This document shows positions 1-64,000 of a stretch of DNA of 64,000 nucleotides, piece after piece. Each line of letters begins with the position of its first letter. Position 1 is the stretch's first letter. The stretch comes from Planctomicrobium piriforme (GTDB lineage Bacteria > Planctomycetota > Planctomycetia > Pirellulales > UBA1268). Where the stretch lies: the NCBI GenBank assembly GCA_945871035.1, contig CAMBUD010000003.1:25238-89237 (forward strand), read 5' to 3'. A program made the position numbers and the translations under genes. The notes under the pieces were generated by a model, which was not told where the DNA came from, did not search any database, and saw only the letters and a program-made list of their open reading frames with translations.

Positions 1-741
1 TGTAAAGCGATCGACGATTTCATCCAGTGAGCCATCGTAGAGAATATCGCCGTGAGTGATGACGACAACTCGCTCGCAGAGGGCCGCAACGTCCTTCATG
101 TAATGCGTCGTGAGCACAACAGTCATCTGCCGCTGAGCCTGCACATGGGTCAAGAAGCGATGGAGCGTGTGTTGGGCAACAACATCGAGACCAATCGTCG
201 GTTCGTCCAGAAAGAGCACCTGCGGTTCGTGCAGCAGTGCTGCCACCAGTTCCAGCTTCATCCGCTCTCCAAGAGATAACTCCCGCACCGGCTGCAGAAG
301 GATTTTTCGCACGTCCAGCATGTCGACCAATTCGTCGCGCGTGCGCTCAAAGCGCGCCGTATCAATCCGATAGATCTCCTTGTGGAGCCGGAAGCTCTCG
401 GCGGCAGGAAGATCCCACCACAACTGATTCCGTTGGCCCATCACCAACGCAAACCGACGCCGAAAATCATCGGCCCGCTCCCACGGCACATGGCCAAGCA
501 CCTGCGCGGTGCCGCGCGTAGGCGTGATGATCCCGGAGAGGAGTTTGAGAAACGTTGTTTTGCCGGCGCCATTTGGACCCAACAGCGCCACAAATTCTCC
601 ACGACCAACGCTCAGATTAACGCCGCGCAGGGCATGCACTATCCGGCTTTTGCGTTGGAACAAACCGCTGATACTCGCCAGTAAACCTTCTGGCTTATCA
701 TAGACACGATACTCCTTGGCTAAAGACTCGACCGCAATCAC
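1..741 (-). CDS. ABC transporter ATP-binding protein (C-terminus cut by window edge)
   Basis: Absent from the ORF track because it runs off the window edge. My minus-strand translation from GTG at 741 gives [19 protein letters not shown]. It shows Walker [13 protein letters not shown] signature LSLGERMK, Walker B LFLDEPT and H-loop TTHYM. Confidence 0.85.
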
Positions 742-844
742 AGGCTCACGGCCAGCATCCTCACGCGATGCGGCCCGACTTTTCTGCGGATGGATGGCGG
801 CGTTTTGGCTGGAGTTGTGCATCGGGGAAGTATAGGGGAAAACC

Positions 845-1354
845 ATGTTCAACCTCTTGAAGGAGAATCCACTGGTGTTTCGCATCGGCCTTGGTCACGA
901 TACGCACAGACTCATCCCAGGCAATGCCCTCATAATCGGCGGCATCCAAATCGAGCACGATCGGCAGGCCGTTGGCCATAGCGACGCCGACGTGTTGCTG
1001 CATGCCATTACTGATGCCTTGCTGGGAGCATCGGCTCTCGGGGACATTGGCGAGATGTTTCCCGACTCTGATCCCGCCAATCAGGGGCGTGACTCCGCTG
1101 AGATGTTGCGGGCGGCATACCAAAGGATTCTGGCTGCTGGTTGGAACATTGTGAATCTGGATTGCGTGATTTTCGCCCAGCGCCCCAAAATCCTTCCTCA
1201 CCGTTTGCGGATTCGCCAGCGGATCGCGGCACTGCTTGATCGAGGTGTAGATACGGTTTGGCTCAAAGCCAAGACCGGCGAGGGCATCGGGCCGATTGGT
1301 GAGGAGCAGGCAATTGCGGCCGAGTGCATAGTACTCATAGAACGATCACACTGA
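845..1354 (+). CDS. ispF: 2-C-methyl-D-erythritol 2,4-cyclodiphosphate synthase
   Basis: 169-aa ORF with [28 protein letters not shown] and GDIGEMFPD motifs, typical of IspF. Confidence 0.9.
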
Positions 1355-1371
1355 AAAAGGAGAAAAAGATT

Positions 1372-2973
1372 GCTATGGCGATGACAGAAACCAAGCGGAG
1401 CGACGTGCCAGCGGAAACACTGCCGACCATCGAGATCTACAATACGCTTACGAAGAAAAAAACGCCGCTCATCACGGTCAAGCCTGGTCGGGTCAGCATG
1501 TATCTATGCGGACCGACCGTCTACAAGCCGAGCCACGTTGGCCATATGGTCGGCCCGGTGATCTTTGACACCGTCAAAAGGTATCTGGAGTACTCCGGCT
1601 GGCAGGTAACGTGGGTGGTGAACATCACCGATGTTGACGATAAGATCATCGCCGAGAGTGCGGCGCGTGGCACCACGATGGACAAACTGGCCGCGGAAAT
1701 GACGGCCGATTACTGCACTAATTTGGCGGCCTTGGGGATTGAATCCATCGACGCAATGCCGAAGGCAACGGAGCACATCGACACAATCATCGCGTTTATC
1801 GAGGGCCTGATTGCGAAGGGATGTGCTTATGAATCCGAGGGCGACGTTTATTTCGATGTCGTGAAGGATGCCGACTACGGCAAGCTCACCAACCGCACAG
1901 TCGACAGCATGCAGGGCGAAGGCGGTTCGACCGCTGATCGCAAGCGGTCGACAGCGGATTTCGCACTGTGGAAAAAAGCCAAGGCGAGCGAGCCTTCATG
2001 GAAAAGCCCATGGGGGCCGGGTCGGCCGGGTTGGCACATCGAGTGCTCAGCCATGAGCCGTGCGCTGCTGGGAGAGCATTTTGATATTCATGGCGGTGGT
2101 CTCGATCTTATTTTCCCTCACCACGAAAACGAGATCGCCCAAAGCGAGTCGCTACACAATTGTCCAATGGCCACCTACTGGATGCACAACGGTCTCATGC
2201 AGGCGGCCGGTGGCAGCGGAAAAGTAGGCGGCCGACCCCGCGACGCCATCGACTCCAAGGCCCCTGCACTGGATGAAGCCACCGCCCAGGCAGCCACAAA
2301 GATAAGCAAGTCAACCGGCGCCGAACCGTTTAAAAACCTCCTCCAGCGACACCGACCGGAAGCCATCCGCGTGCTGCTGCTCTCCACTCACTACCGCAGT
2401 CCGATTCACTTCGGCGAAGAACCGCTCAGCGAATGCGCGCGTGCAATGGAGGCTTTTGAGCGACTCTTTACGCGTTGCCGGCGGATCACTGGTACGGCTT
2501 TTTACACGCTGCCGCTGCGCAACCGCCGTGCAGGCGCTGCCGCTGTGCCGGCAGCCGGAGACGATGCACGAGCCCTCCGCGATAAGTTTTTGGCGGCAAT
2601 GGACGACGACTTCAATACGGCTCTTGGGATCGCCACGCTCTTCGACTTCGTGCGCGTTGTCAACAAGCATATCGACCAAAATGGGCTTGAAAAAACGCCG
2701 GCGACACAGCCGTGCCAGGTTCTGGATGCCATGCTGCTAGTCCTGCGTGAACTCACAGGCACGCTCGGGCTTTTTCTTAAAGAGCCCCCAGCCGTCACCA
2801 GCAGTGCTGACGCAGAAACCGTATCGAAACTGATGGAATTAGTCATTGAAATCCGGGCCAGAGCCAGAGCCGCCAAGGACTTCTCTACCGCCGATCTGGT
2901 GCGCACCAAGCTCACAGAGGCTGGCATCGCACTCGAAGACCGCGCTGACGGCACGCTCTGGACGCAGAAATAA
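1372..2973 (+). CDS. cysS: cysteine--tRNA ligase
   Basis: CGPTVYKPSHVGH (HIGH region), WHIECSAM, FDIHGGGLDLIFPHHENEIAQSE and a KMSKS variant KISKS. I moved the start to ATG 1372, which has AAGGAG upstream and avoids overlapping ispF. Confidence 0.9.
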   Translation, partial: AMAMTETKRSDVPAETLPTIEIYNTLTKKKTPLITVKPGRVSMYLCGPTVYKPSHVGHMVGPVIFDTVKRYLEYSGWQVTWVVNITDVDDKIIAESAARGTTMDKLAAEMTADYCTNLAALGIESIDAMPKATEHIDTIIAFIEGLIAKGCAYESEGDVYFDVVKDADYGKLTNRTVDSMQGEGGSTADRKRSTADFALWKKAKASEPSWKSPWGPGRPGWHIECSAMSRALLGEHFDIHGGGLDLIFPHHENEIAQSESLHNCPMATYWMHNGLMQAAGGSGKVGGRPRDAIDSKAPALDEATAQAATKISKSTGAEPFKNLLQRHRPEAIRVLLLSTHYRSPIHFGEEPLSECARAMEAFERLFTRCRRITGTAFYTLPLRNRRAGAAAVPAAGDDARALRDKFLAAMDDDFNTALGIATLFDFVRVVNKHIDQNGLEKTPATQPCQVLDAMLLVLRELTGTLGLFLKEPPAVTSSADAETVSKLMELVIEIRARARAAKDFSTADLVRTKLTEAGIALEDRADGTLWTQK

Positions 2974-3015
2974 AACCCCGCAGCCAGACCGGTAGCCAGA
3001 CCCGCAGCGATGGGC

Positions 3016-4380
<1,365 letters not shown>

Positions 4381-4518
4381 TCATACGATAGCAAAAGTGG
4401 GCGACCGCGTCCCAATCGCCTCTGGAAGGGCAGCAATCCCTAGGCACGCCACAGCAAACGCTCCCGTCGCCGTGCGCAAATCGGACTCAACTCTGAAAAG
4501 ACTTGTCTGCAAACGCAG

Positions 4519-5919
4519 CTATAGAGTTTTAAGATATTCCAGCAGTGCCGCTTTTTCTTCCTCATCCAGCGCGTCTGGAAAGTCGTGACCGGCGGCACTC
4601 TTGCCGGGCTTCGAGGTATCAAAATAGGTGCGACGTTCGGCAGCCGAGAGCTTACCAGGCGGCAGTGATTGAAACTCGGTGATCTCTAGGCCAACCCGTT
4701 GTTGATCGTAGCCGGTTGGCGTGCGTTGCCAGACGGTTGGTCGCTCGGTGGGATGAAGAATGTGCCAGAGCGTTGCCACGGAGCCGTTGTGTAAATACGG
4801 CGCGCTGGCCCACAGACCATCCAGCGGAGGAGCGACATAGCCGATCGGATTCGCTCGTCCATCGTCGGTCTCACGGTTGAAATTCCCAAACCAACTCTGG
4901 TTCAAATCGAGCCGCTCTTGCACCGTGAGTGACTTAAACCGTGTGCGATCAGTGCCCACTTCATCGATGGCGATCATTTTTTCTGGGTAGGCAACCGGTG
5001 ATTCGTATCGACCGTGGCACGTCGCGCAGTGCGTCCCAAAAACCACGCGTCCCTTGTCGGCAAGCGGCCGGTCGATTGCCCACGGCCACCGTGGCGGTTT
5101 GAGCGTTTGCAGCCACGACTCAATCATCCGGAAATCATCTTCCCACTGACGAAATGTCGCGGGCTCATTTTCCTTGACCAGTAAAAACTGCATCAGCATC
5201 CTATGACCTTTCGGTGCAAATCCGTCCGCGTAGAGATGTGTGCGCCGTTGGTAATGCCACCACGGGGGTGCATCCATGTCGTGGTGGATGAGGTCAAATC
5301 GCGGGGCACGCGGCACGATCTCCAATTCGGCATTACGGTGCCGCATGAGGGCGACGCCAAACATCACTGCGTTAGTCGTGCCGTTGGTCGTGCCGAGCGG
5401 TAAAAATAGAGAGCCGATATCCATCTGCCCGAATGGCTTTCGCTGTCGCACCTTGACGAGACGAACATCTTCCGTGAGTGTTTCCAAGGCGTAATTTGTA
5501 TTGGGCAACCCGGGGATTGTGCGGCCGTTCACCTGTCCCTGATGGCAGGCAAGGCAGCTCATGATCCACAGGCCATTTTTATCGACGACATACTGCAGCG
5601 AATGCGCTCGGTTTTCTGGATCAGGCAGCAGGCCATAACGTTGCATCGCCATCTGGTGTCGCTCCTGCGGCGAAGCTTTCTCTGCACGGCCTCGCAGCGG
5701 TTGCTCCCACGTTGTCCACAGTTCATCGAAAATCTCTTGGTCGAAGTCTGGGGGCAAATAGGCTCGTGAACGCAACAACTTCCAGCCCTGCGCGGCACGC
5801 GAATCTTGCGTTTCGACTGCGAGGCTGCTGCCCACTGGCTGGCAAGCCAGTAGCAACATGACCGAGACCAGCCAGCCAGCCCCTCTGGGCAAACCGCGTT
5901 CATCTCTGAATGCTTTCAT
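4519..5919 (-). CDS. secreted di-haem c-type cytochrome (CCP/MauG-like or DUF1111-like)
   Basis: N-terminal hydrophobic signal (WLVSVMLLLACQP). Two CxxCH motifs (CLACH, CATCH) and a distal SAPYLHNGSVATLWHIL motif typical of di-haem peroxidase-like proteins. Confidence 0.6.
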   Translation of the reverse strand: MKAFRDERGLPRGAGWLVSVMLLLACQPVGSSLAVETQDSRAAQGWKLLRSRAYLPPDFDQEIFDELWTTWEQPLRGRAEKASPQERHQMAMQRYGLLPDPENRAHSLQYVVDKNGLWIMSCLACHQGQVNGRTIPGLPNTNYALETLTEDVRLVKVRQRKPFGQMDIGSLFLPLGTTNGTTNAVMFGVALMRHRNAELEIVPRAPRFDLIHHDMDAPPWWHYQRRTHLYADGFAPKGHRMLMQFLLVKENEPATFRQWEDDFRMIESWLQTLKPPRWPWAIDRPLADKGRVVFGTHCATCHGRYESPVAYPEKMIAIDEVGTDRTRFKSLTVQERLDLNQSWFGNFNRETDDGRANPIGYVAPPLDGLWASAPYLHNGSVATLWHILHPTERPTVWQRTPTGYDQQRVGLEITEFQSLPPGKLSAAERRTYFDTSKPGKSAAGHDFPDALDEEEKAALLEYLKTL

Positions 5920-6078
5920 GGCATACTACGATTGTGTTGGATCCTATTCGTTCGCATGAGGCAACGCTTGCTTCCGTTGCATTTCATGACACAGTATAGA
6001 CAAGACCGCCCACCTGACAGCCGCGTGTAAACGCATCCCTAGCCCACCTTTTTTCTCATCCCCTCGGCGAACACTCGC

Positions 6079-7419
6079 ATGGTCACAGCTAATCCAATCC
6101 TGATTCCGGAGCTGCGGCTGTTGTTGACCGAGAGCGACACCGCTGGGCTGCGTGAGGTGGCCCAAGAACTCCATCCGGCTACGGTAGCCGAGTTTTCCGA
6201 AGGACTCGACGATCAAGAGATCTGGCAGTTGCTCGACGCTGTGTCTGTCGAGCGGCAGGCAGAAATTTTCCCGTATTACTCGATGACCAGACAGGTCGAA
6301 CTCGTACAATCCGCTGACCGCGTGCGCTTGGGCGCTCTGCTGGAGTGGATGGCGGCTGACAATCGCGACGACCTCCTCCGCGAACTCGACTCCGACATGG
6401 TGGACGAGATTCTGCCGCTCGTGGCGAAGGCCGAACGGCACGACATTCGTATGCTCCTCTCCTGTCCTGAGGATTCTGCTGGCACGTTGATGACGACCGA
6501 ATATGCCTCGCTGCCGGCAGACATCACAGCCGGCGAAGCAGTGACGCGTCTGCGTTCACAGGCCCCCAACAGCGAGTCAATTTACTACATCTACGTTCTT
6601 GACTCCGATCGCACACTTGTTGGATTCGTATCGTTGCGAGACCTGATCATGGCCAGGCCGACAGCGCTCGTGTCGGAACTGATGCAGCGCGACCCGATCA
6701 GCGTCCGTGTTGATGAACAGAGCGAGTTTGTCGTGCAAAAACTAGCGCGTTTTGACTTCATTGCGATTCCCGTTGTCGACGATCACAACCGGCTCGTCGG
6801 CATTGTTACGCACGACGATGTGCTCGATGCAGTGCGACAAGATGCAACTGACGACGCGCAGCGGATTGCCGCTATTGCCCCGCTGGGCGAGAGCTATCTG
6901 GAAGCGGCAATCCTTTCAATGACTTGGAAGCGAGGTGTTTGGCTCACCATTTTATTTGCCACAGCGGCCGTCACGGCCATGGTGCTGGCCCGCTCCCCGA
7001 TTCAGCACGTGTGGCTGGTAGCTTTTATTCCACTGATCATTGCCAGCGGTGGAAACTCTGGTAACCAATCTGCCACGCTGGTGATCACCGCCCTTTCCAC
7101 CGGCGACTGTCGCCTCGCCGACTGGCCACGAATCTTGAAACGTGAATGCGTACTGGGATTGCTACTCGGCATACTGCTGGCAGTGCCTGGCTACTGCCTG
7201 GCGCTGGTCTATGCACCCAACCCAGCAGCTGCAACAGTGATTCCGCTCACCATTCTTGGTGTGGTGATGATGGGCACAATGGTGGGATCGGTGCTGCCGC
7301 TGCTCTTTCGGTCTGTGGGACTCGATCCGGCGCTCATGAGCAATCCCTTCGTATCGGCAATCGTCGATGTTGTTGGGATCGTGCTCTACATGCTGATTGC
7401 AATCCTGTTACTCGGCTGA
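6079..7419 (+). CDS. mgtE: magnesium transporter MgtE
   Basis: MgtE N-domain, a CBS pair (IYYIYVLD...LVGFVSLRDL; IPVVDDHNRLVGIVTHDDV) and a membrane domain with IASGGNSGNQSATLVI. Confidence 0.9.
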   Translation: MVTANPILIPELRLLLTESDTAGLREVAQELHPATVAEFSEGLDDQEIWQLLDAVSVERQAEIFPYYSMTRQVELVQSADRVRLGALLEWMAADNRDDLLRELDSDMVDEILPLVAKAERHDIRMLLSCPEDSAGTLMTTEYASLPADITAGEAVTRLRSQAPNSESIYYIYVLDSDRTLVGFVSLRDLIMARPTALVSELMQRDPISVRVDEQSEFVVQKLARFDFIAIPVVDDHNRLVGIVTHDDVLDAVRQDATDDAQRIAAIAPLGESYLEAAILSMTWKRGVWLTILFATAAVTAMVLARSPIQHVWLVAFIPLIIASGGNSGNQSATLVITALSTGDCRLADWPRILKRECVLGLLLGILLAVPGYCLALVYAPNPAAATVIPLTILGVVMMGTMVGSVLPLLFRSVGLDPALMSNPFVSAIVDVVGIVLYMLIAILLLG

Positions 7420-8436
7420 TCAATCGAGCGAACGATCCAGCGCAGCGGCAATGCGACGGCAAACGCTCATCAATTGTCCGAAGGCGGGGAGGTCGAGCGT
7501 CTGACCACCGTCACTTGCCGCCAGCTTCGGATCGGGATGCACTTCAACGATCAGACCATCGGCGCCAGCAGCAATGCTGGCTGCTGCCATGCTCTCCACC
7601 AGATTCGCATGGCCTGTGCCATGGCTGGGGTCGACAATAACGGGCAGGTGCGTGCGGGCATGCAGCCAAGGGATGGTCGCCAGAGGAAGCGTAAACCGCG
7701 TGTGCGTTTCGAACGTACGAATGCCACGCTCGCACAGCATCACCTGCCGATTGCCGCCAGCGAGGATGTATTCGGCCGCCAGTAAAAGCTCTTCCAGAGT
7801 TGCTGCTGGCCCGCGTTTGAGCAGCACCGGCACGTGCGTGTGTCCGATTGCCTCCAGCAACCGGTAGTTCTGCATGTTGCGAGCACCCACCTGCAGCACG
7901 TCTGCATAGCGGGCCACCAACGGGACGTCTTCGGGGGAAACAACTTCGGTCACGATTGCCAACCCCGTCTCCTCGCGAGCTTCGGCCAGCAGTTGAAGCC
8001 CTTGTTCTTTCAGTCCCTGAAAGCTGTAGGGACTGGTGCGCGGCTTAAACGCTCCGCCGCGAAGACCTGTCGCGCCGAGTTTTTTCACAGCCCTAGCCGT
8101 CTCGAGAATCTGCTCACGACTCTCCACTGCACAGGGACCAGCGATCACGCCGATCCTTTTTCCACCCACTACAAGTGAGCCTGCTTTGACAACGGTTGGC
8201 TCGCTTTGCACCTCACGACTAGCGACCTTGTAGGGTGCTAGAATCGGCAGCACAGAAGCGACGCCCGGGAGCGTTTCCAGGCCGGAAGCAGTGGCGGCAC
8301 GCTCAGCGCCGACAACAGCGACCACGGTGCGCTCTGTGCCCACGATCACATGCGGTCGCAGTCCCATTCCTTCCACGTGCGAAACCACCTGAGCAAGATC
8401 GACTGGAGTGGCATGCGCCTGCATAACGATAATCAT
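7420..8436 (-). CDS. 3-deoxy-7-phosphoheptulonate (DAHP) synthase, type I-beta with N-terminal regulatory domain
   Basis: 338 aa. A ferredoxin-like N-terminus (MIIVMQAH...VVGAE) is followed by [33 protein letters not shown] and DPSHGTG. Confidence 0.85.
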
Positions 8437-11400
8437 TTTTTTGTTCCTGCCGGTTTTTCTTCCACCTTCGGCGCTTCAAAGCCGGGGGGGAGCTTGTCGC
8501 CGCGCTTGGCGACAGCCGCCCGCGTTGTGATATCGATTGATTCCACGCCATCTTTGGTGCGCACAACGTAGACGAGCTTGCCGTCAGTGTTGCTCTTGGC
8601 CAGAATCTTACGCAGAATGGCGTCGGCTGTTTGATCGCGTTCCTCAAGGGCAAAGGATTGGTTTTTTGTGATGCCCTCAAGTTGCAGATCAGGGCCTTGA
8701 ATTTCGATCGCTGTGCCCGTTTCTTCCGATAGCATCTGCACCGATTTTTCGAGCGTATCGCGGGCAAAGGTGAGTGAGATTTTCTTTTGGAGCTTTTGGA
8801 GGGCTCCTTGCGCAGCTTTGCTGCTGTCGCCCTCTTTTTTCGGTGTCGCTGCCGAGCTATTGGCAAGTCCTCCTACGGCACCAGGAGACTGTTCGAGGGC
8901 AAGTTCGGCAGCGAGCACGAGATTATGCCCGGCATGCTGCGGCAGATAACCATTGAGCACAACTCCTTTCCCCTCAGCTCCTGACCGAGTATTTGCAGCC
9001 AAAATGCGAATCATGGCAGGCAGTCGCAAGACGAGCTTGCGCCCGTAGGGATGTGGATTGAGGTTTGTACAGTATGTTTCAACTTGATCGGCCAAGGCTT
9101 CGATCTTGCCGGCCAATGCCTGAGTGAGAATTTTTGCTGGCGTAGCGAGTGTCGCCACCGTATCGATTTCGATATAAAAGTTGTCGCCAAAATGCAGCGA
9201 CAAGGCTGCGCCCCCTGCCGATTTTCCGAAAAAATCGCCGAGCGGCTCCACGAGCTTTGCGAACGGGCCCGCCATCACCGCCCGGCCATCATTGAGCAGA
9301 TAGGAGGGCGATCCCAGCAGCGTAAGATGACGCTTGCGATCCAGCATGCCGACGAGTACCTCCAGATCCCGAGGCAGGCTAGCTTGAATGCCTTCGGTGG
9401 CACTGACGTCCCGACCGGATTCGATCATCTCTCTAATCGCAGACTCTGGTGCAGTGACAAGCACGTGCCCCTGCTCGGCTGTTGGTAGCCAATACGACAG
9501 CGATGCACCCTTATAAATCGTCTCCCCTTTCAACACCACGCTGCTGGTGTCTCCCCAAGTATTCTTTTTTTCAGCTGAGTCGATTGGCGTGGGCATGGGC
9601 TCTACCAGTCGCAGCATGGAGCCGCTGATAACCTCATCCGAATCGCCTGCCCGCCAGCCGACCTGTAGCACTTCGATCCCTTTCAATTCGCAGCCACAGA
9701 TGCGTGCCAAAGCCTGGACTGCTTGTTCCGCACCTGGCCCAAGCGATCGCACAAAGAGCCGTCCCTCTTCGTCTTCCATGATGTCCGCTGGACGAGCCAG
9801 CAGGATTAACTGCGATCCGGGCAGCAGATACTCAAGCGCTGGCGGCCGGCCGTTGGTCGGAGATGCCCACGGCAAACGAGGGTCATTAATGGGCGCAGGC
9901 GGTGCGACTATTTCTTTTTCGCGCGCTGGATTCACGGCCGGAGGTGACACCTCGGGGGTGGCTGGATTGGGCGGCGTGACCATCTTGCCGGCATCCTTAT
10001 CGGCGTCGACAGGCGCAACCAACGGATCGATCGCTGGTCCGGTTGGCTTTTTGACTGCCTGCGTTGGAGATGGCCGGGCGTTGGTAGTTTTGGGCTGCCC
10101 TTGTTTATCCGGCAACGACAGGGAAATGACGCACACAACCGCAACGGTGAGGAGCAGTCCTGTCACGGCTAAGCCGATGCGGTGCAGTCGCGTTGCTCGA
10201 CGGCGCGCGGCAAGCGTGGCCGCTTGTAGAGCCGTCTCGAGAGCCTGTTTTTTTGGTGGAGGAGTGCCGCTCCAAAGTGCTCCTTCCTGAAGGTTGGGAA
10301 GGCCCGCAGTAAAATCGACGGCTGGCATAGCAGCCACCGCAATCGCTTGCACCTGCGGCGCTAATGGTGGCGACTGAGGTGGCAGTACGCCCGAAGCATT
10401 CGGCAGACCAAAACAGGTGGCAATTGCGGCGGCGGCCTCAGAGGCAGTCGCATACCTGACGGCTGGATCGCGCGCCACCATAGTCGCAATCAGCGATGCC
10501 ACTGCCACTGGCACCAGCGGCGGTCTCAGCGGCGCTGGACCGACAAGCGCCGCCTGCGAAAGCGTATGCTGGGGGTCCTTCTGCCAACAGGCAAGGGAAC
10601 CGGTTAGCAGCGAATGAAAAACACAACCGATTGCATAGACATCGCTGCGTGCGTCACACACTCCGCCTGGCAGCATGAGTTCGGGCGCAAGAAAAGAGGC
10701 CCTGCGCGCCAGACGCTGAATCATCTCGGGGGTATCCGTCGGTACCCGCTGTGGCACCAGATGTGGATCCACTCCCAGTGGGAATTGCAGAAGGCGGATG
10801 TTTCCCGTTCGCTCATTTTGCCCATTCTCCACCGGCTCACGCCGCAGCGTGTCCAGTGACACCGCACCGTGCACGGTGCCCATGCGATGCAACAGGGCTA
10901 CGGCCTGCGCAAGCGCCAGCATGAGCGGCGCCGCCTGAGTCGGAGTGAGCGGCCCAAGACAGGCTAGTTCATCAGCGAGTGCTCTTCCTGAAATATCCTC
11001 GCAGATAATGAAGCGATATTTTTTTGTCTGCTCCAGCGCCCAGGTGCGGCTCAGCATTGCGTCGGCCGCTTGATTCGCGATTGTTGTCCGTCGCACGACT
11101 TCGGTCCACACTTCCAACCGCTTGCACAGCGCACTGTTGAGCAGTACCAGGCAGACGTTGCGGCCCGATGGATCGTGACGGGCTCGAAAGAGCAGGCTGC
11201 TGCCATCACATTCGAGCCTCTCTTCGAGACGGTAATCGTCTATGAAGTAGGGTCCGTGTTCCCCGCGTGCGAGTCGCCGTGCCTGCCACAAACTAAGCAC
11301 CTCTCGCTTCACCAGCCATTCAGCTATCACGGCAGTTGCAACGCCCGGAGAGGCTTGGGCTGCCGACTGGGGCAACCGCTCGGTTGCGGGCGGGATGGCT

Positions 11401-11546
11401 TCAAATTCACGCTGCAGAGTTTTGAGCATTCCCTGATCGATGAGTTTGCTCGCGGCAACGAGTTTCCAGAACTCCTCCGGAATCAGAATTGTCGGGCCAG
11501 CTTTGGACATGCGCCTGCATCCTTCTTGCAATAATTTACGCTTCAA
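8433..11546 (-). CDS. membrane-anchored Ser/Thr protein-kinase-like protein, predicted pseudokinase, with a large C-terminal domain of unknown function
   Basis: Kinase subdomains VIII and IX are retained ([15 protein letters not shown]). The catalytic positions are replaced: VAIK becomes VCLVLL, HRDLKPxN becomes HGAVSLDT, and DFG becomes QFP. One TM helix ([20 protein letters not shown]), a Pro-rich linker, then about 520 aa with no motif I recognise. ATG 11510 is an alternative start. Confidence 0.7.
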
Positions 11547-11621
11547 TCCTAGCGGTTTTGGTCGTTGGTGGATAAGATCGACTTATTCACACCGTTGTCC
11601 CTAAAGCAGAAGCATCGCTCC

Positions 11622-12878
11622 ATGCATTCCAGCGAATCCACTCGGCATTCCAGCGAAGCCACTCGGATCTATTTCGATCGGGCCGCCGATCAACTCGATC
11701 TTTCCGACAGCATGCGAGGTCTGCTCACCACTGCCAAGCGGGAAGTGCAGGTGCAGATTCCCGTTGAGATGGATTCCGGTGACGTGGCGACCTTCATCGG
11801 CTATCGCGTGCAGCACAATGCCGCGCGAGGACCGATGAAGGGCGGCCTGCGCTACCACCCGCAAGTGGACCTCAACGAAGTGCGGACTCTGGCCGCGTTG
11901 ATGACCTGGAAGACGGCGGTTGTCAATATTCCCTACGGCGGCGCGAAGGGAGGAGTTGCCCTCGATCCTGCCAAGCTGTCGCAACGAGAATTGGAACGCG
12001 TCACACGCCGCTTTGTCGATGCGATTCATGATCTTTTCGGACCAGACGTCGACATCCCTGCACCGGACATGGGTACCACGCCAGAGGTGATGGCATGGAT
12101 CATGAATCAGTACAACAAGTATCATGGTTTCTCGCCCGCCTGCGTGACCGGCAAGCCGGTCGAGTACCACGGTATACCCGGCCGCGACGAAGCCACAGGC
12201 CGCGGCGTGGGCAGTTTGACGCTCAAGCTGCTCAGCCGCTTGGGCAGACAGATTCCCGGTTCGCGCATTGCAATCCAAGGCTTTGGCAACGTCGGCTCGC
12301 ATACCGCAAAGTTTTTACATGATGCCGAGTGCCGCATCGTGGCAGTCAGCGATGCCTTTGGGGGCGTGCAGAAAACGGCGGGTCTCGATCTGCTCCAACT
12401 GCTGCGACATTCCCACGCCCACTCTGGACGGATCAGCGGCTTTTCCGGCGGCGATCCGCTGACAAACGCTGAACTGCTCGCACTCGACTGCGACGTTCTC
12501 ATTCCAGCGGCACTGGGGGGCGTGCTCACCAAAGACAATGCCTTAGCCGTCCGCGCTCCGATTATCATAGAAGCGGCCAACGCCCCTACCGAACCGGAAG
12601 CCGATGCAATCTTTGATGATCGCGGCATCGTTGTTCTGCCCGATATTCTCGCCAATGCTGGCGGCGTGACAGTGAGTTGGTTTGAATGGGTGCAGAACAG
12701 ACAACACTACCAGTGGGGCATGAATCGAGTACGGCAGGAGCTTGACCGCATACTCGGAGAGGCCTTTGAGCAGGTTTGGCAACTTTCCCTATCACGAAAG
12801 GTTTCACTGCGCACTGCGGCGTATATGCTAGGCGTTGGCCGTGTGGGTCGGGCAACCGTCTTGGGAGGTATCGAATGA
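11622..12878 (+). CDS. gdhA: glutamate dehydrogenase (Glu/Leu/Phe/Val dehydrogenase family)
   Basis: [25 protein letters not shown] and GFGNVG (Rossmann). The ATG at 11622 is preferred over the ORF-track TTG at 11565. Confidence 0.88.
11625..11666 (+). repeat. 21-bp direct tandem duplication inside the gdhA N-terminus
   Basis: cattccagcgaatccactcgg is followed directly by cattccagcgaagccactcgg, with 1 mismatch. It encodes HSSESTR then HSSEATR. Confidence 0.9.
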
Positions 12879-13429
12879 CCGGCATAGATCTCTTACGGAC
12901 AGCCGAAATCAAAAAGATTCCACTGTTCCAAGGTTTCAACGATACTGATTACTCGCAGATCGCTGATGTTGCAGACGTTGTCTTATTTGAGCCAAAAAAA
13001 CTCGTGCTGGAGCAAGGTGCCGTCAGTCGCGAATTATGGGTATTGCTTGCCGGTACCTGCGAGGTTTCGCGGCGAATCGATCCGGATAACCGTGATTCCA
13101 AGCGGGTTATGCTTGCCAGCCTTGAGCCTTTAAGCCACTTTGGCGACATGTCTTTTTTCAGCCCTTCGCCCCATTCGGCAGACGTGACGGCAGTCACTGC
13201 GGTTTCGCTCCTGCGCATCACGCATTCCGATTACAAGGAACTGATCGCTGAGGGGGTGCAGGTTGCCTATAAGCTAGCCTACAACGTGACCGAGGCACTG
13301 GTGCGCCGACTGCGTCGAATGGATGACTGGTTTGCAGAGCTAGCCGCTTCCAGCAACGCTCACGAAGAAACGCTTAACCCCGAGTGGCAAGCTTTCCGTG
13401 CAAAGCTTTTTGATCGGTGGAATCTCTGA
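12875..13429 (+). CDS. stand-alone cyclic-nucleotide-binding (CAP_ED) domain protein
   Basis: [10 protein letters not shown]...[21 protein letters not shown]...FGDMSFF pattern of cNMP-binding domains, with no DNA-binding or other output domain. The ATG at 12875 overlaps the gdhA stop as ATGA. Confidence 0.75.
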
Positions 13430-13472
13430 TCCATCTGGTCGGAACCTTTCAGTGCGCCAACAGCTGGCCGCA

Positions 13473-15551
13473 TCAGCGCGCAGCTTTCGACACGGCAGGT
13501 CGATACCAGTCGCCCCGCAGCCAGTCGACAACCAGTTCGATCTGCTGCGTCGACAGGATCGGCACGCTGCCTGGATCGGCTTTGCCGAAGCTGGGCATGC
13601 GATCGTTGGTGTCGCCGTAGAACTGCTTATGCGTGGGATCAGTGATGATCCCCACCAGCCAACTCCGCGAACCCCAGCCGGTGATGTCGGGGGCGCTGCC
13701 TAGCTTTGTGCCATTGTCGTGGAAGGTGTGACAGGAACCGCAGCGTTCAACATCACTCACCAGAGCCCTTCCCTTGGCGATGAGCGCTGCCTCAGTTGCC
13801 TTGGCATCGGCTGCCGTCTGCTGCGGTCGCAGGCCCGACTCCGCGCTCATAGCGACGACCACCGCTTCAATGTCCTCCAGTTTCCACGTGTCGCGGTCGG
13901 TGAGATCCTGTGTGACAAAGCTCACCATGTCGTCGTCGGAGTGTGCTGTGTTGCCGAAGTAGGCCGGCCCAGCTACCTCGGCCGGGTCCAGCAAGCCGCG
14001 CATCCACGCAGCGGTTCCAAAGCCGTAGAGATTTGCTGCCGACGCTTTGGCAAGTTGCTCAGACGCCTTTGCATCCTGCGGATCAACGTAGGCGTGGCAA
14101 CTGCTGCAGTGCTGCGCAAAGAGCCGTGGTCCTTGACTTTTGGCATCGCTGCGCACCAATTCCAGTGCGCCCGAGGGTGGGATGCGTTCAGGCCGTCCGG
14201 CCAATTCAATTGCCCGCTCACCATCCATTTGTGCCTGAGTTGCTGCCGCAAGAAAGGACTCTGAATTCCGAATGGCTTCGAGCTTTTTAAATTGTTTTTG
14301 CATGGCAATAATCTGTGCTTGATTGCCTCCCAAAGCTGCGGAAAGCTTGACCGGATCGCCCTCCGTTTTTTTCAATAAGTTTTCCGCCTCTGCCAGCGAG
14401 GATTTATTCACCCACAGTGCGCAGTAGTCTTCGTTGAGGGCCATGCCCGTCAGCAACCCAATGCCCACTAGCAACGCCAGCGTAAAGGCAATATTGAACC
14501 GGTGGCCTAGATTCCAGCGACCAATGATCGGCATCAAGAACATCATGGCCATCACCACCCCTGGCACGACGATCGCTCCCAGAAATTCGCCACTTGCCCC
14601 CCAGCCTTCAAAAACCTTGAGAAACTGAAATAGAAAAAGGAAATACCACTCCGGCCGGGCGGCGGCATAGGGTTGGGAAGGATCGGCTGGGGCACCTAGT
14701 TCAGCGCCCAACTCGCCCGGCACGATTGGCCTACCCGCCAGCATCGCCTGGAGGGCAGGCAGGAGAATGACGCCGAGCACAACGGCCATCACAGCTAGGC
14801 AAGCAACGGCATCCTTGAGAACCTGATCGGGCCAAAACATCCCATCCGATCGGACAATCGGCTGCCTCGCACAGAGACCATGCTTGCGAAAAAGCGACAG
14901 ATGCACCACCAGCATGATCACGAGTGTTGCTGGTAAAAAACCGGCGTGTATTGCAAAAAATCGGGTCAGCGTGTGGTGGCCGTAATCGGGACCTCCAATA
15001 ATCACCTGCTGAATCGATGGCCCCAACAGTGGGACAAGTCCTGCTAGATTTGTGGCCACGCGTGTGGCCCAGTAGCCCTTCTGATCCCAGGGCAACAAAT
15101 AGCCCGTCAAGGCCATGCCCAGTACGAGCATCATCAGCACTAATCCGAGCCAGAAATTCACTTCGCGTGGTGCGCGGTAGGCGCCATCGATCACCACTTG
15201 CATGAGGTGTAAGGCTAGCAACACAACCATCGCCTGCGCCATCACATGGTGGATGCCACGCAGCAGCCAACCGCCGGTCATTTCATGCTGAATAAAAAAG
15301 ACACTTTCCCATGCGCTCTGGGCACCAGCGGAATAGCTCGACCACAGCACAAGCCCCGTGATTGCCTGCGTCATGAAGGCAAATACCAAAGTGCTGCCCC
15401 AGACGTATCGCCAGCGTGCGCCACCCGGTACCCGTTCAAAAAGCAGTTCGTTTACCAACTTACGGTAGCCGGTGCGGTCATCAAAAAAATCGGCCAACTG
15501 CCCAAGCAAACCGGGCTTTTGTTTTGAACTGTTACTCATGCTCGTGCTCAT
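13473..15551 (-). CDS. cytochrome b fused to a C-terminal di-haem cytochrome c (bc-complex subunit)
   Basis: The N-terminal polytopic cytochrome b region has conserved His pairs (GIHHVMAQAM, FFAIHAGFLP). The C-terminus carries two CxxCH motifs (CSSCH, CGSCH). The ATG at 15551 overlaps the Rieske stop as ATGA. Confidence 0.85.
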   Translation of the reverse strand: MSTSMSNSSKQKPGLLGQLADFFDDRTGYRKLVNELLFERVPGGARWRYVWGSTLVFAFMTQAITGLVLWSSYSAGAQSAWESVFFIQHEMTGGWLLRGIHHVMAQAMVVLLALHLMQVVIDGAYRAPREVNFWLGLVLMMLVLGMALTGYLLPWDQKGYWATRVATNLAGLVPLLGPSIQQVIIGGPDYGHHTLTRFFAIHAGFLPATLVIMLVVHLSLFRKHGLCARQPIVRSDGMFWPDQVLKDAVACLAVMAVVLGVILLPALQAMLAGRPIVPGELGAELGAPADPSQPYAAARPEWYFLFLFQFLKVFEGWGASGEFLGAIVVPGVVMAMMFLMPIIGRWNLGHRFNIAFTLALLVGIGLLTGMALNEDYCALWVNKSSLAEAENLLKKTEGDPVKLSAALGGNQAQIIAMQKQFKKLEAIRNSESFLAAATQAQMDGERAIELAGRPERIPPSGALELVRSDAKSQGPRLFAQHCSSCHAYVDPQDAKASEQLAKASAANLYGFGTAAWMRGLLDPAEVAGPAYFGNTAHSDDDMVSFVTQDLTDRDTWKLEDIEAVVVAMSAESGLRPQQTAADAKATEAALIAKGRALVSDVERCGSCHTFHDNGTKLGSAPDITGWGSRSWLVGIITDPTHKQFYGDTNDRMPSFGKADPGSVPILSTQQIELVVDWLRGDWYRPAVSKAAR

Positions 15552-16129
15552 GGTCGCGTCACCTTCCCGGCGACACCGGTGTAGAAGGTCTCCCACTTGA
15601 CGGTAATGGTCCCATTTTTTTCGAGCCGGCATTCCAGGGCATCCATGGCCCGTGGGCTCGGACTCGGCGCGACCATGCTGCCTGCAAATGTAAATTTACT
15701 GTTGTGGCAAGGACAACGAAAACAATTCTCGTCGGCTTCAATCTGCACAAAGCATCCTGCATGCGGACACGTTGCCGAAAGGGCTTGCACCTCAGCGGCA
15801 CCTTGTTGGCGACAGAGGTAAACGGCTCCTATCGGCTCGGCAGCAAAACCAGTCCACGCGTCGATTCGATCCGACACGACAGCAAACTGTCGCGGCACCC
15901 CGTCGTCAGGAACAGAGGTGGTCGTGGTAACGGGCAAAAAAGAAGCAGTTGCCGCCCGCCTGCGCAGCGGATCGAGAAACATCCAAACACCTGCCGCGAG
16001 TGGCGTGAGCGTTGCGAGCCCACCGCAAACAATCGCCGCTGCCTTTGCCAAAAAAGCCCGCCGTTGCCCCGGCTCAGCCTCGGTCGTTGGCAAACGAACA
16101 AGCAGATTTTTTGCGGACTGTTTGCTCAC
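15548..16129 (-). CDS. Rieske [2Fe-2S] protein of the bc complex
   Basis: Tat-like RRAFLAKAAA signal/anchor. Cluster ligand boxes CPHAGC and CPCHNS. GTG start. Confidence 0.88.
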   Translation of the reverse strand: MSKQSAKNLLVRLPTTEAEPGQRRAFLAKAAAIVCGGLATLTPLAAGVWMFLDPLRRRAATASFLPVTTTTSVPDDGVPRQFAVVSDRIDAWTGFAAEPIGAVYLCRQQGAAEVQALSATCPHAGCFVQIEADENCFRCPCHNSKFTFAGSMVAPSPSPRAMDALECRLEKNGTITVKWETFYTGVAGKVTRP

Positions 16130-16171
16130 GTTTAAACATCCTTCTTTTTTCTATCGGACGCTAACAATAGT

Positions 16172-16214
16172 AGGTCTTCGCAATTTGAATAGACCTTTGC
16201 CAAGGGTGGCAAAG
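16172..16214. repeat. two adjacent inverted repeats in the nrnA / Rieske spacer
   Basis: AGGTCT(16172-16177) pairs with AGACCT(16191-16196). CTTTGCCA(16195-16202) pairs with TGGCAAAG(16207-16214), a perfect 8-bp stem with a 4-nt loop. Function is unknown (terminator or operator). Confidence 0.4.
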
Positions 16215-16242
16215 ACGAGAACGCGTGGCGCGATGGGTTCAA

Positions 16243-17262
16243 CTATTTGGCACCAGGCACCGGTACAACCAGTCCGTTCTGCCAGCATTGATCAACCGCG
16301 ACTGCCACCCGTTCGCAGGCTGACTCGAATGGACCGTCCAAAATTGCGCCGGCAGCAGCTTTGTGGCCGCCACCGCCAAAACGGGCTGCCAGTTCGCTGG
16401 CATCAACGTGGCTGCGACTGCGGAAGCTGACCTTAATTCTGCCGTCACTCTGCTCGATCAAGATCACGGCCATTTGCGTTCCCTTGACTGCCAGCGTGAG
16501 GTTGACGAGATCTTCGGTATCGCTGGGAACAGCACCTGTTTCCTTGATATCGCTCGATCGCAGCGAGGAGGTAATGATCTTGCCGTCGTGCGATACTGTC
16601 GCACCGCAGAGCGTGCGGCCAATCAGGTGCAAACGCGCAATCGAATCCTGTTCACAAATCTCGCAATAGATCGCCGGCGGACTGGCATGCGCGTCGACGA
16701 GCCGTGCGGCAATCCGAAATGTCTCAGCGGTTGTCGATGGAAATCGAAACCAGCCAGTGTCGGTGGCAAGCGCCGCAAAGAGCGGCGTGGCGATCGATTC
16801 TGTCAGCGTCACACGCAGTCGCTGGGCGATCTCGGAAACGATTCGGCTGGTCGCTTCAGCGGTTGTGTCCTTAAACCAGCGATCGGACAGATTGTCTTCA
16901 CTCACGTGATGATCGATGACGACGACTTTGTCACGCATTTTTTTAAGCACATCACCCATCGCTCCGAGCTGAGCCCACGCACTTGTATCGAGCACTATGA
17001 CTAGGTCACGGTCGGAAAGATCAGCCGGCTTCACCCCGGTGGCCAAGGATTCAATCTTTCCCTGTGGATCGATCCACTTGAGATTAGGCGGCGTGGCCTG
17101 CGCATTGACAATGCGCACGTGCTTGCCGAGCGACTCAAGGATCGCAGCCATTCCCAGCTCGCTGCCCAAGGCGTCACAGTCGGGCCTCACGTGACTGGTG
17201 AGAACCACCCGCGTGGATTGCTGCAGAATTTCCAGAAGACTTGCCCAATCGAGTCGCATCAC
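16243..17262 (-). CDS. nrnA: DHH/DHHA1 phosphoesterase (NrnA-type oligoribonuclease / pAp phosphatase)
   Basis: HVRPDCDALGS, VLDTS, IDHHVS and the C-terminal GGGGHKAAAGA motif. Confidence 0.8.
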   Translation of the reverse strand: MMRLDWASLLEILQQSTRVVLTSHVRPDCDALGSELGMAAILESLGKHVRIVNAQATPPNLKWIDPQGKIESLATGVKPADLSDRDLVIVLDTSAWAQLGAMGDVLKKMRDKVVVIDHHVSEDNLSDRWFKDTTAEATSRIVSEIAQRLRVTLTESIATPLFAALATDTGWFRFPSTTAETFRIAARLVDAHASPPAIYCEICEQDSIARLHLIGRTLCGATVSHDGKIITSSLRSSDIKETGAVPSDTEDLVNLTLAVKGTQMAVILIEQSDGRIKVSFRSRSHVDASELAARFGGGGHKAAAGAILDGPFESACERVAVAVDQCWQNGLVVPVPGAK

Positions 17263-17268
17263 ACCTCC

Positions 17269-18243
17269 TTAGAAACACTTCGCTGCCACGGCAACCTGTG
17301 CGGCCTGACTGACATCAATGGCCAGCTGCGCTTGCAGTTGGCCCACGCTGGCGAATTTTTGAGTGTCACGCAGCCGCTGAAGGAAGTCAACGTCGATGTT
17401 TTTGTCGTAGAGATTGCCTGAGAATCCTATCAGGTGTACCTCGACTGTAATCGCAGCCTCACCAAAGGAAATGTTTGGGCCGATGTGGACCGCAGCTGGC
17501 CACATTCTGCGCTGATGGGAGGATTGCTGATCGACTACTGCCGCGCAGGCAGCATACACGCCGTGCGCGGGAAGCACTGTTGGAATGGCTGCCAGATTCG
17601 CCGTTGGAAAACCGATCGGACCGCCCCGCTTGGCACCCTCGACCACTGTGCCTGTCAATCGGTAGGGCGCTGCGAGCATCTGCCTCGCCTCGCCCACGTG
17701 TCCCGCCCCGATCAGTGCGCGGATCCTGGAGCTCGACACCGGCAGGCCATCCACCATGACCGGCGCAACTTTTTCAAGCTGCAATCCGTCGGCGTTGCAG
17801 AGTAACTGCAGCAAATGGATGTCGCCACTGCGATTGGCTCCAAACCGAAAATCAAAACCTTCCACAAGCGCCGCAGCCTGGAGCCTAACGCGCAGAATGT
17901 CGGCATAGAACGCGCCAGCTTCAAGCTCAATGAGGTGTTTTTCGGTCGGCTGCACAAGCACCGCGTCAACGCCTAGGGCCGCTAGAAGTTCTGTTCGTCT
18001 AGCGGACGTCGTGAGTTGGATGGGAGCCGCATGCGGTCGCACGATCGTGGCTGGATGCGGATCAAACGTAAACACAACCGCCGGCAAATCCTGCTGCTGC
18101 GCAACAGCCAACAGCCTGCCAATAATTTCAGCGTGGCCTAAATGAACACCGTCAAAGTTGCCAACCGTTAACGCGCAGGCTGATGCATGGGGCGTCCAGC
18201 GGTTGGTCAGATTGAATACGGCAGGATAGGGAATATGGTGCAC
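17269..18243 (-). CDS. ribF: bifunctional riboflavin kinase / FMN adenylyltransferase
   Basis: GNFDGVHLGHAEII, GFDFRFGANRSGD and GAKRGGPIGFPTANL. Confidence 0.9.
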   Translation of the reverse strand: MHHIPYPAVFNLTNRWTPHASACALTVGNFDGVHLGHAEIIGRLLAVAQQQDLPAVVFTFDPHPATIVRPHAAPIQLTTSARRTELLAALGVDAVLVQPTEKHLIELEAGAFYADILRVRLQAAALVEGFDFRFGANRSGDIHLLQLLCNADGLQLEKVAPVMVDGLPVSSSRIRALIGAGHVGEARQMLAAPYRLTGTVVEGAKRGGPIGFPTANLAAIPTVLPAHGVYAACAAVVDQQSSHQRRMWPAAVHIGPNISFGEAAITVEVHLIGFSGNLYDKNIDVDFLQRLRDTQKFASVGQLQAQLAIDVSQAAQVAVAAKCF

Positions 18244-18374
18244 GGCACGGGCTGTCAGATAGACCAGTGGGGAAAATCGTCGTCAAAAGTGTAGTCTACC
18301 GGTTGGCGGAAATTTCCACCGCTAAAAAGCCGACAGAAGCCCGATTGTTTCCAGTCACAGGACACCCTGAGCCA

Positions 18375-18665
18375 ATGCCAAAATTTATTATTGAGCGCGA
18401 GATCTCTGGAGCAGGATCGCTGTCCCCTGCGCAGCTGCAGGCAATCTCGCAGCAGTCGTGCAGCGTTCTGCGGCAGATGGGCTCGGAGATCCAGTGGGTT
18501 CAAAGCTACGTTACCGCTGACAAAATCTACTGCGTGTACGTTGCCCCCAATGCGAAAACCGTGCGCGAACACGCCCAACAGGGTGGGTTTCCGGCAAATG
18601 TTGTTTCACGGGTGCATTCGGTCATTGATCCAACTACGGCAGAGGAGCCTGGCGTCGCAGAATAG
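18375..18665 (+). CDS. DUF4242 family small protein
   Basis: MPKFIIEREISGAGSLSPAQLQAISQQS...WVQSYVTADKIYCVYVAPN matches the DUF4242 pattern as I remember it. Start taken at the internal ATG. Confidence 0.6.
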   Translation: MPKFIIEREISGAGSLSPAQLQAISQQSCSVLRQMGSEIQWVQSYVTADKIYCVYVAPNAKTVREHAQQGGFPANVVSRVHSVIDPTTAEEPGVAE

Positions 18666-18763
18666 AATTGCGACAATGATCGTTTGCATTGCGGCGATCA
18701 CAACCGTTACATATGTCAGATGTGTTTCTGAGCTTCGGCCTTATTTTTGGGAGAGCTTTTGTG

Positions 18764-19537
18764 ATGCTATTTCTACGGACTGTGCTGGGGTGCGCTGTGC
18801 GGGCATGCTTCTTGCTAGCGTTGTGTGGAGTCGCCATGCCGGCTGTAGCAGCCGATGCGGATGGGTTTGAAACAATCTTCGCTGGCAACGACGGATTGAA
18901 AGGCTGGCATGTCTCAGCCCAAAGCGGGCACAGCAATGCCAGCGGCAAAAAGAGCGGTGGAAAATGGGTAGTTGAAGACGGTGCGATCAGCGGCAGCCAA
19001 GACATTCCAGGCAATGGTGGAATCATTCTCACGGATCGTGAATACGGCGACTTTGAAGTCCGCCTCGAAATGAAGAATGACTTTGGCCCCGACAGTGGTC
19101 TCTTTTTGCGATCGACCGAAGATGGCCGCTGTTATCAGGCCATGATCGACTATCACGCCGATGGAAATTTAATGGGGGTCTATGGCGAAGGCCTCGGTGG
19201 AAATCCGCACCTCAGAAACTTCAGCTTTCTGGACACTGTCGACAAGATCAGAGCCCAAGACGCACCCGTTGCATTGCCGGTCGAGCCGAAGGAATGGCAG
19301 GCTTTCTGGAATCCCTCTGAGTGGAACGAAGTGGGTGCCCGCATCGTGGGCAATCCTCCCACAGTCACAACATTCATCCGTGGAAAGAAATTTATGGAGT
19401 ACACAGACACCCAAAAACGCCTGCCCGATACCGGTCGGATTGGTCTGCAGGTGCACGGAGGCGGCGACTTTACCAAGCAGTTTGTTCGCTATCGAAACAT
19501 TCGCGTAAAGGTTTTGGGGCCTGACGCTGGGAAGTGA
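18764..19537 (+). CDS. secreted DUF1080 (3-keto-disaccharide hydrolase-like) domain protein
   Basis: Signal peptide (LLALCGVAMPAVAA), then FETIFAGNDGLKGWH, WVVEDGAI, YGDFEVRLEMK, SGLFLRS, IGLQVHGGG and the terminal RNIRVK. Confidence 0.75.
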   Translation: MLFLRTVLGCAVRACFLLALCGVAMPAVAADADGFETIFAGNDGLKGWHVSAQSGHSNASGKKSGGKWVVEDGAISGSQDIPGNGGIILTDREYGDFEVRLEMKNDFGPDSGLFLRSTEDGRCYQAMIDYHADGNLMGVYGEGLGGNPHLRNFSFLDTVDKIRAQDAPVALPVEPKEWQAFWNPSEWNEVGARIVGNPPTVTTFIRGKKFMEYTDTQKRLPDTGRIGLQVHGGGDFTKQFVRYRNIRVKVLGPDAGK

Positions 19538-19644
19538 TTGTCTGGTGCAACGCGCTGGCCGCGGCATGATTGGGCAAAGAGAGCAGAAACGAGGAGAATG
19601 GGTCGGGTTGATTGGGACACAAGTCTTGAAGCACAGCAGGCAGG

Positions 19645-21360
19645 ATGCACCCTCAGCGAGTTGGCACAATGACCGCGTTGACTGAAGACAAGCAGATCTA
19701 TCTGTCGGCTGACATGGCCGGCCGCGTAGCCGCCATCGACATTGGCTCCAACAGCGTGCGATTGCTCGTAGCTGAGGCACTGCGTGGCGGGAATTACAGG
19801 ATTCTGGATGAAGAACGCGAGCCCACCCGGCTGGGACGAAGCGTAGCCGCTCACGGACAACTCGACGATGAATCGATGGCTCGAACGCTGACGGCGCTGC
19901 GCACCTTTAAAGAAATCTCGGCGGGCTACCAAGTGACGACCCTGCGTACGATTGCCACTTGCGCCGTGCGCGAAGCGAGAAACGGGCCGGACTTTTGCCG
20001 ACGGGTGCGTGAAGAAATCGGTTTGGAAGTAGAAGTGATCTCGGCCGACCGCGAGGCACGCTTGGCATTTTCCAGCGTGCAGTATGCCTTTGACCTAGCG
20101 GGAAAAAATGTGATCGTTGCTGACATCGGCGGCGGCAGCACCGAAATCGTCTTTGCCACAGGCAACCTTATCGAGTCAATATTTGCCACTCCGCTAGGAG
20201 CCGTTCGGCTCACCGAACAATCGGGGCTGAGTGAGGGAATGTCGCCGGATGAATTGCAGGTTGCGCTGGAAAAAATGGATGACTCTATTGCCGCCTGCCT
20301 TAAAAAACGGACTGCGCGCCCACTTTTTGCGCCACACCTGCTCATCGGTTCCGGCGGCACATTCACGACTTTAGCAGAGTTGGTGATGGCTGCTAAAAAA
20401 CAGACCGGCATCCCGGTCGCCGGCTACAAGGTATCGCATGCTGAGCTGCGACATCTCCTCGACAGGCTCCGCAAGATGCCGCTGCGGTCCAGACGCAGCA
20501 TGTCGGGAATGACCCCCGATCGTGCCGACATCATTATTGCCGGTCTTTCGATTATCGACGGGCTCTTGCAGCGTTTTCGCGTCAATACATTAATGGTCCA
20601 CACGCGCGGCGTTCGCGACGGATTGGTGCGGGAGTTGATCGACAATGCAATCGGTACCAGTGGTGATGATCCTTTGCAGCGCGACAATGCCATCGAACGC
20701 TTGGCGGCGGCCTGTTCCGGTGAACTCGAACATGGCCGGCAAGTCGCTGCACTCGCCGGCCGGATTTTTGAACAACTCCTCGAACCGCTTCATCTTTTAC
20801 CAGGCGATAAACAGTTGCTGGAGTGTGCGTCGCGGCTCCAAGACGTGGGCTACGTTATCAACTACGAGCAGCATCACAAACACAGCTACCATCTGATTCG
20901 TAACAGCCGTCTGCCCGGAATTCGTGCGCACGACCTCGAACTCATCGCTAACGTTGCCCGCTACCACCGCGGTGCACACCCCAAACGCAAGCACGATAAT
21001 TTCCTCCAGCTTGTTGCCGAGGATCAACAGCGCGTGCAGGGTTTAGCGGCCATTCTGCGAGTGGCCGGTGGGCTGGACCGCAGCCGCTCACAGCAGGTGC
21101 GCGATGTGCATGTGCGTGTCGAAGACACTGGGATCACGCTTGAGGTGGTCGCCGAACAGGAACCCCTTGTCGATATCTGGGGAGCCGAACGCCGCATCGA
21201 CCTGTTTGAAAAAGTTTTCAAAACTCGGCTCTCGATACAGTGGGCCTCTCAGTCAACGCTGGCTGCCACGGAAGATCTGCCTCAAAACAGCACGGGTGGT
21301 CGGCGGTCCGGCCAGAAGCCTGACAAAAAAAAGCAGCAAAAAAATCGTGGCGACGGCTGA
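19645..21360 (+). CDS. ppx: Ppx/GppA phosphatase with C-terminal HD domain
   Basis: AAIDIGSNSVRLLVAE, ADIGGGSTE, LIGSGGT and an HD region (HHKHSYHLIRNS). ATG 19669 is an alternative start. The tail is basic (KKKQQKNRG). Confidence 0.85.
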   Translation: MHPQRVGTMTALTEDKQIYLSADMAGRVAAIDIGSNSVRLLVAEALRGGNYRILDEEREPTRLGRSVAAHGQLDDESMARTLTALRTFKEISAGYQVTTLRTIATCAVREARNGPDFCRRVREEIGLEVEVISADREARLAFSSVQYAFDLAGKNVIVADIGGGSTEIVFATGNLIESIFATPLGAVRLTEQSGLSEGMSPDELQVALEKMDDSIAACLKKRTARPLFAPHLLIGSGGTFTTLAELVMAAKKQTGIPVAGYKVSHAELRHLLDRLRKMPLRSRRSMSGMTPDRADIIIAGLSIIDGLLQRFRVNTLMVHTRGVRDGLVRELIDNAIGTSGDDPLQRDNAIERLAAACSGELEHGRQVAALAGRIFEQLLEPLHLLPGDKQLLECASRLQDVGYVINYEQHHKHSYHLIRNSRLPGIRAHDLELIANVARYHRGAHPKRKHDNFLQLVAEDQQRVQGLAAILRVAGGLDRSRSQQVRDVHVRVEDTGITLEVVAEQEPLVDIWGAERRIDLFEKVFKTRLSIQWASQSTLAATEDLPQNSTGGRRSGQKPDKKKQQKNRGDG

Positions 21361-21410
21361 TCTTCTGAAAACCGATCGTGTCCCACACGGTCCTGACAAT
21401 CGCGGAGAAA

Positions 21411-21443
21411 AATAGCCATTCCTCAGGCCGGCTATTAGTTTTT
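21411..21443 (+). terminator. candidate intrinsic terminator after ppx
   Basis: AATAGCC(21411-21417) pairs with GGCTATT(21430-21436), followed by AGTTTTT. Confidence 0.4.
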
Positions 21444-21647
21444 CCTTACTACTGCCTCGCAAAAACTCTCTGCTGAAGGTCTGCTCACGGCCGCCCTACA
21501 ACCCCCAAAAACGATCAGTTCTGCCCGATTTACTTTTTCCGAAGATCCGACCGTGCGGCGGTCGATAATTCCTTCACGCTGAAGTTCTGGATTGTTGATG
21601 AGCGAGTGGTTGAGCTGAAGTCCCCACCCAGAATAGGAGAGAATGCT

Positions 21648-22067
21648 ATGCGGATTGGAATGCCATGTGGGCAAAGTCGTTGGGCTCGACTGTACGCTCG
21701 ACCACTGCTGAAAAAGCTGGTCGCTATCTGCATATTCACGATTGCAGTTGGTTTGATCAGCACCGCCACCACACATGCAGAGGCTGACGACCACGGTCGC
21801 CAGAAGGTCAGTCGTCACGGAGACGCGAAGCCGCTCTCACATGGCACACCGCAGAAACGGGCAGCCTACCAGCCTGGCGCCACGCCCTATCAGACCGAGC
21901 ATGGCCAACGCCCAAAATATTTTGTGCCGCCAACCAACCCGCGCACGCCAACTTGGAAAATGTATGGCACTCCCCCGGGTGCCGTTCCGGGCAACTGGCC
22001 GACTTATGCTCCGCTGGGATTCGGTGGGTATCGCTTCCCAGCTGTGGGCAGTCAGGCTTACCGCTAA
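21648..22067 (+). CDS. hypothetical small secreted Pro/Tyr-rich protein
   Basis: AGGAGA lies 8 nt upstream of the ATG. An N-terminal hydrophobic segment (LVAICIFTIAVGLISTATTHA) is followed by a low-complexity Pro-rich tail. I recognise no family. Confidence 0.45.
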   Translation: MRIGMPCGQSRWARLYARPLLKKLVAICIFTIAVGLISTATTHAEADDHGRQKVSRHGDAKPLSHGTPQKRAAYQPGATPYQTEHGQRPKYFVPPTNPRTPTWKMYGTPPGAVPGNWPTYAPLGFGGYRFPAVGSQAYR

Positions 22068-22135
22068 GTTTCTAGCGGTGTGCTGCTGCCTTGAACCCGG
22101 TCGTCGATGCGGCCTTTCCGGGAAGCCTCAGCGCT

Positions 22136-23188
22136 ATGAAAGACTTATTAGAGGTCACCCCTGCTGGCATGTACTGTGCGCAGGGCGACTTCTACATCGA
22201 TCCCTGGAAAAGCGTGCCGCGAGCGATCATCACGCATGCCCATGCCGACCATGCGAGACCTGGCTGCGATCGCTACCTCTGCGCTTCTCCCGGTAAAATC
22301 GTGCTCCGCACCCGCATCGGTCGTGCAGCTTCTATCGACACTGTGCGTTACGGCGAGACGCTCTGGATCAACGGTGTAAAAATAGTGCTGGCACCGGCTG
22401 GGCACATCCTGGGATCAGCACAGGTGGGACTCGAGCATCAGGGCATGAGGTGGGTGGTAACGGGTGACTACAAAATGCAGACCGATCCGACCTGCGCTGC
22501 CTTTGAACCGCTCGAAGCCGACGTCTTGGTAACGGAGTCGACGTTTGGCCTACCGATCTACCGCTGGCCAGATCCGGAGAAGATTGCCGCTGAAATCAAT
22601 CAGTGGTGGCGTGACAACCAAGCCGCCGGCCGCAGCAGTGTGCTGCTGGCCTATGCGCTGGGCAAGGCGCAGCGACTGGCTGCCATGATCGACCCGACAA
22701 TCGGGCCAATCGTGGCGCATGGCTCAGTGATGAAAATGGTGCGGGCGTACCGTGACAGCGGCGTGCGTCTGCCACCCATCGATGGAGTGCCCCCGCAGGC
22801 TCGCAAAGTCGGTGGCGGCCGTGCGCTCGTCATCGCACCGCCATCAGTGGCAGGCCACCGCTGGCTCAAACTATTTGGCAAAACCAGTCTGGCAATGGTC
22901 TCGGGTTGGATGCTGCTGCCCGCTGCGCACCACAACCGTGTTTTTGAGCGCGGATTTGTCCTCTCCGATCACGCCGATTTTCCTGGTCTACTTTCCGCAA
23001 TCGAGGCCTCGCGGGCAAAGCGGGTGCTCGTGACGCATGGCACAACTGAATCGCTAGCCAAACTGCTGCGAGAACGCGGCCTAGACGCCATGTCCCTGCA
23101 CACGCCATTCACCGGCGCGCTGCCTCCCGATCAATCTGCCGATCTGCTCGAGAAGCTGGCGGGCAGCGATGCAACGCAGGCCGAGTAG
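22136..23188 (+). CDS. ligase-associated DNA damage response exonuclease (MBL / beta-CASP fold)
   Basis: LLEVTPAGMYCAQGDFYIDPW, THAHADHARPG, PAGHILGSAQV, VVTGDYK, ESTFGLPIYRWPDP and a C-terminal VTHG. Confidence 0.75.
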   Translation: MKDLLEVTPAGMYCAQGDFYIDPWKSVPRAIITHAHADHARPGCDRYLCASPGKIVLRTRIGRAASIDTVRYGETLWINGVKIVLAPAGHILGSAQVGLEHQGMRWVVTGDYKMQTDPTCAAFEPLEADVLVTESTFGLPIYRWPDPEKIAAEINQWWRDNQAAGRSSVLLAYALGKAQRLAAMIDPTIGPIVAHGSVMKMVRAYRDSGVRLPPIDGVPPQARKVGGGRALVIAPPSVAGHRWLKLFGKTSLAMVSGWMLLPAAHHNRVFERGFVLSDHADFPGLLSAIEASRAKRVLVTHGTTESLAKLLRERGLDAMSLHTPFTGALPPDQSADLLEKLAGSDATQAE

Positions 23189-23228
23189 AGAGGTTGCCGT
23201 CGCTTTTGAATGCGTTGCATGACGGAGC

Positions 23229-24200
23229 TCAAGCCTCTGTGGCTAAAACCGTCTGAAAAGCCTGCGGCAACGCAGCGATAACATCGGTGGCTGTCATCGA
23301 TCTCTCGGTGTGCACAGCCGCAGCACAATCACCGGCGCGGCCGTGAACCCAGACAGCCATTCTCGCGGCAGCGAAGGGCTGCAAGTGCTGGCCGAGCAGT
23401 GCGGCAGCGATACCCGTTAGCACATCGCCTGTGCCGCCTGTGGCCATGCCGGGATTTCCTGTTTCATTGTGAATCTGCTGCTGCGGATCGACCACAAAAG
23501 TTGCGGGGCCTTTGAGCACGACCACCGCATGGATCGCTCGCGCCATGTCAGCTGCCGCATGCTCGAGCGCATCTGGCCGGAGGTGCTCGGATAAAAAATC
23601 GGTGGGTAACAAGCCAAGCATCTCGCCAACGTGAGGCGTGAGCAGTCGCGGCCCGGCATGCTCGGCGCGCTGGGGGAGATCCATTTGTGACAATCCCCAC
23701 AGTGCGTCGGCATCAAAGACGGCGGGTTGCAAGAGTTCTGCCCACAGATGCTGGACGATCCCGGCAACGGCTGCGGAGCGTCCCATTCCTGGACCAATTG
23801 CCACCGCGTCGGCCAGTCGCACCCGTCCAATGATTTCCGCAATCGCTGAGGTATCGAATGTGCCCTCTGCATTGCTCGGTAGACCACGCGTCAAAAGACA
23901 GGGGTCAAAACTGGCGGCAATCGCAACCACTGCTTGGGGGACAAGCATCTCCACGATACCGGCACCGCTGCGCAGCGCAGCCATTGCCGCTAGGGCCGGC
24001 GCTCCCGCCATACCGGCTGAGCCGCCGATAATGACGACCCGTCCGTAGTCACGTTTACTCGTATCGAGCCTGCGCCGCGGCAGTCGGGGCAAATCGGGCG
24101 GCGGAATGATCGGCGGCAGTTGGCCTGTACTTGCAGAACTCCTCGGCATGACACAATCTCCAAAAATCCGTTGCCCGGTTGCCCACAGTCCGGCTCCCAT
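23229..24200 (-). CDS. nnrD: ADP-dependent NAD(P)H-hydrate dehydratase
   Basis: KRDYGRVVIIGGSAGMAGAPALAAMAALRSGAG, VLKG and GNPGMATGGTGDVLTG. ATG 24149 is an alternative start. Confidence 0.85.
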   Translation of the reverse strand: MGAGLWATGQRIFGDCVMPRSSASTGQLPPIIPPPDLPRLPRRRLDTSKRDYGRVVIIGGSAGMAGAPALAAMAALRSGAGIVEMLVPQAVVAIAASFDPCLLTRGLPSNAEGTFDTSAIAEIIGRVRLADAVAIGPGMGRSAAVAGIVQHLWAELLQPAVFDADALWGLSQMDLPQRAEHAGPRLLTPHVGEMLGLLPTDFLSEHLRPDALEHAAADMARAIHAVVVLKGPATFVVDPQQQIHNETGNPGMATGGTGDVLTGIAAALLGQHLQPFAAARMAVWVHGRAGDCAAAVHTERSMTATDVIAALPQAFQTVLATEA

Positions 24201-24288
24201 ACCATTTACCTTGACTGATCTGGAGTGAAATGACTACCTTCGCCTCCACTGATTCTCGTTCTGATTTTTAAGGAAATAGAATCCTCCT

Positions 24289-24750
24289 ATGAGTGCAGCA
24301 CAAAATTCAGGCGACATTTTCGATGTGAAGAAGGTTCGCCGTCTGATCGAGCTGATGAAAGAGCACGATCTGGCCGAGATCGATCTTAAGCAAGCAGACC
24401 AGCGCGTCCGCATCAAGCGGGGGGGTGAGGTGGTTGCACATCCCACACTAGGTCCTAAAACTGTCGCTGTTTCCGCCGTTGAAACGGCTCCCGACAACAC
24501 TGCCCGCATGCTTGTCATCACGAGCCCGATGGTTGGAACGTTCTATCGCTCGTCGAGTCCGGAAGCTGCCCCACTGGCAAAAGTGGGCGATCGGATCGGG
24601 CCTGAGAAAATCGTCTGTATCATCGAAGCGATGAAGGTATTCAACGAGATTCCCGCCGGTGTTTCCGGACAGGTCGTCGCCATCCTAGTGGAAAATGGCG
24701 CTGCGGTTGAATTTGGCCAACCGCTGATCAAGGTCGATCCAGAGGCGTGA
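24289..24750 (+). CDS. accB: acetyl-CoA carboxylase biotin carboxyl carrier protein
   Basis: The C-terminal biotinyl domain has the CIIEAMKVFNEI biotinylation motif. Confidence 0.9.
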   Translation: MSAAQNSGDIFDVKKVRRLIELMKEHDLAEIDLKQADQRVRIKRGGEVVAHPTLGPKTVAVSAVETAPDNTARMLVITSPMVGTFYRSSSPEAAPLAKVGDRIGPEKIVCIIEAMKVFNEIPAGVSGQVVAILVENGAAVEFGQPLIKVDPEA

Positions 24751-24804
24751 CGGCAATCTGGAGTGGCCACTGCCGGTGCTTTTTAAGACCCGAGGCGGAA
24801 GTCT

Positions 24805-26148
24805 ATGTTTAAAAGGATTCTGATAGCCAATCGCGGTGAAATAGCGCTGCGAGTGATCCGTGCCTGCCGCGAGATGGGCGTGGAAACGGTAGCAATCTAC
24901 AGCCAAGCCGACCGCGACGCCTCCTATTTGGAACTCGCTGATGAGGCGATCTGTGTTGGATCGGCGCGGGCCGCCGATAGTTACCTGCGCATCGATCAGG
25001 TGATCAGTGCCGCTGAAATTGGCAACGTGCAGGCGATCCATCCTGGTTACGGTTTTCTTTCCGAAAACGCGCACTTTGCTGAGGTGTGCCGTTCTTGTAA
25101 TATCACTTTCATTGGCCCCACTCCCGAAGCAATGGCTCTGGTGGGAGACAAAAATTCCGCCCGCGCTCTGGCCCGTGAAGCTGGTGTGCCCTGTGTTCCT
25201 GGCAGCGACGGTATTGTTGCCAACGAACAGGAGGCAGTCACGATCGCCCGCTCGATCGGCTTCCCCGTTTTACTCAAAGCCACGGCTGGTGGCGGTGGCA
25301 AGGGCATGCGAGTGGCGTCCAACGAGCAGGGCCTGTCGTCGGCATGGCAGCAGGCTTCCGCTGAGGCACTGGCTGCTTTTGGAAACCCCGGCATTTATAT
25401 CGAACGCTACGTCGAACGGCCGCGACACGTGGAGGTGCAAATCCTCGGTGACACCCATGGCACCCTGCTGCATCTTTGGGAACGCGACTGCTCAACCCAA
25501 CGGCGGCACCAAAAACTCATTGAAGAAAGCCCCTCGCCGCGACTGGCTGAAAAGACCCGTCGTTCCATGTGCGAAGCAGCCGTACGGCTCGCCAAAAAAG
25601 CTGGCTACCACTCGGCTGGAACGGTTGAGTTTATTGTTGATCAGGAGGGTAACTTTTATTTTATCGAGATCAATGCACGCATTCAGGTGGAGCACCCGGT
25701 GAGCGAGATGGTAACGGGCATCGATCTTGTTAAGGCGCAGATTCGCGTGGCTGCCGGCGAAAAACTTGGTCTGAAGCAGGACGACATTGTGGTTCGCGGC
25801 GTGGCCATCGAATGCCGCATTAATGCCGAGGATCCGGCCAATGGATTTAGGCCCTGCCCCGGCCGGATCGATCGCATCATTGCTCCCGGTGGCTTTGGCG
25901 TGCGGTTCGATTCGCATGCTGCTGCCGGCTACGTTGTGCCCCCGTACTACGATTCGCTCATTGGCAAGTTAATCGTGCACCAACCGACACGCCACGAGGC
26001 GATTGGGACAATGATCCGGGCCCTGAGGGAATTGCGCATCGAGGGGATTAAGACCACGGTTCCACTCCACCTTGAAGTGCTTGCCAACTCGGCCTTTCAC
26101 AGCGCCGATGTCGATACAACGTTTGTGGAACGCATGTTGGCTGGTTAA
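24805..26148 (+). CDS. accC: acetyl-CoA carboxylase biotin carboxylase
   Basis: [55 protein letters not shown]. Confidence 0.93.
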
Positions 26149-26175
26149 GTATTTTTTCTTAGGAGGCGGTGTGTA

Positions 26176-27495
26176 GTGAACGATACCGGAGAGTCTTTAT
26201 CGCGTCCCTCGAAGGCTTCTTATCAGTTTCGCCGCGTAGCGATTCTGTTTGCCGGTGGCCCTGCCCCCGGTGCCAATGCCGTGATTTCAACGGCAGCGAT
26301 CTCATTTTTGCGCAACAACTGTGAGGTTGTTGGTATGAAGCACGGCTACTCGTCGTTGGCCGAATACTCCACGACGAATCCTCTCGTTGAAGGCCGCGAT
26401 TTTGTGTGGGTAACCCCTGCTTTCCTCAAACGTTCGCGATCCAGCCAGGGAATTCTTCTCGGCACAGCTCGCACCAATCCCGGCCGTTTGATTGCTGCGC
26501 CAGAGCACTTCGACGATCCCGTGAAAGTGGCCCCGCTCAAGAGCGTCTACGATGGATTGCGATCGCTTGGTGTTGAGGCTTTGATTTCAATCGGTGGCGA
26601 CGACACTCTCAAAACAGCCAACAAGTTCAAGCTCTATCAGGATCGCTTGCCGGCTGGCAGCCCGAAAATTCCCGTCGTGCACCTGCCAAAGACCATCGAC
26701 AATGACTACATGGGAATCGACTTTACATTCGGTTATTTCACCGCGGTCGACACGCTGGGCGCTGAAATCCGGAATCTGCTCTATGACGCCGAGGCCGGGC
26801 GAACCTACTACCTCTGTGAAACGATGGGCCGCAGTGCTGGCTGGCTCTCGTACGGTGCAGCAATCTCAGGCGAGGCCAGCCTTGTCATCAGTGTCGAAGA
26901 CATCTACGGAAAGTTTCGCGGAGAGGAAACTATCCGCAATGCTGCGGGTCAAGAACAGATCAAGCCGGTTATGAACACCGAAGAGGTCGTGGGCAGGATT
27001 GTAAAGACGATGCGCGTTCGCGAGGAACAAGAAGGGAAGCAGTATGGCGTCATCGTGCTGGCCGAAGGACTGGCTGAATTCCTACCCAGCCGAAGCCTGG
27101 CGGGCATTCCCCGCGACGAACATGGGCACATCTCAATCGCGCACGTGCAATTAGGGCGGATGTTCGCCAAATTAGTAGCCGACGAATACCAGCGACAGAC
27201 GGGACGTTCTCGTAAGGTTGTCGGCCTGCAACTGGGCTACGAAGCCCGCTGCGCCCAGCCGCATGCATTTGACATCATGCTCGGAAGTCAGTTGGGAGTA
27301 GGCGCCTACAGAGCCCTAGCCGAGCAGGGCTTGAATGGCGTGATGGTGAGCGTATCGGGGCAATTGGCTTTAAATTATGTGCCGTTTGATGAATTGATCG
27401 ATCCCAAGACGCTGGTAACGGTTGTCCGTTATATCCAACGCGGCAGCGACTTCCACAGCCTTGCGCGATTCCTTGAGACCTCTGTGAATGAGTGA
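26176..27495 (+). CDS. 6-phosphofructokinase, probably pyrophosphate-dependent
   Basis: GGPAPGANAVI, GGDDTLKTA (Asp rather than Gly in GGDGS, which is the PPi-type signature), PKTIDNDY and MGRSAGW. GTG start. Confidence 0.8.
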   Translation: MNDTGESLSRPSKASYQFRRVAILFAGGPAPGANAVISTAAISFLRNNCEVVGMKHGYSSLAEYSTTNPLVEGRDFVWVTPAFLKRSRSSQGILLGTARTNPGRLIAAPEHFDDPVKVAPLKSVYDGLRSLGVEALISIGGDDTLKTANKFKLYQDRLPAGSPKIPVVHLPKTIDNDYMGIDFTFGYFTAVDTLGAEIRNLLYDAEAGRTYYLCETMGRSAGWLSYGAAISGEASLVISVEDIYGKFRGEETIRNAAGQEQIKPVMNTEEVVGRIVKTMRVREEQEGKQYGVIVLAEGLAEFLPSRSLAGIPRDEHGHISIAHVQLGRMFAKLVADEYQRQTGRSRKVVGLQLGYEARCAQPHAFDIMLGSQLGVGAYRALAEQGLNGVMVSVSGQLALNYVPFDELIDPKTLVTVVRYIQRGSDFHSLARFLETSVNE

Positions 27496-27524
27496 TCGGG
27501 ACGCGGAGGCCTCTGTTGACTTTG

Positions 27525-27552
27525 GCTGTACGCACGCTGTACGCACGCTGTA
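27525..27552. repeat. 11-bp tandem repeat in the pfk / hisB convergent spacer
   Basis: gctgtacgcac occurs twice and is followed by a partial gctgta. A second mini-repeat, gactcgga x2, follows at 27561-27576. Confidence 0.85.
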
Positions 27553-27646
27553 AAAAAAGCGACTCGGAGACTCGGATCGATCCCCTGTGTTGCAAAGCGC
27601 CGCTGCGCATTCCGGGGCAAAGCCTGCGCCTGTCCCAGCCGGGGTA

Positions 27647-28243
27647 TTAGCCGAGCGTAAGCGTGCCCTTTGTGCTGGGCACGCCTGACTGACGCGGATC
27701 GGATTCGATGGCCAAACGCAGAGCTCTTGCGGCCGCCTTAAAAACGGCTTCTGCGATGTGATGGCCGTTGCGGCCATGGTGCAGAGTGGCATGCACATTC
27801 GCCGCAGCGGTGGCGGCAAAGCTTTCCCAGAAGACCTCCACGAGTTGGGCATCAAATGCACCGATCGTGGGCACGGGGAAGGCAACGTCAAAGACAACGG
27901 CTGCGCGTCCACCAAGATCGATCGCTACAGTGGCCAACGCCTCGTCCATCGGAATAATCGCGTGCCCATAGCGACGGATGCCGCGCCTGTCTCCCAAGGC
28001 CTGGTTCACACATTGGCCCAGCGCGCGAGCAACATCCTCCACCGTGTGATGACCATCCACGTGGAGGTCACCATCGCAGCACAGCGTAAGATCGATCAGC
28101 GAGTGACCGGCAAGCAACGTGAGCATGTGGTCGAAGAAGCCTAGACCTGTAGCGACGTCGGCCTTGCCTGTGCCATCTAAATCGACCGACAGACGGATGC
28201 TTGTTTCAGAGGTTTTACGTTCGACAGTGGCAGTGCGTTTCAT
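27647..28243 (-). CDS. hisB: imidazoleglycerol-phosphate dehydratase
   Basis: [31 protein letters not shown] and [14 protein letters not shown]. The start is set at MKRTATV (ATG 28243), because the longer ORF-track version overlaps hisC. Confidence 0.9.
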
Positions 28244-28278
28244 CGTTTTTTCAGAGAGTGAAAAGGGGTTTGTGCTTC

Positions 28279-29358
28279 TTAAAGGGTTTTCATGCAGTTC
28301 ACAAAGGCTTCGATCTCGGCATCGGTGCCAACGGTGATGCGTAGGCCATCGCCCCAGTTGTCGTAGCGCATGTAGCGGATGAGGATGCCATTTTTCTTCA
28401 ATTCCTCGTAAAATGGCTTGTGCGGACGTTCGGGATGGGTGCACCACACAAAGTTGGCTTGGCTTTCTTGTGCCTGAAAGCCGAGAGCCCGCATGGCATC
28501 GGTCAGCCGTTGCCGCGTGGCGATGATTGCCTTGCGGTTGGCGGCCAACCATTGTTGATCGTCGATGGCAGCAGTAGCGGCAGCGATGGAGAGCGTGTCG
28601 CAGTTGTAGGAATCTTTCACCTTCCGCAGTTGCTCGATGATATGCGGTTGGGCAATCGCAAAGCCAAAACGCAGGCCTGCCAAAGCGTACGACTTGCTCA
28701 AGGATCGCGTGACGATGATCTGTTTACTTTGCCGGACCAGATCGATGCAGTTGGTGTCAGAAAAATCGGCGTAGGCTTCGTCCACAACGAGCGCACAGGG
28801 CAGGCGATCGGCAAGGTCCTTGATGCGACTCGGGGACAACAGCGTGCCTGAAGGGCTGTTGGGATTGGCGATGATTGCCAGTCGGAGGTCTGCTGGCGGC
28901 ACGGCGAAGGCCTCGTCGAGCGTCCAATCGCGTTTGTAGGGAAACTCGTTGCAGTGGGCCCCCTGAATGCCCGCCAGCGTGCGGTACAAAATGTAACTTG
29001 GGTAAGGCACTCGCAGGCACTCCCCCGACCCCACAAACGTGCGCACGAGGATTGTCAGCAGATCATCGCTGCCGTTGCCGCAGACGATCCATTCTGGATC
29101 AATGCCAAGAACCTCCGACGCTCGCATTCGAAACGCTGTAGCAAGCGGATCGGGATACTTGGCCAGCGTGCGGTCGGTCGTCGTAGCAATGATCGCCCGA
29201 GCCACTGCCGGAGACGGTGGGTAGGGATTTTCGTTGGTGTTGAGCTTGATCCACTTGCCCCCCTGCGGCTGCTCACCAGGCGTGTAGGGCGTGAGCGCGG
29301 CAATGCCTGAGCGCAGGAGGACATCCGAATCGTCTGGGCGTGGCGGTGTGTCAAGCAT
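28279..29358 (-). CDS. hisC: histidinol-phosphate aminotransferase
   Basis: [27 protein letters not shown] and the PLP lysine context [18 protein letters not shown] 29358 is preferred over the TTG at 29394. Confidence 0.88.
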
Positions 29359-29562
29359 GGAAGGCAACCATTGCTGGAAAGAGAGTACTTCCAAAGTCTA
29401 CATCACTGAGGGATCGCGACTGCAGCGAGCGGCAGCGGCACAATCGGCATATTCGGGCTCATCGTTTGTAAAGATCGTGAGCACCGCCACGCACCAGTGC
29501 CAGCCAGCTTTTTTCTTACCGTGCGGCAGGGAGGCAATCAACACCATCGCCGCCGGTTGGGG

Positions 29563-30936
29563 CTACAGGCCTGATTCTTCACGCACCTCAATACTCCGAC
29601 GATGGGCCGTGAGGCCCTCGATACCGGCAAGAGTTTTGACGTCATCAGCCACTGCTTTCAGATCGGCTGAGAGCAGTTTGATCACGCTGCCGCCTCGCAA
29701 AAAATCGTTGGCTGAAAGCCCCGCTGCAAATCGGGCAGTGCCACCGGTGGGCAGCACGTGTGACGGACCTGCCGCATAGTCGCCGGCAGCCACTGGACTA
29801 AACGGGCCTAGAAAGACGGCGCCAGCATGCCGGATTTTCAGCAGCATTTGCTCGGGATCGACCGTATCGATGGAGAGATGCTCGGCGGCTAGTTCATCGG
29901 CAATCTGTGCTGATTCATCCGCATGCGCCGTGATCACGATTGCTCCAAAACGCTGCAGGCTATCGCGCGTTAAGCTGCTGCGTTCTAAAACAGCCACCCG
30001 ACGCTCAAGTGATTCGGCCACACGGTCGGCCAGTTGCGGACACGACGAGAGCAGAATGGCCGACCCCGGTGAGTGTTCTGCCTGTGCCAGCATATCGGCC
30101 GCTATGTGCTCCGGATTGGCGGCCGCATCAGCCACAATCACAATCTCACTCGGGCCGGCAATCGAATCGATTGACACCTCGCCGTAGACATATTGCTTTG
30201 CCAAAGCCACGAATAGATTGCCGGGGCCGACAATTTTGTCGACGCGTGCCAAGCCCGCTACTCCATACGCCATTGCGGCCACCGCCTGCGCACCGCCGGC
30301 ACGCACGACAGTCTTTACCCCTAATTCGTGACACGTCGCCAGTACATGGATGTTTTCTGATCCATACTTTGTCGGCGGCACCACGACAACGATCTCCGCA
30401 ACACCCGCCACGTTTGCCGGCACAACCGTCATGAGCAGCGTTGACGGATACGCGGCCGCGCCGCCGGGCACACACACACCCACACGATCCAGCGGCACAT
30501 ACCGCTGCCGCAACACACCGCCGCCCGGCAAGGCAATTTCAACATTCTGCGACAGAATCGCTTGTTGGAATCGCTCCACCCGCGCCTTAATCCTGCGGAG
30601 AGCACCCAGAAAATGAGCATCGACGCTGGCGTGGGCAGCAGCCAAATCAGCAGGGGCCACGAATAAGTTTTCCGGTTTCACTGTCACGCCGTCGATGCGA
30701 CGCGTGTAGTCGAGCAATGCATCGAGTCCCAAGGCCTTCACGTCTGCACAGATACGGGCCACCACCTGCCGCGGCGTGAGTGGACTGCCGAAGACATCGA
30801 TCGTGCGCTGCTGCCCAGCCGGGCTGATCATTTCACCCTGCGAAACCAGCCGGAGCCGCAATGCATCCAGCTGGCTGCGTCCATCGGGGCGGGTGAGATC
30901 GATTCGTTCGCAGAGGATCGGAAGCACAGCAGCCAT
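29563..30936 (-). CDS. hisD: histidinol dehydrogenase
   Basis: VGVCVPGGAAAYPSTLLM, GGAQAVAAMAYG, GPGNLFVALAK, AGPSEIVIVAD and QAEHSP. The start is set at the internal MAAVLPI (30936), because the 60-aa upstream extension has no HisD counterpart. Confidence 0.88.
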   Translation of the reverse strand: MAAVLPILCERIDLTRPDGRSQLDALRLRLVSQGEMISPAGQQRTIDVFGSPLTPRQVVARICADVKALGLDALLDYTRRIDGVTVKPENLFVAPADLAAAHASVDAHFLGALRRIKARVERFQQAILSQNVEIALPGGGVLRQRYVPLDRVGVCVPGGAAAYPSTLLMTVVPANVAGVAEIVVVVPPTKYGSENIHVLATCHELGVKTVVRAGGAQAVAAMAYGVAGLARVDKIVGPGNLFVALAKQYVYGEVSIDSIAGPSEIVIVADAAANPEHIAADMLAQAEHSPGSAILLSSCPQLADRVAESLERRVAVLERSSLTRDSLQRFGAIVITAHADESAQIADELAAEHLSIDTVDPEQMLLKIRHAGAVFLGPFSPVAAGDYAAGPSHVLPTGGTARFAAGLSANDFLRGGSVIKLLSADLKAVADDVKTLAGIEGLTAHRRSIEVREESGL

Positions 30937-31153
30937 AGTGCCCCAAGAATACACGCGCCGCAAGCCTTCGCCCAACTCACCAATCCAGAATTGTTTGTCG
31001 CAACTTGAGATTGCTCTTTTGAGCACCGGGCTGCGTGCTGTTGAAGAATGCACTGCCCCCTGCACGGCCCTTTTCCCTGAATCGCACCGCAGCGGGTTGA
31101 GCGCGGTGGTGGTCACTGGGTAGTCTCATGGTCTTTGTGCACAGGAGGAACGC

Positions 31154-31816
31154 ATGTCCCGAATTGCCTGCGGCCTAAAACTTGGGCTTTCCAAAGCCGC
31201 AGCCACGCGTCTGAGCAAGCCGCGAACGCCGGAAGGCATTCAGGATTTTGTTAATTCTCTGCCTTGGAACTTCGAGTTTGGTGGCTGGTCGGCCCTCTCG
31301 GTGGCCGGGGTGTTGGAGCACAACCATGCGCATTGCATCGAAGGCGCATTGATTGCCGCCTATCTGTTTTGGATCAACGGCCAGTCGCCGTTGTTGATGG
31401 ATATGGGAGCTGCCAAAGGGGATGATGACCACGTGGTTGCGCTCTTTCGTCGCGGTCGCTACTGGGGAGCGATCTCGAAGAGCAACACTCCGTTTCTGCG
31501 CTACCGCGATCCGATCTACCGCTCGCTGCGTGAATTAACGCTGTCGTACTTCCCGCACTACATCAAGCACCGCCGCAAGACGCTGCGCACCTACTCCGTA
31601 CCATTCGACCTGCGCCGTCACGATTCGAACCTATGGGTGACCCGCGCGGGCTTCTGTCAAGAAATTGTTACCGGCCTAACTGCATCCCGTCACTATGCAA
31701 TCGTGCCTCCCGACATGAAAACTCGCTTGCGGCCTCTTGATGGAATCGAGGCACAGGCGTCACTCCTTAAGCAGTGTGTGAGCGTGCGCGGAAAAAGTAT
31801 CCTGCAGTGGCCGTGA
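31154..31816 (+). CDS. hypothetical protein with a possible Cys-His-Asp (transglutaminase/NAT-like) arrangement
   Basis: 220-aa ORF with coding-like composition. The only suggestive features are HCIEGALIAA, then DDDHVVALF about 38 aa later, then RYRDP. Confidence 0.5.
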   Translation: MSRIACGLKLGLSKAAATRLSKPRTPEGIQDFVNSLPWNFEFGGWSALSVAGVLEHNHAHCIEGALIAAYLFWINGQSPLLMDMGAAKGDDDHVVALFRRGRYWGAISKSNTPFLRYRDPIYRSLRELTLSYFPHYIKHRRKTLRTYSVPFDLRRHDSNLWVTRAGFCQEIVTGLTASRHYAIVPPDMKTRLRPLDGIEAQASLLKQCVSVRGKSILQWP

Positions 31817-31884
31817 CCGCTTTGTGCCTGCGGCTCATGCTTCCGGTGCGGGCAGCAACTCAATTAGCCACGCGTGTGCATCGC

Positions 31885-32712
31885 TCAGCCACTGTGCATC
31901 GCTGCTTGACCCAACACCCGCCGCAGTGCGGTCATTGCGATCTCGCCGAACTGCCGCGGCGGCACGCTCCAGAGTTGCGGATTCATTAGCTCCACGCTGA
32001 CGGCCCCTGCATACGCAATGCCGACAAGCGCGTGCACGAGTTCCTGCGGCGGTGATCCCCCTTCACCAGGCAGGATACGATCTGAATCGCTGGCCATTTC
32101 ACGCGGAACGTCGGCAATGTCACAGACTTGAACGTGCGCTAAGTTCTCACAGGTAAGGAGATGCAAATCGAGTGATTTGCTCGGGCCAACGGTGTAGTGA
32201 AACCAGTCGAGACAGAGGCCGATCGACGGAGAGCCGACATCCTCCACCAACGCAACAGCCGATTGAAGATTGTTGGGAAAACTAGCGTGGGCATCAAATT
32301 CGATTGCCAGTTTTATGCCTGTATCGGCTGCCCGTTTCCCAGCCTCGGCCAGGCTCATGCTGAGCCGGCTTAAATCCTGCGGACCGAGTGGCCCGAAGGC
32401 ATCCGCCGCCACCACAAGCACTGGAATGTTCAGTTTACTCAGCAGCGTTAGCCGCTTTTCAAAGTGCTGCCAGTGCTCGCGGCGGGCAGCGCCCTGACTG
32501 ACCAGCAGTCCGCCTTGAAAACTGGCCACCACCGGCACGACTGCATGCATTGCAAAGCAATCCTTAAGCTCGTCCGGGCTCTTTTTTTCCAAAAAGGCTT
32601 CGGCCTGTCCCAGCCAGAGTTCAACGGCGTCACAGTGACCGGCGGCATAGTCGGCCAAGATTGCCTCTAGCGGGGCGTGGAGCGAACAGACTGTCGAGAG
32701 AGCAGGACGCAT
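31885..32712 (-). CDS. sugar phosphate isomerase/epimerase (xylose isomerase-like TIM barrel)
   Basis: AIEFDAHASF, GLCLDWFHY and VELMNP pattern of the AP-endonuclease-2 / xylose-isomerase-like TIM barrel family. Confidence 0.65.
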   Translation of the reverse strand: MRPALSTVCSLHAPLEAILADYAAGHCDAVELWLGQAEAFLEKKSPDELKDCFAMHAVVPVVASFQGGLLVSQGAARREHWQHFEKRLTLLSKLNIPVLVVAADAFGPLGPQDLSRLSMSLAEAGKRAADTGIKLAIEFDAHASFPNNLQSAVALVEDVGSPSIGLCLDWFHYTVGPSKSLDLHLLTCENLAHVQVCDIADVPREMASDSDRILPGEGGSPPQELVHALVGIAYAGAVSVELMNPQLWSVPPRQFGEIAMTALRRVLGQAAMHSG

Positions 32713-32826
32713 GCTGGCAGTCTAGTGATGGAGAAGGGTTTGCAAAATCGTGAAGCACAGTTTGAGGGCGTACGTCTGGGAAAGAAGCATCTGCCTGCTC
32801 CCACCTGTCCTGTTGGTTAGGCACAC

Positions 32827-34482
32827 TTACGATTCCTGCAGTCGGGTTCGCAATGCGCTGACGCATTCGTTGAGCGGCAAACGGATCTGCGTTAGCGAAT
32901 CGCGATCGCGAAGCGTAACCGTCTGATCGGCAAGTGTCTGACCATCAATTGTCAGGCACCACGGCGTACCCGCTTCATCCTGTCTGGCATAGCGCCGGCC
33001 AATCGAACCCTTTTCGTCGTACATGCAAGCCAGCTGGGTTTTCAAGCTGCGATAGAGTGCAATCGCCACCTCTGGCATGCCATCTTTTTTTACCAGCGGT
33101 AAAATGGCCACCTTGATGGGGGCCAGCCTCGGGTGCAGTTTGAGCACTGTACGGCTGCGCGCCTTGCCATCTTCATCGGGCACTTCGTCTTCGTGATAGG
33201 CATCACAGAGAAATGCCAGCACCGCCCGATCCGCGCCGGCCGATGGCTCAATCACGTGCGGAATGTAGCGCTCGCGAGTGACATCATCGAAGTAGCTCAA
33301 ATCCTTGCCGCTGCCGCGGTGACGCGGCTTACCGTCAGCGCCGAGCTCAACGACCAGCGCCCCATCCTTGCGCACCAATTTACCTTCGCTATGACTGCGG
33401 AGATCGAAGTCGCCCCGGTGTGCAATCCCTTCGAGCTCACCGAATTCGCCAGTCGCTAGAAACGGGAATGCGTATTCAATATCGGCGGTACCGACGGAGT
33501 AGTGCGAAAGTTCATCGGCAGCATGCTCTCGCAACTGTAACTTTCCAGCAGTTAAACCGAGGCTCAGATACCAGTTCCACCGGCGGTCTCGCCAAAAACG
33601 ATACCAAGCAGCCGATTCATCGGGCTTGCAGAAGAATTCAATTTCCATCTGTTCGAACTCGCGCGAGCGGAACGTGAAATTGCGCGGCGTGATCTCGTTG
33701 CGAAAGCTTTTGCCAATCTGTCCAATGCCAAACGGCACCCGCACTCGCGATGTATCGAGTACATTTTTGAAGTTCATGAAAATGCCTTGCGCCGTCTCCG
33801 GACGCAAGAATGCTCGGTCATCATCGCCGCCTGCCAGGGCTCCAATCCGGGTTTCAAACATGAGGTTGAACTCACGGGGTGGGGTGAGCGTTCCCGGCTC
33901 GGTGGCAGCAGGGCCCAGCGCCTCCGCCAGAGCGACAGTGCCGTCTGCAATGCACCTTGCCAATGGGACAAGGCCTCCCTCCTGCCATTGAATCTCGTCG
34001 CTGTTCTTGGGCCGTACGCCAAAAAATTTAAGGGCCTTGGCTTCTGAATCGGCCACGGCTTCCTCACCAGATTGATCGCTCACAATAAACACCCGCTTGG
34101 CTCGGTAGGTGGCAAACCGCCCCTGCAGGTGATCGTATCGGTAGCGTCTTTTTGACTCACGGCAATCGACAAGCCAATCGTGAAACAGATCAAAATGGCC
34201 CGAGCACTTCCACACCTGTGGGTGCATGATGATCGTGCAGTCGAGACCGGTCATCTCGTACGGACTCCCCGCGCCCGGCAGAGTGGCCAATTCATCATGA
34301 CCAGCCACCATGTCTTGCCACCAGCATTCCTTGAGGTTGCGCTTCAGCGCCACCCCAAGCGGGCCGTAATCCCAGAAGCCGTTCAATCCGCCGTAAATCT
34401 CACTCGACTGAAAAATAAATCCGCGTCGCTTGGCGAGCGAGACGATCTTGTCCATGCGCGACTGTTCGTTTGGATTGTCCAT
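32827..34482 (-). CDS. glyQS: glycine--tRNA ligase (class II, dimeric GlyQS type)
   Basis: IVSLAKRRGFIFQSSEIYGGLNGFWDYGPLG, FLRPETAQGIF, FRNEITPRNFTFRSREFEQMEIEFF and a C-terminal anticodon-binding domain. ATG 34455 is an alternative start. Confidence 0.9.
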   Translation of the reverse strand: MDNPNEQSRMDKIVSLAKRRGFIFQSSEIYGGLNGFWDYGPLGVALKRNLKECWWQDMVAGHDELATLPGAGSPYEMTGLDCTIIMHPQVWKCSGHFDLFHDWLVDCRESKRRYRYDHLQGRFATYRAKRVFIVSDQSGEEAVADSEAKALKFFGVRPKNSDEIQWQEGGLVPLARCIADGTVALAEALGPAATEPGTLTPPREFNLMFETRIGALAGGDDDRAFLRPETAQGIFMNFKNVLDTSRVRVPFGIGQIGKSFRNEITPRNFTFRSREFEQMEIEFFCKPDESAAWYRFWRDRRWNWYLSLGLTAGKLQLREHAADELSHYSVGTADIEYAFPFLATGEFGELEGIAHRGDFDLRSHSEGKLVRKDGALVVELGADGKPRHRGSGKDLSYFDDVTRERYIPHVIEPSAGADRAVLAFLCDAYHEDEVPDEDGKARSRTVLKLHPRLAPIKVAILPLVKKDGMPEVAIALYRSLKTQLACMYDEKGSIGRRYARQDEAGTPWCLTIDGQTLADQTVTLRDRDSLTQIRLPLNECVSALRTRLQES

Positions 34483-34588
34483 GGGGCCTCAGGAGGAATG
34501 ATCCGGTTGGACACGATCCGAACAACGGATCGCGTGCGGTTAGAAGTGCGTGCGGGAGTGTAGTGCTCCGGTCGCCATGCAGTCCACC

Positions 34589-35374
34589 TCATACCAGCGG
34601 GAGACCGGCAGCCAGCAGCCACCCGGCTGCCTGATCCCAGATGGGCACCACGGGCAGCGAGTCGATGAGAGCTGCGAAAGCTATGTCGTCTTGCATGCCG
34701 AGGCTGCTGAGATTGATGCCACCGATCGATGCTGCCAGTGCCGCAGTGAGGGACTGCTCGTTGGAGCACGTTTGGTTCTCAATTGTCGTGCGGTAGCGAT
34801 TGAGCGCGTCCTGTCCACTGCGATCAAGACGGCTGTCCGCGCTCAGGCCTGCACCAACTGCTAAAATCGCACCGGCAGCTAACAGATCCTCTTCGGTGGC
34901 CATGCCGTCGGTGCCCGCACAGACCAAATGGATGCCCTCGATACCGCTACTGACTGCCAGCGCATGGGCAAACTTCGCCACAGCGGAACAATTCACCAAC
35001 GCCCCAATGAGTACGGTTCGAGCATCCCGACAGGCATTGAGGGCGGCAGTTCCGTTGGTTGTTGTGATCACAATCGAGCGATTGGCGACCCGTTGGCGGG
35101 AATACTCCCGTGGTGAATTACCCAGATCAAAGCTGTCGATTTGCACACCGCCACGCTCCCCACCGAGCAGTGTGCCCGATCCGATGGCCGCCGCCGCTGC
35201 CCGCGCTTGGGCCACTGTGAAGGTCGGTCGGATGCCGACTGCGCCGTTGGCCAGTGCCGTTACAATGGTCGTCGATGCACGCAGAACATCGATGACAACG
35301 GCAATCCCTCCCGCAGTGGACCCCTGCGGCATAAAATGAAAGCAGTCGTGGCAGTGCCAATGTATCGTCGCCAT
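34589..35374 (-). CDS. 2-phosphosulfolactate phosphatase family protein (ComB-like)
   Basis: VVIDVLRASTTIVTALANGA, LLGGERGG, DLGNSPRE and TTTNGT. Confidence 0.7.
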   Translation of the reverse strand: MATIHWHCHDCFHFMPQGSTAGGIAVVIDVLRASTTIVTALANGAVGIRPTFTVAQARAAAAAIGSGTLLGGERGGVQIDSFDLGNSPREYSRQRVANRSIVITTTNGTAALNACRDARTVLIGALVNCSAVAKFAHALAVSSGIEGIHLVCAGTDGMATEEDLLAAGAILAVGAGLSADSRLDRSGQDALNRYRTTIENQTCSNEQSLTAALAASIGGINLSSLGMQDDIAFAALIDSLPVVPIWDQAAGWLLAAGLPLV

Positions 35375-35390
35375 ACTGCCGTGGGTTCGT

Positions 35391-36188
35391 TTGGAAGCCG
35401 CCGTGATCGATCAATCATTTACTAACGTAAATCAATCGCCGTCTGCCGGCCACTGCATCGATAAAAATGCTTCCCGGGTGCGCGATATGTTTGCCGAAAT
35501 CGCGCCGCGTTACGACCTTGTGAATCGGGTGCTTTCCGGTGGCATCGACCTCTGGTGGCGACGGGTGACCGTGCGACTCGCTCCGCCGCCCGATTGCGGC
35601 GCGGTGCTCGATGTGTGCACCGGGACAGGCGATTTAGCGCTGGCATACGCTGCCCGCTGCAATCCTGGCGTTCGAGTCGTCGCATCTGACTTCTGCCAAC
35701 CGATGCTCGATCGCGGCATCCAAAAGTCGCAGACGCTAGGGGCGTTAAAAAACGGCGTTGCCGTCGAGTGGATTCAGGCCGACGCCATGCACTTACCCTT
35801 CTCCGATGCGCTCTTTGATCTGGTGACGGTCTCTTTCGGGCTGCGCAACATTGCCGAAACAAATCGTGGACTGACAGAAATGGCACGGGTGTGTAAGCCG
35901 GGAGGCAGGATGGCCATCCTAGAATTTTCCTTGCCGTCCCATCCGCTTGTGCGGCGGGTCTATCTCTGGTATTTCCGCAATGTGCTTCCGTGGATTGGAA
36001 ATACTGTTTCGCACAATGCCTCCAATGCCTATACCTATCTCAATCAAAGTGTTGAGGCATTTCCGTCGGGCACATCGCTGGTGGCATTGATTCGCCAGGC
36101 AGGCTTTACGACTGTTAAATTTTTCCCGCTGACATTTGGCATCGCAACGCTCTATGTCGCCATTCGCGCAGACCAAAACCTGCCCTGA
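35391..36188 (+). CDS. menG: demethylmenaquinone / ubiquinone C-methyltransferase (UbiE/MenG)
   Basis: VRDMFAEIAPRYDLVNRVLSGG, VLDVCTGTGDLA, SFGLRNI and KPGGRMAILEF. There is no ATG upstream of the conserved block, so the start is TTG 35391 or GTG 35403. Confidence 0.85.
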   Translation: MEAAVIDQSFTNVNQSPSAGHCIDKNASRVRDMFAEIAPRYDLVNRVLSGGIDLWWRRVTVRLAPPPDCGAVLDVCTGTGDLALAYAARCNPGVRVVASDFCQPMLDRGIQKSQTLGALKNGVAVEWIQADAMHLPFSDALFDLVTVSFGLRNIAETNRGLTEMARVCKPGGRMAILEFSLPSHPLVRRVYLWYFRNVLPWIGNTVSHNASNAYTYLNQSVEAFPSGTSLVALIRQAGFTTVKFFPLTFGIATLYVAIRADQNLP

Positions 36189-36257
36189 AAGCCTACAGAC
36201 TGCCGATACAGAATTTTTGAAACGTTGCTTGCCACTTTAAAAAGAGACGCGATTTGT

Positions 36258-36872
36258 ATGCCTCACGACCAACCTCCTATTGTGTTGGCGATTACCGGCG
36301 CTTCGGGTGCTGCGTACGCCGTGCGTTTGCTGAAGGTGTTGTTGGCAGCGAATCAGGAGATCCACCTCTCGATCAGCCCTTCGGGGCAAGCAGTGATCCA
36401 AGCCGAATTGGGACGGCACATCGATCTTGATCACTTCACCATCGAGACGCTACTCGGAGAGACGCCTCCAACTCCGGGCCTGCTGCACTACCACAACTTC
36501 AAAAATTTGCTGGCGCCCATTGCCAGCGGTTCCTTTCTGACGGCAGCGATGGTGATCTGTCCTTGCAGCGGGAGCACGCTTGGGGCGGTGGCCCATTCCA
36601 TCGGGGAAAACTTGATCCACCGTGCCGCGGAAGTGCATCTCAAGGAACGCCGAAAACTGATTGTTGTGCCGCGAGAAACACCGCTCTCGCTACCCCAACT
36701 CAAAAACATGCAACTGATTCACGAGGCTGGTGCTGTGGTCTTACCCGCCGCGCCGGGCTTTTACCACGGAGCAAAATCGCTCAGTGATTTGGTCGACTTC
36801 GTAGTGGCCAGAATCTGCGACCAACTGGGAGTGCCCAACACCCTTGTGCAACGCTGGGGCGAGGGAACGTGA
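36258..36872 (+). CDS. UbiX-family flavin prenyltransferase (MqnM-like)
   Basis: IVLAITGASGAAYAVRLLKVLL, ICPCSGSTLGAVA, ERRKLIVVPRETPLS. Confidence 0.85.
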   Translation: MPHDQPPIVLAITGASGAAYAVRLLKVLLAANQEIHLSISPSGQAVIQAELGRHIDLDHFTIETLLGETPPTPGLLHYHNFKNLLAPIASGSFLTAAMVICPCSGSTLGAVAHSIGENLIHRAAEVHLKERRKLIVVPRETPLSLPQLKNMQLIHEAGAVVLPAAPGFYHGAKSLSDLVDFVVARICDQLGVPNTLVQRWGEGT

Positions 36873-37795
36873 TGCTTTCGACAGTGAAAAAATATCTTGA
36901 GCTCGTGCGGTTCAGCCATACGATCTTTGCCCTCCCATTTGCGATCGCTGCGGCGCTGATTGCCGTTCACCTCGGAGGTGACAACGCCTTTGAGTTGTCG
37001 CTGCATGCGCCGCTGCCAGGAATGAAGCCCGTGGTAGGTATTTTGCTGTGCATGGTGAGCGCTCGCACAGCGGCAATGGCCTTCAATCGGCTTGTGGATC
37101 GTGCAATCGATGCAGCTAATCCGCGCACATCATCCCGCCACCTGCCGCGCGGTGATCTGCACGCGGGTGAGGTTTTGCTTTTGATAGTGCTGGCATTCTG
37201 CGTCTTCATTGGGTCGACAATGTTTTTTCTTCCCAACTGGCTGCCGCTGGTACTCTCGCTCCCGGTGCTAGCGTGGCTCCTCGGCTACAGCTATGCGAAA
37301 CGCTTTACGATGTTCGCCCACGTCTGGCTGGGCACTGCGTTGGGATTGACCCCGATCGCCGCCTGGATTGCAATCCGGGGTGGAATTGTTGTGAGCGATC
37401 CGGTCGACCTACTACCAAGCCTCTTGCTAGGACTCGCTGTAACGGCATGGGTGGCGGGATTTGACATAATTTATGCCTGCCAAGATGCTCACTTTGACGC
37501 CACCCACGGATTGCAGAGCATTCCGGCACGGTTGGGTGTGCAGCAAGCACTGCGTCTCTCTGCGTGGTTGCACGCAGTCATGCTGGTGGTGTTGGCACTG
37601 ATGCCGCTGGTGGTACCCGATTTGGGAGGCCTTTACTGGTTGACGCTCCTGGCAATCGGCCTCCTGCTGGCTTGGGAGCATAGCATTGTCCGAACGGACG
37701 ACCTTTCCCGCATAAATGAAGCTTTTTTTAAGGCGAATGCTGTCCTAGGAATGCTGATGATGACCGGGATTATGGCCGATCTCTGGCTTCTATAA
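36869..37795 (+). CDS. UbiA-family polyprenyltransferase (MqnP-like)
   Basis: The protein is polytopic. LVRFSHTIFALPF, first Asp-rich motif NRLVDRAIDAANPRT, second motif DIIYACQD. The start overlaps the UbiX-like stop. Confidence 0.8.
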   Translation: MMLSTVKKYLELVRFSHTIFALPFAIAAALIAVHLGGDNAFELSLHAPLPGMKPVVGILLCMVSARTAAMAFNRLVDRAIDAANPRTSSRHLPRGDLHAGEVLLLIVLAFCVFIGSTMFFLPNWLPLVLSLPVLAWLLGYSYAKRFTMFAHVWLGTALGLTPIAAWIAIRGGIVVSDPVDLLPSLLLGLAVTAWVAGFDIIYACQDAHFDATHGLQSIPARLGVQQALRLSAWLHAVMLVVLALMPLVVPDLGGLYWLTLLAIGLLLAWEHSIVRTDDLSRINEAFFKANAVLGMLMMTGIMADLWLL

Positions 37796-37893
37796 GATCT
37801 GTCTCGGTAGGGTTCGTGGTTGCGAATATTCCTGCCCTGCGGTTCTCTCTAGTGACTCCACCTCAAAACACGTCCAACTTTAGAAAACACTCC

Positions 37894-39033
37894 ATGATGC
37901 ATGCTCCCACTCCCTTGCTCCATCTGATTCGCGAAAAGATTGAGGCCGGGCAACGCCTCTCGGCCAGCGAAGCTGAGTCCCTCTGGGACGAACGCATTGC
38001 TCTGCATGAACTCGGTGAACTCGCCAACATTGTCCGGGAGAGAAAAAATGGCAATGCCGGCTACTACAACATCAACACCCATCTCAATCCTACAAATGTT
38101 TGTGTTTACCGATGCACCTTTTGTGCCTTCCGGGCTGATCTGCGCGATGCTCGGGGCTACGTGATGAGCGATGCCCAGATTCTGGCCCGCGGACAGGAAG
38201 CGGTTGAATCCGGCAGCACCGAGATGCACATCGTTGGTGGATTGCACCATCAAAAGAATTATGACTGGTATTTAAATATCATCCGTCTGCTACACGATCA
38301 CTATCCCGCGCTGCATCTCAAGGCATGGACGCCGGTCGAGATTAATTGGTTTCAACACCTGACCAAGCGGCCGTTGCGCGACATTCTTGTGGAGATGAAG
38401 GATGCAGGCCTCGGCAGTCTGCCGGGTGGTGGCGCTGAGATTTTTCATCCGGAAGTACGGGATAAGATCTGCGAACACAAAGCCGATACAGCGGAGTGGT
38501 TCAACGTGCATCGCACCGCCCATTCCATCGGATTGCGCAGCAACGCGACGATGCTCTATGGCCACATTGAAAATGCCTTTCATCGCACCGATCATCTCCT
38601 CCGCCTGCGACAACTGCAGGACGAAACTGGTGGCTTTCAAACATTCATTCCGCTGGCGTTTCACCCAGAAAACACCCGCCTCTCGCACATTCCCAAGCCC
38701 TCGGCGGCGATGGATCTACGCGTTATGGCGATCTCCCGGTTGGTGCTCGACAACTTCGAGCACATCAAAGCCTACTGGATCATGCTCGGGATTGGCACCG
38801 CCCAGACGGCGCTGGCCTACGGAGCAGACGACATCGATGGCACAGTGCGACACGAACTGATCTACCACGACGCTGGCGCAACGACACCTGAAGTTCTTGG
38901 TGTCGACCACATCCAACGTCTGATTCGTGAGGCCGGCCGCGATCCCGTGGAACGCGATACGCTCTACCGTCGAGTCGAGCGCAACAGCGCACAGTGCGGG
39001 AAGCAGTGGCACGCCACGGTGGCCTGCGGCTAA
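37894..39033 (+). CDS. radical-SAM menaquinone (futalosine pathway) enzyme, MqnE/MqnC family
   Basis: CVYRCTFCAF CxxxCxxC cluster, GSTEMHIVGG, SLPGGGAEIF, SNATMLYGHIE and FQTFIPLAF. Placement next to UbiX- and UbiA-like genes mirrors the MqnE neighbourhood I recall from Streptomyces. I cannot separate MqnE from MqnC by eye. Confidence 0.75.
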   Translation: MMHAPTPLLHLIREKIEAGQRLSASEAESLWDERIALHELGELANIVRERKNGNAGYYNINTHLNPTNVCVYRCTFCAFRADLRDARGYVMSDAQILARGQEAVESGSTEMHIVGGLHHQKNYDWYLNIIRLLHDHYPALHLKAWTPVEINWFQHLTKRPLRDILVEMKDAGLGSLPGGGAEIFHPEVRDKICEHKADTAEWFNVHRTAHSIGLRSNATMLYGHIENAFHRTDHLLRLRQLQDETGGFQTFIPLAFHPENTRLSHIPKPSAAMDLRVMAISRLVLDNFEHIKAYWIMLGIGTAQTALAYGADDIDGTVRHELIYHDAGATTPEVLGVDHIQRLIREAGRDPVERDTLYRRVERNSAQCGKQWHATVACG

Positions 39034-39036
39034 CCT

Positions 39037-39087
39037 GTGGACAAAGTCCTCCATGCACTTTGTCCACTTGAAAACCTCCGGTTTTTT
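39037..39087 (+). terminator. candidate (possibly bidirectional) intrinsic terminator between the mqn gene and recG
   Basis: Perfect 11-bp stem GTGGACAAAGT(39037-39047) / ACTTTGTCCAC(39057-39067). A second small stem AAAACC / GGTTTT follows and runs into a T tract (ggttttttg). Confidence 0.5.
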
Positions 39088-39156
39088 GCGGGTGCTACGC
39101 ACCCGGGACCGCGTCGTGCGGTCCAACACGTGGTTTATCCACAGCCTGCTAAGGCC

Positions 39157-41328
39157 TCACCCCACCTGCCCTAAGCCCAACTTCTCGCCCCAGCGTCGCT
39201 GAATCAACTCATGCAGCCGCCGCAACTTGGGATCGGCAACCGTCGGGTCACGTTCGAAAAGTGCAATGGCATCGCGGCGGGCCTCGGCAACGACTGAGGC
39301 ATCCCGCAGCAGATCAGCCAGATACAGCGGTGGCGCTCCGCTTTGCCGAGTGCCTACTAAATCTCCCGGACCTCGCAATAACAAATCTTGTTCGGCCAAC
39401 TTAAATCCATCTGTGGTTGACACGAATGCATCGATCCGCGGAATGGATTCAGTAGCCGACTCCGTCACCGCGCCGCATATTCCCTGCGTTGCCCCTCGCG
39501 CCACGCGTCCACGCAGTTGATGGAGCTGCGCCAAACCAAACGTATCGGCATCTAATATTGTCATGATGGTTGCCTGCGGCACATCGATACCAACTTCGAT
39601 CACGCTCGTCGCCACCAAGACGTCGAGCTTTCCACAACGAAAGTCGTCCATGACGGCTGTTTTCGCCTTCGATTTCAGACGCCCATGCACAAGACCGAGT
39701 CGGAATGCCTCGAGGGGGCCATTGGCTAAGTTTTCAAAGGCACTGGAAATACTGGCTAGATCCCGCTTGGATTCCTCGATTGCCGGCACGACAACGTAGC
39801 CACGCCGGCCCTCTGATAATTTTTTACGAAAGAACTCCCACCATTTTTCCAGCTGCTCTGGCCCCACTCGATAGGTTGCCACAGGCTGACGACCGGGCGG
39901 CTGCTCGTCGAGCACCGAGACAGCAAGATCGCCATAAATGGCATGTGCAATCGTGCGCGGGATTGGCGTGGCCGTCATAACGAGGGTGTGCGGATCGGCC
40001 TGCCCTTGTTGCAACAGTGCCCTTTGGATCACGCCAAACCGGTGCTGTTCATCAATCACAACCAACGCCAGGTTTTTAAACTTGGCCGTACCACACACCA
40101 GTGCCTGCGTGCCGACTACGATGCCCACCTGTCCATCAGCAATCCGCGCCGCAATCCGCGCCCGCTGCAACGCCGGCTGACCACCCACTAGTAATTCGAC
40201 TTCTACGCTTCCCCCCTTGCCTGAGAGCATCCGCTGGAGTGTCGCTACGTGTTGCCGTGCCAGCAATTCTGTCGGCGCCATCAGTGCGGCCTGATAACGC
40301 TGAGAAACCAGCGGCGGGGATGCGTCTGCGTGTGGAGTTGTCGCCGGCACCTTCGTGCCCACTACCGCCAGCATCGCGTAGGCTGCCAGCGCTGTTTTAC
40401 CGCTGCCAACGTCCCCTTGGAGCAGTCGGTTCATCGGCTCATCGCGCGCCAGATCGGCCGCAATTTCAGTAGCTACACGACGCTGTGCAGCGGTAAACTC
40501 AAAGGGGAATCGCGCTCGGATTCGGCTGTCGAGTCGAGCGTCGATCGCGATGGCCGGAGCCGACCGTCGCTCTTGCTGTTGGCTGCGATGCATGCGCAGG
40601 GCCAACTGCAGCATGAAGAGTTCCTCGTAGACAAAGCGGCGCCGGGCGGCAGCAATCATCGCGTGGCTCGATGGGCAGTGGATCTCACGAATAGCTTGCG
40701 CAATCGGCAGCAGCGATTTTTCGCGGAGCATCTCCTCGGGAAATGCCTCGGCCGGTAAATCAGCGGCGTGGGCAATCGCTGCCTGCACGGCCGTGCGCAC
40801 AAGCGACTGCGGCACGCCTTCGCTGAGCGGATAGACGGCCAGCCACTCCGACCCACTCGCCGTTTCGCCTGCAGACAACCAGCGAACTTCGGGGTGGGTA
40901 AATTCCCAGATTGTGCCGCTTTTCTTTGCAGATCCAGCAATCACCACACGCATCCCCACCGCAAATCGCTTTGCCATAAACGGCATGTTGAAGAAGACTG
41001 ATCGCACATGACCGCCAGCGCATGCCAGCAAAAACGAGAACCTCTGCCGACCCAGTCCCGTCGTCCTTGAGGAAACATCCGTCACGTTACCAGCGATTGA
41101 AGCGTGCTCACCTTCGCAGATATCAGTGATGCGGTGCGCGCCACTAAAATCACGGTAGTCACGCGGGAAGTGCATCAATGCGTCGCGCGCCGTGATGAGC
41201 TGAAGGCGGATGAGTTTTTCGGCCCGTGCAGTGCCCACTCCCGGCAAACGCTCAAGCGGTGTCGACAGGCTGCGCTCAGCAGTTTGTTTGTGAGATGCTT
41301 TTGTTTCGTGGCGAGGAGATGGTTCCAT
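39157..41328 (-). CDS. recG: ATP-dependent DNA helicase RecG
   Basis: Wedge/OB N-terminus, LLQGDVGSGKTALA, VIDEQHRFGV, MTATPIPRT and QLHQLRGRVARG. Confidence 0.9.
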   Translation of the reverse strand: MEPSPRHETKASHKQTAERSLSTPLERLPGVGTARAEKLIRLQLITARDALMHFPRDYRDFSGAHRITDICEGEHASIAGNVTDVSSRTTGLGRQRFSFLLACAGGHVRSVFFNMPFMAKRFAVGMRVVIAGSAKKSGTIWEFTHPEVRWLSAGETASGSEWLAVYPLSEGVPQSLVRTAVQAAIAHAADLPAEAFPEEMLREKSLLPIAQAIREIHCPSSHAMIAAARRRFVYEELFMLQLALRMHRSQQQERRSAPAIAIDARLDSRIRARFPFEFTAAQRRVATEIAADLARDEPMNRLLQGDVGSGKTALAAYAMLAVVGTKVPATTPHADASPPLVSQRYQAALMAPTELLARQHVATLQRMLSGKGGSVEVELLVGGQPALQRARIAARIADGQVGIVVGTQALVCGTAKFKNLALVVIDEQHRFGVIQRALLQQGQADPHTLVMTATPIPRTIAHAIYGDLAVSVLDEQPPGRQPVATYRVGPEQLEKWWEFFRKKLSEGRRGYVVVPAIEESKRDLASISSAFENLANGPLEAFRLGLVHGRLKSKAKTAVMDDFRCGKLDVLVATSVIEVGIDVPQATIMTILDADTFGLAQLHQLRGRVARGATQGICGAVTESATESIPRIDAFVSTTDGFKLAEQDLLLRGPGDLVGTRQSGAPPLYLADLLRDASVVAEARRDAIALFERDPTVADPKLRRLHELIQRRWGEKLGLGQVG

Positions 41329-41466
41329 GGCCGCAGTCTATCGGGGCGCTAAAAAATAGGTGTACGAACGCCAAGAAATTGCCTGTGGCAATGCGATTGA
41401 TCTTCGACTGCTGCCTCGGGCTTGCGGCGTCGCCATGGCCGTGAAAACGACCGCAGCCGACGCTGA

Positions 41467-41970
41467 CTAGGGCAATGGCGGCCGGGTGGCCGAGCGCCGC
41501 AGCAGCGGCTGATAAGCGGCCACAGCCAACTTATCGCACTGTTCGTTTTCGACATGGCCGGCATGCCCTGCCACGTGCGTGAAAACCACCGTGTGCGCCG
41601 CTGCCAAGCGATCCAGCTCCCGCCACAGATCTTCATTTTTAATGGGCACGAGTCGGCCGCCGTCCTTGCGTTTCCAGCCCTGCAGTTTCCACTTGGGCAA
41701 CCACTGGGAAAGTCCCGTGCCGACGTAGACGCTGTCGCTCACAAGCTCCACGCGGGTCGGTCGCTTGAGTTGTGCAAGTCCCTGCACGGCGGCACGCAAT
41801 TCCATGCGGTTATTGGTTGTATCGGGTTCAGCACCAGACTCGCTGGTCTCGCGACCACTCTCAGGATGCCTGAGGATGTACGCCCATCCTCCGGGCCCTG
41901 GATTGCCGCTGCATGCGCCATCCGTAAAAAGTAAAACTTCACTCGCCACACCGTTGTCGACCTTAGCCAT
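41467..41970 (-). CDS. rnhA: ribonuclease HI
   Basis: LFTDGACSGNPGPGGWAYIL, TNNRMELRAAVQGL, SDSVYV and HAGHVENEQCDKLA. Confidence 0.9.
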   Translation of the reverse strand: MAKVDNGVASEVLLFTDGACSGNPGPGGWAYILRHPESGRETSESGAEPDTTNNRMELRAAVQGLAQLKRPTRVELVSDSVYVGTGLSQWLPKWKLQGWKRKDGGRLVPIKNEDLWRELDRLAAAHTVVFTHVAGHAGHVENEQCDKLAVAAYQPLLRRSATRPPLP

Positions 41971-42030
41971 TCATATCTCCAGAATCTCAATGCTTTTTTG
42001 CAACCGCTCACGCGGACGGGCGGCGGTATT

Positions 42031-43941
42031 CTACGCAGGTGCCGGCAATGCGTTTGGGGTAGCCGTGATCTTTGAAAGACCCGAGTCTTCGCTGACAAAA
42101 CTGTTCCCCAATCCGATCATCACCTCTGCGGGCAACAGTTGCAGCGGCAGTCGCACAGTAAATTTGCTGCCTCGTCCCAGTTGACTTTCCACCGCAATAT
42201 CACCGCCGAGCAAGCGACACAGTTCACGGACGATCGAGAGACCCAGTCCTGTACCAGAAATTTCTCGTGTCATCGCATCGTCACCTGTCTGAAAAACCTT
42301 CCCTTGGCGAAACTTTTCAAAAATGGACTGCTGCTCCTCGGCAGCAATGCCCACACCGGTGTCGATCACCTCCAGCATAAACTCCTTGGGGACAGCCGCC
42401 GCTTCCAAACCGCCTTCCAAGGCCACCAGCCCCCCCCGCACGTTGATCTGTCCGCCCTCCGGCGTAAATTTCACCGCATTGGAGAGTAAGTTGGCAAGAA
42501 TCTGCTGCACTTTTGCCTGATCTTGTTCCACAGCCTCCACGCCTTCTCCGATCTCGAACTCGAGATCTATTTTTTTCCGTTCGGCCAACGGCCGAGCCAT
42601 ATCGCACTGTGCTGACACTACGGACTCCAGCCGAAACGCACTCGGCCGCACTTCCATTTTTCCAGCTTCGATCTTGGCGAGATCGAGGATGTCATTGATC
42701 ATTTCCAAAAGCATCCGGCCAGAGGAACGGATATTTTGCACGTAACGCAACTGTTTTTCATCGAGCGCGTTGATCGACCCCAACACATCAGAAAAACCGA
42801 TAATGCTGTTGAGCGGCGTGCGTAGTTCGTGGCTCATCGTGGCCAGAAAATCACTCTTGAGTCGGTTCATTTCATAGAGGTGCATGTTGGCTTGCGCCAA
42901 TTCATCGACTTTGTCATCGAGGCTGGTGTTGACCTTACGCAACTCCTCCTGCGAGTCGACGAGCCCGCGAAGCATCCGATTAAACGCCACGCCTAATTCC
43001 TCAAATTCATCTGCGGTGTGGATTTCAGCACGAGCCTGTACGTTGCCACGCCTTACTTCATCGCTGACATCTCGCAGATGCTGGAGTGGCTTCACAATGA
43101 CATACCGCACGATCGCGTAGGCCACGAGCATCGCCAGAAAGACCGTGATGATCGCGGTTGCCAGCAGAATCGCCCGATTCCAATTGATCGCCTTCTGCGT
43201 TGCTGAATCAGGCATCACGACTTTTACAACCGCCATCAATTCATTCTCTGCCAGTCGCGGCCGCTGGGCTCCAGGCGATTCCGCTACCGCATCATCTTTT
43301 TTGTTTTTGTACTCATGACAGACGAGGCAGTTCTGGCGGGCTCGAATCGGTTGGTAGTAGTGGTATTCTAAGTTATCAGCGGTGCGAAACTCACGGTATT
43401 CATTCGGCGGGCTGGCTTGTGACCGGCCACTCACTGACTGGTGAGTTGGATCGCTGTCCAAAGGCGCCTCTACAGCAGTGGTCTCAGGCGTTGGGCGATC
43501 TAGAAAATAGTCGAGCACAGCTGCATCGAGCCGCGTGTAGGCATCGCGATCTTTGGGTGGGGCATCCGGTGACAGCAGCAACCAACTGTAGGGTTCGCTC
43601 TGCAGGTTGCGGCCCAGGGTTTCGATAATGCTTGTGTATTTCTGATCGGCCTCAAGCGTCTTCCAGTGGTAGTGCAGCATGATGGCGTCGACGAGGTGCC
43701 GGCCGGTGCTGCGCGTTGTTGTATACACAAGTTCTTCGGTGCTGCGTCCATACCACCAAAAGCTGCCGGTAATGAGGACGAATAGACAGAGGCCGAACAG
43801 GAAGCGACACTTCCGCTCAAGGCTCGTTTCACCCAAGATGTCTTTCAGGGATCGGTATACCATGCCTGCCTGCTTTCCACCACAATCGTAACCTGAGGGA
43901 GTGTTCCTCAAAAAGACAGCAGCCTGGTCGCCGCTGATCAC
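42031..43941 (-). CDS. sensor histidine kinase with CxxCH-containing extracytoplasmic domain and HAMP
   Basis: There are two TM segments. The periplasmic region carries CLVCH at 43315-43329. HAMP (VKPLQHLRDVSDEVRRGN), H-box SHELRTPLNSIIGF, and N/G boxes (NAVKFT, DTGVGI, GTGLGLSIV). ATG 43863 is an alternative start. Confidence 0.85.
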   Translation of the reverse strand: MISGDQAAVFLRNTPSGYDCGGKQAGMVYRSLKDILGETSLERKCRFLFGLCLFVLITGSFWWYGRSTEELVYTTTRSTGRHLVDAIMLHYHWKTLEADQKYTSIIETLGRNLQSEPYSWLLLSPDAPPKDRDAYTRLDAAVLDYFLDRPTPETTAVEAPLDSDPTHQSVSGRSQASPPNEYREFRTADNLEYHYYQPIRARQNCLVCHEYKNKKDDAVAESPGAQRPRLAENELMAVVKVVMPDSATQKAINWNRAILLATAIITVFLAMLVAYAIVRYVIVKPLQHLRDVSDEVRRGNVQARAEIHTADEFEELGVAFNRMLRGLVDSQEELRKVNTSLDDKVDELAQANMHLYEMNRLKSDFLATMSHELRTPLNSIIGFSDVLGSINALDEKQLRYVQNIRSSGRMLLEMINDILDLAKIEAGKMEVRPSAFRLESVVSAQCDMARPLAERKKIDLEFEIGEGVEAVEQDQAKVQQILANLLSNAVKFTPEGGQINVRGGLVALEGGLEAAAVPKEFMLEVIDTGVGIAAEEQQSIFEKFRQGKVFQTGDDAMTREISGTGLGLSIVRELCRLLGGDIAVESQLGRGSKFTVRLPLQLLPAEVMIGLGNSFVSEDSGLSKITATPNALPAPA

Positions 43942-43986
43942 AGCGACAAGGCCCGAGCGGGAGCCATGCCTCAGAACGCTTCCGCC

Positions 43987-46263
43987 CTAGAGCATCTCAA
44001 CCGGGTCGACATCGATAATCCAGGCAACGTTATCCGGGGTCTGCAGGGTGGCGGTTGCCCGACGTACGAGCTCACGAAGCTGCTGACCGTCTGGGCCCTG
44101 AACCTGCAAGTGCCAGCGGAAGCGGTCGCGCAATCGCGTGATCGGCGCCGGGGCCGGGCCGAGCACGCGAATCATCGCCAGTGGCTCTTGAGCAACTTCC
44201 GCCTGGAAGCGACCAGAGATGTGGGCGGCCCAGTTGGCTGCCGCTTGTTCATCGATGCTGCGCACAACCACGCGAACAATGCTCCCAAACGGCGGATAGA
44301 GCAGCGTTTCTCGGATGGGTAATTCGCTGCGCACAAACGCTTCGTAATCGTGGGCGGCGGCAGCCAGGAGCGCCGGATGATCGGGCGTACTCGTCTGCAC
44401 GACCACGCGACCGCCAAGTGGCCCACGGCCGCTGCGACCTGCCACTTGGGTGACGAGCTGGCAGGTGCGCTCCGCAGCACGAAAGTCGGCTAAGTGCAGG
44501 GCGGCATCGGCGTTCACGACTCCAACGAGCATCACTGAGGGGAAATCGAGCCCCTTGGCAATCATCTGTGTGCCCACAAGAATGTCGATCTCGCGAGCGC
44601 GAAAGGCGTCGAGCGTGCGCTCGTGGCTACCGCGCGAACGCATCGTATCGGTATCCATTCGGGCCACACGGGCGCCGGGAAATAATGCCCGCACTTGCTC
44701 TTCCAGTCGCTGCGTGCCTGTGCCTCGTTGAACGAGTTGGGGTGCTTTGCAATCTGCGCAGTCGGCGCGCAGCGCCGTGACGCGGCCACAACCGTGGCAA
44801 ATACCCCGATTCCCCGGCTGGTGCAGCGTGAGTGCCAGATCGCACTGCGGGCACCGCACCGTGAATCCACAGGCGCGGCACTGCACGTGCGTGGCAAAAC
44901 CCCGCCTGTTTAACAGCAGCATGATCTGCCCGCCACTCTCGAGAGCCCACTGAATGCCAGCCGTTAATCGCGGACTGAGAACGCCACGCGAGCGACTCGT
45001 CGCGTCGCGTAAGTCGACGGTGATCACCGCCGGCAACTGCGAACCACCCACGCGGTCGGCGAGTCGGCACATTTTCCACTCGCCCTTCAGGCAACGCACA
45101 AATGTCTCCAGAGAAGGAGTGGCCGATCCGAGCACCAGCGGCACTCCTTCGGCCTGCGCAATCCATTGAGCCACATCACGAGCATGGTAGCGCGGCGCAG
45201 TGGCCTGCTTGAACGATGTCTCGTGCTCTTCGTCGATAACAATTAATCCCAATCGCGGTGCGGGCGCAAAAATCGCACTGCGGGCACCCACAATGACCCC
45301 GACGCGTCCAGCCGCAATTTCCCGCCACTGAGCGTGCCGTTCCGTGGCCGTGAGATGGCTATGCAAGACGGCAACGCTGCCAAAACGGGCCCGAAAACGA
45401 TCGCATGTCTGCGGCGTGAGACTGATCTCCGGCACCAGCACAATCGCTTGTTTGCCGTATGAAATCGTCTCTTCAACAGCCTGAAGATACACCTCGGTTT
45501 TGCCGCTGCCAGTTACACCAAAAAGCACAACCGTGGCGTGTTGCCCCTGTCGCAGAGGATCCAGAATCGCTTGAAGGGCATCGCGCTGTGCGGCGGAGAG
45601 TTGGGCGGGCCGATCGTGGCTGATCGGCAGTCGGGTGTTGGCGACCGGGCCGGTGATCCGCTCCGTTGAGCCGGCCTCGCACAAGAGGCCACCCTTGAGC
45701 AAGCGCGCGATCACCGCCCGACTGGCCCCGGTGATGCGGGCTAGGTCCTCGGCTGTTATCGGCGCAGACGCCGCCGCCAGCACCAGCGCCTGCGCTGGTG
45801 TTAGCTTGCGCTGCGACGCTGCGCCGGTTGCCATCAAGAGCGGCAGCATGCGCGTCGGCTTTCGCAGTCGTACACCAGCCGGCAAGACGGCCTCGAGCAC
45901 TTCTCCCCAGCGGGCCAGCCAGCGATCGGCCATCCATTTGGTGAGCTCAAGCATGCGGCGCGAGAGGAGCGGCTTGTCGTCCTCGACACCGACGACGCTT
46001 TTCAGTGGTGACTGCGGTAGTTCACCACTTTTAACAGACACGCAGTAGGCGATGCACTCGCGATTGTTCCGGCCCAGCGGAACGCGCACGCGACGGCCAG
46101 GCTCAACGGCAGCAGCCAGCGCATCTGGCACCAGATAATCGAGCGGCTTGGCCACGCCATCCGGGAGCACAACGGTTGCAACCAACCCGCAACGCGCATC
46201 ATCTTCGACCCACTGTGGCTGGCTTTCGAAGAGCTGTCGTTGACTCGTAGGCTGATGCGTCAT
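43987..46263 (-). CDS. priA: primosomal protein N' (replication restart helicase PriA)
   Basis: GVTGSGKTEVYL, VIDEEHE and the zinc-binding CRACGFTVRCPQCD...CHGCG insert. Confidence 0.9.
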   Translation of the reverse strand: MTHQPTSQRQLFESQPQWVEDDARCGLVATVVLPDGVAKPLDYLVPDALAAAVEPGRRVRVPLGRNNRECIAYCVSVKSGELPQSPLKSVVGVEDDKPLLSRRMLELTKWMADRWLARWGEVLEAVLPAGVRLRKPTRMLPLLMATGAASQRKLTPAQALVLAAASAPITAEDLARITGASRAVIARLLKGGLLCEAGSTERITGPVANTRLPISHDRPAQLSAAQRDALQAILDPLRQGQHATVVLFGVTGSGKTEVYLQAVEETISYGKQAIVLVPEISLTPQTCDRFRARFGSVAVLHSHLTATERHAQWREIAAGRVGVIVGARSAIFAPAPRLGLIVIDEEHETSFKQATAPRYHARDVAQWIAQAEGVPLVLGSATPSLETFVRCLKGEWKMCRLADRVGGSQLPAVITVDLRDATSRSRGVLSPRLTAGIQWALESGGQIMLLLNRRGFATHVQCRACGFTVRCPQCDLALTLHQPGNRGICHGCGRVTALRADCADCKAPQLVQRGTGTQRLEEQVRALFPGARVARMDTDTMRSRGSHERTLDAFRAREIDILVGTQMIAKGLDFPSVMLVGVVNADAALHLADFRAAERTCQLVTQVAGRSGRGPLGGRVVVQTSTPDHPALLAAAAHDYEAFVRSELPIRETLLYPPFGSIVRVVVRSIDEQAAANWAAHISGRFQAEVAQEPLAMIRVLGPAPAPITRLRDRFRWHLQVQGPDGQQLRELVRRATATLQTPDNVAWIIDVDPVEML

Positions 46264-46462
46264 AGATCTCTAGAGTAGCAGGCCGTGGATAAAGTGCCGG
46301 CAGGACCGCACGCTGCGGTCTTGGGTGCGTAGCACTCGGACAAAACGGACGTTTTGCAAGTGGAAAAAGTGTCTGGATGATTTTGGCCACGGACAGTGAG
46401 ACAGGGCTGCTCGTTGCCACGTCCAACAAAGAATTTTTTAGACCGCTGGAGGGCTCGCTTCG

Positions 46463-47110
46463 ATGCGCATTGGAGTTTTTGGTGGCAGTTTTGACCCGGT
46501 GCACACAGGCCACCTGTTGGTGGCCGAATGTTGCCGTGAGCAGGCGGCGCTCGACCGAGTCCTCTTTGTGCCGGCAGCCATCCCGCCGCACAAGCAGAAT
46601 CGACTGCTGGCCACGGCAGAGCACCGACTCAACATGCTGTCGCTGGCCTGTGGAGGGAATCCATATTTTGCAATTTCAACTGACGAGATGGATCGCGGTG
46701 GCATCAGCTACACCGTTGACACGCTTTGCCGCCTGCGGTTAAAGCAGCCGGCCGATGAACTGTTTTTAGTGCTGGGGCCGGATGCGCTCGCACAGCTACC
46801 AGGCTGGCATGAGGCGGCAAAAATCATTGAGTTGGCCGAGCTGATCGCCGTGGAACGCCACGCGCTCGACGACGTGCAGGCGGTTGTACGCGCGCCTGAG
46901 CTGAAGGCCTTGCTGGGACCGCAGCGGCTGGCGCAGGTCATTGCATCACGAGTGCGAATGCCAGCGATCGCCATCCGGGCAAGCGACCTCCGCACCGCCG
47001 TGGCCGACGGCCAGAGCATCCGCTACCGCACGCCCCGCGCGGTCGAACAATACATCGCTACGCACGGCGTGTACCGTTCTGCGGCTCAGGAAAATGGGTT
47101 ACCCGATTGA
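46463..47110 (+). CDS. nadD: nicotinate-nucleotide adenylyltransferase
   Basis: MRIGVFGGSFDPVHTGHL, IPPHK and ISYTVDT. Confidence 0.88.
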   Translation: MRIGVFGGSFDPVHTGHLLVAECCREQAALDRVLFVPAAIPPHKQNRLLATAEHRLNMLSLACGGNPYFAISTDEMDRGGISYTVDTLCRLRLKQPADELFLVLGPDALAQLPGWHEAAKIIELAELIAVERHALDDVQAVVRAPELKALLGPQRLAQVIASRVRMPAIAIRASDLRTAVADGQSIRYRTPRAVEQYIATHGVYRSAAQENGLPD

Positions 47111-47143
47111 CGCCCCGCAAAGAACAATCGGCTGGTGCCTTGG

Positions 47144-47416
47144 CTATCGATCGGCGGCGTTTTCCAAGGCCTTTAAGCGGGCGGTGAGCAAGCGGCTCGT
47201 TGGCAAGGCAGCAGCGCGTGGATCCTCCACGAGCACTCGCAACAAGCACTCCAGTCGGCCGGCAGGAGCCTGATCCCTATTGAGCAGAATCTGTGGGATG
47301 CCGCCCACTAAACACGGACCACCCGAGAGCTCGCCGAGTGATTCCTCCCTGATTTGATAGCCGATATCGCGGGCGAGTTGCAGCGATTCTTCCAGCAGTC
47401 CAAGCGTATCCGACAT
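47144..47416 (-). CDS. hypothetical small protein (90 aa)
   Basis: The ORF follows the upstream minus-strand gene after a 26-nt spacer and has coding-like composition. I recognise no motif. Confidence 0.45.
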   Translation of the reverse strand: MSDTLGLLEESLQLARDIGYQIREESLGELSGGPCLVGGIPQILLNRDQAPAGRLECLLRVLVEDPRAAALPTSRLLTARLKALENAADR

Positions 47417-47442
47417 GGGTTTGAAGTTTCGTTTTTGAGGTC

Positions 47443-48216
47443 TTAACGCGGGCCCATCGTCGGTAGCCCTAGTTGCTTGCGTCGCTCTTCCATTGCGCGG
47501 CGATATTCCACATATTCAGCCCGCTGCTCAGGGGTGGTGCGATCGATCATGGACTTGCGCCACTTGTTGCGAGTTTCCTCTGTACCGCCTCCTGTGCCGC
47601 CTCGCGACGACCCGCCGCGATTATCCGTGCTCCCTGTGCCTGTGCTGCCTTGCGGACTGCCGCTTGTTTCAGAACTGGCTGTGCGGCCGCTCGGCGTGCT
47701 GGCGACCGCTCTGCTGGCCTCCCAAGCTTTGCGCATCAACTCTTCCTGATTGATCTGCCTGTCCAGTTCGGCAGGTCGGTTTGCCGGCGGCGTTCCAAAA
47801 TAAGCCTTGATCCTTAACCGCATGGCCGATTGAAACATCCCACCGGTGTTTCGCTCCACCTCTGGCCGGAGATCTTTGGGGAGGCTCTTAATCTTTTCCT
47901 GAATGAGCTCCATATCACGAACGCCTTCTTGGGCCTGCAGCAGCGTGGTGGGACCACCGCTGGCAACGAATTGCTGCCGCAGGTTTTCCTGAAGCAAACG
48001 AATTTCAAGCACGCGTGGGTCGGTTGTGAACTGGATCCAACCCAGCAGCCAAGCGATGCCAAACGAGATCAATCCGAGCAGCAGTAAGACTGCTGCATAG
48101 CGGGGCCATGCTCTCGCAGAGCCGTCAGGAGCAGAGCGATTCGCTGGCGCAGAGGCAGTCGGGAAGCTGGTGTTTATGCGGCGAGAAGCAGAACTCATAA
48201 TAGACCTCACAATCAC
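47443..48216 (-). CDS. hypothetical single-pass membrane protein with a Gly/Ser/Thr-rich region
   Basis: One TM (YAAVLLLLGLISFGIAWLLGW), a low-complexity SGSPQGSTGTGSTDNRGGSSRGGTGGG stretch, and a charged C-terminal helix. Its start codon directly abuts the stop of the DUF1559 gene. Confidence 0.55.
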   Translation of the reverse strand: MIVRSIMSSASRRINTSFPTASAPANRSAPDGSARAWPRYAAVLLLLGLISFGIAWLLGWIQFTTDPRVLEIRLLQENLRQQFVASGGPTTLLQAQEGVRDMELIQEKIKSLPKDLRPEVERNTGGMFQSAMRLRIKAYFGTPPANRPAELDRQINQEELMRKAWEASRAVASTPSGRTASSETSGSPQGSTGTGSTDNRGGSSRGGTGGGTEETRNKWRKSMIDRTTPEQRAEYVEYRRAMEERRKQLGLPTMGPR

Positions 48217-48975
48217 TTATAAGTTATCGACATGTCCATCAAAGTAAAGAAAATTCCGGGCGCCTTCGGATGGAATTGGTCGCGTGGCATCGGGGTCATT
48301 GAATGCATTGTCATCACTGTTGGGAAAAAGATTAAACCCTACCGTATGAAACGCCTCAAACTCATAGAGCACCCACAGCTTAGAACTCGCGCCGGCAGTG
48401 CCGCGATAAAGGAGCGCCTCATTCCGCGTTTTGTTCGCTAATCTTCGCGCCGGATATTCGTAGCTAGTGCCCTCATAGGAAAGATCCTTGTACTCGGGCG
48501 GGCGGTCGTTAAGCGACCGACCGATGGCGGCTAATTCCGTCTCTAGTTCGGCTATCGCCTCTGGCGATTTGCGGAAATAAACGTTGTCGGATGGACAGTG
48601 AAACACCTCTCGGCTGCTTTCAATAAACGGACCCAACACGCTGGCAATGCTGGGCTTGATCGGTCGATCAGCGGTAAAGAATTCGAGCTCCTCACTGGGC
48701 AACACCGCTGCATCTGGAAACTTGCCCTTGCTCTTGCGGTCCATAAAAATCTGGACGGCGATCCCAATCTGCTTGAGATTGGATTTACACGTCGTGCGCC
48801 TGGCCGCTTCGCGGATTGACTGCACTGCCGGTAGAAGCAATCCGACTAAGAGCCCGATGATGACAATCACAACGAGGAGTTCGATCAACGTCAACCCCTG
48901 ACGGGGGCCGGGGCCATCACTTCCACGCCACTGGGAACAGGTGGGCAATTGGGACACGGTCATCGAGACTCCCAA
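48217..48975 (-). CDS. DUF1559 protein with prepilin-type N-terminal cleavage/methylation domain
   Basis: [45 protein letters not shown] is the hallmark N-terminus of planctomycetal DUF1559 proteins. The C-terminal motif is FLYFDGHV. Confidence 0.85.
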
Positions 48976-49286
48976 AAAACAGACTGCAAAAGGTACGGGG
49001 ATGCGTCAGGACTGTTTAAATTAAACGATCGAGCGATCCAAAAGGTGTGCGTGGCCATTAGTGGAGGCCGGTTTCCCGCTTGGTCGATACTACACAACTG
49101 CCCATGTGGCTTGTATTTCTGGCGAAAAACCGCGCGAAAACGTGGCCTTTGGGCTAGGAATGCCTGTTGCGTCATCCGTGCCGCGCAAACGGCGTGCTGG
49201 GCTTTGGTTGGCATGCACGCTGGTCGGCTCAGGCACGGGGGCACCGCAGCGGCGACTGATGCACATCAGCAGGCAAAGAGGCCTCT

Positions 49287-50129
49287 ATGGTTGGGACTGG
49301 GGAACAGACAACAGGCGGACAAGCTGCGGGCAACCGTGATGGCGATGGCAGTAGCGGCGAACTCCGGCGGTTGTTGGACGTGAGCCGCTTGCGGCACACC
49401 GCTGAGCTGGCTGCGCTGCGAAGGCAGTTGCTAGACGCCCAGAAGGCAGCCAGCCTTGGCGAACTGCTCGGCACCACAGCGCACGAGTTTAACAATGCCC
49501 TGACCACCATTCTCAACTACGCGCGGATGGGCCTGCGCCACCGCGATCAGCCCACGCGAGACAAGGCGCTGGAACGCATTCTTTCGGCCGGCACTCGGGC
49601 GGCAAAGATCGCGGCTAGCATTCTCAACATGTCGCGGCCCGGCTCGAGCCGCTTTGAACCGACCAATCTCGAACTCCTGCTGGAAGATGTGCTTGTGTTG
49701 CTCGAACGGGAGTTGATGAAATACCGCGTGCAGGTGGAGCGTGAGTTTGGTCCCGTTCCACGGGTATCGGCCAACCCCAGTCAACTCCAACAGGTTCTCA
49801 TTAATCTGCTCGTGAATGGCCGACAAGCGATGAGCGGAGGCGGCCGTCTGATTCTCAGGCTCTCGCAGGACGAATCGCTGGGGGTCGTCGATCTGCTGGT
49901 TCGCGACACAGGTTGCGGCATGACGCAGGATGTGATGCGACGCATGTTTGACCCACACTACTCAACTAAGAGTGGCCCCGATGCGACCGGCAAGGGAGGC
50001 AGCGGCCTTGGGCTAACTGCCTGCCGTGAAATCATCGAAGGCCACCGCGGCAGAATTCGCGTGGAAAGCGCGCCCGGCAAGGGCACGGCGATCACAATCC
50101 GCCTGCCCGCGATCAAGCCGGCTGCGTGA
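49287..50129 (+). CDS. soluble orphan histidine kinase (HisKA + HATPase_c only)
   Basis: A coiled-coil leader is followed by H-box TTAHEFNNALTTI, N box NLLVNGRQA, and G boxes DTGCGM and GSGLGLTACREII. There is no TM or recognisable sensor domain, and no adjacent response regulator. Confidence 0.8.
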   Translation: MVGTGEQTTGGQAAGNRDGDGSSGELRRLLDVSRLRHTAELAALRRQLLDAQKAASLGELLGTTAHEFNNALTTILNYARMGLRHRDQPTRDKALERILSAGTRAAKIAASILNMSRPGSSRFEPTNLELLLEDVLVLLERELMKYRVQVEREFGPVPRVSANPSQLQQVLINLLVNGRQAMSGGGRLILRLSQDESLGVVDLLVRDTGCGMTQDVMRRMFDPHYSTKSGPDATGKGGSGLGLTACREIIEGHRGRIRVESAPGKGTAITIRLPAIKPAA

Positions 50130-50315
50130 GGGCACGCAGGCTCACAGCGGGATTGACCGCTGGGTGGCAGAATGGTTCTCCCCTCTTTCTCCCCTCTGCA
50201 GAACTGCTCTGCGGATGCCCTGCGATCCAACAGCCGACTATAATTTCGGCAGAGATGCCCTCCCGTTCCCAACTGCCTACAATCAGTCAAAACCTGCTCC
50301 GGAGATTGTCTTTTC

Positions 50316-51758
50316 ATGACCACACTACCTGCGTCTGCCCAACAGTTGCCAAAAACGCTCGCAGAGCTCCGCGCCAGCGGCTGGAAAAGCCGCAGCGTTA
50401 AGGAAGAGGTACGGGAGAATTTTTTGCGCATGTTGCGCGATCGAGTTGAACTGTTCCCCGGTATTGTGGGCTATGACGACACGGTGATCCCGGAAATCAA
50501 CATTGCTCTTTTGGCTGGCCACGACATGCTTTTTCTGGGTGAAAAAGGACAGGCCAAGAGCCGCTTGATGCGATTGCTGGTCGGTTTTCTGGACGAGTAC
50601 CTGCCCTATCTCGATGATCCGGCCATTCCCTTTCACGATGATCCTTACCGACCGATCACCAGCGCCGGCAAACGACTCGTGGCCGACCGCAACGAAACTG
50701 AAATCCCGATCGCCTGGTGGCCCCGCGCTCAGCGGTATGCCGAACGGCTTGCGCCAGGCACAAAGTTTGCCGACATCATCGGTGAGATCGACCCCGCAAA
50801 ATTAGCGGGCGGCACAAGCATGTCAACGGAAGAGGCTCTGCATTTTGGACTGATTCCCCGCTTGCATCGTGGCATCTTCGCAATGAATGAGCTCCCCGAA
50901 CTCGACGAACTCGTCCAGGTTGGGATGTTCAACATCCTCGAAGAGCGAGATGTGCAGATTCGCGGCTACCCCATCAAGTTTGACATCGACGTGATGCTGC
51001 TTTTTTCAGCCAATCCCGCGACCTACAACCGCTCCGGAAAGGTGATTCCACAACTCAAAGACCGCATCGGCGCGATGATTCAGACGCATTATCCCCGTGA
51101 ACGCGATCTCGGCATTCGGGTATTCGAACAGGAATCGGCGATTGATCTCGGGGGCGAATGGCCGGTTTTAGTGCCCTACTTCATGAAGGAGATTCTCGAG
51201 GAGATCACCATCGCGGCCCGTAAGAGCACTTTTATCGACCAGCAGTCGGGGGTGAGCACCCGGTTTTCAATCGCAAATTACAAAACGCTCGTGGCCAGCA
51301 CGCGGCAGCGCGGCGTGTTGCTCGGGGAGAAGCCCGCCGTGCCGCGCATCAGCGACATGGGGCATCTCTATGCATCGGGTCTGGGGAAACTCGAACTCGA
51401 CATGATGGGGAGCCATCAGATGACCGAGCGACAGGTGCTCGACAACGTGATTGCCGAGGCGATTGCCAGCGTGTTTGCCGAATATGTCGAAAAGCACGGA
51501 CTCGATCAGATCGCCAAGGTGTTTGCCGAGGGTGTAAAGATTGAGGTTGGCGATGCAGTGCCGTCTTCGTCGTACGAAAATATTGTTGCCGATGTGCCAG
51601 CCATCTGGGAGAAGGCCTTTGAAGTAAACGCCTCGCAGAACCCAGCCATTCGCGCCAGTTGCATCGAGTTTGTGCTGGCGGGTCTCTACGCCACCGAACG
51701 GATTTCACGGATTCAAATGCACGGTCGCACGATTTACGACACCCGCGGTTTTCGTTAA
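50316..51758 (+). CDS. AAA+ ATPase, Mg-chelatase ChlI-like / MoxR-related
   Basis: Deviant Walker A GEKGQAKS, Walker-B-like [13 protein letters not shown], and an LLFSANP sensor region. A 480-aa soluble protein 3 nt upstream of a VWA protein. Confidence 0.7.
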
Positions 51759-51761
51759 GCC

Positions 51762-53477
51762 ATGCCCACTCGCGATACTCTTGGCGGAATCGTTCACACC
51801 TACCAGCGCTACGATCCTGCCCGGATCCCACCGCCCCGACCACCGGTGGCCGATCTGGTTGGTCCCGCAATGGAACACATGCTTGAATTTGGCAACCTCG
51901 ATAGTCTCAGCGAGGAACAGCTAGCCGGTGCGATCGTCCTCGATCCAGATCAGATTAAGGGGCTTGGGCCGTCACTGGACTCGCTCAAGAAAATGCTGGA
52001 GGAACAGCGGGCCAAACTTCTGCGGAAATTTGAAACAGACTCTGTCCGCAAGAAGGCACGCCGCGATTTTCGCGACGCAGCACAAAAAATACAACCGCCG
52101 GCCAAGCATCACGAAGCATTTGCGCGGGCTGTGCGCGAAGAACAACTGCGACAATTAGAGCGGCTGTGGTATGCCCAAGACAACGATCAGAGTCGCTTTG
52201 GCACGCAACTTGTGAGCCTCGTTGATCGGCTCGGCGCTGTCTATCAGATCGATGAATTGGCCTCCAAGTGGACGTTCACCGGTCGCGAGCGATTGACGGT
52301 GGCAGCGGCGCTGGAACTGAAAGCAGAGCTGGAGACAATCGAACGCTTGCTGCAGCAAGTGGAGGAGGCCCGAAAAAATGCCCGCATCGGCCTGATCGAT
52401 ATGGACGCGCTTGCCCAATACGCAGACGACGAGCAGCTCGATGCACTCGGCCAACTCAAGCGGCAGGTGGAGGATATGATCGCGCAACTCGCGGCCCAAC
52501 AGGGTCTTGATCGCACTCCGAGCGGCTACCAATTGACGCCCAAAGCCATGCGACTTTTTCAGGGAAAGTTGCTCGAACAGATCTTCTCTGCGCTCGATCC
52601 ATCGCGAACGGGCCGCCACCAGACGCGTGTGCTTGGCGACGGCGCAGTGGAGATGGTGCCCACGCGGCCTTATGAGTTTGGCGATTCTGTGGCCCACATG
52701 GATATACCAGGTTCGCTGGTCAATGCACTGCTCCGAGAAGCTGCCGAGCCTGGTGGTGGCACGCGGCCACTGCGACTGCTGCAACGCGACATCGAGGTGC
52801 ATCGCACACGAAACACGCCCAAATGCGCGACGACTGTTGTGCTCGACATGAGTGGATCGATGCGCTACGGTGGGCTGCATACCAATGTCAAGCGAATGGC
52901 ATTAGCCCTCCAAGGGCTCGTGCAAAAAGAATACCCCGGCGACTTTCTGCAATTCATCGAAATGTATTCGTTTGCCAAGCCACGCACCTTCGGCCAACTC
53001 CTCTCACTGCTACCCAAGCCTGTGACAGTGTTTGATTCGGTTGTTCGCTTGCGGGCCGACATGAGCGACCCGGCGATTTCGGAATCTGATATTCCACCCC
53101 ACTTCACGAATATTCAGCACGCCTTGCAACTCTCGCGGCAGTATCTGGGGCGGCAAGATACGCCTAACAAGCAGGCTATTATCATCACCGATGGCCTGCC
53201 CACGGCACACTTCGAGGGCAGCCAACTTTTCCTGCTCTATCCTCCGCATCCGCGCACCGAGGAAGCAACCATCCGCGAAGCCCGTGCCTGTCGCCGCGAA
53301 GGCATTACGGTCAACGTATTTTTACTGACTGGCTGGTCGCAGTCACGCGAAGATATTCAGTTTGCGTACCGGCTGGCTGAAACGGCCAAGGGTCGCGTAT
53401 TTTTTAGCGCCGGCAAGTCGCTGGATCGCTTTGTTGTCTGGGACTATCTTTCGCGTCGCCGCTCGATCCTTGGGTAG
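51762..53477 (+). CDS. von Willebrand factor type A (VWA) domain protein
   Basis: The C-terminal VWA domain has the MIDAS DMSGS (VVLDMSGSMRYGG) and IIITDGLPTA. The N-terminal half is long, helical and charged. Confidence 0.8.
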   Translation: MPTRDTLGGIVHTYQRYDPARIPPPRPPVADLVGPAMEHMLEFGNLDSLSEEQLAGAIVLDPDQIKGLGPSLDSLKKMLEEQRAKLLRKFETDSVRKKARRDFRDAAQKIQPPAKHHEAFARAVREEQLRQLERLWYAQDNDQSRFGTQLVSLVDRLGAVYQIDELASKWTFTGRERLTVAAALELKAELETIERLLQQVEEARKNARIGLIDMDALAQYADDEQLDALGQLKRQVEDMIAQLAAQQGLDRTPSGYQLTPKAMRLFQGKLLEQIFSALDPSRTGRHQTRVLGDGAVEMVPTRPYEFGDSVAHMDIPGSLVNALLREAAEPGGGTRPLRLLQRDIEVHRTRNTPKCATTVVLDMSGSMRYGGLHTNVKRMALALQGLVQKEYPGDFLQFIEMYSFAKPRTFGQLLSLLPKPVTVFDSVVRLRADMSDPAISESDIPPHFTNIQHALQLSRQYLGRQDTPNKQAIIITDGLPTAHFEGSQLFLLYPPHPRTEEATIREARACRREGITVNVFLLTGWSQSREDIQFAYRLAETAKGRVFFSAGKSLDRFVVWDYLSRRRSILG

Positions 53478-53803
53478 ATTTCACGCGTGAGCATGCCGGC
53501 AGAAACGATCGCCGCGAGTGCCGCTACCGTACCAAGCGTCCAGAGTGGCACCATCCGCGGCTTGGCAACAGCATCGGGTTCTTGCGCATCGACCGCCAAA
53601 TCAATGGGCGGCAGTCCGGCAGCGCGACGGTTCCGCTCGTGCGCCGCCTGCTCACGACCTAAAAATCGGTTCTCGATCTGCCGTTGCCGCTTGTCAAATT
53701 TTGGGGCAATGAGGGCAGTCCCAATCAGCGCCATCAGCGAAAAGAGCAACGTCCAAAGCCACGGGTTGTCGGTGAGCCGTAGCGGCTCGGGTTGGGCTTT
53801 CAT
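53444..53803 (-). CDS. hypothetical two-TM membrane protein
   Basis: Two hydrophobic helices (WLWTLLFSLMALIGTALIA, LWTLGTVAALAAIVSAGML). Its 3' end overlaps the convergent VWA gene by 34 nt. Confidence 0.4.
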   Translation of the reverse strand: MKAQPEPLRLTDNPWLWTLLFSLMALIGTALIAPKFDKRQRQIENRFLGREQAAHERNRRAAGLPPIDLAVDAQEPDAVAKPRMVPLWTLGTVAALAAIVSAGMLTREIYPRIERRRER

Positions 53804-53856
53804 CAGGACAGCATCTCCTCGGCCCGCATGCACGCATGCACAGTGGCCCTACCCAA

Positions 53857-55937
<2,081 letters not shown>

Positions 55938-55955
55938 TGCAGGCCCACAAAACTT

Positions 55956-57002
55956 ATGAAGACTCCCGTTGACTCTCCGTCTGTTGCAGAGAAACACTCC
56001 GTTGTTTCGTCTTCGATTCCCGCCCGACAGACCACGGCCTACTTAAAAAAGTTGTTTGTTCAGGTCGGCTTCAACATCGACACCAAACGGGGACAGAACT
56101 TTCTCGTCGATTTAAATCTGCTGGAGCTGCTGGAACGATCTGCCGGTATCACTGCCACAGACGTTGTGCTGGAAGTGGGCACCGGCACCGGTGCTCTCAC
56201 CGAACGACTGGCCCACGCGGCTGGGCACGTTGTCACGATTGAAATCGATCGCCGCCTGGCGCAGCTGGCACGCGACAGGCTGCTGGCTGGCTCGACCCTG
56301 CCGAGCCATTGGCTGCCGTCTGACGCACTGCCCGGCAACGCTCTGCCCGGTGGCTCATGCAATCTTGACCGCGTCACGCTTCTCGAGGGAGACGCGCTGG
56401 CATCCAAACACCGCATGGCTCCGCAGTTGGTCGCGGCAGTCGAGGCCGCAATGGCCGCGGCACCGACCGGCCGATTTTTGCTGGTGGCCAACCTGCCCTA
56501 CTGTGTGGCCACACCGGTCATCTCCAATCTGCTGGCCTTGCCCCGGCCATTTGATAGCGCGACTGTCACCGTGCAACGGGAGATGGCCGAACGCCTGACG
56601 TCCCCCGCCGGTTCCCATGCCTACAATGCGCTGTCGGTGTGGATCGGGGCGCAGTGCCGATCAGAAATCGTTCGCATCCTCCCGCCGAGCGTGTTTTGGC
56701 CGCGTCCCAAAGTCGATTCGGCAATCGTGCGACTCGATCTTGAACCCGCTCGCCGGGCCACCATCGAGAATTTGGGACGATTTCACGACTTTGTTCGGGA
56801 TGTATTCTGCCATCGGCGCAAGTTGTTGCGAGGCGTGCTTGTGCGAATCGCCGGGGGAAAGCAAAATCTAAAAGCGCGGGACTTAGTCGAAAGCGTCTAC
56901 CAATCGCTCGGATTGACTGCCTCGGTGCGGGCAGAGGAAATCCCGCCCCCTTTTTTCGTCCAATTGGAGCGGGAGTTTTACCGGCACGTGTCGCAGCTTT
57001 AA
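55956..57002 (+). CDS. rsmA: 16S rRNA (adenine1518/1519-N6)-dimethyltransferase
   Basis: KRGQNFLVD, VLEVGTGTGALTERL and ANLPYCVATP. It carries an insert of about 25 aa (LPSHWLPSDALPGNALPGGS) before the EGDAL motif. Confidence 0.85.
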   Translation: MKTPVDSPSVAEKHSVVSSSIPARQTTAYLKKLFVQVGFNIDTKRGQNFLVDLNLLELLERSAGITATDVVLEVGTGTGALTERLAHAAGHVVTIEIDRRLAQLARDRLLAGSTLPSHWLPSDALPGNALPGGSCNLDRVTLLEGDALASKHRMAPQLVAAVEAAMAAAPTGRFLLVANLPYCVATPVISNLLALPRPFDSATVTVQREMAERLTSPAGSHAYNALSVWIGAQCRSEIVRILPPSVFWPRPKVDSAIVRLDLEPARRATIENLGRFHDFVRDVFCHRRKLLRGVLVRIAGGKQNLKARDLVESVYQSLGLTASVRAEEIPPPFFVQLEREFYRHVSQL

Positions 57003-57065
57003 AATCAAAATGTGTCCTGTCGACTCTGTGGCTACCAACCAGAAACACTGCGAAGGAAATACCGT

Positions 57066-57293
57066 ATGCAATTTATCGAAATGAGCGGCCGCACATTGAT
57101 GAGCATGCTCGAACCGGACGAGGTTTCGCCCGACGAACTCCAGCAGGCAGGCCTCACCGACACATGCCTAGTGCGCATCAATGAGCAGGGGGATATCGAA
57201 GTGCGTCGCCACGGAACGTGGGACGTGATCGGTGGCCTGCTGGGTAATTTTCCGCCGCGTGCCGAACACGCCAGTGGCCGCACCTGGGCCTGA
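57066..57293 (+). CDS. hypothetical small protein (75 aa)
   Basis: ATG-initiated ORF MQFIEMSGRTLMSMLEPDEVSPDELQQAG. I recognise no motif. Its stop lies inside the first unit of the 15-bp repeat. Confidence 0.35.
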   Translation: MQFIEMSGRTLMSMLEPDEVSPDELQQAGLTDTCLVRINEQGDIEVRRHGTWDVIGGLLGNFPPRAEHASGRTWA

Positions 57294-57358
57294 TAAGTCT
57301 GGGCCTGATAAGTCTGGGCCTGATACACCCAGACCTGATAAACCCGGGCCTCACCGTA
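57284..57358. repeat. five tandem copies of a degenerating 15-bp unit
   Basis: ctgggcctgataagt, ctgggcctgataagt, ctgggcctgatacac, ccagacctgataaac, ccgggcctcaccgta. The units are head to tail, about 250 nt upstream of the FAAL fusion gene. Confidence 0.9.
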
Positions 57359-57610
57359 AAAACGGCCGATAGTGCTGCCTCGTCACAATCCGCTTTACCG
57401 GTCTAGTGCCTACTCTTTATCAGATGGAGTCGTGCGTGGCTTAAAGCGGTGCCCGAATCTACACGCCGGGTACACCGAAACTGCCGATTGTCTGGCTGGC
57501 GTGGGTACGGGTTGTTTTTGTCGACCACATCGTGCCGAAAGTGGCTGAGGGTTCTGCAGGTAAACCGTCTCGAGAGGAACGGAAGGTTGGGCTGAGGCTC
57601 AAAAACAAAC

Positions 57611-60600
57611 GTGATTCCCAATCCAAACAACGAAGCGTCGTTTGCCGAAACGATCGTGGACCTTCTGAGACAGCGGGCCAGCTACCGGCCCCATGACCGG
57701 GCGTTCACATTCCTCATTGATGGCGAAAACGAAGAACTCAATATCAGCTATGCCGAACTCGATCGAAAAGCCCGCTCGCTCGGTGCCTGGCTGATCGCCT
57801 CGGGCATGGCCGGCAAGCGGGTGCTTCTGCTCTATCCATCAGGGCTCGATTTTATTGCCGCCTTTATGGGCTGCCTCTACGGCGGTGCCATTGCAGTGCC
57901 GGCCTACCCGCCGCGAAAAAATCGGTCGGTCGAGCGGATCGAGGCAATCGCTGCCGATGCCAATGCTTCTGTGGCGCTCACCACTCGCGATGTGCTCGAT
58001 CGGTTCGACGCGTTGCGGGCCACGGCGCCGAGCCTTGAAAAGCTGCTCTGGAAAGTCGACAGTGAATTGGAAAGCGATTGGGCCGATCGCTGGCAGCGAC
58101 CAGATATCAACGGCGATACGCTAGCCTTTCTGCAATACACAAGCGGTTCAACCGGCACGCCCAAGGGGGTGATGCTGTCGCACGAAAACCTGCTCCACAA
58201 CTCGCTCGGAATCATGCAGGCCTTTGAGATCACACGCTCTCAGGCGAGCGTGTTTTGGCTACCGAGTTTCCACGACATGGGCCTGATCGGTGGGATTCTT
58301 GTGCCGCTCTATAGCGGTAAATTTAACGTGCTCATGTCGCCAGTGGCTTTTTTGCAAAAGCCGCTGCGCTGGCTGCAGGCAATCACGAAGTATCGCGCCA
58401 CCATTAGCGGCGGGCCAAACTTCGCCTACGAACTCTGCGTGCGAAAGATCACAACTGAGCAGAAACAGTCGCTCGACTTATCGAGTTGGACGTTGGCCTT
58501 CAACGGCGCGGAGCCCGTGCGACCCGAGACGATCGATGCCTTCTGCGATGCGTTTGCGCCGTACGGCTTCCGTCGTGAGGCCTTTTTCCCCTGCTATGGC
58601 CTCGCCGAAAGCACGCTGCTCGTCACCGGCGGCATGAAGTTTGAGCCACCTGTTGTCCGGACGTTCGATGCAACATCGATTGAAACAGGGACCGTGCTCA
58701 CACGCACGGGATTCGCTCCCAACTCCCGCAGACTCGTGGGCAGTGGTCGTGAACTCGACGGGCAGGACGTGCGCATTGTCGATCCGCAAGCTTGTGAGGC
58801 GTTGCCACCGGGACAGATCGGCGAGATCTGGGTGAGCGGGCCGAGTGTTGCCCAAGGCTATTGGAACCGGCCAGAGTCGAGCGCGGCGACATTTGAGGCC
58901 ATGCTTGCGCAGCCCGATACAAGATCGGCCACACAATCGGTCAAAAAATGGCAGCCCAACCCAGGGCCCTATCTACGCACTGGCGATTTAGGCTTCTTTG
59001 ATAACGGGGAATTATTTGTCACCGGCCGACTCAAGGATTTGATCATTGTCCGCGGTCGCAACCACTACCCACAGGACATTGAGCAGTCCGCCGAGATGGC
59101 CAGTCCAATCGTGCGTGCCGGATCGGTCGCGGCATTTTCCGTCGACATCGATGGGCGCGAACGGGTGGTGGTGGTTGCCGAACTCGAACGCGGCAAGCGC
59201 GAGGCAGGCGAGGTGCTGGCATCGTTCAACGCCATCCGTAAGCAGTTGGCAATCGAGCACGAGATTGCGCTGGAGGCGATTGTGTTGGTGCGGCCTAACA
59301 GCATTGCCAAAACGTCCAGTGGCAAGATTCAGCGACACGCCTGCAAACGGCAATTTTTGGAGGGGACCCTCGAAGTCGTCGAGCAGCATATTGGCTGGAT
59401 GCAGGCAGGTCAGGCCGTGGATGCTGTGCCGACAGATACCGCTGAGCCGACACGAGCTTTGCATCCGCCGGGCGAATTGCCACGACTGGCCAGGCTGCGG
59501 CCCATGGGCGATGCATCGCGGGCCATGCGACCCGACCGCGAGTTACCGCAAGACATCGTGCAGGCCGTGTTTGATCATGTGCGGCAGATCGCTAAGGATC
59601 GCGCGGGGCATCTCACGCTGGACAGCAATATTGTCGAACTCGGTCTCGATTCGCTGGAACGCATGGAGATCGTAGCCAGCCTCGAGGAAACCTTCGGCGG
59701 CCGCTTTCCCGAACAGGTTCTGCCGCAGATTGAAACGTGCCGCGAAGTGACAGAGGCGATTCTCGATCACATGCCCTTGGATGGTCGCCGGCAAGTGGCG
59801 GCGGCCCGCGTGATCGCGGAGATCGACCCCGAGACCTACGACTTCGCAAAGTTCCCCGAGGTGCGCGCGTTGGAACAGAATTTGGCAATGGTGCGCGATG
59901 CGGGGCTAGAGAATCCGTATTTCGGTGTTCACGAAGGACTCACCAACGACCGCACACGCATTGGCGGCCGCGAGATGGTGAGCTGGGCCACCTACAACTA
60001 TCTGGGCATGTCGGGGGAACCAGAAATAACCGCGGCGGCCAAAATCGCCTTGGATATCTATGGCACCAGCGTGTCGGCCAGTCGTTTGGTGTCGGGTGAG
60101 AAGGTGATCCATCAGGAACTCGAACGGGCAATCTCCAGATTCGTCGGCACCGAAGACGCGATTACGTTTGTGGGTGGTCATGCCACCAATGAAACCGTGA
60201 TCGGCCACGTGGTTGGCCCGGGCGACCTCATTCTGCACGACAGCCTGTCGCACAACAGTCTGCTGCAGGGAGCCGTGCTCTCAGGGGCCCGCCGCCGGCC
60301 CTTTCCGCACAACGATTTTGAGGCCGCCGAAAAATTGCTGGCGCAGGTGCGTAGCCAGTATCGCCGTGTGCTGGTTGTCATCGAGGGCATCTACAGCATG
60401 GATGGAGACTACTCAGACCTGCCACGCTTTGTTGCCCTTGCCAAGCGGCATAAATCGCTCTTGATGGTAGATGAGGCACATTCCATTGGCGTGATGGGCG
60501 CTCGGGGCCGTGGCATCGGTGAACACTTTGGCGTGAAACCGGCCGACGTCGATCTGTGGATGGGCACGCTGTCTAAATCGCTGGGTAGCTGCGGCGGTTA

Positions 60601-61081
60601 CATCGCCGGTTCCAAGACGCTCGTGCGCTGGCTCAAGTACACGGTGCCGGGGTTTGTCTACTCTGTTGGTCTGCCACCGGCAGCTGCCGGGGCAGCGTTG
60701 GCCGCCATAAAATTATTGGAAAAACAGCCGGAGCGGGTGGCCAAGCTGCAGGCCAATGCCAAGCTCTTTCTGCAACTGGCCCGCGAGGCTGGCCTCAATA
60801 CGGGGCCATCGGGTGGATCGGGCATTGTGCCGGTGATTCTGGGGAGCTCGATCAACAGTTTGAAATTGTCCCGCGCACTTTTTGTGCGCGGCATTAACGT
60901 GCAGCCCATCCTGTATCCAGCCGTTGAGGAACAGGCTACGCGGCTACGGTTTTTTATCACAGCGCGTCACACCTCCGAGCAGATCCGCCGCACCGTTACC
61001 GCCATGCAGGAGGAGCTATTGAAGATCGATCCGGCCTTCGCACGGCAGCCGGCCCAGAGACTGCCAGCAGCGATGCGATAA
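57611..61081 (+). CDS. tri-domain fusion: fatty acyl-AMP ligase (FAAL) / acyl carrier domain / alpha-oxoamine synthase (AONS/SPT family, PLP-dependent)
   Basis: FAAL: FLQYTSGSTGTPKGVMLSH, GEIWVSGPSVAQGYW, YLRTGDLGF, GRLKDLIIVRGRNHYPQDIE. Carrier: LGLDSLERMEI (Ser codon 59651-59653). AONS: ATYNYLGM, SRLVSGE, GGHATNE, YSMDGD, VDEAHS, and the PLP lysine in GTLSKSLGSCGGY (Lys codon 60575-60577). GTG start. Confidence 0.88.
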   Translation: MIPNPNNEASFAETIVDLLRQRASYRPHDRAFTFLIDGENEELNISYAELDRKARSLGAWLIASGMAGKRVLLLYPSGLDFIAAFMGCLYGGAIAVPAYPPRKNRSVERIEAIAADANASVALTTRDVLDRFDALRATAPSLEKLLWKVDSELESDWADRWQRPDINGDTLAFLQYTSGSTGTPKGVMLSHENLLHNSLGIMQAFEITRSQASVFWLPSFHDMGLIGGILVPLYSGKFNVLMSPVAFLQKPLRWLQAITKYRATISGGPNFAYELCVRKITTEQKQSLDLSSWTLAFNGAEPVRPETIDAFCDAFAPYGFRREAFFPCYGLAESTLLVTGGMKFEPPVVRTFDATSIETGTVLTRTGFAPNSRRLVGSGRELDGQDVRIVDPQACEALPPGQIGEIWVSGPSVAQGYWNRPESSAATFEAMLAQPDTRSATQSVKKWQPNPGPYLRTGDLGFFDNGELFVTGRLKDLIIVRGRNHYPQDIEQSAEMASPIVRAGSVAAFSVDIDGRERVVVVAELERGKREAGEVLASFNAIRKQLAIEHEIALEAIVLVRPNSIAKTSSGKIQRHACKRQFLEGTLEVVEQHIGWMQAGQAVDAVPTDTAEPTRALHPPGELPRLARLRPMGDASRAMRPDRELPQDIVQAVFDHVRQIAKDRAGHLTLDSNIVELGLDSLERMEIVASLEETFGGRFPEQVLPQIETCREVTEAILDHMPLDGRRQVAAARVIAEIDPETYDFAKFPEVRALEQNLAMVRDAGLENPYFGVHEGLTNDRTRIGGREMVSWATYNYLGMSGEPEITAAAKIALDIYGTSVSASRLVSGEKVIHQELERAISRFVGTEDAITFVGGHATNETVIGHVVGPGDLILHDSLSHNSLLQGAVLSGARRRPFPHNDFEAAEKLLAQVRSQYRRVLVVIEGIYSMDGDYSDLPRFVALAKRHKSLLMVDEAHSIGVMGARGRGIGEHFGVKPADVDLWMGTLSKSLGSCGGYIAGSKTLVRWLKYTVPGFVYSVGLPPAAAGAALAAIKLLEKQPERVAKLQANAKLFLQLAREAGLNTGPSGGSGIVPVILGSSINSLKLSRALFVRGINVQPILYPAVEEQATRLRFFITARHTSEQIRRTVTAMQEELLKIDPAFARQPAQRLPAAMR

Positions 61082-61150
61082 GTGGCAGTACGGTGGCTCT
61101 GATTGCGAAGCCGCTACTCAGAGCCGGCCGCTGGGCTTATAACGGGAGTC

Positions 61151-61639
61151 ATGCCCCTAGCCCCGATTGAAACCACCAGCCACCGGCTCGTTCTGCCGGC
61201 CGATGCCAACCACCACGGCACGCTCTACGCCGGGAGCCTGCTGCGGTATGCGCTGGAAACGGCGTATGCAGCGGGCTGCCGAAGCACTGGACCGGGGGCC
61301 AACCTCATGCTCCGCCGCGTGGTCAATCTGGAGTGCCGACGCAGTGTGCCGGTGGGATCGCTTGTAGAGATTCGCGGTGCTGTGATCCACGTGCGGCAGT
61401 GCTACCTCGTGGTGGGCGTGGTGGGCATGCCACTGGCGGGCCACACGCTGCCGTGGATGGACGGCCTGCTGGGGTTTGTGCAAGTGGATACTGCCGGGCT
61501 GCCGGTGGAACTGCCGGGGGAGATTCAAACCGTTGGCCAGGCACCCCTCTGGCAGCCGCTGCTCTCGCGACACGAAAAGCTCGCCCAAAACAGAGGCGCC
61601 ACGGCCGACTGGATCGATGCCGGCTTTGATCGGGAGTGA
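61151..61639 (+). CDS. hotdog-fold acyl-CoA/acyl-ACP thioesterase
   Basis: LVLPADANHHGTLYAGSLLRYALETAYA resembles the YciA/Acot-type hotdog thioesterase N-terminus. Same strand, about 70 nt after the fusion gene. Confidence 0.65.
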   Translation: MPLAPIETTSHRLVLPADANHHGTLYAGSLLRYALETAYAAGCRSTGPGANLMLRRVVNLECRRSVPVGSLVEIRGAVIHVRQCYLVVGVVGMPLAGHTLPWMDGLLGFVQVDTAGLPVELPGEIQTVGQAPLWQPLLSRHEKLAQNRGATADWIDAGFDRE

Positions 61640-61670
61640 TGGGCAGTGGTGCCGCTGCGCACCCGACTGC

Positions 61671-63533
61671 TTAATATTTCACTTCGATGCCGAAGTCGAT
61701 GCCGTTGGTAAAGATGTACTCGTTACCGCCTTCCACAGGGGCAATGCTGTTGTAGACAGGGTTTGGTCGTTCCGTAGCAGGCCGACCGTCTGCTATCCAC
61801 TTGGCCACTGGAACAGTCCTTTTCACTTCCCATGGATTAAGGTTAGCGGTCGGGGGATTCGTAGCCGGGACTGGTGGTTGGTAGGCGTATTCTGTCGCTC
61901 TTTCCTTCGATCTGTATCCAGTGTTAGAAGATGCTCGGGTGATGCCGGCCATCCACATACCCGTGTAGCCAAGGTTCAGGCTGATGGCCTGGCTGACCCG
62001 AAACTGAGTGCTAAATCGCCATTCACCGATCGGCGAGAAGACAAACTCGTGTTCGGCAGAGTTAGTTGTATTGCTCTGGCCGACGCCGTACAGCTGGAGA
62101 AAGAGCGGCGGGCCACTCACTGTAACAGGAGTGTCGTTAAAGCCTTGATTGGAACTCGTGTTAGCCGTTTGAAACGTCGAACGGATGTAGTCGGCCCCCA
62201 GACTCTCGGGAAAATTCGCGCCCCTGAAGAGGCTGTTTTGCCAGTTGAATGCCGGCGTGAATTTGAGTTGGCTTGTGAACGTCCAGCGGCCTTTTTGCGA
62301 CTCCATTAAGATCGCAAACTCTGGCCCCACCATGTTGTTGGTGGTGTAGCTTTCCCAAGCACCGGTCTGCAGGGGGCTCCCGCGTCCTTTTCCTGTCAGC
62401 GTGTCGACACCCGAAATGGCAAAGAAATCTCCCGCCGAGGAGGATGTCTCTGCCAAGGCGGTATCTCCATTGATTGTGCCTGTCACGCCGCCGGTTGTGC
62501 CGCCAGTTGCGCCTGCTGTCGCGCCACCGGTTGTCGCGCCGCCGGTTGCGCCTGCGGTTGCGGTTCCGGTCGTAAATCCACCCGTCGTGCCACCCGTCGT
62601 GCCACCGGCTGTCGTGCCACCGGTTGTCGTGCCACCGGCTGTCGTGCCACCGGCAGTCGTGCCACCGCCGTAGCCAGCGGTATTAAACGCATACTGGTTG
62701 CTTTCATAGGCGATGTTGTAGCGATCCTCAAACTGCACGAATCGCGGGCCGAGCGAAAACTTTACGTTCGAACGGCTCCCCCGGCCGCCAATTTCGCGGC
62801 GGATGAGCGAGGTCACAGCCGCACTTTGAATCCGCGTGGTGTTCATCTGCACCATTTTTTGTGCAATCAGATGATCTGGCGGTGGGCTGGTGGAAATGAT
62901 GGTCGTACTGTTGAGGGCATTTCCTCCACCGACAAGCCCCCCTCCCTCTGGTGTTTGGCCGCTTTGGGTGAATGTCTGAGTGGGAGAAGAGGCCGCAAAC
63001 TCATTGATTGTTTGGAAGCTCTGCGGCTGCTCGCCAGTATCAAAGTAACTCAATAAGATGCCACGATTGTCGTAAATCCATCCCCCTTCGTACCGATTGC
63101 CCCATGTCATATCCGTGCGCAGCCAACTGGTATTCAGATCCAGACTCAGCACGTCGGTGCCAAATATAAACAGTCCGCTAGCGGGTTGCCCGGCGGCAAT
63201 CATGTCGTTGTTGAGTTGCACGATAGTCTGGGGTGAAATGGGCTGAACCGGAATCAGATAACCGCCAAGGCGTGTTTCTGCCGTGCCCACGGTTTTGGGA
63301 ACCGAGATGCCCCAGTACAGCCGGTCGTAGTTAAAAAAGAATCCCTCGCTCGGCTCTGGATAGATTTCGTAGTCCTGCATATCTGGCGGCGCAAAGAGCT
63401 GAAAGTCGTAGAAGTCCTGATCCGGAAGCATCGGCAGCCAATCGGCGGCACGCGTTGCCAAAGACGTCGCCAAGACGCCTGTGGCAAGGAGGATCAATTT
63501 CAAAAAACGCTGCAAACTCTGATTCGTAGCCAT
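61671..63533 (-). CDS. secreted beta-barrel outer-membrane protein, BBP7-like, with an internal Gly/Thr-rich insert
   Basis: Signal peptide (LKLILLATGVLATSLATRAADW), alternating beta-strand-like segments, and a C-terminal GIDFGIEVKY ending in an aromatic residue. About 65 aa are made almost entirely of G, T and A. Confidence 0.6.
   Translation of the reverse strand: MATNQSLQRFLKLILLATGVLATSLATRAADWLPMLPDQDFYDFQLFAPPDMQDYEIYPEPSEGFFFNYDRLYWGISVPKTVGTAETRLGGYLIPVQPISPQTIVQLNNDMIAAGQPASGLFIFGTDVLSLDLNTSWLRTDMTWGNRYEGGWIYDNRGILLSYFDTGEQPQSFQTINEFAASSPTQTFTQSGQTPEGGGLVGGGNALNSTTIISTSPPPDHLIAQKMVQMNTTRIQSAAVTSLIRREIGGRGSRSNVKFSLGPRFVQFEDRYNIAYESNQYAFNTAGYGGGTTAGGTTAGGTTTGGTTAGGTTGGTTGGFTTGTATAGATGGATTGGATAGATGGTTGGVTGTINGDTALAETSSSAGDFFAISGVDTLTGKGRGSPLQTGAWESYTTNNMVGPEFAILMESQKGRWTFTSQLKFTPAFNWQNSLFRGANFPESLGADYIRSTFQTANTSSNQGFNDTPVTVSGPPLFLQLYGVGQSNTTNSAEHEFVFSPIGEWRFSTQFRVSQAISLNLGYTGMWMAGITRASSNTGYRSKERATEYAYQPPVPATNPPTANLNPWEVKRTVPVAKWIADGRPATERPNPVYNSIAPVEGGNEYIFTNGIDFGIEVKY
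62584..62670. repeat. near-perfect tandem 15-bp coding repeat inside the barrel-protein gene
   Basis: gtcgtgccaccc (12 nt), then gtcgtgccaccggct, gtcgtgccaccggtt, gtcgtgccaccggct, gtcgtgccaccggca, gtcgtgccaccgccg. On the minus strand these encode the GGTTA/GGTT units. Confidence 0.9.
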
Positions 63534-63778
63534 CGCTATAGTCCTGGGGAGCAGGAGCCTGTTTTCCGCGCTTGCGGAATGCTCCTCTTGTATCGGTCGT
63601 GACGGTCGGCGGAGTTGACGAATCTTGGTAGACCCTGTCGGATCGGAGGAGTTTCACGTGCTTGCCTGCCGTAGAAGCCTTGTCAGAACCGCCAACGCTG
63701 GCAGGTGGGGCTGATCTGGCTATCCTGAGAGAGGCGTGACGGGCCAAGAAGCCGATTCTTTTCAAAAGGTTTTGCACA

Positions 63779-64000
63779 TGGGCTGGCTGCAATCAAAATG
63801 TCTTTCCCTTGCCACCGCCACGCTGCTTGCCGGGCTTAACGGCCGCTTGGTGGAAGCAGCCGAGCCCCGTCCTATTTTCTCTAGGCCGCTGCAACCGGTA
63901 GCCCCCGCCCAACCGGTGGTCGCAGAAAAAGAGCCGGTAAAGCAGGCCGAAAAGCAGGTTGAATTTCTGCGGCTCAAACGAGGTGCCGACAACAGTCCCC
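63779..64000 (+). CDS. 5' end of a hypothetical secreted protein (runs off the window)
   Basis: An open frame from ATG 63779 to the window edge gives MGWLQSKCLSLATATLLAGLNGRLVEAAEP, which is signal-peptide-like. It is not in the ORF track because it has no stop. Confidence 0.4.

Follow-up and report, generated by a model that had tools for sequence, protein, structure and literature searches.

Sphingolipid synthesis of the Caulobacter type is initiated by the products of separate genes for an acyl-ACP synthetase, an ACP and Spt: a fatty acid is activated, held on the carrier and condensed with an amino acid by a PLP-dependent alpha-oxoamine synthase (AONS), which yields a 3-keto base; PMC11334938 cites this pathway. 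AONS domains also operate in assembly lines, such as SxtA (saxitoxin), RedL and PigH/RedN (prodiginines) and Fum8 (fumonisin), where a terminal AONS off-loads a carrier-tethered, short or PKS-built acyl chain onto Arg, Gly, Ser or Ala and the genes belong to dedicated secondary-metabolite clusters. In the S. meliloti rkp-1 region, RkpG likewise acts on a carrier-tethered chain, which is supplied by a large iterative PKS (RkpA), a separate protein. An SDR (RkpH) follows, and the system is implicated genetically in a lipid for envelope polysaccharide export; the Burkholderia wcb cluster (WcbR PKS) is homologous. Biotin synthesis offers a natural case in which an enzyme that activates an acid with ATP is fused directly to an AONS: BioWF combines pimeloyl-CoA synthetase and BioF (PMC9544090).

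In a bioinformatic census, Milano et al (2013; PMC3870968) listed assembly-line AONS layouts of Streptomyces (their Table 2) and an A-CP-AONS layout ("A-CP-PLP2") in Blastopirellula marina (A3ZWL3), Microscilla marina (A1ZVW4) and Synechococcus PCC 7002 (B1XHP8). The authors modelled the A-CP-AONS PLP domain on Spt with serine and entered specificity, cluster type and product as "?". The protein described here, encoded in a 64,000-nucleotide stretch of planctomycete DNA (hereafter the window), has the same layout of AMP-binding, carrier and Aminotran_1_2 domains, and one of the catalogued proteins, A3ZWL3, comes from a Pirellulales planctomycete. The layout is thus not new for Planctomycetota, for whose lipids an initial sequence-only reading of the locus had entertained a possibly new product. 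Unlike the census, the present analysis includes an RkpG-type phylogenetic link, a neighbourhood analysis and a thioesterase.

Domain architecture and conservation

The 1156-aa ORF comprises a fatty acyl-AMP ligase (FAAL), a phosphopantetheine carrier and an AONS on a single polypeptide (Table 1). Profile searches for AMP-binding, PP-binding and Aminotran_1_2 matched all three domains, and every motif on which the sequence-only reading had based this tri-domain assignment was located in the ORF. Gene calling on a near-identical contig independently gives the same fusion, and a protein cluster search returned more than 120 clusters with at least 80% identity over the full length; the fusion gene is therefore real and strongly conserved. 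In an alignment of 29 fused homologues (37–100% identity to the 1156-aa protein), the catalytic residues, all of which are found in the protein, are conserved, and both the D-S dipeptide of the LGLDSLE carrier motif and the PLP lysine are invariant.

Table 1. Features of the fusion locus (positions within the window)
Feature	Position	Strand	Details
FAAL-carrier-AONS fusion gene	57611..61081	+	GTG start, 1156 aa; ORF list, Pfam/NCBIfam domains
Fatty acyl-AMP ligase domain, residues ~20-591	57668..59383	+	AMP-binding core and C-terminal subdomain; A3, A5, A7, A8, A10 motifs
Phosphopantetheine carrier domain, residues 656-717	59576..59761	+	Pfam PP-binding E = 7.8e-9
Carrier attachment serine Ser681	codon 59651-59653	+	within LGLDSLE, residues 677-683
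PLP-dependent alpha-oxoamine synthase domain, residues 788-1131	59972..61003	+	Pfam Aminotran_1_2 E = 1.5e-49
PLP lysine Lys989	codon 60575-60577	+	in GTLSKS, residues 985-990
Hotdog-fold YciA/ACOT-type acyl-CoA thioesterase	61151..61639	+	162 aa; gene call on near-identical contig
BBP7-family putative outer-membrane beta-barrel protein	61671..63533	-	620 aa, signal peptide, Gly/Thr-rich repeat; convergent with fusion/thioesterase pair

Within the adenylating domain, Pfam assigns residues 20-418 to AMP-binding (E = 1.7e-68) and residues 476-591 to AMP-dom_DIP2-like. The FAAL motifs, including YTSGSTGTPKGV (residues 176-187) and GRLKDLIIVRGRNHYPQDIE (residues 472-491), are conserved in the 29 fused homologues. 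The top NCBIfam models are FAALs (PRK05850, 466 bits; FadD32, 436 bits), as are the best solved structures, namely 7r7e (598 bits), Legionella 3kxw (470 bits) and mycobacterial FadD32. The nearest of these, 7r7e, is the loading FAAL of a cyanobacterial PKS (PCC 7002).

Phylogenetic placement of the AONS domain

The AONS domain carries the YNYLG (residues 795-799) and VDEAHS (953-958) motifs, and alignment mapping showed that its catalytic set, His881, Asp954, His957, Lys989 and Arg1113, is intact and conserved. The residues that follow the catalytic histidine and the PLP lysine are both serine, a feature shared with Spt and LCB2a, whereas alanine or glycine occupies these positions in BioF, Kbl and HemA. 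The closest solved relatives are Thermus AOS (230 bits), LCB2a (225), Spt (218) and Kbl (213), followed by the weaker matches E. coli BioF (164) and CqsA, the most distant (70).

In a phylogenetic tree, which left out SxtA, RedL, PigH/RedN and Fum8, the domain falls into a clade with 86% bootstrap support together with PKS-linked and FAAL-linked AONS, among them RkpG (48.7% identity). BioF, Kbl and HemA lie outside this clade, and so do the characterised bacterial Spts. Sequence identity follows the same division, with 49–68% to clade members versus 29–37% to BioF, Kbl and HemA; the clade as a whole is about equidistant (33–36% identity) from all characterised AONS families. Of the 150 nearest representatives, 136 carry the AONS at their C-terminus, after PKS or FAAL modules. 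Judged from these comparisons, the domain is distinct from BioF, Kbl, HemA and canonical bacterial Spts and belongs to a large clade of AONS domains that terminate assembly lines and lack biochemical characterisation. Neither of the sequence-level outcomes that the sequence-only reading had named as refuting, an AONS inside BioF or a variable carrier serine or PLP lysine, was observed. A literature search found no chemically defined product for any member of this clade.

This placement bears on the proposal that the ORF is a fusion of the Caulobacter-type trio. The likeness is one of chemistry, but the AONS lies outside the characterised Spt group and misses the cut-off of the NCBIfam Spt equivalog (298 vs 640), the FAAL that does the activation is of the PKS type, with 7r7e as nearest relative, and no bCerS- or CerR-like genes are found nearby. 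The Caulobacter-type trio is therefore analogous, and descent from it is not upheld.

Genomic context

The fusion gene sits amid housekeeping genes. Unlike the genes of SxtA-type assembly lines, which belong to secondary-metabolite clusters, it is isolated, conserved and core-like, and its carrier is served by a FAAL alone. No reductase, N-acyltransferase or glycosyltransferase gene and no capsule or Kps-type export gene occurs within ~10 kb; ceramide-synthase-like genes are likewise lacking near the fusion, and the window holds neither a TSC10-like SDR nor a second AONS.

The thioesterase ORF, encoded on the same strand, starts 22–70 nt past the fusion stop codon; with an alternative TTG start at 61103 it would be 178 aa long (61103..61639, + strand). 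Its match to Pfam 4HBT is sub-threshold (18.6 bits vs a cut-off of 20.6). By sequence it matches the acyl-CoA hydrolase 1vpm (E = 1.9e-9), its predicted structure (pLDDT 72, pTM 0.71) matches hexameric acyl-CoA thioesterases in Foldseek with a TM of ~0.6, and JGI sources name the family acyl-CoA hydrolase/YciA. Sequence match and structure model together identify it as a genuine hotdog-fold acyl-CoA hydrolase of the YciA/ACOT type. On long contigs it is always found 59–74 nt downstream of the fusion, and it is absent at the loci of equally close relatives (L007, L013, L015 and L016). The earlier description of a dedicated hotdog thioesterase thus holds for the fold and the same-strand position but not for constancy: the enzyme is a frequent, not an obligate, partner. 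Nor would product release, a role suggested for it, require the enzyme, since the AONS reaction itself frees the chain from the carrier.

The convergent gene beyond the thioesterase encodes a BBP7-type protein, which has no direct Pfam match itself and whose homologues carry PF07585 (BBP7); its structure model is too poor for use (mean pLDDT 41). This gene still adjoins the fusion where the rsmA/ribE/eno synteny is lost (L008, L009, L017 and L030). It may be a functional neighbour of the fusion, a role suggested by the conserved adjacency.

Clade members include S. meliloti RkpG and the C-terminal domains of PKSs. In cyanobacterial relatives, the partner genes encode a TSC10-like keto-reductase, glycosyl- or sulfotransferases and exporters. 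Nostoc minutum NIES-26 (L022) has the same three-domain fusion together with an SDR that, among solved structures, is closest to the 3-ketodihydrosphingosine reductase TSC10, and LtrA and ABC transporters are encoded nearby. Moorena producens 3L (L077) encodes a FAAL, an ACP-AONS, a TSC10-like SDR, a hydroxylase-family enzyme and a radical-SAM enzyme, as well as a second FAAL and a GT2/GT21 glycosyltransferase; a cerebroside has been reported from this species. In both clusters, which are known from genes alone, a same-clade AONS (57–59% identity) is fed by a FAAL and a carrier, as in the planctomycete, but their partner genes have no counterpart at the planctomycete locus. By analogy, these partner genes, and the RkpA/G/H-type sets of capsule loci in which an SDR also accompanies PKS and AONS, support amino-ketone to amino-alcohol lipid chemistry and speak for the sphingoid-like route envisaged in the sequence-only reading.

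Proposed function and alternatives

We consider it fairly probable that the fusion acts as a minimal, self-contained assembly line for a long-chain 2-amino-3-ketone, a class of compound that gives rise to sphingoid-like amino-alcohol lipid bases. As suggested by its family, its conserved motifs and the carrier fused to it, the FAAL would adenylate a free long-chain fatty acid and load it onto the phosphopantetheine of Ser681. The PLP domain would hold an amino acid as external aldimine on Lys989, with serine as the leading candidate, followed by alanine or glycine. Given the intact catalytic set and established AONS chemistry, decarboxylative Claisen condensation with the acyl-S-carrier would then off-load the amino-ketone and regenerate the carrier; up to this step, our analysis upholds the enzymology originally proposed. 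A keto-reductase encoded elsewhere may convert the ketone to an amino alcohol, as in relatives with an adjacent SDR. With no gene for a reductase or a ceramide-synthase-like enzyme close by, a sphingoid base as the product is conjectural. For Planctomycetes, our literature search found sphingoid lipids as metagenomic inference only and no culture-based report.

Alternatively, though this is rather unlikely, the amino-ketone or amino alcohol may prime or anchor an envelope glycoconjugate, as proposed for the RkpA/RkpG/RkpH and Burkholderia WcbR-type systems; it would then form the lipid end for the assembly or export of a surface polymer and would not serve as a bulk membrane sphingolipid. Among the relatives, genetic evidence for function comes from the RkpG-type AONS of rkp-1 capsule loci, which hold RkpA/G/H-type sets of PKS, AONS and SDR (besides S. 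meliloti, Pseudomonas, Caballeronia and Microbulbifer, 49–57% identity), and the literature speaks of a "specific lipid carrier" for K-antigen export. Further clade members adjoin GT39, LCP, LTA-synthase or GT genes, and the predicted BBP7 outer-membrane barrel is the most persistent neighbour of the fusion in planctomycetes. Against this, the planctomycete locus has none of the capsule, export, glycosyltransferase or SDR genes of such regions, the planctomycete proteins employ an in-cis FAAL in place of a PKS, and the Rkp lipid chemistry was itself never defined, so that the resemblance is to an unknown.

Still less likely is a diffusible small molecule, either a CqsA/LqsA-type alpha-hydroxyketone or amino-ketone signal or an amino-ketone that cyclises or dimerises to pyrazines, pyrroles or alkaloids. 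AONS enzymes make such molecules elsewhere (CqsA and the assembly lines of the prodiginine and saxitoxin pathways), PKS megasynthases contain many of the clade members, MFS or ABC exporters adjoin some relatives, and the planctomycete gene has no adjacent reductase. However, CqsA is by far the weakest solved match, the NCBIfam model for autoinducer synthases gives a score of 143 (cut-off 428), the FAAL resembles long-chain loaders, and the very high conservation and housekeeping neighbours of the gene favour a core function.

A biotin enzyme, which would activate pimelate onto the carrier and act as BioF to form 8-amino-7-oxononanoate, is already disfavoured and highly improbable: bioF (TIGR00858) is the top NCBIfam model for the AONS domain, JGI pipelines label the protein "8-amino-7-oxononanoate synthase", no other AONS lies in the window and BioWF offers a natural precedent (PMC9544090), but the bioF score of 344 bits is under its cut-off of 426, E. 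coli BioF trails Spt, Kbl and LCB2a among solved structures, the tree and the identities separate the domain from BioF, the activating domain is a long-chain-type FAAL and not BioW (which is unrelated to FAALs and forms a CoA thioester without a carrier domain), bioA, bioD and bioB are not nearby, and relatives from the same clade occur beside keto-reductase and glycolipid genes.

For the amino-ketone lipid that we favour, the YciA-like thioesterase would most plausibly free fatty acid from acyl-CoA for the FAAL or clear mis-acylated thioesters. Conservation of the gene above 80% in many planctomycetes of the Pirellulales type, together with its housekeeping neighbours, makes a constitutive lipid of the membrane or envelope, or a lipid that serves as an anchor, the most likely product, rather than a sporadic secondary metabolite. 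The fusion adds a member to the known but uncharacterised A-CP-AONS layout.

Domain organisation of the fusion protein

The sequence-only reading had described two adjacent open reading frames, the first of them joining three activities, and both the frames and this tri-domain layout are borne out by the ORF list and by Pfam (see Table); all sequence motifs quoted at the time are found in the fusion protein. Pfam places an AMP-binding domain at residues 20-418 (1.7e-68), a FAAL/DIP2-type C-terminal subdomain at residues 476-591, a PP-binding domain at residues 656-717 (7.8e-9) and Aminotran_1_2 at residues 788-1131 (1.5e-49; 169.6 bits against a gathering cut-off of 19.7). Full-length homologues that are 80-100% identical make up more than 120 protein clusters, and the named ones come from Planctomycetia/Pirellulales MAGs. 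Cultured planctomycetes with the fusion are Blastopirellula marina (A3ZWL3) and Rhodopirellula sallentina SM41 (L027).

The predicted N-terminal domain resembles fatty-acyl-AMP ligases (FAALs) most; acyl-CoA ligases and amino-acid adenylation domains are further off. Its top NCBIfam models are FAALs (PRK05850, 466 bits; FadD32, 436; PRK12476, 433), compared with 190 bits for the acyl-CoA ligase PRK06187 and 163 bits for an amino-acid adenylation domain model, although the best score stays below the curated whole-protein FAAL cut-off (466 versus 775). The top solved structures are likewise all FAALs, with 7r7e first at 598 bits and Legionella and mycobacterial enzymes next. The Picosynechococcus PCC 7002 PKS of which 7r7e is part is the olefin synthase, a loader of long-chain acids. 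In a 2025 review, 7r7e is given as the FAAL domain of that PKS. The adenylate-forming motifs A3 (P-loop), A5, A7, A8 (hinge) and A10 (Lys) are all present and conserved. The carrier domain, with its conserved Ser681, is fused 65 residues C-terminal of the FAAL, and the D-S dipeptide of its LGLDSLE motif is invariant in 29 fused homologues that span 37-100% identity.

The third domain is a predicted member of the alpha-oxoamine synthase (AONS) family of fold-type I PLP enzymes. Five catalytic positions were scored: the lysine that forms the Schiff base, the histidine stacking on PLP, the Asp-His pair of the D-x-x-H motif and the arginine that binds the carboxylate. Lys989, His881, Asp954, His957 and Arg1113 align with Lys265, His159, Asp231, His234 and Arg390 of the serine palmitoyltransferase (Spt) of S. 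paucimobilis, and the catalytic residues are conserved in 27-29 of the 29 fused homologues. The carrier serine and the PLP lysine, on whose retention in orthologues the initial proposal had been staked, are both conserved in these homologues.

Table. Positions of the fusion gene, its neighbours and loci from other genomes discussed in the text
Feature	Record	Position	Strand	Remarks
Small ORF, 75 aa	window	57066-57293	+	between rsmA and the fusion gene
Perfect 15-nt tandem repeat CTGGGCCTGATAAGT	window	57284-57325	+	2.8 copies; directly after the 75-aa ORF, within the fusion gene's 317-nt leader
Fusion ORF	window	57611..61081	+	GTG start, 1156 aa
Hotdog ORF	window	61103..61639	+	ORF list; 22 nt after the fusion
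Hotdog gene, 162 aa	window	61151..61639	+	start as in a separate gene call on a near-identical contig
BBP7 putative beta-barrel porin family protein	window	61671-63533	-	620 aa, secreted; convergent with the fusion
Moorena producens 3L cluster	L077	561-13421
Fusion locus, Bacteroidetes MAG	L031	8261-13835		SDR one gene away from the fusion
Fusion locus, Limnothrix	L032	9949-15985		SDR adjoining the fusion; also a second FAAL, a reductase/FAD protein and a GT1
Fused gene and conserved block, Desulfobulbaceae	L020, L021, L023	~13400-23400
Standalone AONS, Bacteroides xylanisolvens plasmid	L096	4926-6161

The AONS domain falls into a large carrier-linked clade

None of the NCBIfam equivalog cut-offs is attained by the AONS domain, be it those of Kbl (299 versus 460) and ALAS (239 versus 339) or those of the Spt models (SerpalmtaseCFB, 298 versus 640; BetaP, 274 versus 500; AlphaP, 229 versus 670). 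Its highest scores against solved structures are 230 bits for Thermus AOS/KBL, 225 for Arabidopsis LCB2a, 218 for S. multivorum Spt and 215 for human SPTLC2, with E. coli Kbl (213) and E. coli BioF (164) lower. With the domain, annotated genes for Kbl, BioF and HemA share just 29-37% identity; much nearer relatives, at 49-57%, came from a tblastn search of annotated records of plasmids and chromids. In the rkp-1 region of S. meliloti these comprise a PKS, an AONS and an SDR, which we take to be RkpA, RkpG and RkpH, respectively. A Pseudomonas plasmid carries a type I PKS and then the AONS, together with an SDR and capsule genes; Microbulbifer combines PKS, AONS, SDR and capsule genes, and Caballeronia has PKS, AONS and polysaccharide-export genes, the SDR not being adjacent. 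In Planktothrix, a PKS with GT39 genes on its flanks ends in the AONS as its C-terminal domain, a Streptomyces KS-AT-ACP-AONS protein adjoins MMPL and LCP genes, and a Bacillus plasmid holds a cluster of GT, ACP-AONS, methyltransferase, ABC, KS and PPTase genes.

An exhaustive HMMER search with the AONS domain over 1.84 billion representatives yielded 4991 proteins at E <= 1e-30; the best 150 are 50-68% identical to the query. The domain is C-terminal in 136 of these 150, and their architectures divide into PKS+AONS (82), FAAL+PKS+AONS (8), FAAL+AONS (18, of which 14 measure 1000-1300 aa) and other or shorter N-termini (42). In a neighbour-joining tree (364 columns, Kimura distances, 200 bootstraps), every PKS-linked AONS groups with the FAAL-fused ones of the window's type in a single clade with 86% support, while BioF, Kbl, Thermus AOS, HemA and two bacterial Spts (S. 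paucimobilis and S. multivorum) lie outside it. From the tree, the relatives and the C-terminal architectures we infer that the domain is part of a large clade whose AONS domains terminate assembly lines, with FAAL-ACP-AONS as the minimal form. The fusion of a Caulobacter-type trio that had been proposed finds no support in the tree, where the domain is placed outside both sampled bacterial Spts and within this RkpG/PKS-linked clade.

Arabidopsis LCB2a is sister to the clade with 99% bootstrap support in a tree with three Spt sequences, one eukaryotic and two bacterial, and in reciprocal BLAST it scores 220 bits with the window's AONS versus 162-206 with other families. Given this small margin and the thin sampling, we regard a sister relationship to eukaryotic LCB2 as tentative. 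A Ser follows both the catalytic His and the PLP Lys in the window's protein, Spt and LCB2a, compared with Ala or Gly in BioF, Kbl and HemA; these two positions next to the active site are a weak hint of serine as the substrate.

The FAAL-ACP-AONS fusions of a Bacteroidetes MAG (L031) and Limnothrix (L032) contain an AONS of another lineage, 32-34% identical to that of the window; its placement close to bacterial Spt in the tree is weakly supported. Because these two carry a different AONS, we conclude that the three-domain fusion evolved at least twice. A further, standalone AONS occurs on conjugative Bacteroides/Phocaeicola plasmids beside a gene for a MAC/perforin-domain protein (L096); in the tree it joins LCB2a and the carrier-linked clade (83.5%), apart from the S. 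multivorum and S. paucimobilis Spts.

Gene neighbourhood in the planctomycete locus

Upstream of the fusion gene lie genes for a MoxR-like ATPase, a VWA protein, enolase, riboflavin synthase and rsmA, followed by the small conserved 75-aa ORF; downstream are the hotdog ORF and then the convergent gene for the secreted protein. Pfam and NCBIfam searches gave no match for the 75-aa ORF, whose counterparts in 11 related loci are 40-80% identical. It moves with rsmA and, since the pair is jointly inverted in the related locus L005, it is probably part of the rsmA unit and not of the lipid gene. A scan for promoters and terminators at the locus stayed at background level, so that the operon structure rests only on the gap of 22-70 nt and the shared strand, and Rfam matches in the leader of the fusion gene, searched for riboswitches and regulatory RNAs, are chance-level and far below gathering scores. 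In L081, a locus near-identical to the window, this leader is 125 nt longer; the 15-nt repeat was rejected as the source of the difference, with 2.8 copies in the window versus 2.7. Three loci of the Pirellulales type (L013, L025 and L028), with ~80% identity and full synteny, are filed under 'Candidatus Kuenenia' in public MAG records and are probably mis-binned or mis-labelled planctomycete contigs.

By sequence and structural model, the hotdog ORF is a real gene of the YciA/ACOT type, nearest to the hexameric acyl-CoA hydrolases. It scores below the gathering threshold of Pfam 4HBT (18.6 versus 20.6 bits) and matches 1vpm in sequence (E = 1.9e-9); its AF2 model (pLDDT 72, pTM 0.71) has 1vpm, 2eis, NmACH, HI0827 and the ACOT7 C-domain as top Foldseek matches (TM ~0.6, probability 1.00). 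Members of its family are 70-97% identical and bear the JGI name acyl-CoA hydrolase/YciA. Asp18 and Glu36 (162-aa numbering), candidates for the catalytic acid at the head of the central helix, are invariant in 33 family members; a putative equivalence to the Asp44-type residue of YciA was assessed by eye. On long contigs the gene lies constantly 59-74 nt 3' of the fusion. Four loci that are just as close lack it, the fusion there being followed immediately by the next gene, and this speaks against a 'dedicated' thioesterase as first described. A family HMM search for divergent copies in distant planctomycete loci recovered only the eight already found by tblastn and that of L081. Small ORFs 3' of the fusion in L008 and L009 were considered as candidates and proved unrelated (WXG100, or no match). 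Of the two roles envisaged for the enzyme, release and editing, the former would be unneeded because the AONS condensation itself frees the carrier. The thioesterase would more plausibly proofread, or provide free fatty acid from acyl-CoA, than off-load the product.

The BBP7 neighbour adjoins the FAAL-ACP-AONS gene even where other synteny is lost (L008, L009, L017 and L030). A long Gly/Thr-rich repeat (GGTTAGGTT...) of variable length occupies the middle of the protein, which exists as dozens of 95-100% identical variants across many metagenome samples; its structure model, with a mean pLDDT of 41, was too poor for a fold search aimed at a conjectured FadL-like fatty-acid channel. The persistent adjacency hints at a link to the envelope.

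Partner genes in relatives

An SDR adjoins the AONS in the S. meliloti, Pseudomonas, Microbulbifer, Nostoc, Dapis and Moorena loci; unlike these other members of the clade, the window and the planctomycete loci have no SDR beside the fusion. Nostoc minutum encodes the same three-domain fusion, followed by an SDR and then by LtrA and ABC transporters, and the top solved relative of this SDR is the 3-ketodihydrosphingosine reductase TSC10 (8jat, 115 bits; next 100). In Dapis and another cyanobacterium, FAAL and ACP-AONS are split into two genes, accompanied by an SDR and a sulfotransferase.

The Moorena producens 3L locus (L077) appears to be a complete, undescribed glycosphingolipid-like cluster. 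Its ACP-AONS is 57% identical to the window's domain and its TSC10-like SDR 66% identical to that of Nostoc; a B12/radical-SAM enzyme, a FAAL, an Asp/Asn-hydroxylase-family protein and a second FAAL are further products. The glycosyltransferase of the cluster is of type GT2 and also matches GT21 (Pfam PF13506), a family of ceramide glucosyltransferases. M. producens is a reported source of a cerebroside (PMC8895605). For the clade, these partner genes support a route from an amino-ketone via an amino alcohol to a decorated lipid, and by analogy the planctomycete enzyme may feed a similar one.

In three Desulfobulbaceae loci, the fused gene adjoins a conserved gene block with an ABC transporter pair, an unannotated 240-280-aa protein, a PKS/PUFA-synthase-like megasynthase of ~2000-2270 aa (KS-AT-ACP-KR-DH) and, in L021 and L023, a radical-SAM/SPASM protein. 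The block points to a lipid product of greater complexity in these bacteria.

Proposed function and alternatives

We think it reasonably likely that the fusion is a self-contained long-chain amino-ketone synthase. Its FAAL domain would load a fatty acid onto the in-cis carrier, and the AONS would condense the carrier-bound chain with an amino acid, whereby the product is freed. The ketone would then be reduced by a reductase encoded elsewhere in the genome, and the end product would be a constitutive membrane or envelope lipid base. Genes for a 3-ketosphinganine reductase or a ceramide synthase are absent within ~10 kb of the fusion, and the 64-kb window contains neither a TSC10-like SDR nor a second AONS.

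In a sub-variant of this explanation, the product would be a lipid that anchors a surface polymer in RkpG-like fashion. Capsule and polysaccharide-export genes accompany several of the PKS-linked relatives, and the gene calls at the planctomycete locus include no acyltransferase, glycosyltransferase or biotin gene near the fusion; we consider such an anchor rather unlikely. Still less probable is a diffusible signal or an alkaloid precursor as the product; the AONS scores 143 bits with the CqsA-type model (cut-off 428) and 70 bits with the CqsA structure. A biotin enzyme is highly improbable, as the score below the bioF cut-off (TIGR00858, 344 versus 426), the position outside the BioF group in the tree, the FAAL type and the gene context (enolase, riboflavin synthase, rsmA, hotdog thioesterase and BBP7 protein as neighbours, with neither bioA/bioD/bioB nor bioW/bioC/bioH alongside) all speak against it.

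Taken furthest, the amino-ketone synthase would be a self-sufficient 'serine palmitoyltransferase module' that converts free fatty acids into 3-ketosphinganine-type bases, a third independent bacterial sphingoid route that is core to Pirellulales membranes, with its AONS clade as the closest prokaryotic relative of LCB2/SPTLC2. We give this joint reading a low probability. If true, it would have consequences for how sphingolipid synthesis arose in eukaryotes, and the Rkp/Wcb 'lipid carrier' would be a sphingoid-like base.

Relation to earlier work and significance

The A-CP-AONS layout was catalogued in 2013, including Blastopirellula marina A3ZWL3, with the product entered as '?' (PMC3870968), and in itself the FAAL-carrier-AONS architecture will not surprise a specialist. 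A Black Sea study reported Spt-like proteins in 138 Planctomycetota MAGs, some of the matches being parts of longer proteins. The rkp-1 literature offers nothing beyond a 'specific lipid carrier' for rhizobial capsule export, undefined since the 1990s, and the 2025 FAAL review mentions neither AONS, PLP nor sphingolipids. The literature searched contained no described FAAL-AONS enzyme and no chemically defined product for any member of the AONS clade; a paper on a Nostoc punctiforme 'Spt', considered as counter-evidence, was set aside, its protein being standalone, BioF-like and outside the clade. With the layout listed in 2013 and the clade lacking a defined product in this literature, the fusion is a further member of a catalogued, biochemically uncharacterised kind. 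What our analysis adds is the placement of its AONS with the RkpG/PKS-linked domains and not with BioF, Kbl or bacterial Spt, the partner genes in relatives, the type and variable presence of the thioesterase, and the persistent BBP7 neighbour.

The fusion gene is among the most conserved large biosynthetic genes of a widespread freshwater and marine planctomycete group, and its AONS clade has thousands of representatives, including the RkpG-type enzymes. As it unites three activities on one polypeptide and involves no PKS, no other member of the clade is as simple to work with for establishing amino-acid specificity and chain length. Its specificity would tell whether Planctomycetes make sphingoid-type lipids, hitherto inferred from metagenomes only, and would let function replace many 'aminotransferase class I/II' annotations.
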